Part shown: positions 1-64,000 of the stretch, piece after piece
Numbering within the stretch: the stretch's first letter is position 1
How the letters are laid out: every line of letters begins with the position of its first letter
From: Ascidiella aspersa
Lineage: Eukaryota
Reading direction: 5' to 3'
DNA length: 64,000 bases
Assembly: GCA_963924565.1 (NCBI GenBank)
Contig: OZ004608.1
Coordinates: 23,746,001 to 23,810,000, forward strand
Position numbers and translations under genes: made by a program
The notes under the pieces: generated by a model
What the model was told of the DNA's origin: nothing
Seen by the model: the letters and a program-made list of their open reading frames with translations, nothing else
Database searches by the model: none

Positions 1-50
1 CCATGCAAAATAAAACAAGTGGCACGCGTGCCAGGGGTTGCCGACCCCTG
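1..50. mobile_element. Right end of a hAT-type MITE (continues left of window)
   Basis: Ends in GGTTGCCGACCCCTG, the reverse complement of the CAGGGGTCGGCAACC TIR seen at 9691 and identical to the end at 4976-4990; subterminal GGCACGCGTGCC palindrome; followed by gcaTAaac. Confidence 0.75.
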
Positions 51-199
51 GCATAAACTGTATATTACTAAATCTAAACTTTAAACGTACGAATTTCCTG
101 CATAATTCTCTTCTGTTCGTTGGCGTTTGCATATAAATAAAAATGTTATTTAACTAATATACACATTTTCCACCATATAAATCAATTGCTATAGCTCAC

Positions 200-247
200 C
201 TGAGTATATTTTGGCTTCAAATCGACTGGCGGTGGTGGAATAGACAT
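200..247 (-). CDS. Exon 1 of an aldehyde dehydrogenase, ALDH1A/ALDH2 family (gene continues left of window)
   Basis: Not in the ORF track. ATG at 247 gives MSIPPPPVDLKPKYTQ, then a CAG|gtgag phase-0 donor. It resembles the ALDH1A N-terminus (..DLKIQYTK|IFINNEW), with the intron at the same position. Only 16 codons are visible. Confidence 0.7.
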
Positions 248-2900
248 TTAATCTTTTAGTTTAACTTGTTTTTCACCACAATTTATAAAACAGAAATAGT
301 CTAACCTAAAGGTTCTGCTTTTATTTTTTCCAAAATAAATTATCTAATATAAAACAAGACAATTCGAACTATATTCAAGAGGCTTTTCAAAAATCGCCTG
401 TCCTTTAGTTTAGTGCTTAGCAACCAGCGAAACAATGCCAGACATGGCGCGACGTTCCCGGAGGTGTTTGCCTTGCGTATTTGTCATGAGTACGTTTTAA
501 TAATCAGTAGAAATACCACAAAATTAAGGGTCAACTTTTGTATTTTCATGTTGTCTCACTGAATATGTCATCGAAAAATAAACGTTATATTCATGTAAAC
601 CAAAGTACAGCAAACGAGCAAATTTTACGGAACAGTAAAATCACAATAACTGGAGTTACATATTATGGGCCCGCGGGTGCTTTGTTGGTTAAAAGCCATT
701 GCCTAAGAACAAATATTTTTCGTTAAAATTTAATGTTGAATTGAACCCGACAAATTTTCAACTATATTTTATTTTCATTCGGAAAATCTGCTGGCTGACT
801 TAACTCTGCATCAGGCCGAAGTTTTTAAAAACAAAGCTGGTCTTCTTTTTGCTTTCAATTTGCTCCATTTTTATTCAATGGCAAAAGCTCAACCGCTTTA
901 TACCTGTGATTGGCTTTCCGGCATTACTTCGGTCAATGTTATGCGATTATTTGCGCTAATATTTGACTGCGCCGAAGGGCAAAACACTAAATGTTCGAAT
1001 TTCTATTTATTAAACTGGCATGTAACCATGTGTGTGGGATTAGAGATAAATTTCACCAAAGGTACTAGGGCTACATCACTTTTGCAATATAAGTTATTTT
1101 GCAAGGACCAGTTAAAAATAAAAACAATCATTCTTATTCTCACAAAATCTATAAAATACATATTTAGCTTTGCTTTTTTTTAAATGTCGTATGATTGGGA
1201 CCTCTTGCATAATATCTTGGTCAACTCGGACATAAAACGTTCTATATTAGGGATTCGTACACTTCTTAGGTCGCGCCAGCTCATGTTAAGATCAGTCCGA
1301 CTCCTTTTGTATTATGCTATATGTGCTTCTTTATACTTAGCCACAAAAATGTCAATATTTTAAAATGTAGTTTATAGAACAGTGGTGCTCGACCTTTTCT
1401 TAGCAAATATGGTTAGGTTATCATTTTGGGGGCTTAAAATCGGGACGCTTTCATACAGTTCCAAGATCCAGCATATTTTGTGTTCATGTTTAAATGACGT
1501 CCTAAAAATGCGTCATAACGTGTTATAATGAAAAAGGTCTCCTGTTGCCAGTCAAATTCTCGCGCGAAGGTGCACTTAAAAATAGGAGCACTAAATGTAT
1601 TCCGGTCGTTTGCGACGACTTAAGAAATCAGCGAGAAAGAAATATTAAAATGTCAAATTTTCCACACCTTCTGCGAGTTTAATCATAAATTGCTCCTTTT
1701 TCTGGACTGACTATAGTAGGCCCTGACCCAGAATTTGTGTTTCTAGGAGGTTAAAACGTGACATCACAAAGTTATATCTTAATGTGTGGCAGAGGTGTTC
1801 CTTTCATTACAAAAGCCACAATATAAAAATGTTTTCGGGTGCGCAAAGCGAAAAAAACGGCTTTATTTTTTTTAATTGTCAAAACGTTCATTTTTGAGGA
1901 TGCGTGATGAACGCACGACGCCTTTGGCTAAAACCATTTTACTAAATAAGCATTAACACACCTCATCTTATAACAGATTTTACGTAGTTAAAATAGGAAA
2001 AAAAAGTCCATTATTTCCCCACTGATCTTGACACTAATCGCACAAAGCTGATCTCTATTTGGTTTCAATTTTCAAATATTTTGCTCGGTATATTGATATC
2101 TAAAGATATTTTAGACAACAAGTTGAGCTGTATGGCTGCACCGGAACGACTTAAATGTTCGTAGGAATCGCTAAAAAATTAAAAAAACGACCCTTGTTTT
2201 AAATTAAGTTGAAGTTGGCAAAATTAAATTTCTGAAGCGCCGTTATACTTAGCTGTTATGTTAATATGTAGAGTCGGAAAACACGTAATAGGCTAATCTA
2301 ATTTAACAAAAATTGTACTTGGTGAGTTTATTATTTAACAATAACAAAATAAAGTTGGCAAAAAAATATGGTTTGGAAGGTCAAAGGCCTGGTTCGCGCA
2401 TGTCCCAGTTTGACGAATAGTGCTAAATATGATAAAACATACAAAGCAACTTTATAGATATAATATTCTTGAGCCGTTTCACTATGAATTTAATCGTGTA
2501 ACGTTCAAAAAGTATGTACTTCTATCAAATCTCTTCGTGGTTAGGTACTAATCGTTTCAGTATGAATTTATTTGTACCAGTGGGTAGTGTTATGAGTATG
2601 AAACAAAATAAATCGCAATTGTTACGGGATACCAATTAAATAGTTTGGTAAACGCGGCTTTGCTTTACTGAGACATTTAAGTACCATTCTGTTCGTGCCT
2701 ACATGACATTCGATCCGAACCTCGAAGACAAAACAATAACCTATTTACAACCAGTTCCTTTCACTAGCGTAACCTGATTGTATGCACCAAACAGCTATTC
2801 TGTGTTTCCTATACCTATATGTGCTTGTGGTTTCTAGTCGCGGCTGATCATTTGCAGTCAATTTATACTGTTATTCTGTAGAAAAGATTTATCTAATTCG

Positions 2901-5900
2901 ATGAACTGCTTGAACCAAGCCATATCAGAAGAGCGGATTCACCAGGTTGGTTATTTTGGACTAAGAAAGGAAGACCTCTTTTAATTGACCCGAAATGAAT
3001 TTATCGCGTTGTGGGCCAAGAGTTTACAACAGAACTAGAAAATATTTGTATGACCAATTTTCTGAAAAACATATTATTAACCAACCAGGTGTCGGGTCTA
3101 GATTTAGCCGTGGTTATTTATCAGTTGCTCTTTAGTTTATAAAACATCTACCTATATGAGATTTAAGTATCTTGGATTATGACCAGCGTTTCTCAACTGT
3201 GGCATATAACACGTTGTTTTTCTATCATGACCCAAGATAACTATCTTGTGAAATTCCGTAACGAAAAACGTTAACAAGAGGCCACTAAGTGTTAAAAGCC
3301 TGTGGAAGGGGCCAGACGCCATGAAAGGTTGAGAACCACAGGTGTAGACTGTAGAGATTAAATATTGTAGCCTCCGTACTATAATAATGCTATTTCAAAT
3401 ATTCCGAATATTAATCAATCTATATAACGCAAAGCCATTTCAAATATTCCTAAAATTAATCAATCTATTTCTCAACCTCGCTTTACCTGTTAACCACCAA
3501 TAGGTTAGGCTTTTGCTTACACTTGGAGTGAATTCAGAAACGAGGGACAAAAACGATTTCTATCGAACTCCACTGCTCAAGGCTTCTATGCTGTCTAGTG
3601 AAGAGTCGGCTCAAAAAATTACAAAGGTAAAACAATAGACAATATTAAGCATAATCAAAATGCAACTAATACATTTTCGTATATATATAATGACTAGATT
3701 TACGCAATAGAACCGATTGATTAACTGTTCAGCGATTCGACTATTTAACCTCTATAGATTTTGCTGAAGACCAAATTGAACATAAACGCAATTGACGACC
3801 AATGCCGCTCAGCATTACACTACGCATGTCGAAGCGGAAAAAGTGCACTGGTCGAAACGCTGATAAAGGAAGGGTCGGTCGAGCTGAATAAACAAGATGT
3901 CGACGGTTTGTTTACCACCATAACGTTCTAGTCGTCAGAGTGTGTCAGTAGGGCGTGTTTGTTTTGCAAATTCCTGCAGCACTCCACTCAAATCTTTTGG
4001 AAGTTTTGCTCTACCTGTAGAGCAGGGGTGTCTAACCTTTCAGCTCTTGACGGCCGCATTGACAGTCTTATTTTCTTCACGGCCGCAAGTGAAATTATAT
4101 TAGGGATGACTCAAAAAGTTGTCAAATCGTGACGTCATAACATAATTAATCTTGAAAAGACGTTTTTTTGTCTAACGAACTCGTGGTTAAAAATGGAACC
4201 TAACGCACGCGAAAAAAAATGCGTTTATTACGTTTAGATTTGGCAAAACTTTTAATTCAATCGAAATGAGCTTAGGCACATAAAATAATCGCATATTGTT
4301 ATAAACACAAGCATTTATGTAAGAATTGGATTTTATTTGGAATGCAGCGCAATATGCCATGATATAAATAGCACTTTTGATATTAACGGATTTACTTCAA
4401 AGGGACTAAAATACAATAAAGACATATAGAAGAAGTTCGGGCAAAGCGCGAAAAAATAGCTTTAGCATTGAAATTTGTCAAAAATAATATTTTTAGGGGG
4501 CATGGTCAGGTGTCCTCTCTGGATCCACCCCTGCTCTAATGCTCTTAGCCAATCTAATGACCAGCAATGGTAGACGAATGTCTGGCTGGCCTATAACATG
4601 CCTCAAAGTCCCAAATTCAGCATTTTTTTTGTATACTGGCATTTGTTTGAAATTTCGTGCAAGTTTTTATTACATTGCCAAAAATTAAAAACAAATTAAA
4701 AATATATGCCTAATATTTTTGAATACGGTTTCCGTTTGTCCGCAATCCACTTGTCAGCCTTCCACTGTTCAACGGTAAAGAAGCGCTGATCTAGTTCAAA
4801 AGACAGCCTCAAAACGTAAACGAACCGGACGTAGAAATATCATTCGCGCGAAGCGCGGAAAAATTTTAGGCACTTGCCTACAAAAAGTATTTGTAATGGA
4901 CTCGTGTCTAGTTTGTCCAAAGAAGCCGCGGGCTGGATGAATTACATGGCGAGCCGATCCGGTCGGCGGGCCGTAGGTTGCCGACCCCTGTCATACACTG
5001 ATTTCTTTGTGCATTAATCAATCAATGAAATCAAGTTTTTTTAGCGCACATAAGAAATATCTTCCCTGAGAATGTAGCGAAAGAGCTTAGCTCACTGATT
5101 TAACTGCAATCCCTAAAGTCGTAAAAAATTATAATCTGCATTTAGCATATCAACCATTAACGCATGCCAGCACGGTCACGGCCGCCAACACATGCTTATT
5201 AAAATACGTGTTAACGGCCACACAATTATTCATCGACGGCCGCAGGTTGGACACCGTTGCTATAGAGTATAGAATTCTTAATACACATTGTGACATAACA
5301 GATAACCACTTAAAAAATAACAGATAACCACGAAAATGTTAGTAATGGTGCCGTGAACTATTTATATTTTATAAAAAGTCTAAAAAGTTTGGGAACCCTT
5401 GAAATAAACACTTTCAAAAGTTGGTAACGTCTGTTTTCCGTTGTAATGTCACCCAATAAAAACATATATTTAACATAATTATATAATAACCATTATAAAA
5501 TCGACGGCACGTTTACTTCAAAAAGACGGAAATAGTTTACCTAAATCGTCATATGAACTTTGCTATATGTTTTGAGTTTGTCATTTTAGATTATATAAAT
5601 ACCTTTTATCCCTTACAATTTGAATTTTTTAAAACAAACCAATTTTGAACAAAAATCTTTAGCTAAACGTTTACTGGCGAGTTCGTCAGCTATTTTTCCT
5701 AATTTGTGCTATACAAACGATCAAAGTTACTGCTTTCCTAAAAATTTAGACTAGCCGTGTGCTGGTCTCAACACTAAATTAATCAAATCGTAATTTATGC
5801 CTATCTAATTGAAAGGTTAAACAAGAAAAAAACATTAGCCTATATTATTTTTGCGCTCGGAGCAAACTTTAACGTTGTTTTTTGTGTGAATCAAGGTTCA

Positions 5901-8900
5901 TCCAAACAAAACGTTGGCAATATAATCCTAACAAACTCTGTTTTTCTGCGCTTCGTGGCAACGCCTTGATTCTTCGAACGTATTTCGACTTGATTTCATT
6001 TGCACATTTGCGCACGCGTTTGACAGAGAACAGAAATATTTTTCATGAAGGTTACTTGTTTTATGACGTCATGTTATGACGTAAATTTGTGACGTGTTCT
6101 TTAATAAGTGTCATTCTCCCTGAACAAAAATCGTGAAACCGACCTGTTATCATTTCATGCAATATTTTGACAAAATGTAAAAAATACATTTTTATTCATG
6201 TTACCCCTAAAAATTGTTCGATAACTGTTTAAATACCGATATGTATTTTGTAAATGCAGTTTGCCTGGGTTTAACTGTACTTTATCAGTATAAAATTTGT
6301 TTGATGTAAGCGTTTTGAGAATAAAATGCACAAATATCAATTGGTTAAATTTTTAGGACGAACCCCGTTGATGCTGTCGGCGATGAACGGTCACTTACGT
6401 ACATCTCGTATATTGGCTTTAAAACTTGCTAAATTCGACCTCGAAATGGATCTGAGAGATAACAAGGGCTTTACCGCACTTCTTCATGCAATAAAGAACA
6501 AAAACTACGATATTGCATACGACCTTATACGGTACCCTGTTCAGTTACTGATATGTATATTTTCACTTTTTTTTCGTGTTTTACAACAAAACCGATTATC
6601 AAATAATTATCTATGTGTTGCTCTGTGCTTTTGTTAATCATCTTTCGATGGTTGTAGATATGGGAACTCCTGTACTACAATACGCGACGACATTGAATTT
6701 AAGAATGCCAGCGAATGGCTGCGAAAGTCGCTTTGCGATAGTCGCTTCCGCATCAATACTACTATAAAACCAAGTATGAATGATGCAAGCAATCGAACCA
6801 AGATCGGAAATCAACAACAAAGGAAACAAAGCGCCTCCGTAAACCATCCGCAAGTTACCCTGACTGAAAACTCACTAGAGGGCACTGCTGATAGGCAAAG
6901 TGACACGCAGGATTCCGAGGTTCCATCAACGATTAAGGAGGTGGCGGCACTTTCTGGCCTACTATTCGAGCCTGATCCCTATGGGCGTCACAGCAGACCT
7001 CCTTCTAGTGTTTCCAAGATCAGTCAAACGTCTGCCGTGGTAAGCGCCTACAAACATTAATAAGCCATACTTAAACTCACATACTATATTCTGTGGTTGG
7101 GAAAACAACTACTCTTGTAAAAAAAAGTAGTTTTCAAAATCTCCCTCGAAATTGTTGCACCTGTCACAGAATGCAGGATGGCCTTGTTGTAAAAATACTA
7201 TATTGCTGATTAAAACCATTTTTATAACATTTCACTGCCATTAGAAGCGAGCTTGCTTTTAGACTAAACTCTATAGTCTCCTGTCATTTTGCCGTAAAAA
7301 CGCTCAACTGAGACATTATAGCGACGTTTTAAGAAGATTTAAATTAAAACAAAAAGTCGGCCTTTTTATGAAAAACATGCACAGTGTTATATTGAGAGTT
7401 TCCCCATTAGACGCCTGCGTCCAAATCAGCTAAGATGGTTATAATGCCCCACGCCCCCAAAAATAGTCATTTTTGTGGCAGGGCTGCAGAATCGGTTTAA
7501 ACATCTCGAGTCCGACTCCGACTTTAAAATAAAGTCGAGTACAGAGTCTCTCCAGTTAAATAAACCTACTCCTTTGCGTCCCGAGTCCGGTCGATAACTC
7601 TGTACTTTATTGCGGCATGGTAAGGTAAACGTTCTTTAACTATACCTGTGAAGACTGAGACTATAGCCTAACCCCGAATTGCGGCTGCGGCCACACAACC
7701 GCGTAAGTTGAAATTAAATTTCTATTTAAGGCTCCTTACAAATTGCAAAATATACGTGCGCTTCTAATCACAACCAGTAACAGACATGATTCACAATGCG
7801 ACCAAAAATTAAAATAGTCTTATGTATTGGACGGCTAAGTATGCTACACTTTATGAGAAACCAGAAGCCTAATAGACACATTGTTTTGAATGGGGGTATC
7901 GCGTACTAATGGTAATGTAAATTCACAAAAACCAACAATTAATGCTGTATCACCCACGAAACTAAAATATGGATATACAGCAAACCATTTTTAGGGTTGT
8001 CATATAACTCATCCAGACACATACTCAAGTCGAAAACATTCCACCATGTGCTATTCCAGCTTAACGATATACAGTATGTGCAGCGATAACGGTTCAGAAT
8101 TTTGCTGCGCAAGCGCTCGTCAGACTCCAGACAAAATAACACCGACTTTGTCGAGTCAGGAGTCGGACTGGTTATGAAAACAGATGCACAAACAAACTGG
8201 TTATGGGATCAATGAACAAATTAAATTGCCACTGATTGTCAGGGTCTGATGCTCGGTGCCATACCAAACAACATCCTAATGGATTTATTTTTGTTACAGA
8301 AACGGCGCCTTGCTTCACCACTGCATTCGGAATCTAGGCCCCAACTACAGGAAAGCCAGCTAGACGACATTAGTGATCTAACATCGGAAGCCACAGGAAA
8401 CCGCCGATTTTACGAAGATGCCACCGATGGACGGCGTTCGAAAGCAGATTCTGCCATTCAAATAAACAAAGGGCGTTATTCGGCGCGGAAAGCAGTTGCT
8501 TCTGCCGCCAGCAAGGTGCCTTCCGCATCAGTAATGAGGCGAGAGGCGCTAGCCAATGCTTCAGTCAATTTGCCAATCTCGTTTGACGGCCAGGCAAACA
8601 AGAAAAGCAATTTGCTTCTTTTGGTCAAAGTGCCTGCCAAAGATCAGTCGAAGTTCAATGTGAACGCAATACAAAAACTGAAGCAGGCCATAAGGGATCA
8701 GCGAAAATGTAAAGTAACGCGTCCAAGCACAAGGATCACGCGACCATACACCGCAATTCCGTACGAAGCGATTCCGGAGATGGGGGAGTTAAAGCTGCCG
8801 ACTCGCCCACATACAAGAGCAAACGTGGAAGGAATAAGAAGACTACAAGGTGATGACGGAGGGGAGAAGAGCGACAAAATCAAAGTAGCTCAAAAGTCGC

Positions 8901-11900
8901 CCAGGATGCGAAAGAAAGCACAATCACTCGAGTCTTTGAACACGATGGTGACAGGGACAGACAACTCGGACCTTACTGGCGTGAATAACTATCAGAAAGC
9001 GAGGTAAAATGCTGTTTGTTTTTCTCTTTGTATGTACTATTAATCGAGATTGTATGTGCTACTATAATAATTTACCTACATTGGTTAATAATGCATTGTT
9101 ATTTTCTCGTGCCTACCAATGGATTTGCAAATATTGTTAAGTTAGCAGACTTGAAAATAAATTTTTACTTATTAATTTTTGTTGTCATTTAGCGCCATCG
9201 AACGGGCGCAAAGAAACTTGAGCACACTGTTCCACATGTATACAGAAAGTCGACTTTGGACTCCAGCAAAGCACAAGCCCGCATCTCTATACGTACAGGT
9301 AATAACATAACATACTTTACCAACTAAAATAGCCTGTAAGGCTCATGTGGACGTCCGCTGATTTCAACGTCCGCTGATTCACTAGATCAGGGTTTCCCAA
9401 ACTTTTTTGGACCACGGACCACTATTTGTGAATCTGTTATTTCACGGACCGCAATACAAAGCAAAAATTAAATAAAACTTAGTTTGATATATTTACAAAA
9501 CTGACACCATCAATGGGACGGATGGGATTGATTTTTTCTGCATAAATCATCAATTATTTTCATTCTGCATGAATCATCAACTCCAAGCGCAACAAGTAAG
9601 ATTTACGATAATGGACAGCAATAGCTTTCGAAATCAATAAGTTGTGAATAACTGCGCAATTATCTTTGAAAGGATAGACATACTGGACAACAGGGGTCGG
9701 CAACCTTTTTCTAGTCGCGGGCCAAAACCAAACTCAGAAAGGTCTCTGCAGGCCGCACAAAATGTGAACTAAAAATTGTGTTATTATAATGTTAGAACAA
9801 GTGTAAATCAGGCGGGCTTCGGGTATTTTTTTGCACTTAAAAAAGTGTTTAGTTACTATTAAGGAGGCAGTATAAAGTGTTGACGCAAAGCGGGAAAAAA
9901 GCGTTTGTTTGGTTTAACATTCGAGTCCACACGTCTTCATCTATATTAAAACGTGTAAGAAAAAACACTTTGAGAAAACGGGAGAATGATAATGGTTAAT
10001 GTAGTTGACTGTTTGTTAACCTAATTAAAAGGCCGGGCGCACCTGGCGAGCGAAGCGAGCGCGATTTTTTTGGGTATAACGGCATTTCTTTTAAATTTCT
10101 TGCAAGTTTTTATTATTTCAAAACTAAAAATTAAAAAATTATGTCTAATATTTTTGAATACGTTTTCCGTTTGTACGCGACGCACTTGGCACTTGGCAGT
10201 CAGTCTTCCACGGCGCAACGGTCAAGAAACGATCATCTAGTTCAAATTAGTAAACAAACCTGATGTACAAATATCGTTGGCGCAAAGCGCGAAAATTTTT
10301 TGCATTCACGTAGTTAAAATAGTCAAAAAGTATGAGAAATGGACTCGTGTCTAGTTTGTCAAAGAGACTGCGGGTCGAATGAATTTTTACATTTCGCACT
10401 GCTGTACAACGTATATGTGTGACTTTTTTAATTTCTCGCCACGGACCACCTCTGCAGTCGCCGCGGACCACCAATGGTCCGCGGACCACAATTTGGGAAA
10501 CCCTGCACTAGATTGAAAGCAATATGATATACAGAATCACCGTAAGCTTTGGTTCGTCGTACACCCTCTTTTTATGGCGATGACATGTTTTGGGAGGCCT
10601 ACGGTGACAATAGTCTAAACCAGGGGTGGGGAAATGTTTTGAATGGAAGAGCCATTTCATAGAAAATACAAGTAACAGAGAGCCTCATAATTATTTCAAT
10701 ACAAAAACGGTTAACAGAATTGTGATATAATAAAACGGTAATAACAAATACAATAATAATAAGGGTAATAACAAAAATACACAAACAATATTTATCAATA
10801 TCATTCTTTTGTTTGATTTGCTAATCTCTGAAACCTTAGTAATGAAATTGCGATGACTTGCTGTTAACTAACTCTTCGGATTTTATGTTTAGTGTTACGT
10901 CAAAACGAAATTCTGGCCTAAATTAAGAAAAGAAAAATAGACAAACGTTTATAGTTGCCATTCTGGAATATTTTATTATTGTGAAAAAAATATTATATAA
11001 TCTAAATTAGTGACAGTTTCGCTATCCAGGTTAAATATTTCAGTAATTTAAAAAGTTAAAATTTTTGCGAATTGAAAAATAAACAATGAGGTATGAAATC
11101 AAAATTTCAGTAACTGGTCATGTTCAGTAAAATATTTTATAAAACAGAAAATCTTAGATCTAAAGCTTTAAGCAAGACCCTTAATGCAATTTTATACCGT
11201 ATTAAGCTTTAAAAAAGTTGATTTTTTTGTTAAAATGTATTGAACATTTTCAAAAATCCTTTTTAGATTATTTTTTAGAATTCTCTATAAAAAATCTAGA
11301 TGTTTCTAGATTAAATTTATTGTAATTCTAGACGTTTACCCTAATAAAAAATGGCAACTATGCAAACGTTCATAAACGGTACTCTTGGTAACCTTTACAA
11401 TTTTTGGGGGAATTTTACGATTCAACTAGAAGAGCCACAAAAAACATGCCGGCGAGCCGCATGTGGCTCGCGAGCCGCAGTTTGTCCACCCCTGGTCTAA
11501 TCTAAACCAACGGTGTCCAATCTGCGGCCGTCTATGAATAATTATGCGGCCGTTAACACGTATTTTAACAAGCATGTGTGGCGGCCGTGCCTGTGCTGGC
11601 ATGCGTTAGTGGTTGATATGCTAAATAAAGATTATAATGTGTTACGTCTGATGCAAAAATAAATCAGTGTATTTAACAATCTGAATGGTGGTGTCACATA
11701 AAGAAAAAATAAGAAATGATAATACCTATTTAACGGCTGAGCAGGCATGTGTTATGCGAGTTGTGAGTGAAATTATGGCAAAAATGTGGGACAGGTTGAG
11801 CGGTAGTTATAGAAAGTCTTGTTTATATTATATTTTGTGCTAGTTTCTTAAACTGTTACTGAGCAAATGGAGAGAAAATACATTAGGGATTAAATCTCCA

Positions 11901-12527
11901 GACACAATAAAAATCTGTATTTCGCTAATAGGCCAAAAACCAAAAAAGATTAAATCATTACCCACAGACAGTAGGCCCGGGGTCCCAGGTCAACGAACTT
12001 GGTAACACCCTAAAAACTGAATGGACACCGTTTCGACGATCCGCCGTTCAGCTGCATCACGTGTCACATTGAAAGCACGGGATAATTAGAAAACAACTAG
12101 TATATGTTTAAGAATAATTGTTATATGACGTCACACTATGACCTAACTTTCTGACGTCATCTCTTTACTGGCGGCCGTGAGATCAATAAAGACGGTCAAT
12201 GCGACCGTCAACAGCTAAAAGGTTAGGTACCCCTGGTCTAAACTCTAAACTTATGATAAAACTAGACTTTTAAATTGTTGTCTTTTTCTGTGGTCTATAT
12301 GATAGGTTCCTCCGGTACCCAGCGAACGACCAACACTGACGTCAGAATTCACGGCGTCGGTAAGCGACCTGGCTAGTATTGTTGAACGAGGTTCGGTTTC
12401 GCAGAGTGAGACCGCAAGTCTACGACAGGACAAGGTGGCAGGCCGTGGTCGTTTGACAAGCGGGAGTGCTATTTCTAGGACATCCAGAAAATCAGCGCGG
12501 AGTAACAGCAGCAGCATCTTTCGTTAG
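2901..12527 (+). CDS. Ankyrin-repeat protein, ANKRD63-like (~634 aa): about 5 N-terminal ANK repeats plus a long Ser/Arg-rich disordered tail
   Basis: Exons 2901-2945, 3504-3626, 3758-3905, 6357-6531, 6658-7039, 8300-9003, 9193-9298, 12306-12527; all GT-AG and phase-consistent. ANK motifs RTPLLKA, RSALHYACRSGK, GRTPLMLSAMNGH, GFTALLHA. LALKLAKFDLEMDLRDNKGFTAL resembles ANKRD63 LVRSFRRLGLRLDRTNRAGLTAL. AATAAA at ~12594. Confidence 0.85.
4023..5259 (+). mobile_element. Non-autonomous hAT (Charlie/Buster-like) MITE, family B, with a nested fragment
   Basis: TIRs CAGGGGTGTCTAACC / GGTTGGACACCGTTG; 8-bp TSD ctgtagag/ctatagag; second copy inverted at 11508-12235; carries a family D fragment ending at 4990. 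Confidence 0.85.
9388..10505. mobile_element. hAT MITE with a nested truncated family D element (9691 to ~10385)
   Basis: TIRs CAGGGTTTCCCAAA / TTTGGGAAACCCTG; perfect TSD cactagat; subterminal GGACCAC repeats; internal CAGGGGTCGGCAACC at 9691. Confidence 0.9.
10621..11494. mobile_element. hAT MITE family A
   Basis: TIRs CAGGGGTGGGGAAA / TTTGTCCACCCCTG; TSD gtctaaac/gtctaatc; GAGCCGCATGTGGCTCGCGAGCCGC end motif; shorter inverted copy at 14788-15142. Confidence 0.85.
11508..12235 (-). mobile_element. hAT MITE family B (inverted relative to 4023-5259)
   Basis: Both ends match 4023-5259 in reverse complement (CAACGGTGTCCAA...TAGGTACCCCTG); TSD atctaaac/gtctaaac. Confidence 0.85.
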
Positions 12528-13391
12528 AGAGCAGACTACCGCGTTTAAAGCATCTACTGTATCTCGCTAAGCTAAAATATGCCTCTCGTGGATAATAAAA
12601 CTAAAAGATATATAGTACCAGACTGAGTACCGGATTTTGTCAAACGAAGGTATTTAACAGTTAAAAATCTATCGTGTAAAACAAATATAGCAAAATATTT
12701 AAGTAATGTCTTAGTTTTCCTGGACATGCAAGGTTTATTCCATTTTTCATTGTACTTTTTATTGTTAATAAAACGTAATAAAATATTTTCAGTGTGCCGG
12801 TACTGTTTAATTTAAAGAACATGTAACCCACATTGAGTCATAATCAGATCATGTCCAGAGAAATCGACATCCAAACCAACAGTTGGCTACCGCCTAATTG
12901 AAATGATGTGAAAAAACAAGCTCGTCTAAATATAGTTTCTTGTAACAAACCTTTTACTGTTCGTTAATTTTGTTACGCTATTATGTTGAGGGATGTTAAG
13001 TCGCTTAGCACCTTGGCTGTTACCGTATGCCTATACTTTAAAGTTACAGTATATAATGCATTTAACGACAGCTCTGGCATTGCCTATTGGTAATTAAGAA
13101 ATATTTCAAGGTATCAAAGCACATCTTTTATACTGAGCAGTCAAAAACTAATTCGTTTCTGAAATACCATATCCTAATCAGCGTTTATCTACGATGCGTG
13201 TAGTGCCCCCTTCTTGCTGAATTCTCAGTTATCGCTAAACAATAGCTTGCCTTGAAGTATATCTGAGCATCCATATTTTCTTTGTGGTCGATTCGTGTGA
13301 CAAGCGATGTAGATGTACTAAAACCTATAGCGAACAAATGACGTTTTCAAGACATTATGTCGCTCGACAACATTCACATATGAGGTATACT

Positions 13392-14459
13392 CATGGGCGC
13401 CCGCACGGGGGGGGGGGCTAGGGGGGGCACTTGCCCCCCCCCTGGAATTTCAAAATGCGATTATTAGTATTATTTATAAGTGTAATATGTATTACTTAAG
13501 AAGTTTAAAAATATTACACATTATCCATTGCCCCCAGTGGCGTATCCAGGATGGCGGGAGTTCTTACCCCCTTTTTGTAAGTTAAATTATCGTTTTTTGT
13601 TCGTTGTCATGTAACAAATTGTTCAAAGCGGCGTGCTTTTTAAGTAATTGGGTCACGCGTCTTAATATTATGCGAAACCAAAATTGAGCGCAAAACGCCG
13701 TTTTTCGTCTTTTGTTTGGTCGACCGTAAACGCTGGAAGTTTTTCTCTTTCGTTATTTGTTTAGGTTGACTGATTAGCAAGTGTGTATTCGACAATTGAC
13801 AACGCTAAGTCAAACTTTCTTTCTTTTTTTCTCGCTAATGATGGTTAACGCAAAATTATGCTCTTTAAGCGTACTCTAAGACCACGTGCTAAGTGTGCAA
13901 TGGACACAACTTATTTCCCCTCAACCGCAGCTTGTAATTTAGCTGACTTTCACACAGCTCGGCGCAGATGTTGCGCTAATCGTGGCATAATAACACCCGG
14001 AAAAAATTATCTTTGTTTAGTATTGCAGGTGGTGAAAGACGTGCTTGTAATTAAGCGCTCGTTCCGTTCATGGAACTTGAAAACTGCGCTGCTGATAGTC
14101 GAATTATGTGTGATTCTACCACAATTAATCACACATATTTCACGGTCTTGGTTTGTTTCTTTTGCTTGAAGTTAACGATTGCACACCGTGATTTCGCAGC
14201 TGGCGCCTGACAGGATTGTCGATGACGCACGTGGTCGCTTTTGCTGGACGTATTTGGCTGTTTCTGATTAGTTTTTTTCTCACGTCTGGATATCACCATT
14301 CTATGACGTCATACTGTCACTGTTTTATGACGTCATTATTCAATAACGTCAGACGAAAAATAGGGTAATTCCCACAGTTGAAAATTCCGGACCCACTTTT
14401 TGATTTTCTGGTTACGCCCCTGATTGCCCCCCCTGGAAAAATTTCTGCGGGCGCCCCTG
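13392..14459. mobile_element. hAT-like MITE with G/C-run subtermini (host of a nested element)
   Basis: TIRs CATGGGCGCCCGCA / TGCGGGCGCCCCTG; perfect 8-bp TSD ggtatact. Confidence 0.85.
13535..14422. mobile_element. hAT-like MITE nested in 13392-14459
   Basis: TIRs CAGTGGCGTATCCAG / CTGGTTACGCCCCTG; perfect TSD attgcccc. Confidence 0.85.
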
Positions 14460-14787
14460 GGTATACTTGACTGTATTTGGGATTTATCTGGGTTTTTAAT
14501 ACCTTACCATGATTAAAGGTAAACATGAAGGCTGTATTGTTGAAATAATTGCGGTGTGCAGTCTAAGTCTGGCGTCGTTTCATATATATGCTGATTACGA
14601 AGTCTGCCCTGGCTTTACACCACACATATCGGAGCTTGACACACTATGAGACGGGCAAGGTTGCAAGCCTACCACACTGAAAGACGATTTTGCATAATCA
14701 TCTCGCTGCTAAAAATAGTAAACGCCCACAGAGTCTACACTCCTGTTTGTCGCAAGAAGGGAGGGTCATTTTAATCACTGTATAGAA

Positions 14788-15142
14788 CAGGGGTGGGCAA
14801 ACTGCGGCTCGCGAGCCACATGGGGCTCCCCGGCATGTTTTTGTGGCTCTTCTATAGTCAAATCGTAATATTCCAAAATAATTGTAAAGGCTACCAAGAA
14901 TACCGTTTATGAAAGTTTCCCTCTTTTTATTTTCGTTATTTAGGCAAGCATTTCGTTTATGACCTAACACCAGACATAGAATCTGAAGAATTAGTTAACA
15001 AAAGACTGATATTGATAAATACTGTGCGTAGTATTTTGTTATTATCGTTATTTATATTGTGTTAACTATTACCGTTTTAACAGTTTTGAGGCTCTCTGGT
15101 ACTTGTATTTTCTCTTCCATTGAACACATATGCCCACCCCTG
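14788..15142. mobile_element. hAT MITE family A, short copy
   Basis: TIRs CAGGGGTGGGCA / TGCCCACCCCTG; perfect TSD gtatagaa; homologous to 10621-11494. Confidence 0.9.
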
Positions 15143-16257
15143 GTATAGAACCTCAATGTTCAGTCAGACGATATCTGATAACATTACACATAAACAGATT
15201 CGTTATGTTTCATCATTAAATTGGAGAAAAGTTTATTTATTTTTAAATGGAAATTTATTGTCAACCAAACATCTAATTATCTGACTCGTCTGGATAGAAA
15301 CCACAATAAGTCAAATAAAACCACACGCCTATCGTTGTTTCATCTCTTTGTTCACGCACCGCCAGAAAAATAACTTACAGTCGGGAAATGGTGGGCAACA
15401 TTATCAGAACAAAGAAGCGAATTTAAGAAATAAGAAACAACATCCGAAACAAACACATTTTAGGTTGTGGTCAGCACCCGAAGTGATATGCGCAAACGTA
15501 GGTCGAATACTGGATAACCAAGTAAGTGAAAAAGTAATAAAAAAGGCAATCCGGGGGTAGAAAATCCGTAAGAAGATAAATGCAACCGGTTCTAGTTATG
15601 TTTAAAGATGTAGTTTATTTCACTGGGACCACTGACTTCAACGCTGATTTATCCCTGCAAAGCGCTATGAATATATATTTGCGACGGTCATAAGAAAACA
15701 TGATTTGGAGATGGTGATTAAGGCAACGCAACGAATATCAGCAGTTGGGTCATTGCAAATCGCTCGATGAACTTCAAGAATAGCTCATAGGTTTTCACCC
15801 ATTATACAGTTGTCGACTCAACTTAACATTGCACAAAAAAACATTGCAAAATAACATAGGTCCGTGGCACCTAAGTACAAATCCGCAATTTAGGCATTAA
15901 AGAACAGTTCACCGTCCTCAATAACTTTATATGGCCGCAGAATAGTTCAAACATTAGGCATTTCGAAAACAAAGTTTAGTTCAACAGGCTTTAAAGTACA
16001 GCTAAAGCATAACTGTACAGTACAATTGGTTAACCACATATTATAAAACAGGTACTACGTACTACCAAAAAGTATTCGCCCCGTATATTAAATAAACACG
16101 TTTGGCCTTTTGAAAACATAACCGCCAATCTTACTGCATCGTTTGGCAAAAAGCAAATGGTGAAAAGTACGTTAGCACGAAAGAGAGACGATTCGCATAA
16201 ATTTTACAAAACAAATAAGGTACCGCGACCGACGTGGTAAAATCAACAAGATAATGT

Positions 16258-16290
16258 TACACACACACACACACAAACACACGTGTACAC
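16258..16290 (+). repeat. (CA)n microsatellite in the Elk 3' UTR
   Basis: acacacacacacacacaaacacacgtgtacac. Confidence 0.7.
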
Positions 16291-16390
16291 GCGCTTTGCA
16301 TTACTTAGCCGCGGTATCAACCGGGTTAGGTCCGCCGAAAGCATCTGAAGAAACTGAGAGGGTCGAGGGACTATGTCGTCACCGGTGACA

Positions 16391-19300
16391 TCATGACGTC
16401 GTCAAAGTGGCGAGAGAGTTTGGCGACATGAGGTTTAGCGGTGCTCCAGTCATGTGTGACGTCAGCTGAGTGGCAACGCTGCTGACTTGACTAACTGGGA
16501 TAGGTTGACCCAGGGCGGCGGCTATTGGGCGCACGGGAACTCCGGCAAAGGTCATTTGGCCGTTAACCACAGTCGGAAACTGGAAGACGGTGCTAGATCG
16601 TAAAGAGGATGGAGAACTGACTTCACTGTCGTCATCGGATTTTTTATCGGTGCCCGGGCACTCTGAAACCCGAGCAGCTTCCTTTGAAAAGGGCATCCCA
16701 TCCGGCCTCCCAATACCTGGAGCGTTAGGCATCGGACTTAGTGTGCTCCAGAAAGTAATGCTTGGGATCACCTGAAGAACACAGCACATGTTTTTAAACC
16801 TTAATAAAGGATTTTTTAATGAATGTTTTTTTTTGGTAACATCAAATTAATTGCAATTTAGGCGACTGGGTTCTGGGTTAAGGCCATTGTTGTCCAAATA
16901 TTTGCGGTTAATAGAAAGAGCTGTACGGAACGGCAAAAATTAATACTAAAAACGCTTGATAAAAGTACGGCGTTCTTTTTGCTGAAGATTAGCGAACTAA
17001 AAGAGTATCATGGTAATATTACCATCGGCGAAGGAGTCATGATGGCGGAGTTGGGGAAGAAAGCCATAGTTGTGTCCGAAGGCGTTTTACGACTGACAGC
17101 ATCTGGTGTGTTTATAGTGCGACCATCGTGAGAGAACAGCGAAGACCCACGAAGTCCTGGGAACTGGGCGAAGAGGGCTGAGGAAACACATTCGTCGTCT
17201 ATGTCGGTTCGAGTTGACTTGCTCAAGTCGATAGGACTCGGTTTTCGATCGATTGACTTTTTACCAGTAAGCCTACGGTGCGGGAGGGATTCAATTGCCG
17301 CAGATTTGGGAGTGTCCTCTTGTTGTTCGGGGGCCGGTATGAGTTCGGGTGACTTTCGCTTTGGGGGAGTTTCGTCCGACTCTGCCTTTAAACTGTCCGT
17401 ATCTGTAAGGGTGCTAAGGACAGGAGTTAAATTGCTTTCCATAGATTGCGATTCTTCTAGCGGCGGTGTGGCCGTGCGAGGTGAGTTCGGTACCGAATTC
17501 GAGTTTTTAGGTGAAGTACACAAGTCCAAGGGGGCGTCCGAGCTGCCGCTGTGCTCTTTCAGGTGAGTGTGAGAGGTCACGTGTTCCGGTTGCTTGCCAA
17601 AGCGACGATTGGAATGCTGCTGGCGATTGTTAAGCATCATTAACAGCGGCGATTCGTCGGATTTGGCGCTTCCCGATGTTGCTGTGGTAGTGACAAGGCG
17701 TTGGTCGTGTGCTACATCGCCCGAGAACACCTCACGATCGTTATGGGTTGGGGACTTAACCGAGTTGTGCACCGAGCCGTAACCGCAATGGGAGATTGGG
17801 AAAGAGCCAGCGCCGACCAAACCGTTTCTGGCTTCCTGTTTAGGCTTTTTTAACTCTATATGGCCGGGTGAAGAGCTGTCACGTTGAGCATCGTCGCGTC
17901 TTCTTTGTGTAGGTGAGTGAAGAACGTGCTGACTGTCGTCTGGGTGGCGCCTTTTCGCAGCAGTGCCAAATTGCTGCGAGCTTGATGACGTCAAAGAATG
18001 TGGCACATGGGCAAGAAAGGCCTCGGCGAGCTTTTTCTTGTTTTGCTTAATAAGGTCCTCATGTGAAAGTTCGGGCGCGCTTTGGTGATGCCTTGTATCA
18101 GGACTCCGCCTAAAATCGTCGTTATAGCGATGTGTCTGTTGCTGGTGGTGATAGCGCGACTGAGAGTTGGGTGACTTTCGGGAAGACGAAGAAGAGGTGG
18201 AAGCCCTGCTGTTTCCATGGTATTGTGATAGTTCTCTTTGATAATGGTCTGAGTGGAAGGCTTGCGACGATGATCGCGGGTTGGAGCTGGCGTGGTTGTT
18301 CTGGTGATGTAACTGCTGTCGGTGGTTGTTGTTGCTGTTGTGTCGGTCCACGGGAGAGTTGTGGGTGTTGTGCGACTGATACTTCCTTCCCGGTAGTTGA
18401 GCACGGTACAGGTCGCATTCGCCGCCGTCAACGGGAACTGCGCAAAAACATAAACAAATATAGATGGGAAATTCACAACACATCCGTTTAAAAGGGTTTT
18501 AACGTGTCAATAGCGCAAAATATTAAACGGTTTGTAAGGTATCGGACGTACACACAAATTATAGCTAGTAGAAGCAGTAAATTGTGAATGTGTTAAGCAC
18601 CAACCTGAAACTGGAGAGTGAAAATTTCGCGAAGTCGAATCGTCTGCTTTGGACGTTGAGGCGACCACTGCGGCTGCTGCAGCTTGTCGGAATCCGGCCC
18701 AAAACGCAGCTGTGGCTGCTGCGTTCCTAGCACGCTCCTCGTCACTCATACCTGCCGCTTGCAGCGCGGCTGCTACTGCCGCCGCCGACGTGGGATCGAG
18801 GGTCATATTTGCTGCCACATCATCCATGACGTGGGTGTGCATGGAGGACGGAGAAAACATTCGCTTCTCCTCGGACGATTGATCTTGCATTCTCCAGGAG
18901 TCGGTAGAGGATGTGGAGAACCTGCCCTGGTAGTTGCGCGCCTTGTCGCCGTTCGCCGAGCGTCGGTGGTCGCCCATCAGATCGTGGTGGACGTTTTTTC
19001 GTTGAATAGGTCGGGAGTACATATCTACCTCCTTAGATGCTTCCTCCTGTTGTCGCTGTAGGTAGTAACGGTAATCGTCCTCATTCACTTCTGGTCGACT
19101 TACGACCATCGAGGGTGGTGAGCTGGAGAGGGTGGGTGATGGGGGATCCCCTTCCTCGTCATCGTCCCCGGCCATACTCGAACCCCCGTCGTTGTGCGAA
19201 AGTCTCTCCATCTTTACACGAAAGGGGATCTTTGTTTCTGTTTTGATGATTTCAGGAAAGGAAACAAACTTGTAGACGAACTTTTGGCCATTCACTTTCT

Positions 19301-22300
19301 TGATTATGTTCTGTTGGAACACAAAACAGCACGTTATCGATAACACACGTTTAATTCTATGAAATAACAATATTGCCTGTTGAGATGTAATTTATCGTAT
19401 TAGCAAGTAAAGAAGTAAATAAAAAAAGGTATTTTGTCAACGAAAACACCACACCTGCCAAAGTAATTCATATTTTGTTTAGCGCCAATTGTAAAAGTCT
19501 GTATTCGGTAAATTGTCGTTCATTTTCTGTCACTCGGTTTGAGCAGCTATGATTTTAAACAGCGCGATCGCGGTTACGGATTGACATCTGTTTGCGAACA
19601 AAAGTGACCCAGGAAGTACAAATAAGGGCAAAGCGGGATGCAAACGTAAAGCTCGAATCGTCATGGTTTGTAGGTGGGTGGAAAGGCCCGATTACGTCAC
19701 TATTTTCGTTTCCTGTATGAGCGGCGCAGAAAGCGAGTCTTGCGCCGATAAATTCAATCCGGGCACCGCCGGCGACGCGGTAATTTGCTTTGTTCAAAAT
19801 ACAAAACGGTATTGACCCCGGCCTGAGTGATCGCTGCTAGAGTTTGTGGCATGCGGAATGTCAAGCAACGCCGACGGACAGAGGCAGGCGGGGTGAAAAA
19901 ACGTACCCTCGCGATGAACGGAGATGCCGCGCAGGAAACCAGACCCGTGTGTTAGCGAATAGCTGCTACTTGTCCTTCCAATAAGAATGACGCACGACTG
20001 TCAAGTCCACTAGGGAGACGTGTAACTGAGACTTGCGATTAGCGTATTTACACAAATGGAAAGGGGTATTGGAGAAATTGATTCAGCTAAAAACTCCAAC
20101 CAAAGTAATTGATCGACAACGACGACAACGCAAGGCGGAAGTACAATAATTATCGCCAATTATGTCGATAAACGGTAACGTTTTGTGTCCATCCGCCATA
20201 ATACAACGGCCCGGTTCGGAAAAGGAACCAATTACAACGCTGAACTGGGAATTAGTCCCATCCCCTTGAACTTACGTCACCGGTCATAAAAAGACAAATG
20301 ACTGTGTTCACGACGCGACAAGCGATGGGCTTGGCCAGAAATTAACAGTGACTGCTTAACAGTACTTCGGATCGAGTGTGGTTTAAGACCTACCGGAACA
20401 AGCAACGCCTATCCACAGTATCCAGTACGTAAACGACAAAGGCTATCGACAGCGCTATTGACGATGGTGACTCGTACTTAATCCAGCAGCCGTATACTGT
20501 CATCGGTCATCGGGGCAAACTAAACTGTCGACAGCAGTAAGTCGGACGACATGACCCTGACATAAATGCGAGCCTGGCAATATTTGGTTGTCGTCACAAC
20601 CATTCTACAAATAGGCGATCTTAGATTTAAGTTGATTGTTTCTTTTCGAGGGAAATCGACAATAAACACAATCCTTTTAGCAATAATTATGTGTAAAGAG
20701 TGTGGTTCGTGTATACAAACTGCTCGTCGAATTCAATAAATAGACTGAAATATGCAACATTATTCGCATGGTGGTTAAAAGACGGAGAGTGAATTCTTTA
20801 ATGTACACCTGGAAGTGACGCGCAAGTGTGGTCCCACAATTCAGCTCGAGGGATTTCCGGTGACGTCAGACCAGTTGCTTTGCAGTGGTTTGACCAACCA
20901 TACAAACTTAATGCAGATGCAGAGCCCATATTTAATCTTCGAGCTATTGGTACCAACCAGTTAACCACGTAGTGAATGTACTCGCCAACGTTCGGATAAT
21001 GTAGTTACTTTGTGGTAGTTTTAGGTTTGTCAAGTTTCTGTTTAACACATCGCTATAGGACCATGCAAAAAAACAGCGTCATATCTAACGACATACTATC
21101 CTTGGACCAAGGGGAATTAAAATCGTGAAAACTGACAACTAAACTAGGCTATTTTATTCTAATCGTATACGTGAATTATCACTCCACTGTATCGTGATTA
21201 AAAAGCATTTAGATGTGGAACAGGCGACCGCCAGAAGCAAACCACATGGGTGTAATATTACAGGAAGCGAATGAGAAGGCATCACGTGACGACGCCGGAA
21301 ACGGTTGGGCACTCGTATGGAGTGAGAAGGGGAGTACAGGGCGATTGTGAACCATATTTTTTTATTTGCCTCATGCTCTAAAACAGCGACGTATTTCAAG
21401 TATACATTACCAGAAAATTTTACCTGGAGAGTACCAAAAAAAATGGTTGTTCCACGAGATTAATCTAACAATACTAGTAATTCAACGTTCGGTTTAAACA
21501 AATAGTGAAGGCCAAATGTAATAACACATGCGAAAATTAAGATTCTTATGCATACCTTATCGTAGTAGTAGCGCAGTGCCCGACTAAGCTTGTCGTAGTT
21601 CATGTTGGTTTTGTTTTTTCGCAAACCCCACAACCTGGCCACCTCCTCCGAATTATGCAGTTTGAACTCGCCATCGGTCGACGTCCAGCTGATCAGGTGG
21701 CTGTTCGAGTTGGGATCCATCAGTAATTCGAGTAGAAATTGCCACAATGTGACATTCATGTCCAGCACTGTAATGAAAAATACCTTTATACATCATCGAG
21801 TGTTAAACTATATTAAATGTAATAAAATGTTATGTAGCACCGCTAGCCATACGATTAAAAACGATTATATTGCATATGCGATGGGGCATTCGCCACACCG
21901 GGATTTGCAGCAGATTAGGCGAGATGCATTGCGCAGACTGCAGAGTGCACTAAGGTTAGAGTGTAGACCGTATGAGCGCAATGAGGTTAGAAAGGAAGCT
22001 AGGTTTAGACGGTTGGAACGGGAGGTGGAAAACGGACGTACCCCGACAACAAGGACGTCGCAGTGAGTACATGATCGAAATACGATCCGACTGAGGGCAA
22101 AACAGCTCCAGGGCAGAGAGCATTTTGCGACCTACGTTAGCGGCTATTTTACAAGCAATGAAAGCTTTCTAGTACATCGAGAGAGCGTTCCAAATGGGCA
22201 GGACTCCGCCTCAGGCGTCGCCCCGACAGCCGACATCCTCTACAGCAATGCAGCGATACACTACAATAAAACGTATTATAAGAGAACAGGGCGGGCGTTG

Positions 22301-25300
22301 GACCGGTCGGGTTTGGCGCACGGCATGCTCGCTAAATTAATGGTGGAATTCCTTCCGGACGTTGCCACTCTATTGCGCGTCGACAGGATGCGAGCCGGAG
22401 TTTGTGACAATGGCAGGCAGTTTGCCGCAGCGCGTATTTTTCGCAGAAAAGGCAAGGAAATTGTCCTGGGCGCCAATAGCTTGCCCGGCTGGTTGCAGCC
22501 TAATTCTGCGGCTTGCTACTGGAACTCAATGCTTTCAACCAACGTATGTCAAGTCGTGTAAGCGGACCCCCCTTGGCAACAACTATATACCCAGAGCACT
22601 TCTCTCTAACGCTGGACAGAAACCATGCTGTTCCACCGAATCTAGGGTTAAATTAAGAAGAGTCGCTTAACGCCAAAGAACTAGAAAACCAATCTTTAAA
22701 GCACCTTGATGATGACGAAAACTACGTTTTAGCTTGAGGCGCTCATAAGATTCCTTTACTTTATTAGGAATGCGTCTGCCTTGAGCGTTATCGCGACGAG
22801 AGAAAATTTTCAAAGCCGAATGACATGAACTACATCAGAATAAAGACGGCTGGCCTATCACTTCACGTCTCCCGCTTATTCTTGCTAAACAATCTATTTC
22901 GCAAGGATTCTAAATTTAGACGATGCGATTAGGAACTTCAGGAGGTCCAATACTGCCGATGACAGAATTGCGCTGGGACTTGTGATTTGTGGCATTGATT
23001 TGTGGTTCCGAGTCGCAGAAAGCTTACGAACATATCCCCACACTGTCGGAAGACGTTTTGCATGTTGACAGCAGGAGATGGTATTACCCGCATTTAAAGA
23101 CAGCCGCTACATCTTCACACATGACTTGACTTCTTGCTTATGCGCGGGCATCCGTTCATCACAAGTCACAACACCTTTGCCCAGGCGGTTGAGTTGAGTT
23201 TATCCGGCGTGTGGCAGCCATCTTGTGTCAATTTCACAGGAATTCGACGTGTTGGTACGCAAAACGATAGTACATTTCCTACAAGCCGATTTATTTCTAG
23301 ACTCTTTCGAAAAGAATATGTCGCGAACAAACAGTATAGGAATGCTTGGTTAAATTTGTTACAACATGTTCCCCGATAGTGGATGGCAACCCCTACCCTG
23401 ATGTAATGGTGAGCTGTAGACAAAAACGGCCATACATAGGCAAGCAAAGCGAAAGCCAACGTAATTATTTTTCTTAGTTTGATTTATGAAGCGAACATGG
23501 CGTGCTCAGTGACACGTAATGTCAAGGTTTCCTGACGCAAATGGTTGAAATTAATAAAAATGCCGGTCAGATAACTTACGTATATTTAAAACATAACGCT
23601 TTCTACAATTCTACAATAAGCAAATTACTACGGTTAAGAAATCCTATTTTCGAAGTATCTTGTTCATAAAGCGTTTCAGCACCTAACTGGGCCATTCGTC
23701 CTGTCAGCACCATGTTACCGGCTCCGTGAGTCACCAGAGTTCACGTGATCCAAGAACAATAGATCGCGCGTATCACTCACAAAAAGCGGTGACTCTGCAT
23801 CGAAAACTGAAGCCGGCGCCATTCCGGTTTTAGAAACGGTGATAAACAGCATACGCCGCAAGTTGCAACCGCACACACGCGCGCAAAAACAAGAAGTAAA
23901 CGCCGGAATTTCCGCCTTTAAACCCGGGGCAATCTTAGGTAAATTTATTGGTGACTCAGTGCAAGCCCATTAGGATGTAAACAGGTTTTAAAATGTCGAA
24001 AGTGGGAACGTAAAGACTAAAGATAGCAAGCAAGAAATGTTCACTTAAAATCCTAAATTAACATTTACGTTCGCTTGATCCTGCATTTTCCTTGCGAAAT
24101 AGGAAAACATATATATACGAGCTATACATTAGGTTGTTTTACTGTTTTTTTCTATGTCTGCCCGGAGGCTTAATGGCGTTTTATGCTTTCCGCATTTAAT
24201 ACCAGGCACCCGTAAAAACACATCAATGTAATAATACACTCGGAGCTGGGGGTTTCGGGCGGAATCGGTAGGCGCCAGAGGTTATACGCAGAAGGTAAGA
24301 TTTCAGCGGCGCCACCAGGACTGAACGAAACTAGTAACGCTTATAAAAAACGAAGGCAAAACGCATATAGAAAAGTGAAACCAAAGCAGAAAATCGCCTT
24401 TTAAGTACAATACACGAATTGGTTTCCGGTAGTTCCTCGTCGGAGATGTAATTTAATCGTGTAGAATATATTTTACATCCCCGGGACTAAAACATAACAG
24501 GCCTTGCGCGCTCGTTTACATCTTTACGGTACGTCAATAAGACGCCAATCCTTCCGCCCCCAAGCGCCACCTCTACCTGCTTTTAATTAACATCAGCAAA
24601 GGCAAATTGCCAGGCGCACATTCGACTGCGCTGGGCATAATTAGCACATCGCTGTCGGCTAATTCGCCATACATCGGTCGCACAAAGGCGGCGAGTGTCC
24701 ATTAAGGGTAGGCGACTTGTCTACAGTCGTCTGAACACAGATCGAGGGTGGTGCTTCGTCGACCTACAAACCGCAGCCTTCACGGCTTGCGCACCGGAAA
24801 CCTTTATCGCATATCGAAAACACGTAAACCATAAAACACGAGTTGCCACTGAGTGATTGAGAGGCGGCTCGCAGTACCCGTTACCTAAATAGGTGCCGAT
24901 CGTGTGACGTCATAGGTTGTTTATATAACGGAGGTGCCAGCCGGACCAGATAAGCTCGGGTGTAGGCTCGTAATCTTACAGTGGCATGCATGGCTGCCTT
25001 CCATTTATTAATTTGGAAAGCGACTCCCGTTAACCTTGTACAACACAGGGCACTCAGCAGCGCGATCGTCCAAGATTTTATTTACACAAAGAAAGCGGAA
25101 CACGGTGCCTTGGGAGCAACACTACACGTTGGCATGGCGTCTCGTCACAGGTGAACAAAAGAATCGCGCAAGACGTTTTCGTCGCGTCTTGAAAGCAGAG
25201 CCAGACAGTTGGCGAAAATCGAAACGAAACTTGATCCGCGCGGAGAGGCGACGGCGAAGCGCGCAAGGCAAGCGGTATGGTCAAGTGTCGTCGAGTGTAT

Positions 25301-26210
25301 CCGGGTCCCGGAAACGTCCCTGTTTTATTATTTGTTGCTTGTTTACGGGCGAGTTAGTGGTAGCGAAGAAAATGCGGTCTGGCACTCTATTGTTCGGAAA
25401 CCGTTTCGCCTGCAGCGCTTTGTGGCTTTCCTGACCCAAAGCGCTGTGCGGTCGTGGCCAAAATGCAACAGCGTTTACGGCCAGTTAATTGCCGTAATCC
25501 AAACGTCAATTACTCGCTTTAAGGTATCTCTTAAATGGCCGCCGGTTTGTTGTAGATCAATTTAAATGGGCTATGTGTTCCTGTTTTCTTGCCCTGTGAT
25601 TACAGCTAACCGCAAATTAGGCGCATGTGTGTACATTCGTAGGCCGACCCCTAAACCGTACCGCTGTCTTAACGACACGCGTCGCGCATTTGATTTGAGG
25701 CAACTGCAGATCTCATTCCCTATTCCCGGTGGAACAATACAGGCCGAGAAGCGCATTTAACGTATTAATGTAAGCTGCAGCTGAAGCCACAGTTCACGCG
25801 CGAAGAGAACCTGTTTCCGCTAATTGTTATATGCCTCGAAATACGTCGAACAGAGCCGCGAGCCGCACCACCGGGCTCTTTTGCCTCTGCTGTATGCTGG
25901 TGGAAGGCAGGCGCGAAAACCGCATGTGCAGTTCCTTTGATAAGCCACCCATTGACATGCGGCCATATACAGTGGTCTAACAACTGGTTTATCTATAACC
26001 CTACAAAGAACGACTTGCAAAGCGTGCTACACCGCTATGTCTGGCGCAGAGTTGATCAATCTTAAATTACTTTTAGTTGCACAAACACTTTTACAAGTAA
26101 GACGATTTACCTCTGGGTAGATGCGCCCCAATTTGCTGTTGCATAGTGCTCATGCAGAGGCGCTTGTCAACCGGGGGACCCTGCAAGTCCAAGTCGTCCA
26201 TGTTTACCAT
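16391..26210 (-). CDS. Elk1/3/4: ETS transcription factor of the ternary complex factor (Elk1/3/4) subfamily, ~937 aa
   Basis: Exons 26210-26111, 21767-21556, 19310-18605, 18437-17023, 16771-16391; phase-consistent, 2814 nt. ETS domain [11 protein letters not shown]...[26 protein letters not shown]|[19 protein letters not shown]; CtBP-type motif PLDLC; D-domain-like [13 protein letters not shown]; C-domain ITFWSTLSP; DEF motif FQFP. Confidence 0.95.
24793..24928 (+). promoter_or_regulatory. ETS + CArG + CRE + TATA-like cluster in Elk intron 1
   Basis: ACCGGAAA 24793; CCTAAATAGG 24884-24893; TGACGTCA 24905-24912; TTATATAA 24921-24928. Confidence 0.5.
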
Positions 26211-29200
26211 CGATGTGCGCTTCTGAGGATTGTCTTGCAAGTCTATGTCGATTGAAAAGATTTACCCCAAGTTGAAGTAACAGACATTGCAAGTTGTCAA
26301 CATTAAACATAGATCCAGAAAAACACATGAAAAACAAAAACATAAACCCAGTTTAGACTATTTAAATCATAAACACAAGTATAATAAATCTTTTATAATT
26401 TGTGACTGGTAACTATTCGACATACAACATAGAAAAAGAAGTACTTCAATATGTAATATTTTCCAAAAACGCTTACTTGTAACCGTAATTTTATAAGCAT
26501 TTATTTAAGACAAAACATTTGTTTTAAAAATCTTCATTCTACAAAAAATACTTTATCTAAAGAAGAAAATCCTAAAGTTATTCACCATTATTGTACGGTC
26601 ACTGACAGAAGAAAACGATCAATAGGTATTAATGCCCATAGCGATTTGTCTATGGCCAATACGTGCGTGCAACTGTCCGTCGTCGTTCTGCGCACTACCT
26701 CAAAAACAATTATCTTACGCTTCATTGACAATACTGTTTTTTAAACATTAGCCTCGACTCACAAACATTATTATGTACACCCGACTTTTTATTTTGACGC
26801 GGAAGCGTTTACCTAAAATACACGAAGAAATGCTGACCGGTCTGCAAAGCGCAAGCATTATGCCTTGCTTTTCTGAACTGCTGCGCCGCCAGACCCTAAC
26901 AACCCTACTGCCTCTAAAACATCTCACCCCGTCGGTGGCTATGCTTATTTTCATCCCTGTTCTCTCTCTAACATAAGTCAGGCTCGTAGACGCGCGGGAT
27001 CTGAGTGTGTGAGACGGAAATGGCTCGTTACGCCGATCAGGAAGTGGCTCCGAGAGCCGCGTCAAACGCCTATATGCCGCGTGTGTGGAAAACCGACGCG
27101 CGCGAGCACATATACAATCTTCCACCGCACACGGTGTATGTGTTGTGCGATGACTGTGTGCCACACCTTGATCAGGACACTCTCAATTCTTATTCCTGGA
27201 CCCCAATTACCGGCGACGAGAAAAGTGCATTGGTCGTGCCCCATTGCTTCACGTACTCCGTATTAGTGTATTTATCATGAGCACAGTTTTGGGTTCTCTC
27301 TTTACCCCTGTATACATTACGTCATGGCGAAACGCGCAACAACAAAATACAGTAGCACGAATCGGCCACTTTCGATACCACCATCCGTCAGCATGCGGAA
27401 GCAGCTGCGAAAATGCACACCCCATCACCAGCATCATCATCGTTCGTAAATAGCATTCGATTTGGTTGCTACCCTTCGCGAAACGCCACACCGCGTGTAA
27501 TGTGTGTTTTGTGTCGCTTTAAGACCCCAAGTGGTGCAACTAGGGGGTTGGCCGACCTTGCGGAAAGGTGTGAGGAATATATCAGGGTCAGAAGCAGGCA
27601 AAATGGGAATGGTTTCCGTTTGGAGCACTGACGTTCAAAACGGTGACTGACAACGCGATTAAACACGGGCGCTTCGGCTTTAGTCGAAAACCACTCCTAC
27701 GCACCAGTCACACGGGCCGAAAGATCTTAAGGCGACAACACTCAGTCATTGTCATTGGAAGAAAAGGTAATACGTCGCCAACACGTGAGTAAATACAGGC
27801 CTTGCCGATCACGCTACATTGCTGGACCGGATTCAATGTGGCCGTTTTCCGCCCATTAGGGTACTTTATGGCGACAGTCAACGGCTTTATTTAATTTGCG
27901 CTTCATTACCTTAATTGATGTCCGAACTTGATGTTGTACCCTAATACGCCCTAAAGAAACAGGTAGTTTACGAGATGACGTGTACGCCATCCGGTCAATT
28001 AATAAAGCTAACGGCCTGATTAGGACCCATCGTCGCTAAGACAAGCGAAACTTTTTTGGATTATGACGCCGACGGCCTTCCGCTGCGAACTGTTCTAAAT
28101 ACACTGTAACCTCATTTATATTGTCGGTCAACTGTGGGTTACATTTTTGTTTCTAACAAGTGAAGTGTGTTAAAACGTTTTTTTTTTTTATAAACAACGA
28201 CAGGAGAGTGCTTTTGCAGGGCGCTTTTCGGTCAGTTCTGGTGCGACTGACGGATGGGAAGCGGTCCGGAAACGCCCTCCGAAAATAGTTCGTCGCTGCC
28301 ATTGTTTGCAAGCGTCGACCGCTATGCTAGTTTTACCACAGCATTGTACTAGCAGAATATTCTGTAATTAACCCAAGAAGGCACAAGTACTTATACACGT
28401 AGAGACGAACGCCCCTAAAGGCCATTGTGCGGCGTTCAACAGGAAACGTTAACAGGTGAGAGGAAATTCGATGGCGTAATTCTCCTGATGCAGAGCGATA
28501 AGAAACCAGTTGGTCACTTTGATGACTATAAAGCTGTCGTAAAATTCAAGGCGTATGAAGAAACAGTTTGGGAAACAAAGTAATCGTAAGCCATAAATAT
28601 GCATGACAAAAATGTGCACAACAACATTTTAAGAATATTTTACCAAACAAAAATTTTCATGCTGCTGGAGTGCTTGTTCTTCTACAATTGGGTGATCCTA
28701 TGTCTCAATAGTCGAACATAGATCTATTCTATATCCATTACTATCACAATAATAGATAGTTAAACAATAAACTTGAGCAATCGAAAACACTTAGCGATAT
28801 AACTGCAGGGTATTTTTTTGTGTAAAATGCTGTGACTAACGAACATCCTGCAATACGCAATGCCGAAATAAACTGGCGCTATTGGGAAATATTACAGGTT
28901 TGCTAAGCATAAAGACGCCCCGGGAAACGGAATGATTGACTTGCTACTTTCGAAATATTCCGGAAGCGATGTGGTCGATTTTAATGGCAATGAATTGGCG
29001 TTTGATTTTGGCGCGTTGGTCGCTCGATTACTGAGACAACCCTGTAAACGAGCGATCTGACGCTATGTATTGCTCGTGAAAGGGTAATATGTGAAAGAAA
29101 ACCGGAAAAAATAGTAATAGGTGGATGCGGGCCGGGACTGGCTCGGCCGGACGCCGACGGTTCGAGACAGCAGCTGCTGTTTATAGCAGAAAAGCGTGGG

Positions 29201-31763
29201 AACACAACGGAACGCAGCTACCGGGCGCCCAATCAACCAAATCACACCGGAAGTCGGCGTTCTGCCTTCATCCGGGTTTGGATAGGCTTATTATTGATGT
29301 AAAACAAAGAACATAATTAAATTACTTGCGTTAGTTCATACAACTGTCCAATAAAAAAAATAAAACATAGAGGCTATTTTTACGCAGTGGCTTTGTAAAA
29401 TTGACATTTATTTATTGACACATACCCAATATTGCATTTAGCGATAAAGATAGTTTATTGAATAAGATTTTGATTAATCCGACAGTGGCGCAGGACAATC
29501 GACCGGACGTCGAACCATGAAAGCTCGTCAAGTTCGCGCTCCATACTTAAACAAAGGGCCGCGAAATTTCCTCAATTTCCCGTCCCCGGTCGCCCTCCCT
29601 CCACTGAAAGAGCGTTCGCTTGTTTTCGGCCTTTACGTCGGGTGCCAGGCAGTTTTCATTTCCGTCGATCCTGGCCACGGGCAGCGCTTCCCACGCTCCC
29701 TGGGGAATCGGCACGAGACCCGGAAAAGGACAATACAAGCAAGCGATCACCAACCCAGCGCCCGCGTTCGCCATTTGAACTTCTCCCGAAGGCTCAAGCC
29801 GTGAATCAGTGGCGGTAGAAAATCGATGCACAGGCGTAAGCCTTGAGTACTTCTTTGCGCCAAAAGCATCGCAAAGCAAATGGTCGCTATTGTGCATTTT
29901 GACAAATCAAATGCTACTAAACCGTAAAATTTGAAATAAAGGGTTTTATAAATGTCGTATAATGATATTAAATTTATGGCCATTAACGATTGTGTTTCTA
30001 ATTTTTGTTCGAGTAACTGTGTAATGGTAAACAAACCGCCAAATATAGACTAGCCGTTCGTAATAGAAACACGGTATCCCATAAATACATTCTGTACGTA
30101 GGTTGCGTTAAGATAGGCTGGGCATGCGGTCCGCACCTGCCCAGTTAAGGCCAACTTTCTCCTAAATAGTTACCTGTTTTGCGCACCACACCACACTTGC
30201 GTCTCTTACATACGCAAAAATCACGTGACATTTACGTACAAGTTGCGCCACCAGCTAAACACACACCCGGTTCGCGGAACAGCTCGCCACAGGCTTCAGT
30301 ATTATGTCGCCGTAAACACGACACAGCGACACACACAAGCACGCACGCAGTAAAATTGGGGTGATTTGAGTTCGAACAGCGATTATTTCTCATATGAAAA
30401 ACCAAGCTTCCGCTAACTTCTGCAAACTGTTCCGGCGAACTTTGTGTAATAGATTAAGGTATCCGGTCGCAAAACTAGATAGGTAATACAGTAATATGAT
30501 AAAACGCTGTAAGTCTACTTTTCCTAACTTTCGTGTTATTATGTGGGTAGCCATACAGGTTTTTTAGGTCCTCAATTCTCCAAACCTATTTAACTAAATG
30601 AATACAACGCTTAATTTTCTATTGTCGCTAGTACTGCGAAGGGTAACTCATGGACACTCGTTTCAGCATATTGTTGTTTAAATTACAAAACCTAATTGTA
30701 TTACACGTTTGGCCATATGAAAACGTTTTGGCCATTTTGTCACTTACAAAATATAAGCATAACCATATATAGAAAGTGTAGTTGATGAGGCGCCAGCATA
30801 TAGGTGCTATAGTATACAAGGTTTGGAACGAATTCCGGTCGAATGATGTCGTACTTTAACAATACTGTATATTACTCAATTTTTGCAAAGCTTGAACATA
30901 TGGCTAGTGTTAAACTGATGCGGTTAAAATTATGTTACTTTTTTAATAACTGTTTCGACACAACAAAAGACGGATTTAAAATAGTTACGTGGTACTGTGC
31001 AATATTTTTGGTATATTTACGTACTCAAATCACACATTGTTAGGCGAACTATCTCTATTATTTCAAGGTGTTAGGGACGGCAAGAGGTCAGGGAATATTC
31101 TAACACTTATGGACTTTAATGAAAGATATTTCCTCAATCCATTTCTCCAAAATATATTCGCCCGTCTAAATAGCTAGGTATATAACCAACAAAAAGTTAT
31201 AATACTATATTGTTAGAAGGTTGACATAGAAACAAAAATCATGAACAATCAAAAGACGCAGTTATAGGATCGTGGCTGTCCTCTCTATTGCTGTAATGTT
31301 AGTTTAATTTTGTGGTTAGTCTAAGAAGGGCAGTTTTGGCATCGGTCGAACCAAGATTCGACGGCCTACAATGTCAAAGCCCAACTGGCGAGTTCCACAT
31401 AATGATGAGGGCGACGGCTGCGCACAAAAGCGGGCGAGCAGATGTTGCTCATCCGGTGACACAAAGCACAAAGAAACAAACGCGAGTGCGCCGTCGCGAC
31501 GCGTCGTAAAGTAGACCAGACGTAAATGGCCCGCGCGACCAACTCATTTACTGGCGATAAATCCGGAACAGGCGGAAATACATTACGTTCGGACGAACGG
31601 ACATGACCGGTCTTAAAGGCTGTCGAATTACTTTTGTTGTGAAACTGGCTTACGTCAAGAATTCGATTTTTGGTCTAAGGGTCGATAACGCATCGTATCC
31701 TGTTTGTCGGTGACTATTGCGCAATACTGTTAAACCGGAAACTAAAGGAGACTATGTCCTTAC

Positions 31764-31953
31764 CTGACGTCGGTAGTTCTTCTGAAGCGGTTGATGATTT
31801 ATCGTCTGGTAATTTGCTTTGTTGCTGGTGATCGTAATAACACGTTGCCGTCGTATATTCACTTTTCTCAGCCGAGTTTTTTATATTGCCCAAGTCCCGT
31901 TTGCATGGGTCATTTCGATCGGATTCAGCATTTTCATACTTCAATGTCATCAT
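31764..31953 (-). CDS. Elk1/3/4: Probable alternative (distal) first coding exon of Elk
   Basis: MMTLKYENAESDRND...SEELPTS (63 codons) then a TCAG|gtaag strong phase-1 donor, in frame with the phase-1 acceptor at 21767; no other gene body downstream. Confidence 0.65.
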
Positions 31954-34067
31954 TTCGTATGTATAATACAGAAGAAAATGACCGGTTATAGTCACACGGA
32001 GACTTTCAAGTTGTTTATTAATCGAGTTTTTTGTAAGGAACCTCTAACATCATATGTTACCTAAACGAGCGACAGTGGTTAGACGAAGTTATAAACGACT
32101 TAGAAATAACACGACGTTTTTATAAAACAATAAACTAAAGTTTTACTACATCTTTGGTATGAGTATATATCAAGATTGTATTTCAGACATAAACTACAAG
32201 AGCAGTACACGTCATATACCTGTGTTTATCAATCTGTTACGCCATATATCTTCGTATCGGCATTACACCATATCCGACCTAACACTGAATAATGGTAAGG
32301 GCGACTTTTGGTGTACTTCCTTTATGCTAAAGTTTGACTAAACTGCGGAAGTGACTGACCTTTTGCTGCCAAGCTTGCTTTACACAAAGAAGTAACGGTA
32401 ACCTTTCAGCATTTCTTCCAGGCTCAAGTTTGGACAAACGGCGAAGTTAAAATGTAAAACAAACGCATACATCCGTGGCGGTATGTAGTTCTCTCCTACG
32501 AAAGCCCTTCAAGCCGCAGAGACTGGCGAAAAGAGCGGAAGTACACGCGCTGGAGCGCAAACAAATCAGCAACGAGAGCAACTGCGAACAAAGACAGAGC
32601 GAGTGGGCTCTAAACGAGAATGAAGCTTGTTTCTTTAAATGCCTTTTTCCTTTTCCGGCGGACAGCTTCTGTCTACACGGGGCTTTTTGTGCGGATATCA
32701 GCGCGCGCTCTAATCATTACAGCTGCTTTTCTTCGCAGTTGGAACCCTTCCTGGGATTTTCATAAACCTTCTCTTTGTTTTCAGACGTGAGCATCCTATC
32801 ACTTGACATTGTACAGCCCAAAGGGACATGTCACACGCGCTCTTGACACAAATAGATTGAGTTTCCGGCCACTTTACTTACGATTCTCATTTTAAATAAG
32901 TTTAAGTTTAACACACCAAAACAAGTAATTAAGTAAATCACTTCAAACACTTACAAATTACGTCAACCTATTAGTTGAAAAACTGAAAGTCATGTGTGTA
33001 TTCAAAGAAATAAGGCCTATGTTTAAATATTAGCATTTTTATTCATGCAGAAATCGTATAACTTTAAGCCGTGTTTCAAAGTGCTACATATAAAATGCAA
33101 AATACAAATTGGTATTTACAAACTCTTGGTATAAAATGGAGGCACAGTCATTGTATTAAAAAACAGTTAACATCTTTTTTTACATCATTTGTTTTATTAC
33201 TTAATCGATGTAATTCTTAAGTTAGAAAATGTAATAAAACAGTGCTTTCCACAAGACCGGCGGATAAACGTAAATGTTCATGACACCTGTTGTTCTAAAA
33301 CACGTTAGGCGTATATATTCTACCATACCAATCACTACTGGACACACAAAGCAGAGAAGCGATAAAAATGTTGCTAAAACGTCTTTATGTTCAGATTGGG
33401 AGGGAATTTGTATCATTAGATTTTCACATTTCTTTTTGATAGTGTTAGTTATTTTTCATAGTTTTTTTTAATAAAAAAGGAAAAAATACACCATGTAAAT
33501 TAAGTTGGAAGTTTTCACAGTAATTTTACTAAATGGTTAGTTTATGAAAGATGTTTATCACCACCAAGTGACCGAAAAAATACAAAATACAAAGTAGAAA
33601 AAGGTTTATACATTATGCAATCTCTCCTTAAGAAACTATGACTGGTTGTTTTATTATTAAATCTAGACTCTAGAGCAAACTGTAAATAGCAATGTCTACT
33701 ATTTTGTTTAATGTGCGTAACACTTAGACTTAGATGCTCGTCGCACAGCTCAATATAAACAATACACGTCAATCTTGTCCACTTAGAACTCTCTCGTATG
33801 ACGTTGCAATGTATTTCAAGTGGCTTGGCAAGTTTCACTCATACAAGTAACGATAATTCACAACTTGATTAAGAGGCAACCATTGTTCAAAACAAGTGTG
33901 TCGAGATAGATTTAACGTAGACTATATTGTTTAAAATGTAGCGCGGTTATAATGAACGCTTATTTAAAAAAAAACGTTTATGTGTTCAGAAATTTATCTG
34001 TTAAGAACATCTCTGTTAAGTTGACACATTAAATTAGGTGCGTGAGGATGACACATTTTTATAAACA

Positions 34068-34615
34068 TCTATAAAACCATAGTATTAAGACCAACGCCAT
34101 AATGAAGCCAAATGCGCAGTAATATCCACGACAGACTAAGAACTTAATCGTATAACTCTAATTAATACAAAAACCTGTAGAAATAAGTCCTAAATTTATC
34201 GGAATAAGGCTTAAAGGGCCAAAACATAGAGAGAGGGTATTGGACGATCGGGGGCCGCCCGTCTGGCATCGGACGCTTTGGTGTCGACGTTTGGGCGCTC
34301 TAGTTTGAATGGCGCCGTTAGGGCGCTTTTTGGCACCAGATTTATTTGGCCCTGTTTGGTGTTTTAGGTGGGTAATGAATGGGGTTAGAAAAAAGGTTGA
34401 AATTATTAGGGGAGTTAGTGATATACATAGGGATGGGGTTTGGGTTTAGGTAAAATGTTTTTTAGGACTAATTCTCGCCATTTAGGTCTTACTCCGACGG
34501 GTTTAGGACTTATCTGATTAAACGGTTTTATGACTATTACATAGTAGTCCTATTTTAGTCTTATTCTGAACTGTGTTTTGTTCCGACGTTGACGCTGTTC
34601 TTATTTCGGTCTTAT
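34068..34615 (+). repeat. Dispersed repeat, copy 1 (homologous to 57358-58045)
   Basis: Colinear similarity from TCTATAAAACCATAGTATTAAG through CGATCGGGGGCC and GGCGCCGT.AGGGCGC to TCGGTCTTATG. Confidence 0.8.
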
Positions 34616-34745
34616 GAAGGTCTGTTTTGCCCGATTCAGTATAATAGTTTATCCATTATGTGGGTACCGAGCGCTATATGGACGAAATTCATTTTCAACC
34701 AAATTATCTTCACAATCTTACAGAAATTTCCTTCTCGGTGACATC

Positions 34746-35276
34746 CAGGCCTGCGGAGTCGGTTAAAAATAACCCGAGTCCAACTCCGGCCAATGAAGTA
34801 AACCCTAGTCCAGTGCTTCTCAACCTTTTTTCGCGGCGACCCAAATATTAAGCGTAAGTATGACGACTAAGCTTTGGCGACCCAATTGTTTTTTCTTGTA
34901 AGCAAAATAATAACTAGCTTCTTGTAAGCGAACAAAAAAATAGGCATTATAGGCATTAGCGTAAATAATTTCGAATTTTAAGAATTATTTTATAATACAA
35001 TTTTTCTTAATTGAGAAATATTTCTCAGAACCAATCTCAATAAACATATAAACTACTGCGGTTGGCGACCCAACCAAATTAAACAGCGACCCAATTTTGG
35101 GTCGCCACCCATAGGTTGAGAAGCACCTAGTTCGACTTCCGAGTCCCGGGTTCGACTCCGGCAAATACGCGATTTCGTCAAGTCCTGAACGTTCGGCTGC
35201 GGAAAAACAATTCCAAAAAACAAATCGACTCTGTCGAGTTCCGAGTCCCGAGTCCGAATCCGACTCCGCAGCTCTG
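34746..35276. mobile_element. hAT-like MITE with GAGTCG/CGACTC subterminal repeats
   Basis: TIRs CAGGCCTGCGGAGTCGG / CCGACTCCGCAGCTCTG; perfect TSD gtgacatc; related fragment at ~7479-7595. Confidence 0.85.
34811..35126. mobile_element. hAT MITE nested in 34746-35276
   Basis: TIRs CAGTGCTTCTCAACC / GGTTGAGAAGCAC (terminal TG lost); GGCGACCCA subterminal repeats; flanks ccctagtc / ctagtt. Confidence 0.8.
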
Positions 35277-36140
35277 GTGACATCTATTCCAAATTTTAAA
35301 CAAGATAAACGTAATGCATGCTATTTTGCGCTTCGTGCTTTCTAAAGTAAAAGTTTTCAACTATAACCCACTAAACGTATCGATACGCGATTAAATGAAC
35401 GGTATAGTTGCATTAATATGGTACTTTATTTCGAGAACAGAACGCTTCTTAGATAGCTAACTATGACGTCACGTTATGACGTCCCTTGTGATTTGTTGTC
35501 TATCATTTTTGTTATTAATACGCATACAACACCACATCGAAAGAAATGCGATACAAAAAGAGGCAAGACAAAACACATGTCAGATAGAAACGATTTAGAG
35601 AGGCCTTAAAATGTGTTACAACCTGATGTACACCAGTATACCTCTGAAAATGTGGTTGCGCACCGCAATGCAAGTTCATATTCTTCTTAGTTTGCTGACA
35701 GTTTCTTAAATTACTTGAAATGAGGGAAGCCAAAAGAAGAAAGAAAAAAAGAATACAAAAAATAAAGAAATACGTTTTTCGAACGTAAGCCTACTTGTGG
35801 CGTTAACAATAAATTTGTGACCTAAAATATTAGACAGCGCTTACAAAGCTCTTTGGTCTTTGTGTTTTCTGTAATTTTTAGCGAGCTATTAAAACTTTGG
35901 TTCAGGTGATTAAAAGCTATAACCTATTACGCTATAAAAATATTTCGTTTTACCAGGTATGATAAAATTTTCACCAATTTCGTAAACCAGAGGCACTATT
36001 ATTAACGCAAAGGTTCATTCTTATAATGGTAATTTGGGCAAAAAGTTAGGACCGTTAGATAGGACAGGGGTTCGCAACCTTTTTCCAACCTCGTACCAGT
36101 TGGACGTTCTGTACTGCCACGCGTACCACTTCTTGTAGAA

Positions 36141-36703
36141 CAGTGGTTCTTAACCTTTTTTCTACCACACCCATCTTTGCTAATTGTCCTGTGCCTTGCG
36201 TGATGACACACAATATATTGTTTGTATACATATGCTGCAAATAACATTACAAATTGGCGTAATAAAGTCTAAGTTCCCCCAAAGCAGTTCGTAGTTTGCA
36301 CAAAGCGTCTTTTTCGTAGTTTAATTGTTAAATTTTGCAAACACTCTTTGTGGAGAGGGTGGCATGGTGCGCAACTTAGATCTTCTATTCAAACATAACA
36401 TACTGTTCTGACTAAACACAGCCCCAATTGGCCGTAATAAGTAGCAAATATTGTCCAAAAATTCAAGAACCCATATTAAAACATACATTAAGTAGCCTCA
36501 AAGTTCGCAAAATTATGAACCGTTTTTCTTCAGTAACTTTGTCTAAATATGTGTAATTTTGATGTAATCCATAAGACAGCATAATAGCAGGTTTAATAAC
36601 TAACGCAACATGGAACTGATTAAATCATTATAAAAAATTAAATATTGGAGTAGAGCTTGCGCCCCCCTAAGATTTGCTTGGCGCCCCCGGTTAAGAACCA
36701 CTG
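36141..36703. mobile_element. hAT MITE inserted just inside another truncated MITE end (CAGGGGTTCGCAACC at 36065)
   Basis: TIRs CAGTGGTTCTTAACC / GGTTAAGAACCACTG; perfect TSD ttgtagaa. Confidence 0.9.
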
Positions 36704-39300
36704 TTGTAGAACAATTATTTTGATCGAATCACATTTTTCGAATCACATTTTTTTTACCTATTTTTAGCTAAAGACTAGCAATGTTGAATGCTATTTGTAG
36801 ATTAAGCTATAAATTAGCAGATGATATCTATCAAGAGCAACCATTTGACATAATTAACGTGGTATGGCTTTTCAAAGCACTTGTGCTCCTTGTTGACAAT
36901 TGACTTGACCTGTATTTTGAAGATGGTAATGGTACGAAACAACAGGAAAACTTACGAACTAAGAATATAGGCTTTGGGGATTTTTTATTTTTGTGTAAAA
37001 AAAACAGATTGACAAAATATAAAAGTTGTGAATCCAGGTTTTTGTGAAAAAAACGGAATCTACTCGCGTACCGGTACCACCTGAAAACCTTCGTATTTTT
37101 GCCGTTCCGTATTAGCGGTTTGCCCACTGCCACGCATGGTTTTTTCCTGTTATGTCAGGGAATATAGTGTTCAAAAGAGACAGTAGACAAACGATGAAAT
37201 GTGCAAGTCCTGAATTTTATATAAATCGGAAATAATTTTACAAATTTCGTTTCCAACATATCGAAATTCAAGAAGTTACACAACATTCGGCCTTTTGACA
37301 TAAACATTTTCCTTTAATTTGAACCGAAATTTAACTGTGGCATTAAAATGCTTCCAGATGTTATCGTTCATTAAGGTGTGCATTTGAACTCATCAATTAC
37401 AAAACTGTAGCCATTACTTAGCCTAATTATGATTTAACAATCACATTTGTCAATTCTGATTCTCTTCGCCGCGCGACAACAAAGGGGTCGTTATGGATAC
37501 AAAAAATAGAAGCAATAGAAAGCCAAAAACGCAAAATAATCGACTTAACACTGCTTTTTATGGCCCCAAGAAAGTATTATGTCAGGGATTTGCATTATAA
37601 ATAATGCCAACCCAAGCCCTTGTCTACTTTCATCAATAAAATAAAATCCTGATAAACGCTAAACTTTTTTAAGGCCTTATCCGTTTTATATTTAGTGCGG
37701 GAAATTTTACTGTGTTTAAAATTTAAAGCAAATGTTGAAATCGATCCTTCCAGTTTCTGATAAAACTTATTTTGGGTTGAAGATCTCAGATCTGTAGGCC
37801 CTATCCTTCTCGGCTGACTATTAAAATATTAAATCATTAAACATTACCTGCTTATGATTGAATCCAATTAGACGAGTGTTCCTTCATATTTTTTCCATTG
37901 GTTCCGGTAGTTGTCTTTCTGCCTTGCGGCTTGCGCCTCGGCTGCATTCCATAGGCTAATTTGTTGTCGTAAAAAATCCTGCAAAACAATTTTTTGCCGA
38001 AATACTAAAGATCTTTGCCGGGAGGCCCTCCTAAAATAATAAATAATTATCATACGAAAGGCAAATTGGTATTTTTCTAATATCAGACAACCTAATAAAT
38101 ACTAAACTTCATTGTCCGAAGCTGAAACAAGTTTGGGTTTACTTGGAATAAATTGCATTAAGGGTCGAAAGTACACCTCAATAATGTAACATATGGGCAA
38201 AATGGGTATATATTTGATTATTCAAGTTGCAGGTTTGTTGAAAAAAACTTGTGTGTACTTGCCATACTTTTGACAGTGCTAATTCAGCAGACATTTCACA
38301 TTGAGCACAAAAAAATTGCATGTCCTTCATATATTAACGTTTATCAAGCATTTACACAAACATGTTATAGTGGTATGGCCGCAAATAAATCACTTAAAAA
38401 TTTGGCTCAAAGCACAAAAATTTTGTTAACATGTTACCAAATAACAGGAAACAAAAAACTAAACAAAATAAAGTTAAAAAAAACACAGTTTGTGCAGGGG
38501 TTGGAATTTTTGGCCGGTATGCAGCCCAGGTTTGTTCAAGCAATTTAGAATTTCAGAACAACATTCAAATAAACCAACTCCAGCATGCACAATACCAAAT
38601 ATGAAGCATATAAATAACTGTGTATCTTGTAGGTGGAATAACATATGTTTCAACCATATTGTAGGTAGATGAGTTGTACGACACCTGGTTAGTGGATTGC
38701 TGTATATCTACCCTCCGTCCCTATTTAATTACCTAAACGGGTGGGATACAGGCTGAGAATTGGACCTGGAATCAACACATTTGGCAGGAGACAGACTCGA
38801 CTAGTTTTTTGGGCCAAACTCTGGTTGTTTTTATTCAACTTAACACCATCGTCAATCATTGATTTCAGACTGAGTTCTCCAATCCTATGACAATTCATTA
38901 TTTCAAAATTGAGCTGTGCTATTTACTTATTGAAGTTTAGTGTGTGCACCTGCCACAAAATGCAGACTGAACAGGATCACAACTATGCTTTTACCAAATT
39001 TAACAACGGGAATTTAGAATTTGTTTTACTTGAAAATGATTTGTTTATTTAGCAGATAACAACCTATTTTGAATGGCCAACAGGCTATAAATGTGTTAAT
39101 ATACTATTATCGTACAATTTTCTAAAACATATATAAGATTTCAGTTGTAACATTTTTTTTGGACTTTGTTTAGCAAAATCAAATCCAGCATATTTGTTTT
39201 GTCCTAAATTGTAATACAAAGTTCATAGTTTCATTGTACTAAAATTTAAATGAATAATTTTAATATCCTAAACCTTGTTTAAATATTAAACATTGTCATC

Positions 39301-40477
39301 ATGGCAAATGATGAGGAAGACGAGGAATATGCCTGGATGCTGAATTTCAAAGAGTGTGAAAGTGATGTCACAAAATTTACAAATCCAACATCCAGTGGGA
39401 AAATTGCCATAACTCCGCCAACAACTAAATCAACAAAAGAGGCCACAACTACAAAATTATTGGAACGTTATGATGATATGCTAACGCAGCAAAAAATCAA
39501 TCAGGAAATTTTAAGAAAACTTAGGATTGTGCGATTACATAAGGAAAAAGTACGATAATCTTTTATTGCAAAATGGTTTGTTACTCTAAATTTTTTGTGG
39601 ATTTAAAACCTGTATATATACAAAGTCATACCTATAATCTGATAAAAGAGTAGGAAACTTTTTATAGTAGTCGTTTTCTTTTCTGCTTTACAAAACTGAT
39701 AAAAAAATCAACTTTATAATCACTTACAGCCACTGTGGAAAGCATGGAAAATACATAAAAAATAGAATTTTTCTCAATTTTAGTTATTTCCTTATCATAA
39801 AATTTGAGTGATCCTTATCATAAAATTTAAGTGGTGAGTGTAGTTTTAAAATGCAGTATTGATATCCTTAAATCATTAAAACTCACTCATTTCTTTAAAT
39901 AAGATAAAGGAAGACAGTTTATTTTTTTTTTGTACTTGTACGGCACACAAAAAAATGCACCACAAGAAGAAAGCTTTAGACTTCACCATCTATTACATTT
40001 ATTTCCTGTTTATACAAAATTTATAACTAAGAGTAGGTCTATATCGAGGGATGCACGGCCGCAGGTCGAAGATACAAGTGTTGGTGGCCAAACTTGTGTT
40101 TACCTAATGCGCAAATTGGAATTTTAAAACGTTATAGGCCAGGCAGACACCAGTCTCCAATTGCTGGTCATCAGATAGGCTATTGCAAGCCAAATCTATT
40201 AATTTTGAAATGCTCTGACAAATATGGGATGTGTAAGTCACGAGTTGGCTGAAATACACAATGCATTTCTTTGTAGAATAAAATGGAAACCCTGGAACAC
40301 CTAATAGCAAAATGGAGAACGGCCTGCCAAACAGCCTTAACACAACTTTTGGATTATGCACCTAAGGAGCCACCAACATCTATGGGTCAACTAATTACTT
40401 ACTTAGGCATTGATCCAAACTTAGTTCAATATAGTAAAGCAAATCTTTCATTTAAAAAGGTCAAACGAACAGTATAG
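39301..40477 (+). CDS. SFR1: Swi5-dependent recombination repair protein 1 (Sfr1/Mei5 family), ~149 aa
   Basis: Exons 39301-39549 and 40277-40477 (phase 0). LRKLRIVRLHKEK|NKMETLEHLIAKWRTACQTALTQL...SMGQLITYLGID matches the Mei5/SFR1 C-terminal domain (human [31 protein letters not shown]...SLTQLIDHYGLD). Confidence 0.9.
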
Positions 40478-40762
40478 TCTTAAAGTTTTGATTAAAACAC
40501 ATTGAATGTTGTCTTGCATAAATCTCACTTTTGTAGTGTTTAGAAATGCATGTTTCTATTACTGACATGACACACAAACTCATTAAACAAAGTTTGCATT
40601 TAGTTTGCTACAAGGCATCAGCACACGCAATAAGTATTTCAACGATTTTTTCACATCGTACAGAAATCAAAAACTTTAACACAGAAAAAATCTTATAGCA
40701 AATAACAATGTTACTATAAAAAAGCAAATTGCAAAATGTTGATTTTTGTAAGTTGAATGATG

Positions 40763-43700
40763 TTATGCAGTGTTAATTCTATTGGTTTGTGTATTGAAAT
40801 GTAAATTATAAAAGTTTTGTGAGGTTGCCGTAGCATTGCTTTCTACACCACTGTTCATATTTTTCACATTTAATGCTGCCTTGTGAAGTTTTTCGATGTA
40901 TTCTGGTATACCTGAAATACAAATAGAACTTTAACTTGTTATTGTGACGAGTATCTTATGATTTAAAAGGTGTTAATGCCATTACCAGCTGAAACAACCC
41001 AAGAAGAAAGGGCAGCTGGAATTGAAGTCTGGGGGTCATCACAGTATGTCAACAAGTAGTCTATTCCTGGCTCATCAATGTTTGTGTGAGGTTTAATCAC
41101 CATGTCAGAGACATACAATGGAACACGAACATACCGCTTGTTTACAGCGCATTTAGGATGATCAACTGACCTTAAAATAAAAAAAATGTTTTTTGTAAAT
41201 AGCCAACCTAAATTTCGAGAATGGCAAAAATTAGATTTAAAATACCTATTCAACTCCAGGTTTGCTGGGAGTATTTTGGCCAATTGTTGTACAATATTTA
41301 ATTTAAGAATTAAAGTAGACGGTCATTACACTAGAAAAAAAAAACGAATCAACCCACAGTCTGACAATTTTGTTTATTATGTTTGGTCCAATTTATTGTG
41401 GATTGTTTTAAGTTTTATTCAATCGTGATGTTAATATATATAGAAACAGTGGTGGACCCGAGCGCTGCAGCATACTGTGTTTGACATGTTTTATAAGAAT
41501 GTGTGCAACTCAATTTAAGGTTTAAAATGGAAATTGACCGAAAACAATTTATAAATCTAACAACTAGTCGCACAATTTGTTTTTAAATCTATTAAGTATA
41601 ATAACAGTTTTAAATACCAAAAGTGAAATATATCTTGCATGATGTATAAAGTCATACTTTCGGTGGGCATTTAATGGCGTTATATTTAGCGGAAGATTCC
41701 CTTGTGAAAAAAAAGTCTTGAGTCTATGGTCACTACATTTGACACTTACAGCACAGACCACTTGAAAATTCCTTACACAGCCACACAATGTTTTGTAATA
41801 AAGCAAATCTATTAAGGTTGTTTCCATTATAATAAGACACAATATTTTTAGATAGCTTTAAGGGATATCTATTTAGCATAATTTGTCGGTCAGCTGGTAT
41901 GTTGACAAGTCGCAGGGGAGAGTGAGCTTTAAATATATAACCACAAAATTAAAAAAGAGGCTCATTCCAAACAAAAAGTAGAAGGAAATTCCCTTGGTAT
42001 GAGTGAAGTGCTTAGCTAAGTGTAGTCACACATTTCTTCATTTTAAATATAACTTACATTGGATATTTGCTGTATTACAATTTTGCAATCTACATTGCTT
42101 TAACAAAACAGTCTGCTTCAAAGTCTTAACAGCTTGACAAAAACGGCGAAGCAAGTTTTTTTTACAAAAAAATGGCTATTGTCATTTCACTATGCAAATT
42201 GTTGTATTTATTGCAACAGTCAATTTTTTTTTTAATTTCTGGACAATGCCAGTAGTCCAAGTATTTTATCATCTTAAGTTTAAGGTCACAAATTATAAAA
42301 TTAGTTAATACCCTATTAAACCTGAGCAATGCCAGGTATTTCTTACATCAAACACTATTTTTAAATCAGATGTAAAACTATTTTTTAAGCATAAACATAC
42401 CTTGCCAGTATTGCAAGAACATTAGCATCTTTGTAAATCTGAATTAAAACAAAACTTGTTAAATGTATGTAAATTTATTTAACCATATTCATGTGTTTTA
42501 ATATCTACAAAACATAAAACTTGTAAAAGTTCAAAAAAAAACTGTACTTTAAGTTGAATTTGCATAAAGTTTAAAGGCCATTTCATTTGACACAATAGGT
42601 TTTATGACATCACAATCCAGGCTTATAACGAAAATCATCAACAAAAAATTTAATAATAATATTTTTGTGAGAAAATGCACATTGTGTAAACAATTTTACA
42701 ACAATGGCGAAGAAAGCCAAAAGGAAAAGTACAAAGAAAAAGCAACCAAAACTTAAAAAGAGTAATGAGGACTATTTTGTAAGCAACTTTCTTAGGCAGC
42801 CAGGTAAGACAAGATCTGGAATAAGATACTCAAGGATTACAAACAGTAAAGCTTCGGCTAAATTAATTTTTGGTTCTCTTTTGTCTTTGACAAGTTTATC
42901 TAATAAGCCAACAAAGTTAGAGACTGCGAAGGACCAGTGCAGCTGTAAGCAATGCAAAGATAACAGAAGCAAAACTGTCACCAGCAACCATAGTGGACTG
43001 AGTCTTATGCTAAAAAGTGAAGGGAATTCTAATTCTTTGCCAAATCTTGCCAAATCAATGCCAAGTGCAGTTTTACCTAAACACAGACAGAGTGCAGACA
43101 GCAAGTATTGTGATTGCTATGAATGTACAGGCCTGATCGACGTAAAAGATGTGCCAAGCCAACAAAAGGGAATGTTACAACAAAGCATGGGGGCCATATC
43201 TTGTGAAGATAACAACAACTATGGTTTGTCTGGTGACCAGCAATATATTTCAAAAAACTTATTGACAAGAAATAGCTCAGATATGAAAATGCACAGTGTA
43301 ACAAAACTTAAGCAACCTACAAGCAACCATCAAAAACGCCAGAAAAAGCCTAAAGAGAGCAGCACAAAAGTCCAAAGACTGAAACACCCACTTGAAAAAT
43401 GCAAACCTAGAAGATACAAAAAGAAAGTCAAAATGGTACAAACAAATATGAAACAGTCCCACAAGGGGAAAACAAGGAAAGGAAAGCCTACTAAATCACT
43501 CCTAAAGTTAGTTTTAAAGAAAAAATCATCAATTAGACAAAAAAATGGAAAGGTAAGCCCACAAAAACCAAAGGAACAACAGGCCTGCACATGTTGCCAG
43601 CGATTTCAAAACATAATTCGGCAAATTGGCAAGGCACATAATTCACAAGTTAGTTTAAATAAAAGAAGATCAAAGTCTGCTGGAAATATAGCAAATCAGT

Positions 43701-46700
43701 ACCTACAATGCACCAAATCTGGTTGTAGTGAAACACCATTTGCCAGTGCAGGATATAACCATATGGACAAGACAAAGAATATTAAGCGTAGTCAATCCGT
43801 TAAAAAGATGGAACTCAATGAAAGTAGAAATGTTACTCCAGTATTAACTCGGTCCATTCAACATTTAAAACAAACTGCTATTAGCAAAAAAAGTCAACAT
43901 AAGAAAAAACAAAAAAACTACACAAGGGTAAAAAAAAAGCTGGGTGCCAAGCAACTGCAGCTGAAACCCCAAAAGGTAGGGAATATAAAGTCCACCAAAC
44001 GACAAACAGTGAAGTGGGTTTTGCTCACAGACAAGTTAATCAAAGCCTTGAAAGACAAAGCAAAACAAACTGCTCAACAAAACAAAGCCAAACAAAACAA
44101 AGAAAGAGGTATTAAAGAGCAAATGAAACAAGATATAGCACCCACACCAAGCTGGGGGTATGGATCAAAAAGTAGCCATAAAAGAGAGTCTAGCAGTAAC
44201 AAGTATCTCCGGAGTTCTTTGTCAACAACATTACAGGTTGTTAACAGTACACGGCAACAAAATTCTGGCACAAATGACATTCCTCGCACACCTTTTCCCA
44301 GTTCGAAAATGCCAACATACATTGCAATGGTAAAAACAGCTATTCGTGATTTGACACCATATAGGATGACTGGAAAGGAAGCCATTTCCAAGTAACTATA
44401 AATTATGTTTAGGAAATTTCTATTTTTAAAGCTAATGAATAAAAATATATATTCAACAGGTATATTCAAATAAGGTACCATATTCAAAATGATGTTTTGC
44501 TGAGATACATTTTGAAATGGATGGTTGATATGAAAATAACCAAATTGAAAAATGGGAATTATTACTTCAGTGGAAAAAGGTAAGTGCGGTTGTAAATTCC
44601 ATTAATTATTCGTTAAAAAAACGTTAAAAAAAACACTTTTTGTTATATATTTAGGCTAATTAAAAAACACACAGTAGCAGTTTTAAGCAAGTCTCAGAAG
44701 AAAAGAAAGAAGAAAAAGAGGTAAGAACACAGTAAAGGTTTTTGTTCTTAATAGCAAACTTAAAATATTTTTTACTTCCAGAAGAAAAGCAAAAAAGAAG
44801 CGAAAGTCTTCAAAAGTAAGTAAACTGACCAAGGTAGGTAAACCAATTCACAACGGCTGTTTCTTTAAACTCTTAGCAAGGTGGGTAATGCATAACTTTA
44901 CAAAACTCAAAACGAGGGGCGTGCAAATCACTAAATTTTTAAACCTTTGAACATAAACAATGTGTTTTTGTGATATATATTTGTATTTCATACCACCAAG
45001 AATAAACAGCCTTATCATTTACAAGGCTAAAAATAGGATTAGAATTGATATAACAGTTTAACTGTCTTAATAGTAAATCCTGTATGTAGAAAAAGTCAAA
45101 ACGAAAAAAAGGAAAGGGAAAGAAAAAGAAAAGAAAGTGCACATGTTCACAGCAGAAAAATGCAACTAAAAACAGAGTGAAACTTCGTTCCCATTATATA
45201 AGAAAGCATGGAAAAATTTACAAACAAGATGAATATGTTTAAATACCAACCTCTTGGCGTCTAATGTAAATGTACTCTCTTGCATTGAACGGATACTGAA
45301 AACAAATAAAAAACAAATAAGTTACATTGGATGTTTTACGGGTGGCACCAAATGTCATAACTACTGACAAAGATTGAAATTCAACTCAGATCAGGTTTAG
45401 TACACAAATGTGTTGTGATGATGCCACCAGACCTATTTTAAAATGGTAAAGATTAATAGGTTCTAGAAGTTTAGCACCTAGCCCACAATATTAATTTGCT
45501 TATAAGTTGAGATAATTTATTCAAGGAACGTTGAGATACCGAATGTCACTGCAGGCCTGATTTTTTAGCTTCATTGCTTCCACGAAAATGTGTATAGATA
45601 GACTGAAGTTACTCCCTAAACTTTATGGTCAATCTTGGTGTATTTACAAATTCTCAAAAATAACTTACCGGAAAATATGCAAGCCAGCGAAGAACTTGTT
45701 CACCAGTACTTTTGTTTTCATCAACAATATCAATATCAAGAGCAAGATTATCCCATTTTTTGCGATATTCAACGTCTGATTGAACCGCAAAAAATTGTCT
45801 TGCAGTTACATCAAAAAATCTTCCAAACACTACATGTAATTTGGAAGTTTTAAAATTTAAAATATTACACATATGTTTACCTTAATTTATTGTGATATTA
45901 TAAAAGTTTATTTAAAATTTTGGCAATGTTTAGTTTTTACTTCATTTGATCAAGTTAAGATTTAGGGATATCAAACAAGAGAATCATTATTTGTTACTTT
46001 TGATTACAATCGCATACCAGTAAGCAATTAAATTAGGCAGGCAAAATAACATTGTCCGGATTTATGCAAGAAGTGTGTACAGCTAACTCAGGGGTGGACC
46101 CCTTGAGAATATGTGAAGGTATAATTTTAAAAATCAAATATTTCAGTACCACAACTTTATTGCAAAGGCGGTACAGATTGGACAGAACACGGAAAATGGC
46201 ATCAACTAAATTAGGCGGAAAATAATATGATCAGGAAGAGAGTTACTATACAAATGTTTTGCTCATATTTTAAAGATGGATGCATTAGATTTAATTGGAA
46301 ATATGAATTAAGTTTGCAAAACATTTGTTTAAAAGAGTACCATAGCGCACATTGCACCCTTTGTCTAAGTTAGAAGTGCAAGCATATTAACTAAGTCACA
46401 CCTAGCTGTTTTTTATTTAGTTGCCTTACAAAAAAGTTAGGATAGAGTTGAAGATGCGTTGTTTAATTAGCACAAAAAATGAAAAAAAATATTTTAAGAA
46501 GACTAAGCCGAATTAGCTTCCTTGGTGGGCCGTTTTTGTTATGAATAATAACACAGCTAACTTATTTAGTGAAATTTGTACAATGCATGCCAATCTAGGG
46601 TTGTCCAACATAATGTTTGCATTCCACCACAAAGCATCAGATGAAAAATAAAACCTACCTTTATACTGCATGTATTCAGTGTTCTTATACGGAAGTTTCC

Positions 46701-47659
46701 AAATTTTAAGGTTTGGTTCATCAACAATGGTTTCCCAATGCTCAGGAAGATTAGTAACTACAATATTAATGAATGAACATCCATACAATAAGTACCGGTA
46801 GTACATACAATAAAAGCAAGCCAATTGTGTCAATATGTATATAAATAAAAGTAAATAGTTTAAATAAACTTACCACCATAATTGTTATTTCCAGATGATT
46901 CAGATAAATTATTGAATTGTAACTCTTGTAATTTATTAAGTTCATTTATATGCCTATAACAATAAAATGAAAAAAGAATAAAACTCGGTTATATATCTTG
47001 GTGAATAATGTTTTATTCAAAATTAAAAGCATAGCTTTCCAAAACGGTCCAGACTACATTCCATAATTTGTGACAGCCAAAAATTCAAGGCAAAAACATT
47101 TTTGATGAAATCCTATGCTTAAATAGGACAATTTATATGCCAAAAATGACCATTTTTTGTTGTAAATTCACTAGGTCGTCAATGTTTTACGTCAAATGAA
47201 GTCATATGCGTGGATTTGGACAAGCACTCAACACCAAAAATCTTTGGCGGGAGGTACTGGAATGCAATCAGGTTACAAATGTAATACACTGGTCAACAGT
47301 GACACTTGTTTAGATATATATTTTACTTACCCCCAAATGTCATCATTTGTAATAGAGTTGTCCTCCCACGAAAATGAGCACACAGCTCCAGCAAACAAAT
47401 AAACTGGCTGTCGATTTGGCAAAAATCTCCACAATGATGTTGTTATGAGCCTGTGCCGATAAAAGTTTGAATAGAACTTGTTAAACAAAGAGTTTTTTGA
47501 AAGAATTTTTTGCAATAAATATATTCCACTCCACCGGAGCCGGGCAAACGAGTCATTTATATTGACATTTTTGAAACTTCTCCAGCTTTCCCTTGATCCT
47601 GCATTATGTTTGTAAAACTTGAAGTTTTTTAGGTGCGAACAAAGCAGTTTCCAAACCAT
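40763..47659 (-). CDS. STARD7: START-domain phosphatidylcholine transfer protein, mitochondrial, ~361 aa
   Basis: Exons 47659-47331, 46953-46874, 46757-46659, 45829-45669, 45295-45251, 42438-42401, 41170-40986, 40911-40763; phase-consistent. Motifs FSWEDNSI, DVTARQFFAVQSDVEYRKKWD, FP|YPFNAREYIYIRR, MVIKPH..DEPGIDYLLTYCDDPQT, SWVVSAGIPEYIEKLH match STARD7. Basic N-terminal presequence. Confidence 0.95.
42704..45242 (+). CDS. Large Lys-rich linker histone H1 / protamine-like protein (~686-692 aa) nested antisense in STARD7 intron 5
   Basis: Exons 42704-44391, 44460-44579, 44655-44720, 44782-44815 (or -44833), 45090-45242; phase-consistent. H1/H5-type winged helix PTYIAMVKTAIRDLTPYRMTGKEAISKYIQIRYHIQNDVLLRYILKWMVDMKITKLKNGNYYF, followed by K/R runs. 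AATAAA at 45305-45310. Confidence 0.85.
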
Positions 47660-49136
47660 TTTCCATCTGCAAACTTAGGCCATACAAATTTTAAAACAAT
47701 TTCCCATATATATTTAGCACCAGCACCTCAACAGAAAAAAATAAATGTGTTTTGGAAGCACAACGTCAACAGTTTAATCAGTCAATAACAGGCTTATATT
47801 CAGCTTCAACTTATTGTAGTAGTAGTTATGACTACATAAATATCAATAATATATAAATGTATTTTTTTACAAGTAACGCTTTGTGATGAGCTGAGCTTAC
47901 GCTACCTTGGTCGACCTCACCTCACCTCTCACCATTGCCCAACTACAATACCTACTCCTTTTTTCGTGCTTGGAATAATGTTGCAATATCGCTTCCATTA
48001 GGTGGCGCATACTATTTAGAGTAGTGGTTCCAACCAAAGAGCTTTGTTCCAACCTTGGGTTGGTTTTCAGGGGATTTCCGTACACTGCTTGTAAACGAAA
48101 ACCGAAAAGAATAAATAAACAAAAAAAAACCTAAAATTTAGTGCTAGAAGGAGCAAGAAAAATCCCAATCCAACACTTGTATTGACATTTGCCTTAGCAA
48201 ACCGTCATGTTTATAACGTCACGATTATTCTTGTTTTCAATCAATGGCCAAAGCATAGCTTCAGTCTTACGGCCTTATTTAATACAATAGGAACGGTATA
48301 CATTCGACACCGAATTCCCCCTTTTGTGACACTCGATAACACTTTTTGCAACTAGGCTACACTTGAATCCTCTGTAAAAATAAAACAGTTTTGGGAATGT
48401 CAATTATCAATGCAGATATGCCGAAAGTGACCCGACTTTATATAGGCCTGTGTTACGCTTCTTCGTGATGTTATGTTCTGTGTAACCTTTCGAGCAACGA
48501 AAAAACCAAGATCGGGCAACAAGTTTCGCCCTGGTCGACTAATTTAAAATATAATACGAGTAAAAAATAATTTTGTCGAAATAAAATATCGCAACATTTT
48601 TAATGACAATCTTAATATGCTTGTTTTAAAAACATTCAAACTTGAATAGAGGGCTTATTGTTTGACAAAATATATATTTTTAAAGTTTTCCTTTAACCAG
48701 AACCTGTTGTTGCAAGTTGCAACAAAAGATCAGTTATATGGCAGCCTTAATCGAGAAAAGACGCAAGTTTTTTATCAAGGCGCTATAGTACAAAACGTAA
48801 AACTAAAATAACTCAATATAAGCATAGCGTTTAAGAGTTTGGGATTTTCATTATAGAGCCTAAGATAAAAAATTGGAAATTTTATTTTATTCATTGACCA
48901 TAAAAGCAACGTTACAAAGATATAGGCCTACTTCAAATTATATTATTTGGGCGTATATATTAATAATAGCACACTAAAGAAATAGCTGTCATATGGTCCG
49001 TATGACAAGCATTATTACAAGCAGCGATTAAAGCTGTTTTTAAAATCAATTTTGAGTAACTTTCAGGCGAAACAACAGACGAAGCGTCGTTTAATTTATG
49101 TGTGCATTATAGTTTCGTCTCCTAATGCCTCTACAG

Positions 49137-49947
49137 CAGGGGTTCCCAACCTTTTTTGCTGCTCGTACCCCTTTGTCAGGTCAGAGCATTCTTCGTACCC
49201 CCAAACAAATTATTATGGAATTTTTCTGATATATATTGCTAAATTACATTGCTTTTGTACCTCTATTAAACGTTAACCGGGTAATTCGCACACAAATCGC
49301 AAAAAGAAATTAAACATATATTTTGTTGGTCACTTCTTAATGTGATATTTGTTGCGACTTCATTGATAAAATTCGCTCAAACGTGGTCGATTTTACTCAA
49401 AGAACATTATGATATCATATTTGAGATTTTTTGGTATTCTAGACCCATGTCTATATTTGTCTCGTAAATTGTTCGGTCAATACCTCCGGAGGCACAACCG
49501 ATTTCTGTGCCCCCAAATACTATATTTTACACTCTAGTTCCAGAGGTGAATCATAATGGATAATTTGTAGCAGATTTACAGCAACAGTATATTGAACGCC
49601 TTTACCGTGCATTTTGTTCCTAACTTTGTGATTAGTTGTTGATTGCTGACAGCTAGTAAATTCGCATTCCTTTTAATCTCTTGACGACGGACGGCGCAGT
49701 TAAAATAGCCCATTGTTATAAGACAATGAGGTTTCTTACTATATAATAAAAAATGTTTGTAGATAATTGATTTTTTTTTCAATGCAAAGACCGTAATGGC
49801 ATAACCGCATAATGTAATTTACCATTCCAAAATTAAACTGTACTGTTAAATCTGTTCGAAAAGCTGCTCTGTGGCCCAAGGATCTTCGTACCCCTTAATG
49901 TTCAATCTCGTACCCCAAGTACGAGTACCCCCGGTTGGAAACCCCTG
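49137..49947. mobile_element. hAT MITE with CGTACCCC subterminal repeats
   Basis: TIRs CAGGGGTTCCCAACC / GGTTGGAAACCCCTG; perfect TSD ctctacag. Confidence 0.9.
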
Positions 49948-49955
49948 CTCTACAG

Positions 49956-50290
49956 CAAGGGTGGCCAATCATTTTTTGACAGCGGGCCAAATGAGAAACA
50001 GAAAAATGTCTTGGAGGGCCGTGCCAAAAATGGGGAACTCGAATACAAATATAGTAGCCTACAACGTGTGATTCGTTTCAAAAGAATCTTTAAATACCAT
50101 GTTTTGGCAAGCTGGTAAGATTAGAAATAAGTAAGGATGCCTTACAAGAGTATTGTATTCGTTAAAATATTATAAAATTAAAAAAGTGTTAAGCTTATTT
50201 TTGCCCAAATAAGTTTTATTGAAAATGAGCCGCGGGCCGGAGTATATTGCTTGACGGGCCGGTCCGAGGGCCGGAGTTTGCCCAGGCCTG
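49956..50290. mobile_element. hAT MITE abutting the previous element and sharing its TSD
   Basis: Ends CAAGGGTGGCCAA / TTGCCCAGGCCTG; CGGGCC subterminal repeats; flanked by ctctacag on both sides. Confidence 0.85.
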
Positions 50291-53200
50291 CTCTACAGAG
50301 TCTACGTCGTTCGACAATTTAAAGATTTTTCTGCGGAAGACTTTGTAATAAAGTTTGGAATTGATGTATATGAATTAGAAACAAAGCAAGATTTTTCGTA
50401 ATAGAATTATATCGACCTGTGGCCTACTATATTATTGTCCGCGAACATTTTTTAAACCCAATTTTGTCTCTTTACTAAAGGTTTGGCGCCTATACTCTAG
50501 TCTACAGATGGTATGTTTATATTTAGAAACAAGAGTAAAAATTAGCACAAAAGCGCTAAAAAATTGCAGTTGTACTGAAAAGATTACAACAAGCGAGCTA
50601 AATCATATTGCGTGCAAAGTCTACGAAAGAATATTCGTGCGAAATTGTTTTTCTTTTATCTGCGTAAAAATTCCAAAAAAGTATACATATGACCTGGTTC
50701 CTCCTATACCCCATTATTCGCCACAAAATTTTAAAAGTTTAAACATCACATGAGGCAGTTTCTTATCTCCAAAGGCAATTGATGTCAATGCTATTTTTTA
50801 CAGATCAAAGTAATTATAAAAGCATCTTAGCTATCAACTCCAAAAACAACTAGGCTACTGTAAATAAGTATAACGATAAGGAGGATTATTTTAGACAAGA
50901 CATGACGTCAATTAAATGTCATACGCTATGTGTCATTCAATAAATTTCCTTGGTTGCCTTATGTTGAAGTTAAATTTGTTTTTGATGAAGATCCTTATTG
51001 TCAGTATGCTGCATGGGCTGGAACAATCCCCCATCCGCTAAAACCATCGATATTAGTATTACCTTTTTCTGTCTATCAATTCTGCTTATCCGCAGATAAT
51101 CATGGTCATGCTATGAGTCAAGTGTGCTATTTAAAACCTATGACGTCAAAATGGCAAAGGAAAAATTAAAAATCCATAGTACCGTACAACAAAAGTTGAT
51201 TTTAATGTCACTGTAAAATGACTAACTTATCACGCACCAAACGCTACCTAACAATTATTTCGTATTGCACGAACTTCTTTAAGAATTTTAATGAATAATA
51301 TCACTGATCACCATGTTAAGCACACTAAGGTTCTTGGGTACACCAGACTATTCTTGCCATCCTTGACTTGGAAAGAGTTTGCAAAATATCGTGCTTATTG
51401 CAACGATTTTAATAGTAAGCAATGCGGGTTTATTGGGCTAATTCGACGCGGTTTTAGCGTGACCGTCAAAATAAATTAAAGCAATCGCTTTCGTAAAAAT
51501 AAAATTAAATATTGCAAATTTAGTATTGGCCTTACAACTCGATGCATTAGAAAACTTAATCTGATACTATGTCAAATTTCTATTTTCCGAAAGTGTATAG
51601 CCACGTAGAGCAACTTTAAGGACAATATACGTTGGCCTCTTTATTAGGCTAAAAACCTATTGAAAACAATTAGGCACCGCGAATAGGTATCACGCCGGTC
51701 GAACAATTACTGCAATCACATGAACCGTATCCTTGACATACTTTTATTGGGCGTCAGAAAACCTACGCGACTTCGTACAACCAAATTAACTTTACCCGAA
51801 ATATGTGAAATATAAAGTGATAGCTAGTTATTTGGGCCAAAGTTAATATATATTTTACAGTGTGTATAACTACGCAAAATTTAAACGCTTTGCAAAATAT
51901 AGCATTTATTGCAACGGTTTAAACAGTAAGCAATTTTTTTTTTAAACGGGACTTTTTTGCTTACGTTGGACGCAGTATGATGCCAAGATTACGGATCGTT
52001 TGTTAGTGGTTCCCTATGGATATATGTCACGGGTTTTCGTTAAGTAAAAGGTGTGCGATGGGTTCATCCAATCGTTGTGTATTCAGTCGTTCAATTTTAA
52101 CATGTTGGGATGTTTGGGTGTTTATTATGAACTGACTTGCATCATTAACGATAATTGACTTGCATCATTAACGACCTGGACTGGGACTTGACTTGGACTT
52201 TCGTTATTTTGCAAATGTCACTGTGCTGGAATTTAAGCCATTTCGCAAATGACTTGAGTTGGACTTGAGTCATTTTGAAATGACTTGTTTATAATACTCT
52301 CGCCACATAACATGCGGCTTCCGCAAACTTACATAACTATTACTACTATTAAAAAGTAGCCGTATTGGGAAGCTGCTGTGTAGAAAATTGCACTTTGTCC
52401 AGCGCTAAGACTCACATAGAAAAAGTGAAAATTTTACACGGCACCTTCAAGCTGAACACATCGAAAGGCCACATAATGCATAATATACTCCTTACTTTTT
52501 TTCCATTTCCATGGTTAAAATTAGCAAAAAATAAGTTTTTTCCAGCAGGGAAATAAAAAGTTTGGACGAGCGGCCCGATCGCGGGCTAATAAAAAAATAT
52601 GTATTTTGATTTCATCACTTAAAAATAAGACCGCGGGCCAAAAAATACAGTCCGCACATTTGGCCCGCGGCCCTGTAGCCTAGTTCAATCACGCTGTTAT
52701 AAACTATTCTGGGATGTAATTTGTTATACTAGGGGTCGGTAACCCTGCTAGCTACAAGAACCATTTGAATAACGATATTCATTTACTACAAAATAAAACT
52801 TTGGTATACATTTATAATTTTGGCTTACTTTAGTTTCACACTACGAGCTACAAATCTGAAGTAAATCAATACCCTTTGTTTTTTTGTTTTTGTTAGTGTT
52901 TTAATTTAATTTAACTCAATTCAGCATTGTGACGTCATAATTTGTGTATGACTAAACTGACACCGACCCGATTGAAACCCTTAACTTAGGGGTCGTGAAA
53001 GTGTGTTACGAAAAGGCGCAAAATTATGTAATGAAGGCGTAAATCGTGACTTTACATGATAGTATCCGCTTATAAGGTAAATGATACTACAGTGGTAAAA
53101 TCTTGTAAAAAATAACCATGATTGGGGATATTGTGGCAAGGCAAATAAACAAAAAAGAGTCCACATACGAGATAGTTTATATACTTTGAAGGCATTTTGC

Positions 53201-54208
53201 CTACTTAACATTAATGCATATTTTATTCTGATTACCAAACACCTCACAAGGGAGCGGCTGATTTACAGCCATTTGTGAAAATTCTCAATTTGCCTCCTGG
53301 CTTTTTAAATCTGTGAACCACACGTCGGCTGCGTTGAAAACGTGCGTAGGCGTAGACAGTGTAGTTCAAGTCTGTGAAAGAATTAGACGACCTTTCCTTA
53401 TCACGACACTGAGCTAAATAAAAACCTTAAGAAATACGAGCGCACGCTCCCTCAAACGAGTCTTGACAACATTAACAAACTGTTAGTCACAGTCTTACAA
53501 CATAATGTCAGGCGCACAATATAACTGAATTAGATGACAGTGCTGTTTGATGAATCAGATAAAACCAAGCTTAAGCATACGCTTCCAAAGCCTATATTTA
53601 ATGAGTATGTAAAAGCAGCGGTTTTGTTCGATCTTCGCTTCGTTGGATTTTAATCTAGTCAGAAACTATACATTATAACAGTGAGAGTCGTGGAATGCAT
53701 TTTGAAGCTTGCGTTTCAACTAAACTTGATTGATAATATTTGTGCATTTGTTTCAGCAACAGTTCGTAAAAAAGATTAGGCTAGAAGCGCAGAGTGTGCT
53801 GTAGGTTGTTGCTTGCCGGTAATATTTATCCAGTCTCATGCTAACTTCGGTAACCTGTGTTTCAGTTGCTCGTTCAATTGCCATTAAAATACAGATAGTC
53901 TTAAACGTTGCTTACACGCTAAACGTGAAAATTTCCGTTTTTTAAAGTTCACTGGTTGGTCTGGTATAACATGAAACGACAGTGCGTGAAGGAAAGAAGA
54001 CACAGACACGCATTCTGGCGCATTGTGCGGGACGTTACGCAGAATAAAAGGGTAAATACGTGACGTAGGGCGCAAGCATGCGTCATGGAATAAAATTTTT
54101 CGATTAAAATACTTAAGTCTCTCCTAGTATAAATATCGTTTCAGTTGCTGATTTAACAATTAAAAGGAATCAAAAGTGTCGGTTGTGGTTACTGTTTTTA
54201 CCTTGGAA

Positions 54209-57200
54209 ATGGCTGCAAAGCAGGATTGGTTGTTGATAGCTGTGGCTGCATGCATCGTATTATTGGGAACAATGTCATTACAAGTATATGGTAAGATAGA
54301 TATGTACATGATATTTGGTTTCGTTCGTAGTTTACCTGGAACTAGAAAACATTCGAATAAGACAAAGACACCAGTATTAAGTACTGCTTTTGCTGTGATG
54401 AACTGGCATTTGTGAAATTTCGGCTAAAAGTCGCCCTAAATTAAAGTGAAAATTGTAAAAAAAGACTTGTAGGTCAACCACGCCCACCATAAATGAAACA
54501 ATTAATAGAGTTGGTCAACCCTTGTTATATTTGGAATGGTAATATCGACTATGATCCAGTGATCAATTTCTGGAATAGATGTTAATCTTAACCGTAATTT
54601 TTGTATGATTTGATTCTTCCTTAATCAAAAATTGTTTTGCCTTTACCTTAATTTAGCATTTTTGGGAAAAAGGACTAATTCAGAAAATAATATATCTTGA
54701 TTAAATTATGCGTTACAGTCAAAGTCTCGCACGTGGTCGTGAGGGCACATACTCCACTTAAATATAATCGCAGTTTCTACTTTAAAAAATTTTCGCGAGA
54801 CAGACCAAAACCAAAAACGGCCACTGGCGAATGAATCGTTTCTAAGGCCAAGGCCGGTTGACACGTCGTGTTGAGTGTCGCACATGACTCCTCCCTACGT
54901 TCATACACCGGCGAAACTGGATTTTCCACCAAGCTGGTGCAAAGATACGCCCGATTGCTTATCTGATGACAATACTGCGAACACGCCGATAGCATTGGGA
55001 TATTGGCCTGGTCGCAAAACAACATCTGTTAGCGTATAGTCTACGTTTTACTTTTTCATTGCACAGGATCGGCTAAGTTTGCCCGACACTCGAATTTTGT
55101 ACTATTCAAAACACACCAAATTTATAAGAATAGCCTACTGAAAGACAACCCTTTACTAGTGGTCATCAAATCGAATTATTTTATGTTTGCTTTATCCTCA
55201 AAAGGTCCACTAAAATATAATTTGAAAGAATACTCTTGTAAGTTTTGTCTTTTTGTAAATCGTTAGGGCTCGTTTCTTAAGCCGTGACAGTGACAGTTGT
55301 TTTCGATCGTGTCATGTTATGTTAAAACCCTAAACAGTGGTATTTTATCATTAACTACGAAATATATTAGCGCAAATAATTGTTTAGGTGTGATTTAGTG
55401 TTTGCGTTTTTTTGTATATCACTGCATAATTAAAAATCTACACCAGCGGTTTGTACAGTATTTAATGACGGGCGAAATTTTAAAATGCTGACGCGTCCAC
55501 TAAAAATAATAAAATGTTGAACTTGAGTTAATAAGAATTTCATTTAGTGGAAATCTGTTGTAACTGTATAATTACGAGTAGCACGAAAGCAATTCCACAA
55601 GGTTTATTTCCATTTAATATTTCGCGTGCCCTATGAAGCCAAACTCTTCTTAGGGCACGAAACATTAAATGGAAATAAACTGAATAATGCCAGTATCACA
55701 AAATACTTAAACAAACAATATGTCAGTATTTTTTACACAGCTCTCAGCAGTAGACTTAATTTATTGGTTCTACCCTAGTTTCGTTGGTGTGCTCTATAAA
55801 GCGAAGTCGAAAATAAAAAAAAGCCGATAATGCCGTATAAAACACGATATTCATTATAATGGCGATTTAGCATCTTGATAAAGGCTGTATGGGTTTACTA
55901 AAATAGCTGTACCGGGTCGGACTCATACACTGTGATCTACACTATACAAAATGATTATGTCATAATCCTATATATTCGATTTTTTAGCTTTTATTTCCGA
56001 ATAACAGTTTTTGACTAACAATTACTTAATGGTGTGCAGACGATATTTGCATTTTGGTTAAATAGTGAAAGGAACGCAATACCACGGTAGTTAACATCAC
56101 AGACAGAATAAAGTTCAGGGTAGCTGTATAATTGTATTTAAACAATTCCGCAACTTAACAAAATTTGAGGGAAGAAATTAGCCTGGGGAGTATTGTACAA
56201 CACGTCATAAGCTCATCTCGTGAGTTGCATCTTTATTTGATGGGTGCGACAATACGTGCACATTCATCTTGACGGTATGCGTTAAGAAATCGTGTTTCCA
56301 ACTGCGGGGTGGTTGGTTTTAGGTTGCTCCATTCGGGGGCTGCTATTTGAGTACAAACTATTACTTTCGGTCGCCAAAAGGAGGCTGTTTACGCTTTGCT
56401 CTATCCATAATAGCTGCAGGAAAACATAACTTCGGATCATCGTTTTGTAGGTTGTCGCTCTGAAGTTTGCAGAAGACGTAGGTTCGTGACACAGTCAGAA
56501 ACAACTCTTCAACTGACTGGATGCTCAGGACAAACAAAACCCTGGCTGAGACAGCTTGCTTTCTGTTTAAACAAAGGAACAGCAGAAATTGCCATAAGCA
56601 TGAAAATTTGGTACCAGACTACGTATCAGGAGTGTTTGGAGGTGCGTGGTTGCAATGCTGAATACAAAAATAATATTTCCAACAAACATACTAGTAATGA
56701 AACGCCTTAAAACACTTTTTAACGCGATTGTCGCTTAACGCCGTGACTCTTTCCAGAAAGAAATTTCCGCCAAGTTTATCTCGTTAAGCAATTTGTTCAC
56801 GCTTTGCAGGAATTTTTATATCTTTCTATTTTACCCAAAACTTAAAAAAAAAAACCCACTGTAAGGTGTTTTCAAGGTTATTGTCAATAACGCCACGTTT
56901 CGTAACTTTGTGACGTCACGATTTTACGTTGTATTGTAACGCGAGCTTTGAACTTTTGTTCATGACCCCCCCCCCCCCCCCCCCCAAACAAAAATCCTTG
57001 ATCCGTCCTTGATAAGCATGGCCCTTCCGTTAGTTCTAGCATAAAGTCTGAAAATCGGTCGATTACGATTACCCACCTCCCTTTCACTTAGCAATTATCC
57101 AGGGAAGTTGCACTTGAAAATAATTACGCGATTATGAGATTGACACCAATATCCTGAGAATTGGCACTTATCGCGTTTCCTAAGCGTCAGCTAACAATTT

Positions 57201-60073
57201 TAAAATGTTTTATAAAATGGCAGTTATGCTTAGTTCTGCGCCGACTTATGTTGTTAATCTGGTCTATGAGCGTTACTGCTTAAAATCCACATGTAAGCTG
57301 AAGTATTTAGGGAACACACAATAAAACCTAAAAAGCAACAATACCAAAAGCACCAAAATCTATAAAACCATAGTATTAAGTCCAGCGGCATAATATGCCA
57401 AATACACAGTAATTTCCAGTACAGCATAATATCAAAATCGTCTGAATAAGACCTAAATCTATCGGAACAAGGCCTAAATTCATCTGAATAAGGCCTAAAT
57501 TCATCGGAATAAGTCCTAAATTCATCGGAATAATGCCTAAATTCATCGGAATAAGTCTTAAATTCATCGGAATAAGGCCTAAATTCATCGGAATAAGGCC
57601 TAAATTCATCGGAATAAGTCCTGAATTCTTGGGAATAAGGCCTAAAATGCATCAGAGGAAGGCCTAAATGGACAAAATAATCCCCGAACCTATGGGTAGA
57701 GGGTATGGAACGATCGGGGGCCATCGGTCTAGCATCAGCCCTTTTGGTGACTACGTTTGGACGCCCTAGTCTGACCGGCGCCGTCAGGGCGCCGCTGTTT
57801 TGGCACCGGATCTTTGGTCTCGTTTGGGGTTATTGATGGGAAATGGGTTAGGTTAGAAAATGGGTTAGTGTTGAAATTATTAGGAGAGTTATTGATGTAC
57901 TTAGGGGCGAGGTTTGGGGTTGGTTAAAGTGTTGTTTAGGCCTGATTTAGACGGTACTAATACCATTAGGTATTAGTCCTATTTTGGCCTTATTCCGAAT
58001 TGTATTTTATTCTGACGTTGGTGTTGTTCTTGTCTCGGTCTTATGGCTGGAGTCCGTATTTAGGCTAGCAATGAAATCCTCTTTTTGATTTTCGCTTTGT
58101 CTGCATCTTGTTAGATAATTGTCTATATGTCACTCTAACAAAAGGCACAGGATTTCTCAAACCAGCGGCGGTCTTTCTTGGGCCACAAACATGTATTATT
58201 TTAATCCTTATCCAGTAAAACTATACAACGTTTAATTTTCCATATGACTTCAGAAAACTTACTTGTGACTCTCAATGATGTATTTTCCAAAAGCCAAGCA
58301 AGGGAAGTCACAAAGTGTTGCGGGCCCATGACTCATGAAAGGTTGAGAACCACTTGATTAAATTTTATTGTTTCTTATTATTGGAAAGTTGTAATACGGG
58401 GACCTAATTCGTTAATAATAGTTAAAAAAAAGGTGTTTATAATAAGCTGGTTATCCAATTGTGAATGACTTGCAACCACTAGCGGTTTTAATCGGTGGAT
58501 ACCCTGACAACACCGTGTGTTTGAATGCTGCATAATGCCTTACGGCTACGTGAACTATGTTTTATACAAATGCGCACAATTATTCTCGGAAAAATCATCA
58601 AAATGTAAACATTTGGGTGTTTCTCATCTTGAACTATTCTCGGTATTCAATGTGTAATTCATAGCTTATGTTGTCTTTTTTTAATGCTAGGCTTAATAAC
58701 TTAAATTTGAACTCTTCTTGTTTCTTACCAACAACTTAGCTTCGGTTGTCGTTTTAGAATGACATACTCACAACACGGAAAAATAGTGTTTTGAGTCAAA
58801 TAATGCTACTTTAAAGAATTACCTAAAAACAAAAAAAAACACCCACATTGTGTTCACCTCTTCGGTTTAACGTTTTGAAACCTTTATAGAGTTGTTCCAC
58901 TGTAAAACGCGGAACGAAGGACTTGGATCAAATCGAGGAGTGCGTATTGTGCTTTACAACAGAACTTCCGCAAAGTGGACTTCTGCAATCGCACAATGTG
59001 TCACGGAATGTTCTTGATAGTTGTATAAGACAATATGTGTATGCATCTCTTAGCAACGGTAAGCTTTGTCTTTAATTTTGTTTAACATTACATTTCAGTA
59101 AAAATATTTTAAATTGTATTCTATTACAATTTTTTGTGCGAAATTCGCGTTTTATGTTGTGAAACAAACTAATCTGAAAATTGCTATCTACACATTTCTT
59201 CACATTCTTTAGTATTTTCTGTGTTGTAAAACTGTCGTCTGATGATTTAGAATTGCCTAAATTCGAAGCTGTTACCAAATCACGGGGCAGGATTACATTG
59301 CCGGTGCGACGACCAGCCAATGACTGGTGGTCACTTACTGTCAAGCTGCCGTGCAAACCGCCATTATTCCAGGTACAAAGTTGTACAATGGCCCAGCCAA
59401 CATAATGTTAACTTGCCAATTTGTTTGCAAATTAAAAGGCCTATAGCTTTTAAACCCCTAGGAAAATACGTTAAAACGCAATGAATGTGTTTTGTTAATA
59501 GCTTTTACATTTGACTTTAGCGCACCTTTCGTTGTTCAATAGTTTTGGAACGCGTACTGCATCAACTCGTTCGCGGAAGACAGCAAAGCTCGTGACTTTG
59601 TCCTGGCGCAAAACAAACTCGTATTTAACAACGAAATCATGTTCCTGGCTAAATTCAGTGACGCGTGTCGTTTCAACATCGAAGACGTACAGATTATATG
59701 GAGTGAATCGGTACCTGCTTTCGGTAAGAACATTTCGCATTTTAAAGTGTTTGGCGGCCCTTATAGACACTTTTCTGTATTTACGTACAGTACATCTTAG
59801 TTTTCAAATTTTCTTCGAGACGATAAAATGGTTATTAGTAAGAACCGCTAAAATAAAGGAATAAAGTTATTTTTTATAATCTCGTTGTCTTTATCGAGCC
59901 TTACACTTTTGTTTAGCAATATATGCCTAAATTTAATTAAAAGGTGTCACTTAATTACTTTTACAGCGTTTGTTTTTTTTGGCGATGTGGTAGATCAAAT
60001 CACTACCGGTATCACAAAATCACAAGTTGTAGCCTATATACCAGAGTTAGAAAAGGGGTTTAATATATCATAA
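54209..60073 (+). CDS. Secreted Cys-containing protein with a CBM2-like domain (at least 283 aa; 3' end uncertain)
   Basis: Exons 54209-54290 (signal peptide MAAKQDWLLIAVAACIVLLGTMSLQVYG), 56451-56641, 58890-59058, 59251-59372, 59543-59723, 59967-60073; all GT-AG and phase-consistent. RRRR site after the signal peptide; RGRITLPV..DWWSLTVKLP..FQFWNA..FVLAQNK..IMFLAKF. Confidence 0.75.
55602..55680. repeat. Near-perfect 79-nt inverted repeat (hairpin)
   Basis: GTTTATTTCCATTTAATATTTCGCGTGCCCTATGAAG - 7 nt loop - CTTCTTAGGGCACGAAACATTAAATGGAAATAAAC. Confidence 0.85.
57358..58045 (+). repeat. Dispersed repeat, copy 2, with an expanded 21-bp minisatellite
   Basis: Colinear with 34068-34615. Confidence 0.8.
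57443..57668 (+). repeat. 21-bp minisatellite, ~10.5 copies of GGAATAAGGCCTAAATTCATC
   Basis: Directly visible head-to-tail units with no spacers. Confidence 0.95.
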
Positions 60074-61798
60074 CTAATTTAGGCATATACAATAGAAAGG
60101 CCCATTGGGTTGAAACCATAACAAGGATTTTCCCTGTTTTTAACTGAAGCATGTATTTTAGTTCTCAAATGGCAGTAGGCCCCGCAATGGTGTGGTCGCG
60201 CCTAAAGTTTCGTCGGGTGAGAATTCTACTGGGTCGCTTTAGAATTTATAGAGCGATAAATCAAAATAGATCAAAACCTTCAAATTACAGACAAAACAGA
60301 TAATTGTAAACAAAAAAAAGTTTTATTAAGAAAGCTTGAAAGTGTTACGCTGACAAACATCGCATGTAAAAACTCCAGTAAACACTTTTCACACATGAAG
60401 ATCGACGTAATTTCACAAGCAAGGCACTAGCATAGATTAAAAAGTTTTTTAACTATGGGTTGGAACTGAAAAACCGAAAATACTCAACTATAGCAAATTA
60501 TCCGTTAGGTTGTCGCATATGTTTAGTTAGGTATATCCAATCGAAATAAGTTTTATAATAGACTACCGAATACTGTTGTATTTTTTAACCATCACGTATT
60601 ATTTTTGTGATAAAAGGAATAAGTTTACCATTGAATGTGCCTTGGACTTTTTACACTTAGAAATACCTTTAAATCAGTGTTGTCAAGATGAAAATTGAAG
60701 TTAAATCTGAATCGCACGTGAAAAATACCACAATTAGCTCCATGCATTTCAATTTTAAAACGCTTAAAACCTACTCCACAGTTTCTGCGGCATAGCCTAA
60801 TAAGTGAATCTGTGTTTTTTTATAAATTAAACCTACGGCGCGAGGAATAAGCCTATGTACCCCGAGTTTCCCATACGTTACACCAGCGGATGCTCTTCAG
60901 ACCTTAGTGTGCCAATTTCACCTGATTTTTTCACCGTGCACCTGATTTGCCATACGTTCCAGACTCACTCCGTGGTGGAATTATATAATAATAATAAATC
61001 ACAATTAGTATCAAGCAATTACAAGTACAAAGATCTTTGTATGTTGTCCTGAGAATATAAATTCCCAAAATGTAAGCTATATGTTTATCTTCGGGAGTGC
61101 TGAGTAACCTTAGCAATTATTGGGGTAGAAAGAAACGGTTTGTTGTAGGTGGCAAACAAAGATTATACAATCTTGGTTGTTGTATGATTCAAAAATTACA
61201 AAATATTGTTACTTGGTGCTTCAAGAGCTCACGCTGAAGCAATGAATCTCAAACTGTCTGCCGCGTAACCTTTCGTTATTTAAAAAAATGTCTTATTTGT
61301 ACTACAAATGAGCATGCAGCCATGGAGACATGTAAAACTTGAATACACACTATCCCATTAGAAAACTGATAAATTGATAATATTTACCTCAGGTTATTGT
61401 TAATTGTCATGCACAAATATGCAACTGAAATCGTTTTTCAAATACATAAGGCAGGATGGCCTGGTATAATCAGAACAGTTTTGGAACATTTGAACAATTT
61501 GTTTACCCCTTCCGGATACCTACAAACATTATTTCACCGAAATGCCGCTCTGGAACTTTCCGGCTTACTTTCACCACTGAACTAAACCATGAGAGCAATA
61601 AATTGCCGGTAGTAAAAATGTCGCAATTCGATGATCTAACAGGACAGTTACGACTTGCAGTTCCTAAAAGAAAGCGATTTGGAAAAATATATATATCGGT
61701 TAGCATTTAACGTGCGCTCTGGTCAAACTGTGTACCCAGATAAGTAAATTTTCATCGTTGTGCTTTGTGGTGTACTTCGCAAAAAAAATCCACCGCAG

Positions 61799-63547
61799 TT
61801 GTCGAGATCGTACCAGCTTATTTGCGTTGTTTCGAAAATCGTCTTGCGGTCTATATTGTGGCCCGCATTAGCGTGGTGGGATGGCTCAGCCCGGGGGGCA
61901 CGTCATCCAAACGGTATCCCGTGCTACCGGCCGGTGAATTGCACCGGTCTTAACAACCTGGCAATTGAAAAGATCATTATATTAAAAATCATTTTACACA
62001 AACCCAGCTTAAGTGTAACTTGAAAAGAAGGTACGAAATCATTTGGGGGCGTTATATGCAATTCTGAATTTTGGATAAACGAGTTACTAATAATGCTCAA
62101 TCCTGTTTATTTGTACTCGCTAAGCTCACTTGTAGTTGTGTGAACTTGAATTTGTTTTTTGAGTAACAAATATTAGGCAGTGAAATTGGGATGGTGAAAG
62201 TTCGGACAAACTGATCGGATATTATTACTCAACCTTTTAAAAAAATATTTAACCTTAAACGATTTCGGTGATCATATGAAATGTCATTCTATTCCAATTG
62301 GAAAACTCCAATCCGCTCAAACGATAACTTATTAATATACGGTGGTTATTTGTATCACTGTTAGTATACATCTCGGTATAAAAAAAGGGGGCTTTCGTTT
62401 TAATAAACGTTTAAAGTTAAACTATTACTATAAGGCAGGGGTGTCCAACATGAGGCACGCGTGCCAAATTTCGATCTAATAAAAATAGCACGCATACAGC
62501 CAATTGTCAAAAAAGCTAAATTTGTTGTTTATTCACAATACAAAACAATCCCAGCAATTACGACAACAAACAATTACTTCTGATATTATAACACTATAAT
62601 GAACTTATTTTTTGTATAAAAGCGCTTTTAACATTAGAAAAAAAATAGTTGCTAAACTTTGGCACGGGAAGAAGTTATAAGATAAAAATTGGCACGTCGG
62701 CATGTTTGAGTTGGACACTCCTGCTAAAAGGTATATTAGTAATTAAACGAATGTCTTAGAATTAGCAAATAACTAACTTACATTTTATCACTAGCCCTTC
62801 CCCAGTTATCAAGTTTTGGAAACAGTTTTCCACCCCGAGGTGACCAAAAAGGGCACATATTCTTTGACACGAAGTCATTAGCCAAATTGCAAATGACTGA
62901 TGGGTCTATTCCGGCTGAAATAAGAACGCAAGATAACGGACCAAGGAGAAAACGTGAACTGAGCCAAACCACTGTAAATGAAGTGGCCGCCTCCTTTAGC
63001 AGGCTTGGACTTATCATGCCTTGTACCATCGCCAGTTTTAAAGTAAGCTGCATTCTGTCGAAATTATTAAAAAAATATTACGTATAAGATTGTCCAATGA
63101 GCTCCTATATGACTAGCCAATTTCTTTTAATACAATGCAAAAACTTTTCTTTTCCGACTCAGAGAAAAAATACATTGGTTTACAACTTTTATATTTGGTG
63201 TTGTATTGGCAAAAAAGAGTATTTTTATTAAAAGAGCAAAGCGTTATTTAGTGATGCCGTTGGTGCAACTCCTTTTTATGTAGAACCTATTCTAATCCGT
63301 TTCGTTGTATGTTTTACTAAGATGACAGACACGCTGGGTTTGCCTGTGAACGTTATGTCAAACAAGAAAAAACATCTTGTTGACACAAGGAATTTCTGGA
63401 GGATGGAAGATAATAAACTTGAACTATTACGAGACATCTCACTGCTCAACTTTACTCTAAACTTTGGTTCGAACGGGTGTTTCTTTAATCCATCAGAAGT
63501 CGAGGTTGTAGTTAACCCTCCAAATGGTTGGTTAGACTCAGATCAAT
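61799..63547 (+). CDS. Exons encoding a second, diverged copy of the CBM2-like module (same gene or tandem paralog; continues beyond the window)
   Basis: Exons 61799-61933 (phase 1-1, less certain), 62795-63042 (1-0), 63322-63547 (0-1). RLGLIMPCTIASFK| and GCFFNPSEVEVV align with SLTVKLPCKPPLFQ| and ACRFNIEDVQII, with identical intron phases. Confidence 0.7.
62436..62723. mobile_element. hAT MITE with GGCACG subterminal repeats
   Basis: TIRs CAGGGGTGTCCAAC / GTTGGACACTCCTG; TSD ctataagg/ctaaaagg. Confidence 0.85.
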
Positions 63548-64000
63548 GTGAGTAAAGTTTATATTGGCCTTTTAAGCCTATTCCTGAAAATGATTAATAG
63601 CATTTCGGTATTTTTCAATTAGAGAGACAAGTTGGTCGTTAAAAATCTGTGGTGGGTCAGTGGTTCGCCATCCCTGGCCTATATCATCGAAAGTATAACG
63701 GCCCTATTCAAATTACAACTTTGCTGACTTCGATAAAATATATATCCATTTTTTCAACTATTTTTCATAAATAGTTTATATAATATGATAACATACTAGC
63801 AACAGGGTGACCCGCTTTTTGCGCGAATCTATAATGTTTTCGCAATAGGCTATTGCCGTTGTATTGTGTGTCGTCACACATTTTTAAATACAATTAACAT
63901 ATACAGTTAAATTTTGGCGCTTCGGGCTACATTGTTAGGCCTACGTGGTTTCTGCGCAGCCTTACAACTGTGGAGTCCGCAGCCTTACAAACTGTGAATG

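Follow-up and report, generated by a model that had tools for sequence, protein, structure and literature searches.

Linker histones of the H1/H5 type are tripartite, a short N-tail and a Lys-rich C-terminal domain of ~100 aa flanking a globular centre. In the embryonic H1 variants B4, H1oo and BigH1 the extensions are less basic or acidic. Protamine-like (PL) sperm proteins, which derive from H1 and occur in tunicates and bivalves, combine an H1-related winged helix with a high content of Lys and Arg, and true protamines are Arg-rich, below ~100 aa and without a globular domain. Some mollusc protamine-like proteins, as well as cephalopod protamines, are made as precursors. TD02, an H1-like protein of Ciona testis, enters the nucleus in late spermatids and in sperm; the identity of its gene is not stated, and among the PL proteins compared here a sperm role has been shown for TD02 only (PMC11592721).

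The window analysed here, a whole stretch of 64,000 nucleotides from Ascidiella aspersa, contains a genuine gene, transcribed and spliced, that lies within an intron of a START-domain gene on the minus strand (Table 1). An earlier note, made from the sequence alone, had joined the 563-codon ORF at 42704-44395 (+), which does exist, to four short downstream exons. Stranded RNA-seq of sample X5 bears this out: a five-exon transcript runs on the + strand from 42676 to ~45294, and splicing occurs at each of the four sites predicted. The junction 44391/44460, at which spliced reads had been proposed as a check, is crossed by 45 reads, 44579/44655 by 26 and 44720/44782 by 25, all three being GT..AG. 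A repeat at 44815/45090 is passed over in junction calling; this junction was hence read from 10 loose-end reads whose overhang is the sequence from 45090. Molecule ends pile up at 42676, exon 1 is covered at a depth of 55-153 on the + strand, and further molecule ends at 45294 mark the transcript's 3' end. The split codons, read from the sequence, are AA/G (K), AG/G (R) and AG/A (R), and the protein is ~686 aa in total. A search of the animal's own genome found the gene in single copy. For database searches the exons were kept as separate pieces.

The host intron is delimited by the joint 42438/45251, which reads CT..AC as expected of the minus strand and is supported by 41 reads. With its 3' end the nested transcript overlaps the host exon 45251..45295 in antisense. 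With phmmer, a further host exon gave weak matches in the PDB to PCTP (1ln1_A, E 0.03) and STARD10 (E 0.045).

Table 1. Features of the nested gene and its host within the window
Feature	Position	Strand	Basis and content
Host-gene exon flanking the intron with the nested gene	42399..42438	-	Joint 42438/45251; reads run off the far edge at 42399
Exon 1	42676..44391	+	ATG at 42704; residues 1-562 and two bases of codon 563; N-arm and first half of H15
Cys cluster 1, CSCKQC (C79, C81, C84; residues 79-84)	42938..42955	+	Alignment
Cys cluster 2, CDCYEC (C136, C138, C141; residues 136-141)	43109..43126	+	Alignment
Island SLLKLVLKK (residues 265-273)	43496..43522	+	Alignment and predicted helix 266-275
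Cys cluster 3, CTCC (C295, C297, C298; residues 295-298)	43586..43597	+	Alignment
Long helix, conserved (residues 434-475; opens with KWVLLTDKLIKALK)	44003..44128	+	pLDDT 82-90
H15 first half (helix 1 and the beginning of helix 2, PTYIAMVKTAIRDLTPYRMTGKEAISK)	44312..44391	+	Best conserved block of the family
Exon 2	44460..44579	+	Junction reads; helix 2 (remainder), helix 3 and the short wing KLKNGNYYF; translation YIQIRYHIQNDVLLRYILKWMVDMKITKLKNGNYYFSGK
Exon 3	44655..44720	+	Junction reads; linker and start of Lys/Arg tract; translation LIKKHTVAVLSKSQKKRKKKK
Exon 4	44782..44815	+	Junction reads and loose ends; Lys/Arg tract RKAKKKRKSSK
Exon 5	45090..45294	+	Loose-end reads; end of Lys tract, CTC, C-terminal motif to 45239, stop at 45240-45242, 3' UTR to ~45294; translation KKSKRKKGKGKKKKRKCTCSQQ...GKIYKQDEYV
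Small host-gene exon	45251..45295	-	Joints 42438/45251 and 45295/45669
Host-gene exon, part of START domain (PCTP group)	45669..45872	-	Joint 45295/45669 and phmmer; reads show boundary 45669 alone, 45872 being the end of the translated ORF

Near the C-terminus lies what is, as judged from sequence comparison and a fold model, a divergent linker-histone (H1/H5, 'H15') winged helix. The earlier note's reading of an H1/H5-type domain with an odd wing is upheld by paralogues, orthologues, profile searches and the modelled fold of an orthologue. The motif PFPSSK precedes the first half of the domain, and a phase-2 intron splits the domain. In the alignment of 12 family proteins its first half has 11 invariant columns, and it is collinear in spacing with residues 40-66 of L045, a small H1-like protein of the same genome. 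The wing is ~four residues shorter than usual and has no GxGASG. Pfam Linker_histone (PF00538; gathering score 22.4 bits), which had been suggested as a check, does not match the separate exon pieces of this gene, but it does match several orthologues with a spliced domain (P0002 and P0014, 26.9 bits each; P0006, 27.2; P0015, 28.8), and those over the cut-off include Clavelina XP_076812566.1 and two unnamed cDNA products. Just below it, at 21.8 bits, falls the fragment P0009 of Ciona intestinalis (F6SSF8, of XP_002126175.3), and full-length Ciona P0017 has no Pfam match. In the orthologues the matches end at position 64 of the 74 of the profile.

Searched against the PDB, a profile of the family alone (A3) matched only H5/H1.0 chains, with E values from 3.8e-5 to 0.033 (8.1e-5 for the isolated globular domain, 1hst_A). 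With two PL-like paralogues added (A1) the H5/H1.0 range became 7.9e-12 to 1.5e-5, and HP1BP3 appeared as a weak match beyond H1/H5 (E 0.075); both searches test the orthologues, not the joined sequence of this gene. The AlphaFold model of Ciona P0009 has a pLDDT of 82-88 at residues 111-178 and shows the winged-helix order of three helices followed by a beta hairpin, its best structural fits being H1.0, H1.4 and H5. Language-model neighbours were H15 clusters, among them plant HMG-Y-related proteins, which is to be read as a lead only. That the domain is instead a degenerate forkhead, or the winged helix of another transcription factor, is extremely improbable. The sole PDB match of the exon-1 tail alone is helix 1 of FOXL2, at E 1.6, and the first helices of forkhead and H15 domains cross-match in this genome (C4:2677060 appears in both searches). 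However, an H15 profile built from the animal's own genome gives the same tail 10.2 bits and the corresponding forkhead profile 4.3, and Pfam Forkhead (PF00250), which picked up 42 other forkhead pieces in six frames, gave no match here even with E relaxed to 10. The orthologues match Linker_histone alone, the profiles match only H5/H1.0 and, weakly, HP1BP3, and no forkhead is among the structural matches listed; the candidate is disfavoured. H1-like binding at the nucleosome dyad cannot be assumed for this domain.

The same genome contains two small H1-like genes in tandem, L045:1303-1827 and L046:1315-1938, with poly-K/R tails. Against the whole genome, exon 2 matches only C2:36891792 (E 9.5e-4) and C2:36889637 (E 0.028), for which Linker_histone gives 42.2 and 43.5 bits (39.6 and 40.4 for their ORFs). 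Its BLASTP match to the Pfam-positive H15 domain of L045 is gapless, with 31% identity (39.3 bits, E 1e-10), and the domain tree groups the H15 domain with the two small genes at a split support of 93/92. By domain trees and genome searches, it is these two protamine-like H1 genes of the genome, rather than its canonical ones, that come closest to the H15 domain. L045 and L046 resemble the classical protamine-like sperm proteins more closely than the giant protein does.

As the earlier note had it, the domain is preceded by a very long basic arm, of ~536 residues and rich in K, S and Q. The product of exon 1 contains 17.1% K, 5.3% R, 12.1% S and 8.0% Q, with 13 Cys and a net charge of +95; Lys and Arg make up 22% of the arm. 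The arm is predicted to be mostly disordered, with conserved islands: FVSNFLxQPGKTRSG, CxCxxC, SLLKxVLK, CxCC and the helix after it, a KWxLLT helix and repeats of PxΦ(S/R)A(G/R). In SLLKLVLKK, L266, L267 and L271 are invariant and S265 and K272 nearly so, and in the long helix 434-475 the block KWxLLT..IKxLK is conserved. Strict matches to the PxΦSAG-like motif number 21, against 0.055 expected, for a motif defined after the alignment was inspected; one PxΦSA(G/R) copy always stands immediately before the H15 domain.

The Cys clusters, whose conservation in orthologues had been set beforehand as a test, are conserved there. Clusters 1 and 3 are essentially invariant (n=12): all three Cys of cluster 1 occur in 12/12 family proteins, and in cluster 3 C295 and C298 are invariant and C297 is present in 11/12. 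Cluster 2 occurs in this protein, P0001, P0002 and P0017 only and is missing from the other 8, and the tail CxC is conserved in part. Cluster 1 stands at the start of a short predicted helix (82-90) and cluster 3 at the N-terminal end of a long one (296-338), whose pLDDT falls from 71-83 at the start to ~58; clusters 1 and 3 contain two CxxC pairs. In shuffling, three CxC motifs were reached in 33/20,000 shuffles and two CxCxxC motifs in 0/20,000.

After the H15 domain follow ~83 residues. The Lys-rich tail described earlier is present as a tract of ~45 Lys/Arg-rich residues, read from exons 3-5, which is followed by a conserved 34-residue C-terminal motif that opens with CxC and has the pattern CxC...YIRKxGKIYKQ[DE]EY[VI]; the tail cluster here is CTCS, with CTC at 45138-45146 (+). 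The tripartite plan of H1 is not found. Because of its ~536 aa N-arm and an end of ~83 residues, of which ~45 are Lys/Arg-rich, the product is better described as an H15-domain protein than as a canonical linker histone. Nor does it have the size, Arg-richness or lack of a globular domain of a true protamine; as to the features of PL proteins, its H15 domain is related to the PL-like paralogues and its tail is rich in Lys and Arg, but the arm is only 22% Lys and Arg, with 12% Ser and 8% Gln.

Among 1.84 billion representative sequences, 11 relatives were found, all of ascidian type. Ciona P0017 matches exon 1 at E 5e-33 and shares 67% identity with exon 2 and, at its C-terminus, 68% with the last 34 residues of exon 5. 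On sequence grounds the orthologues are Ciona intestinalis XP_002126175.3, with its fragment F6SSF8, and Clavelina lepadiformis LOC143459347. The suggestion that the protein is undescribed holds for the literature, in which a search found no paper on the Ciona and Clavelina proteins and none that names their accessions, but not for databases: models of the family from both genera are already in NCBI and UniProt, F6SSF8 under the automatic label 'H15 domain-containing protein'. This appears, then, to be a tunicate family that is in databases yet without study.

Expression is neither absent nor uniform. In sample X5 the nested gene has a depth of ~118 vs ~44 for the host, and in the spliced-RNA contigs of sample X3 ~4 vs ~314, although contig word depth measures expression poorly. 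The ratio to the host gene thus differs ~200-fold between the two samples, whose runs carry no tissue label.

It is likely that this single-copy, five-exon nested gene encodes a ~686-residue basic H15 protein that acts as a cell-type-restricted factor of chromatin compaction or architecture. The protein would be nuclear, and the germ line would be its most likely site of action. Its H15 domain may dock on linker or nucleosomal DNA, with the Lys/Arg tract neutralising DNA charge in the manner of an H1 C-terminal domain. In clusters 1 and 3 the nearly invariant Cys would most likely hold zinc, which could tie distant islands of the arm together or bridge molecules, and the short motifs of the arm may recruit partners. 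Together, these activities would make up the proposed role.

A narrower reading, that the protein is an H1-derived protamine-like sperm nuclear basic protein of spermatids whose Cys cross-link sperm chromatin through zinc or disulfides, seems rather unlikely. It agrees with the grouping of the H15 domain with two genes of protamine-like H1 architecture, with the strongly basic exon-1 product and conserved Cys clusters, with the marked sample dependence of expression and with the precedent of TD02 in Ciona testis and in late spermatid and sperm nuclei (PMC11592721). Nevertheless the RNA runs are unlabelled as to tissue, TD02 is not linkable to the giant-protein family because its gene identity is not given, and no paper found names the family's accessions. 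Small genes of the L045/L046 type are a better fit for a classical protamine-like protein, and a 686 aa product with a Ser/Gln-rich arm that is 22% Lys and Arg is unlike known sperm nuclear basic proteins. In a further reading the protein is a precursor: a cut at the last PxΦSA(G/R) motif, abutting helix 1, would free ~150 aa of H15 and Lys tail resembling L045/L046. The abundance of the motif far above chance, its constant copy before the domain and the mollusc and cephalopod precursors speak for a precursor cut at one of these repeats, which is all the same very unlikely, since the motif might just as well serve for binding and the arm's own invariant islands argue for a function of the arm in the mature protein.

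The protein might instead be no sperm protein but a linker-histone variant of the oocyte or embryo, or else a general architectural protein of somatic chromatin that uses the domain outside classical H1, as HP1BP3 and plant H15 proteins do; this would account for an architecture that is not H1-like and for the weak match to HP1BP3. The adult animal is a hermaphrodite, so that RNA rich in gonad might come from ovary no less than from testis. This reading is unlikely, however, as the arm is strongly basic, unlike the extensions of B4, H1oo and BigH1, the nearest paralogues are protamine-like, and the sample dependence of expression argues against a housekeeping role. A bolder reading is unlikely: a giant linker-histone relative that is specific to ascidians and restricted to the germ line, its disordered arm pinned by zinc at the two nearly invariant Cys clusters and carrying the repeated PxΦSAG as a docking or cleavage motif, would take part in the condensation of spermatid chromatin as a cross-linker or as precursor of a small protamine-like protein. 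If true, it would represent an intermediate form, missing so far, that connects H1 with the protamine-like proteins in the vertebrates' sister group.

Compared with described systems, the protein shares with the mammalian protamines P1 and P2, which use zinc and disulfide bridges, basic character and conserved Cys, a resemblance of idea only; those proteins have <100 aa, are Arg-rich and lack a winged helix, whereas here ~686 aa are Lys-rich. As in vertebrate HP1BP3, which has three H15 domains, and in the plant HMGA-like and Smh/TRB proteins, the H15 domain lies inside a larger multi-module protein that binds chromatin or, in this case, would do so, but here there is one such domain, without AT-hook or Myb, and outside it no sequence relation to HP1BP3 or the plant H15 proteins is detectable. 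The PL-like L045 and L046 agree with it in H15 sub-type, having the pattern RYH..ND..W..GK and a short wing in common with it, and in their Lys/Arg tails; they differ in being single-exon genes for 174-207 aa, with a short acidic N-end, a long poly-K/R tail and none of the arm, Cys clusters or conserved C-terminal motif. With the linker histones H1/H5, including the germline variants H1t, H1T2/H1FNT, HILS1, H1oo and Drosophila BigH1, the protein appears to share a homologous three-helix winged helix and a Lys/Arg-rich tract C-terminal to it. Their N-tail has 20-40 residues against the far longer arm here, and unlike theirs the basic tail is short and ends in a conserved non-H1 motif, the short wing is without GxGASG, the domain contains a phase-2 intron and the arm carries conserved Cys clusters. 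The plan of H1 is turned round here, the N-arm being huge and the C-tail short.

The 563-codon open reading frame recognised in the sequence makes up most of the first exon of an expressed five-exon gene, referred to here as the giant gene. In X5, a stranded RNA run from the same species, reads in the orientation of plus-strand RNA cover 42676 to about 45294, and exon 1 is covered to a depth of 55–153; G+C in the surrounding DNA is about 33%. The earlier note had proposed that this reading frame is spliced to four short downstream exons; the X5 reads bear this out exactly, including spliced reads across the first junction (see table). The fourth intron was passed over by the automatic junction call, which met a repeat there, and is revealed instead by the loose ends of the reads. 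The model was searched exon by exon: when translated singly all exons are in frame, with split codons AA/G, AG/G and AG/A, and the stop codon at 45240–45242 gives a product of about 686 residues. Exon 1 carries eight polymorphisms among the runs (four synonymous, four nonsynonymous), and no variant that would break the frame reaches an appreciable frequency. An additional A following 43538, present in 11 of 103 RNA reads and in 0 DNA contigs, is probably a sequencing slip.

Features of the giant gene and of two small H1-like genes of the same genome (window positions unless a locus or contig is named)
Feature	Coordinates	Strand	Details
563-codon reading frame	42704–44395	+	sequence reading
First junction	44391/44460	+	GT..AG; 45 X5 reads
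Second junction	44579/44655	+	GT..AG; 26 X5 reads
Third junction	44720/44782	+	GT..AG; 25 X5 reads
Fourth intron	44816–45089	+	10 X5 reads leave 44815 into letters matching 45090 onward
Repeated motif (looser letters), copy 1	43736–43756		giant gene
Repeated motif (looser letters), copy 2	44141–44161		giant gene
Repeated motif (looser letters), copy 3	44291–44311		giant gene
Small gene L045	L045:1303–1827; G000:C2 36.889–36.892 Mb		174 aa; Pfam-positive H15; single exon; tandem with L046
Small gene L046	L046:1315–1938; G000:C2 36.889–36.892 Mb		207 aa; Pfam-positive H15; single exon; tandem with L045

The earlier note had read the C-terminal region as an H1/H5-like winged helix (H15 domain), and the gene's own pieces give this no Pfam match: neither the exon-1 reading frame nor the separate domain halves match Linker_histone or Forkhead. 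Six-frame scans of the genome return 18 Linker_histone and 42 Forkhead matches elsewhere, none of them in the window. Against the PDB the sole match of the exon-1 tail is helix 1 of FOXL2 (E 1.6), while against profiles built from the same genome the tail scores 10.2 bits with H15 and 4.3 bits with forkhead, in helix 1 only. Elsewhere in the genome, a single exon at G000:C4:2677030–2677167 (minus strand) scores with both Linker_histone (19.4 bits) and Forkhead (57.7 bits); helix 1 of H15 and forkhead domains thus cross-matches, so that weak half-domain matches are untrustworthy. A word-index protein search was blank but uninformative, since known family members were missed and low-complexity words swamp the index.

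The domain is instead identified through its relatives. Exon 2 (39 residues) matches, apart from itself, only two places in the whole genome, C2:36891792 (E 9.5e-4) and C2:36889637 (E 0.028). Both loci are Pfam-positive: the genome scan with Linker_histone gave them 42.2 and 43.5 bits, and their reading frames (L045 and L046) reach 39.6 and 40.4 bits where the cut-off is 22.4. With L045 (residues 67–105) the pairwise alignment of exon 2 is gapless (31% identity, 67% positives, E 1e-10). A BLASTP comparison between the exon-1 tail and L045 picked out the wrong segment, and collinearity was taken instead from equal spacing: 27 residues separate the conserved proline from the exon boundary in the exon-1 part, as in L045.

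A HMMER search with exon 1 finds 11 relatives among 1.84 billion representatives (E 2.4e-26 to 6.8e-4). Eight of these are reading frames that end exactly where exon 1 ends (...AISK or ...AIAK), which fits the same intron in the same place in other species. Spliced products with the whole domain and tail are P0006, Clavelina lepadiformis XP_076812566.1 (P0002; 'uncharacterized protein LOC143459347') and Ciona intestinalis F6SSF8 (P0009; 'H15 domain-containing protein'), together with cluster members P0015 and XP_002126175.3 (P0017). F6SSF8 covers only part of XP_002126175.3, whose automatic name is 'serine/arginine repetitive matrix protein 5'. Against the Ciona protein, exon 1 matches at E 5e-33, exon 2 at 67% identity and the last 34 residues of exon 5 at 68%. 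Pfam Linker_histone scores spliced orthologues at 26.9, 27.2 and 28.8 bits (cut-off 22.4) and the Ciona fragment at 21.8 bits; the full-length Ciona protein gives no Linker_histone match. A profile of four orthologues matches only H5 and H1.0 in the PDB (E 3.8e-5 to 0.033), the isolated globular domain 1hst_A among them at E 8.1e-5, and the Atlas neighbours of the Ciona orthologue are H15 leads only (scores 0.77–0.79). The forkhead reading raised by the FOXL2 match was rejected on the Forkhead scan, the 10.2 against 4.3 bits, the orthologues' Pfam matches and the PDB profile matches. Taken together, the paralogues, orthologues and PDB profiles settle the matter indirectly: by sequence comparison the domain belongs to a divergent H15 sub-type. 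As the earlier note had noticed, GxGASG is missing from the wing, which is also short.

The long arm preceding the domain has the composition and cysteine clusters that the earlier note described. Lys makes up 17.1%, Ser 12.1% and Gln 8.0% of the exon-1 product, whose net charge is +95; its three CxC motifs are reached in 33 of 20,000 shuffles and its two CxCxxC motifs in none of 20,000. In an alignment of 12 proteins, C79, C81 and C84 of cluster 1 are invariant, as are C295 and C298 of cluster 3 (C297 in 11 of 12), L266, L267 and L271 of an SLLKxVLK island, and eleven positions around H15 helix 1. Conservation of the clusters in orthologues therefore holds for clusters 1 and 3 and is only partial for the others: cluster 2 (CDCYEC) occurs outside Ascidiella only in P0001, Clavelina and Ciona, and three of the four spliced orthologues have the tail CxC. 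Ciona, Clavelina and Ascidiella share a near-identical final 30 residues (YIRKxGKIYKQ[DE]EY[VI]), a likeness that does not extend to P0015 or P0006. No zinc finger or other known family is matched in the arm by Pfam, nor does an arm profile match the PDB; a weak Pfam CH_2 'sperm' match in a Lys-rich stretch (14.5 bits, cut-off 27) was taken as chance.

Structure prediction for the exon-1 product is mostly of low confidence (mean pLDDT 48.6), and the confidently predicted helices, 296–338 right after cluster 3 and 434–475, coincide with conserved islands. Across the 12 proteins there are 21 occurrences of a short repeated motif, P-x-[PVI]-[SR]-A-[GR], where 0.055 are expected, a descriptive count because the motif was defined after the alignment had been viewed. 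Most family members have 3–7 copies, one of which always adjoins the H15 domain. The form PxVSAG recalls the PxVxL-type HP1-binding motif with Ala replacing Leu, which is offered as an idea only.

The giant gene is single-copy. In the two small genes, L045 and L046, a short acidic N-terminal end is followed by the H15 domain and a long, extremely basic tail. One tail has about 24 consecutive Lys, the other consists of (KRKKN)n repeats, and each ends in Arg. This predicted layout is classical protamine-like, and the pair are good candidates for the true protamine-like sperm proteins of the species. In an unrooted tree of 11 short domain sequences, in which orthologues represent the split Ascidiella domain, the giant family and L045/L046 separate from five other sampled H1 domains of the genome with support 93/92. 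Seven identical canonical H1 globular domains (102.8 bits each) lie at G000:C8:18.246–18.298 Mb (L001–L007), spaced about 4.6–17 kb apart, and are presumably the replication-dependent histone repeat.

The giant gene fills a 2,812-base intron (42439–45250) of a minus-strand host gene. A neighbouring host exon weakly resembles PCTP (E 0.03) and STARD10 (E 0.045); the six-frame Pfam START scan of the genome gives no match in the window. The stop codon of the giant gene lies 8 bases from the 45-base host exon 45251–45295 (minus strand), and its transcript end (about 45294) overlaps this exon in antisense, which gives the mature mRNAs of the two genes about 44 bases of complementarity. Upstream, plus-strand reading frames at 39301–39558 and 40283–40477 look like exons of another plus-strand gene; one has ...LRIVRLHKEK and the other LEHLIAKWRTACQTALTQLL...LGIDPNLVQY, and the two may resemble an SFR1/MEI5-type recombination protein.

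In X5 the depth is about 118 for the giant gene and 44 for the host (about 3 times deeper); in X3, which is RNA since its contigs contain spliced host mRNA, it is about 4 against 314. Ubiquitous or absent expression had been named as refuting the earlier note's proposal; the transcript is present in X5, and although contig depth is a rough measure, the roughly 200-fold shift between the runs relative to the host points to expression that is restricted, not uniform. Run X4, labelled as a different organism (organism B), contains pieces of window 42651–45852, nearly all at 99% identity or more, which points to a wrong label, cross-contamination or a very close relative.

The giant gene is thus expressed, and its conserved product combines an H15 domain with a basic tail and conserved cysteines. 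The H15 domain and Lys/Arg tract would bind DNA and neutralise its charge, as in H1. Clusters 1 and 3 each place a CxxC pair at the start of a predicted helix, with roughly 210 residues of variable spacer between them; zinc coordination is their most likely role, and alternatively they may form disulfides or intermolecular bridges. The repeated motif may be a docking or cleavage site, and the protein probably works in a restricted cell type, most likely the germ line. Tunicates are the group that has figured in discussion of how protamine-like sperm proteins arose from H1, and the nearest paralogues of the giant gene look protamine-like. That the giant protein is itself a sperm protein nevertheless seems somewhat doubtful: an H1-like protein of Ciona testis, TD02, does enter the nuclei of late spermatids (PMC11592721), but the gene for TD02 is unnamed in that paper, and the small L045/L046 genes suit the role better.

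The family is so far found only in ascidian-type sequences, among the 1.84 billion representatives searched. It had been suggested to be undescribed, which stands for the literature, where a search found no paper on the family, its Ciona and Clavelina accessions or the automatic Ciona name, but not for databases, where it already carries an automatic H15 label in UniProt. The family is conserved across ascidians, is single-copy here and has a recurrent short motif besides its invariant Cys clusters; it is a concrete, testable candidate for redeployment of H15 in germline or other specialised chromatin, and the Ciona orthologue makes tests of expression, localisation and knock-out straightforward. 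Were it an ordinary somatic chromatin protein, it would add a lineage-specific H15 architecture and little more. Compared with the small protamine-like genes L045 and L046, the giant family has the same H15 sub-type; compared with a canonical linker histone, it lacks the defining tripartite layout and reverses that of H1. Judged on its sequence, this H15-domain protein has a new, conserved architecture and is not a canonical linker histone.

Follow-up and report, generated by a model that had tools for sequence, protein, structure and literature searches.

The window, a 64,000-nucleotide stretch of Ascidiella aspersa DNA, carries the greater part of a single-copy, nine-exon gene on the + strand, which continues into the neighbouring stretch (L002) and encodes a predicted secreted protein with two tandem beta-sandwich modules. 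We read this protein, with a probability of about 0.45, as a furin-processed extracellular-matrix adaptor made of degenerate CBM2 modules, one that would not bind crystalline cellulose with high affinity. A matrix linker is likelier than a strong cellulose binder because most of the residues that would grip the sugar are gone. The domain order is predicted signal peptide, RRRR site, Cys-rich helical domain, two tandem beta-sandwiches (modules 1 and 2) and a C-terminal LU/three-finger domain. The architecture is undescribed, but its parts are known.

All eight exon joints of the gene are supported by RNA. Four public runs were compared with positions 53000–64000 of the window and then again with L002, giving six GT..AG joints from 54290 to 63322 and two more on L002. 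Each of the eight was present in X3 contigs and six were also found in the raw stranded reads of X5 (2–6 reads each, with 6% of the run read), whereas the joints either side of exon 3 came from X3 only. The GT..AG intron between exons 4 and 5 was spanned by two raw X5 reads and an X3 contig. For the sandwich modules, three protein queries against the species' own genome yielded this locus alone. The spliced frame encodes 495 amino acids (aa), or 494 aa when an alternative exon 8 acceptor is used. This acceptor is a NAGNAG tandem (L002:3075 and 3078), at which the X3 contig takes the first site and the X5 reads the second, altering one or two residues ahead of the LU domain. A stop codon at 63553–63555 was rejected as the end of the protein, as it falls in intron 7. 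Intron phases run 1,0,1,0,1,0,1,0 along the gene, and therefore each domain is a two-exon unit that opens at a phase-1 border.

The peptide that the sequence-only reading had quoted is real and is encoded by exons 4 and 5, joined across an intron seen in RNA reads and a contig. The signal peptide, RRRR site and Cys-rich region (exons 2 and 3) that it had listed lie upstream and are spliced to this peptide (Table 1). Its description of the protein held up to module 1, but did not extend to module 2, furin-type site 2 or the LU domain, which occupy four more exons.

Table 1. Coordinates of the gene and its features (window positions unless marked L002).
Feature	Position	Strand	Remarks
Exon 1, coding part	54209..54290	+	Predicted signal peptide aa 1–28, then phase-1 intron; splice to 56451 seen in reads (X5) and a contig (X3)
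Exon 2	56451..56641	+	Short two-Cys pro-peptide, RRRR, beginning of Cys-rich helical domain
Furin-type site 1, RRRR, aa 35–38	56471..56482	+	Read from sequence
Exon 3	58890..59058	+	Remainder of Cys-rich helical domain, to aa 147; X3-contig joints; matches orthologues
Exon 4	59251..59372	+	First half of module 1 (predicted CBM2 fold); W173, core W174, C182
Phase-0 intron between exons 4 and 5	59373..59542	+	15 codons past core Trp; RNA-confirmed
Exon 5	59543..59723	+	Second half of module 1; W190 (59546–59548, triad position 2), C194, C230, invariant W241
Exon 6	62795..63042	+	Opening strands of module 2, helical insert that carries furin-type site 2, strand bearing C325
Furin-type site 2, RRKR, aa 299–302	62944..62955	+	In low-confidence loop within module 2
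Phase-0 intron between exons 6 and 7	63043..63321	+	Six codons past C325
Exon 7	63322..63547	+	Second half of module 2; C384, W401
Intron 7	63548..64000	+	Continues beyond window end
Exons 8–9 (LU domain, stop)	L002:3075/3078–3190 and 4721–4873	+	Up to 3.4 kb beyond window end

Other features of the region were also recorded. Introns 2 and 5 contain high-copy repeats (57310–58055, which includes a short tandem array, and about 62440–62725) that are read on both strands and have a very high depth in contigs. In intron 1, an AP2-type motif (54820) was dismissed as chance level, with nine in the window against 5.1 expected and 6 of 100 shuffles as high. The 3′ end of the gene is overlapped by a convergent transcript (L002:5260–5800, − strand), and an exon at L002:9665–10000 (−) matches the PNGase F C-terminal family (PF09113, E 1e-23). 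Long open frames of 496, 294, 574 and 260 aa at 17008–19391 (−), 42671–44395 (+) and 8225–9007 (+) had no Pfam family near cut-off.

The signal peptide is predicted from a hydropathy peak only, and is followed by a 10-residue peptide with two Cys that ends in RRRR. The helical Cys-rich domain reaches aa 145, module 1 spans aa 146–245 and module 2 about aa 250–402. Conservation is highest in module 1, with 32 of 101 positions invariant across seven rows compared with 14 of 119 in the N-terminal part. Helices in the N-terminal domain were seen in a first, low-confidence model only, in which the domain gave no clear structural match; PDB sequence matches of this domain to Rab35 (E about 0.007) were taken as chance. 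The 495-aa transcript is fully accounted for and contains no GH9 domain, nor do the orthologues contain any GH family. These data agree with the earlier proposal of a secreted-type protein with no hydrolase domain.

Orthologues with the same architecture occur in Phallusia mammillata (60% identity over nearly the whole length), Ciona intestinalis (LOC100177472; XP_002131928.1, F6SS18; 50%) and Clavelina lepadiformis (48%), and the C. savignyi counterpart is a fragment (58%). All named relatives are ascidian, and these orthologues are annotated as ‘uncharacterized’ and have no Pfam domain. We found no mention of the identifier LOC100177472 in a literature search on that identifier, although the protein may be listed in expression or tunic-proteome tables or under KH/KY gene ids, and it is not described in the accessible parts of PMC3390340, PMC10334666, PMC8704543, PMC9617304, PMC11943626 and PMC10986139. 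Literature searches on the ascidian tunic proteome with cellulose binding found nothing, and those on CBM2 and Ciona tunic cellulose found nothing on this protein by title. In a library of 1.84 billion sequences, 29 of 150 hits match the non-LU part of the protein and the remaining 121 the LU domain. A tree of 18 rows separated the clade of the window's protein (11 rows) from a divergent clade (7 rows) with support of 99/97 and long branches. The metagenome locus L127 has the introns of the window's gene and locus L128 is a compact gene with other introns, a pattern that would fit a larvacean. Three relatives (P0011, P0012 and P0178) form a clade of 391–395 aa that stops before the LU domain. 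In P0012 and P0178, C34, C52 and C194 are lost together, which hints at a disulfide network.

To assess the fold, the Phallusia orthologue was modelled, standing in for the window's own spliced protein. The first full-length model was poor (pLDDT 56), yet CBM2 chains matched to module 1 already accounted for five of the six top VIA rows. An AlphaFold model of the two modules, based on 28 rows, reached pLDDT 86.4 and pTM 0.84. In this model, module 1 matched 2xbd best (Z 8.0, rmsd 2.4, 83/87 residues), with further CBM2 matches to 5dhe (Z 7.1), 6f7e (6.4), 3ndy (6.3) and 6bt9 (5.9); all five chains were also retrieved by sequence with a bacterial CBM2. CBM2 chains made up five of the nine module 1 rows within the top 11 of the search, and unrelated sandwiches in the same search reached Z 6.4 (BBS7) and 6.0 (delta-COP). 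In another structure search, 1e5b (Z 7.6) and 5dhd (7.4) scored above the best unrelated row (6.2), and 1exg reached only Z 5.2, with the first model. The AlphaFold and Foldseek check suggested with the sequence-only reading was carried out on the orthologue; CBM2 chains topped the structure search, and Foldseek returned no match at E ≤ 0.001 with either model. The CBM2-like fold that had been proposed is supported by the predicted model of module 1, a consistent call but one that depends on middling Z-scores.

The best structural match of module 2 was a sandwich of an archaeal chitinase (5xsv, 320–424; Z 7.0–7.5), which was not returned by the CBM2 sequence search. When module 1 was compared with module 2 without its insert, the two matched with a probability of 80% and E 1.4e-5 (0 of 60 column shuffles). 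In both modules, a Cys pair lies in matching places and a phase-0 intron follows the first Cys (C182 or C325) by six codons. By these comparisons, modules 1 and 2 are an internal duplication.

Type A CBM2 bind via three conserved aromatic residues, W17, W54 and W72 of Cex, according to the available part of a recent report (10.64898/2026.10.13.758739). In a local alignment to bacterial CBM2, W174 of module 1 takes the place of the core Trp and W190, 16 residues away, that of the second Trp of the triad. The core Trp of CBM2 is buried. At the W190 position, the 19 family rows have Trp (8), Phe (2) or Arg, Lys, Gln or Glu (9); the residue is polar in all seven rows of the divergent clade, and the window's clade has an aromatic there in 10 of its 11 rows. 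No row has Trp at triad positions 1 and 3 (aa 153–158 and 213–216), as located by extending a 38-column alignment, and module 2 keeps neither the core nor the surface Trp. The planar aromatic triad is thus eroded. The statement that only one canonical surface Trp is kept proved correct (W190, at triad position 2), but cellulose or chitin binding, which had been proposed alongside it, is not supported by this pattern of residues. The cysteines are also arranged differently, as bacterial CBM2 have terminal Cys (in 120 and 119 of 121 rows) that link the first strand to the last, whereas the conserved Cys of module 1 are internal (182, 194 and 230). Compared with characterised CBM2 (PF00553; C. 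fimi Xyn XBD1, 2xbd/1e5b; Cex, 1exg; T. kodakarensis ChBD, 5dhe/5dhd), the protein shares the predicted fold of module 1 and two Trp in register. It differs in having no Pfam score, no Trp at triad positions 1 and 3, another disulfide, no catalytic partner and a second copy that is split by a furin-type loop.

Other aromatic residues have been retained, namely W173 (16/16 rows), W241 (19/19) and an aromatic at Y193 (16/20), and these could form a new sugar-binding face. In the CBM2 topology, W173 and Y193 would fall on the opposite sheet, where a further domain may pack against them. These residues bear on an alternative, in which the protein is a true cellulose- or chitin-binding structural component of the tunic, house or feeding mucus that binds via W190 and a remodelled surface (W173, Y193 and W241), as in amoebozoan wall lectins. 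The CBM2-like fold and ancestry, the signal peptide, the missing hydrolase, the solely ascidian named relatives, the aromatic W190 position of the window's clade and the three strongly kept aromatics would all be expected of such a protein. In the part of the source available, Acanthamoeba Luke lectins are secreted, enzyme-free tandem CBM2-like jelly rolls that bind Avicel, and cellulose binding by Luke-2 depends on aromatic arrays (10.1101/2024.02.02.578540), which counts against this alternative. From what the available text describes, Luke lectins and Dictyostelium wall proteins have in common with our protein a signal peptide, tandem CBM2-like jelly rolls, no enzyme and a cellulose-making organism, and by this layout the Luke lectins are the nearest analogue so far described. 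However, each Luke domain is described there with three aromatics, a start-to-end disulfide and Ser-rich spacers; our protein lacks the three aromatics and the Ser/Thr-rich spacers, its modules are predicted to be packed together, and it adds furin-type sites as well as helical and LU domains. Since the layout is shared but the triad is not, we class it neither as a functional CBM2 nor as a Luke lectin. Two triad positions without Trp, a third that is polar in 9 of 19 rows and two kept aromatics that may face another domain make a tunic lectin of this kind doubtful.

The C-terminal domain (91 aa, 14 Cys) has no membrane or GPI tail. As in LU domains, it is about 90 aa long, Cys-rich and ends with a CC..CN motif. 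A profile of six relatives found LYPD1 (6zss, E 8.8e-7) and LYPD6 (E 0.009–0.02) among solved structures; exon 8 alone gave sub-threshold scores for PF00087 (E 0.0013) and PF00021 (E 0.0077). Compared with LYPD1 and LYPD6, the LU domain here has 14 Cys, no GPI tail and a position after two CBM2-fold modules. The same 91 aa are matched by the N-terminal domain of ascidian LU-Sushi-vWA proteins (P0007–P0009), and among the library hits this LU type is also found on many unrelated large proteins. Six other places on contigs C3 and C6 of the species' own genome match the second half of the domain (E ≤ 0.01), and therefore this LU type is a multi-copy module in the genome.

Two furin-type sites recur in the family. 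The first, R-x-[RK]-R near the N-terminus, is present in eight of nine full-start rows and missing in P0011. The second is found as R-x-[RK]-R in that region of 14 rows, is absent from P0011, P0012 and P0178, and is reduced to KKR in P0148. In the model, RRKR falls in the sole low-confidence loop, between strands two and three of module 2. Two conserved sites, an LU domain whose nearest solved structures are LYPD1 and LYPD6, the lack of a GPI or membrane tail, and a single-copy gene with low read depth in X5, the one raw RNA run, could all be accommodated by a latent signalling protein. A furin cut would then unmask or position the LU domain, which would modulate a receptor in the manner of vertebrate LYPD1 or LYPD6, and the sandwiches would serve as prodomain or carrier. 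We judge this unlikely. Site 2 lies inside module 2, and therefore a cut there would not release the LU domain; P0011, P0012 and P0178 have neither LU domain nor site 2, so that the sandwich core persists without LU; and the presence of this LU type on many unrelated large proteins also counts against this reading.

The origin of the modules was traced by comparison with the GH9 cellulase genes of the same genome, in which we found 75 GH9 exon matches, 12 of them first exons. In 17 stretches upstream of GH9 genes, there were 10 CBM2-like first halves. As a set, these GH9-side modules matched 121 bacterial CBM2, gathered with a pattern in which the first Trp of the triad is fixed, with a probability of 96% and E 2.4e-9. 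The genome holds at least 12 GH9 genes, and upstream of several of them lie divergent CBM2 modules that escape Pfam CBM_2 (L131–L147; contigs C1–C4, C6 and C7). In three of the 10 first halves, a phase-0 intron with both its ends lies 15 codons past the core Trp, exactly as in the window. The other first halves have a good donor there (two), a weak donor there (one), donors elsewhere (three) or no intron there (one). In the three clean cases, phase-1 acceptors lie upstream in all and phase-1 donors downstream in two; these GH9-side introns are predicted from sequence, whereas those of the window are RNA-confirmed. The odds of sharing intron position and phase by chance are about 1 in 300 for one fixed position. 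Our literature search on the intron structure of animal GH9 cellulase CBM2 found nothing. The protein and the GH9-linked CBM2 (L132–L142) are alike as two-exon units with phase-1 borders and this phase-0 intron, but several of the latter retain aromatic triad residues and adjoin a hydrolase, and our protein has neither.

Direct sequence comparisons were mixed. Module 1 and the GH9-side module of L139 share 12 of 32 residues without gaps (0 of 1000 shuffles), in a match that was picked by eye and is the one of four tunicate CBM2 sequences to beat chance pairwise. Against L139, the six relatives nearest to the window's protein scored above chance as well (no more than 3 of 300 shuffles), and the divergent relatives mostly fail. 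The module 1 profile matched the tunicate CBM2 set marginally (E 0.019, 0 of 60 shuffles; score 17.2 against 15.4 reversed) and the 121 bacterial CBM2 not significantly (E 0.14, 2 of 60 shuffles). A global profile alignment of module 1 to CBM2 failed, and module 2 gave nothing significant against the bacterial or tunicate CBM2 profiles. By sequence, no CBM2 was returned by PDB searches, by ESM Atlas features for module 1 or by PF00553 over the species' own genome. Pfam CBM_2 gave no row for six window exon frames or 28 relatives, a weak test, as it also misses three of three real tunicate CBM2 pieces while scoring a bacterial control.

Together, the fold, the intron and the L139 match make it very probable that module 1 descends from a CBM2, and the likely source of both central modules is the CBM2 of a tunicate GH9 cellulase. 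It is highly improbable that they are generic Ig-like sandwiches whose resemblance to CBM2 is convergent, with a chance motif match: the Cys pair differs from the terminal pair of CBM2, no relative scanned has a Pfam CBM match, Foldseek is silent and 125 CBM2 sequences score no better than decoys with the module 1 HMM, but CBM2 chains head three structure searches, intron position and phase are common to the GH9-linked CBM2, the L139 match exists and Pfam is blind to genuine tunicate modules as well.

For the preferred reading, a furin-processed matrix adaptor, we propose that exon shuffling brought a CBM2 unit of two exons, bordered in phase 1, into the gene, where it was then duplicated. Furin would cut the protein at aa 38 and aa 302, giving pieces of about 30 and 22 kDa (unglycosylated) that would be held by strand complementation. 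The cleaved halves are predicted to stay joined because the first two strands of module 2 belong to the N-terminal piece, and a disulfide may additionally hold the pro-peptide in place. A protein partner would be bound by the LU domain. The role of the tandem sandwich would be that of a rigid spacer or a unit that binds proteins, and any glycan contact, via W190, would be weak at most. A bolder scenario goes further. Here, tunicates would have taken a CBM2 exon pair from their own GH9 cellulases and, after duplication, turned it into a dedicated organiser of the cellulose tunic or house that has no enzyme activity and is activated by furin. A rebuilt aromatic face would grip cellulose, and the LU domain would link it to cells or matrix proteins. 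Such an animal counterpart of the amoebozoan cellulose-wall lectins is an improbable outcome on present evidence.

In the accessible part of one source, tunicates are the only animals that make cellulose (PMC10334666), and work on their cellulose handling, in the parts of the literature available, is mainly concerned with the enzymes CesA and GH6. A conserved, single-copy, predicted secreted protein probably derived from cellulase binding modules is a candidate non-enzymatic cellulose organiser. Even without sugar binding, an unannotated tunicate family gains a fold and a probable origin, and would provide an example of a CBM2 unit that has been shuffled, duplicated and split by a processing loop.
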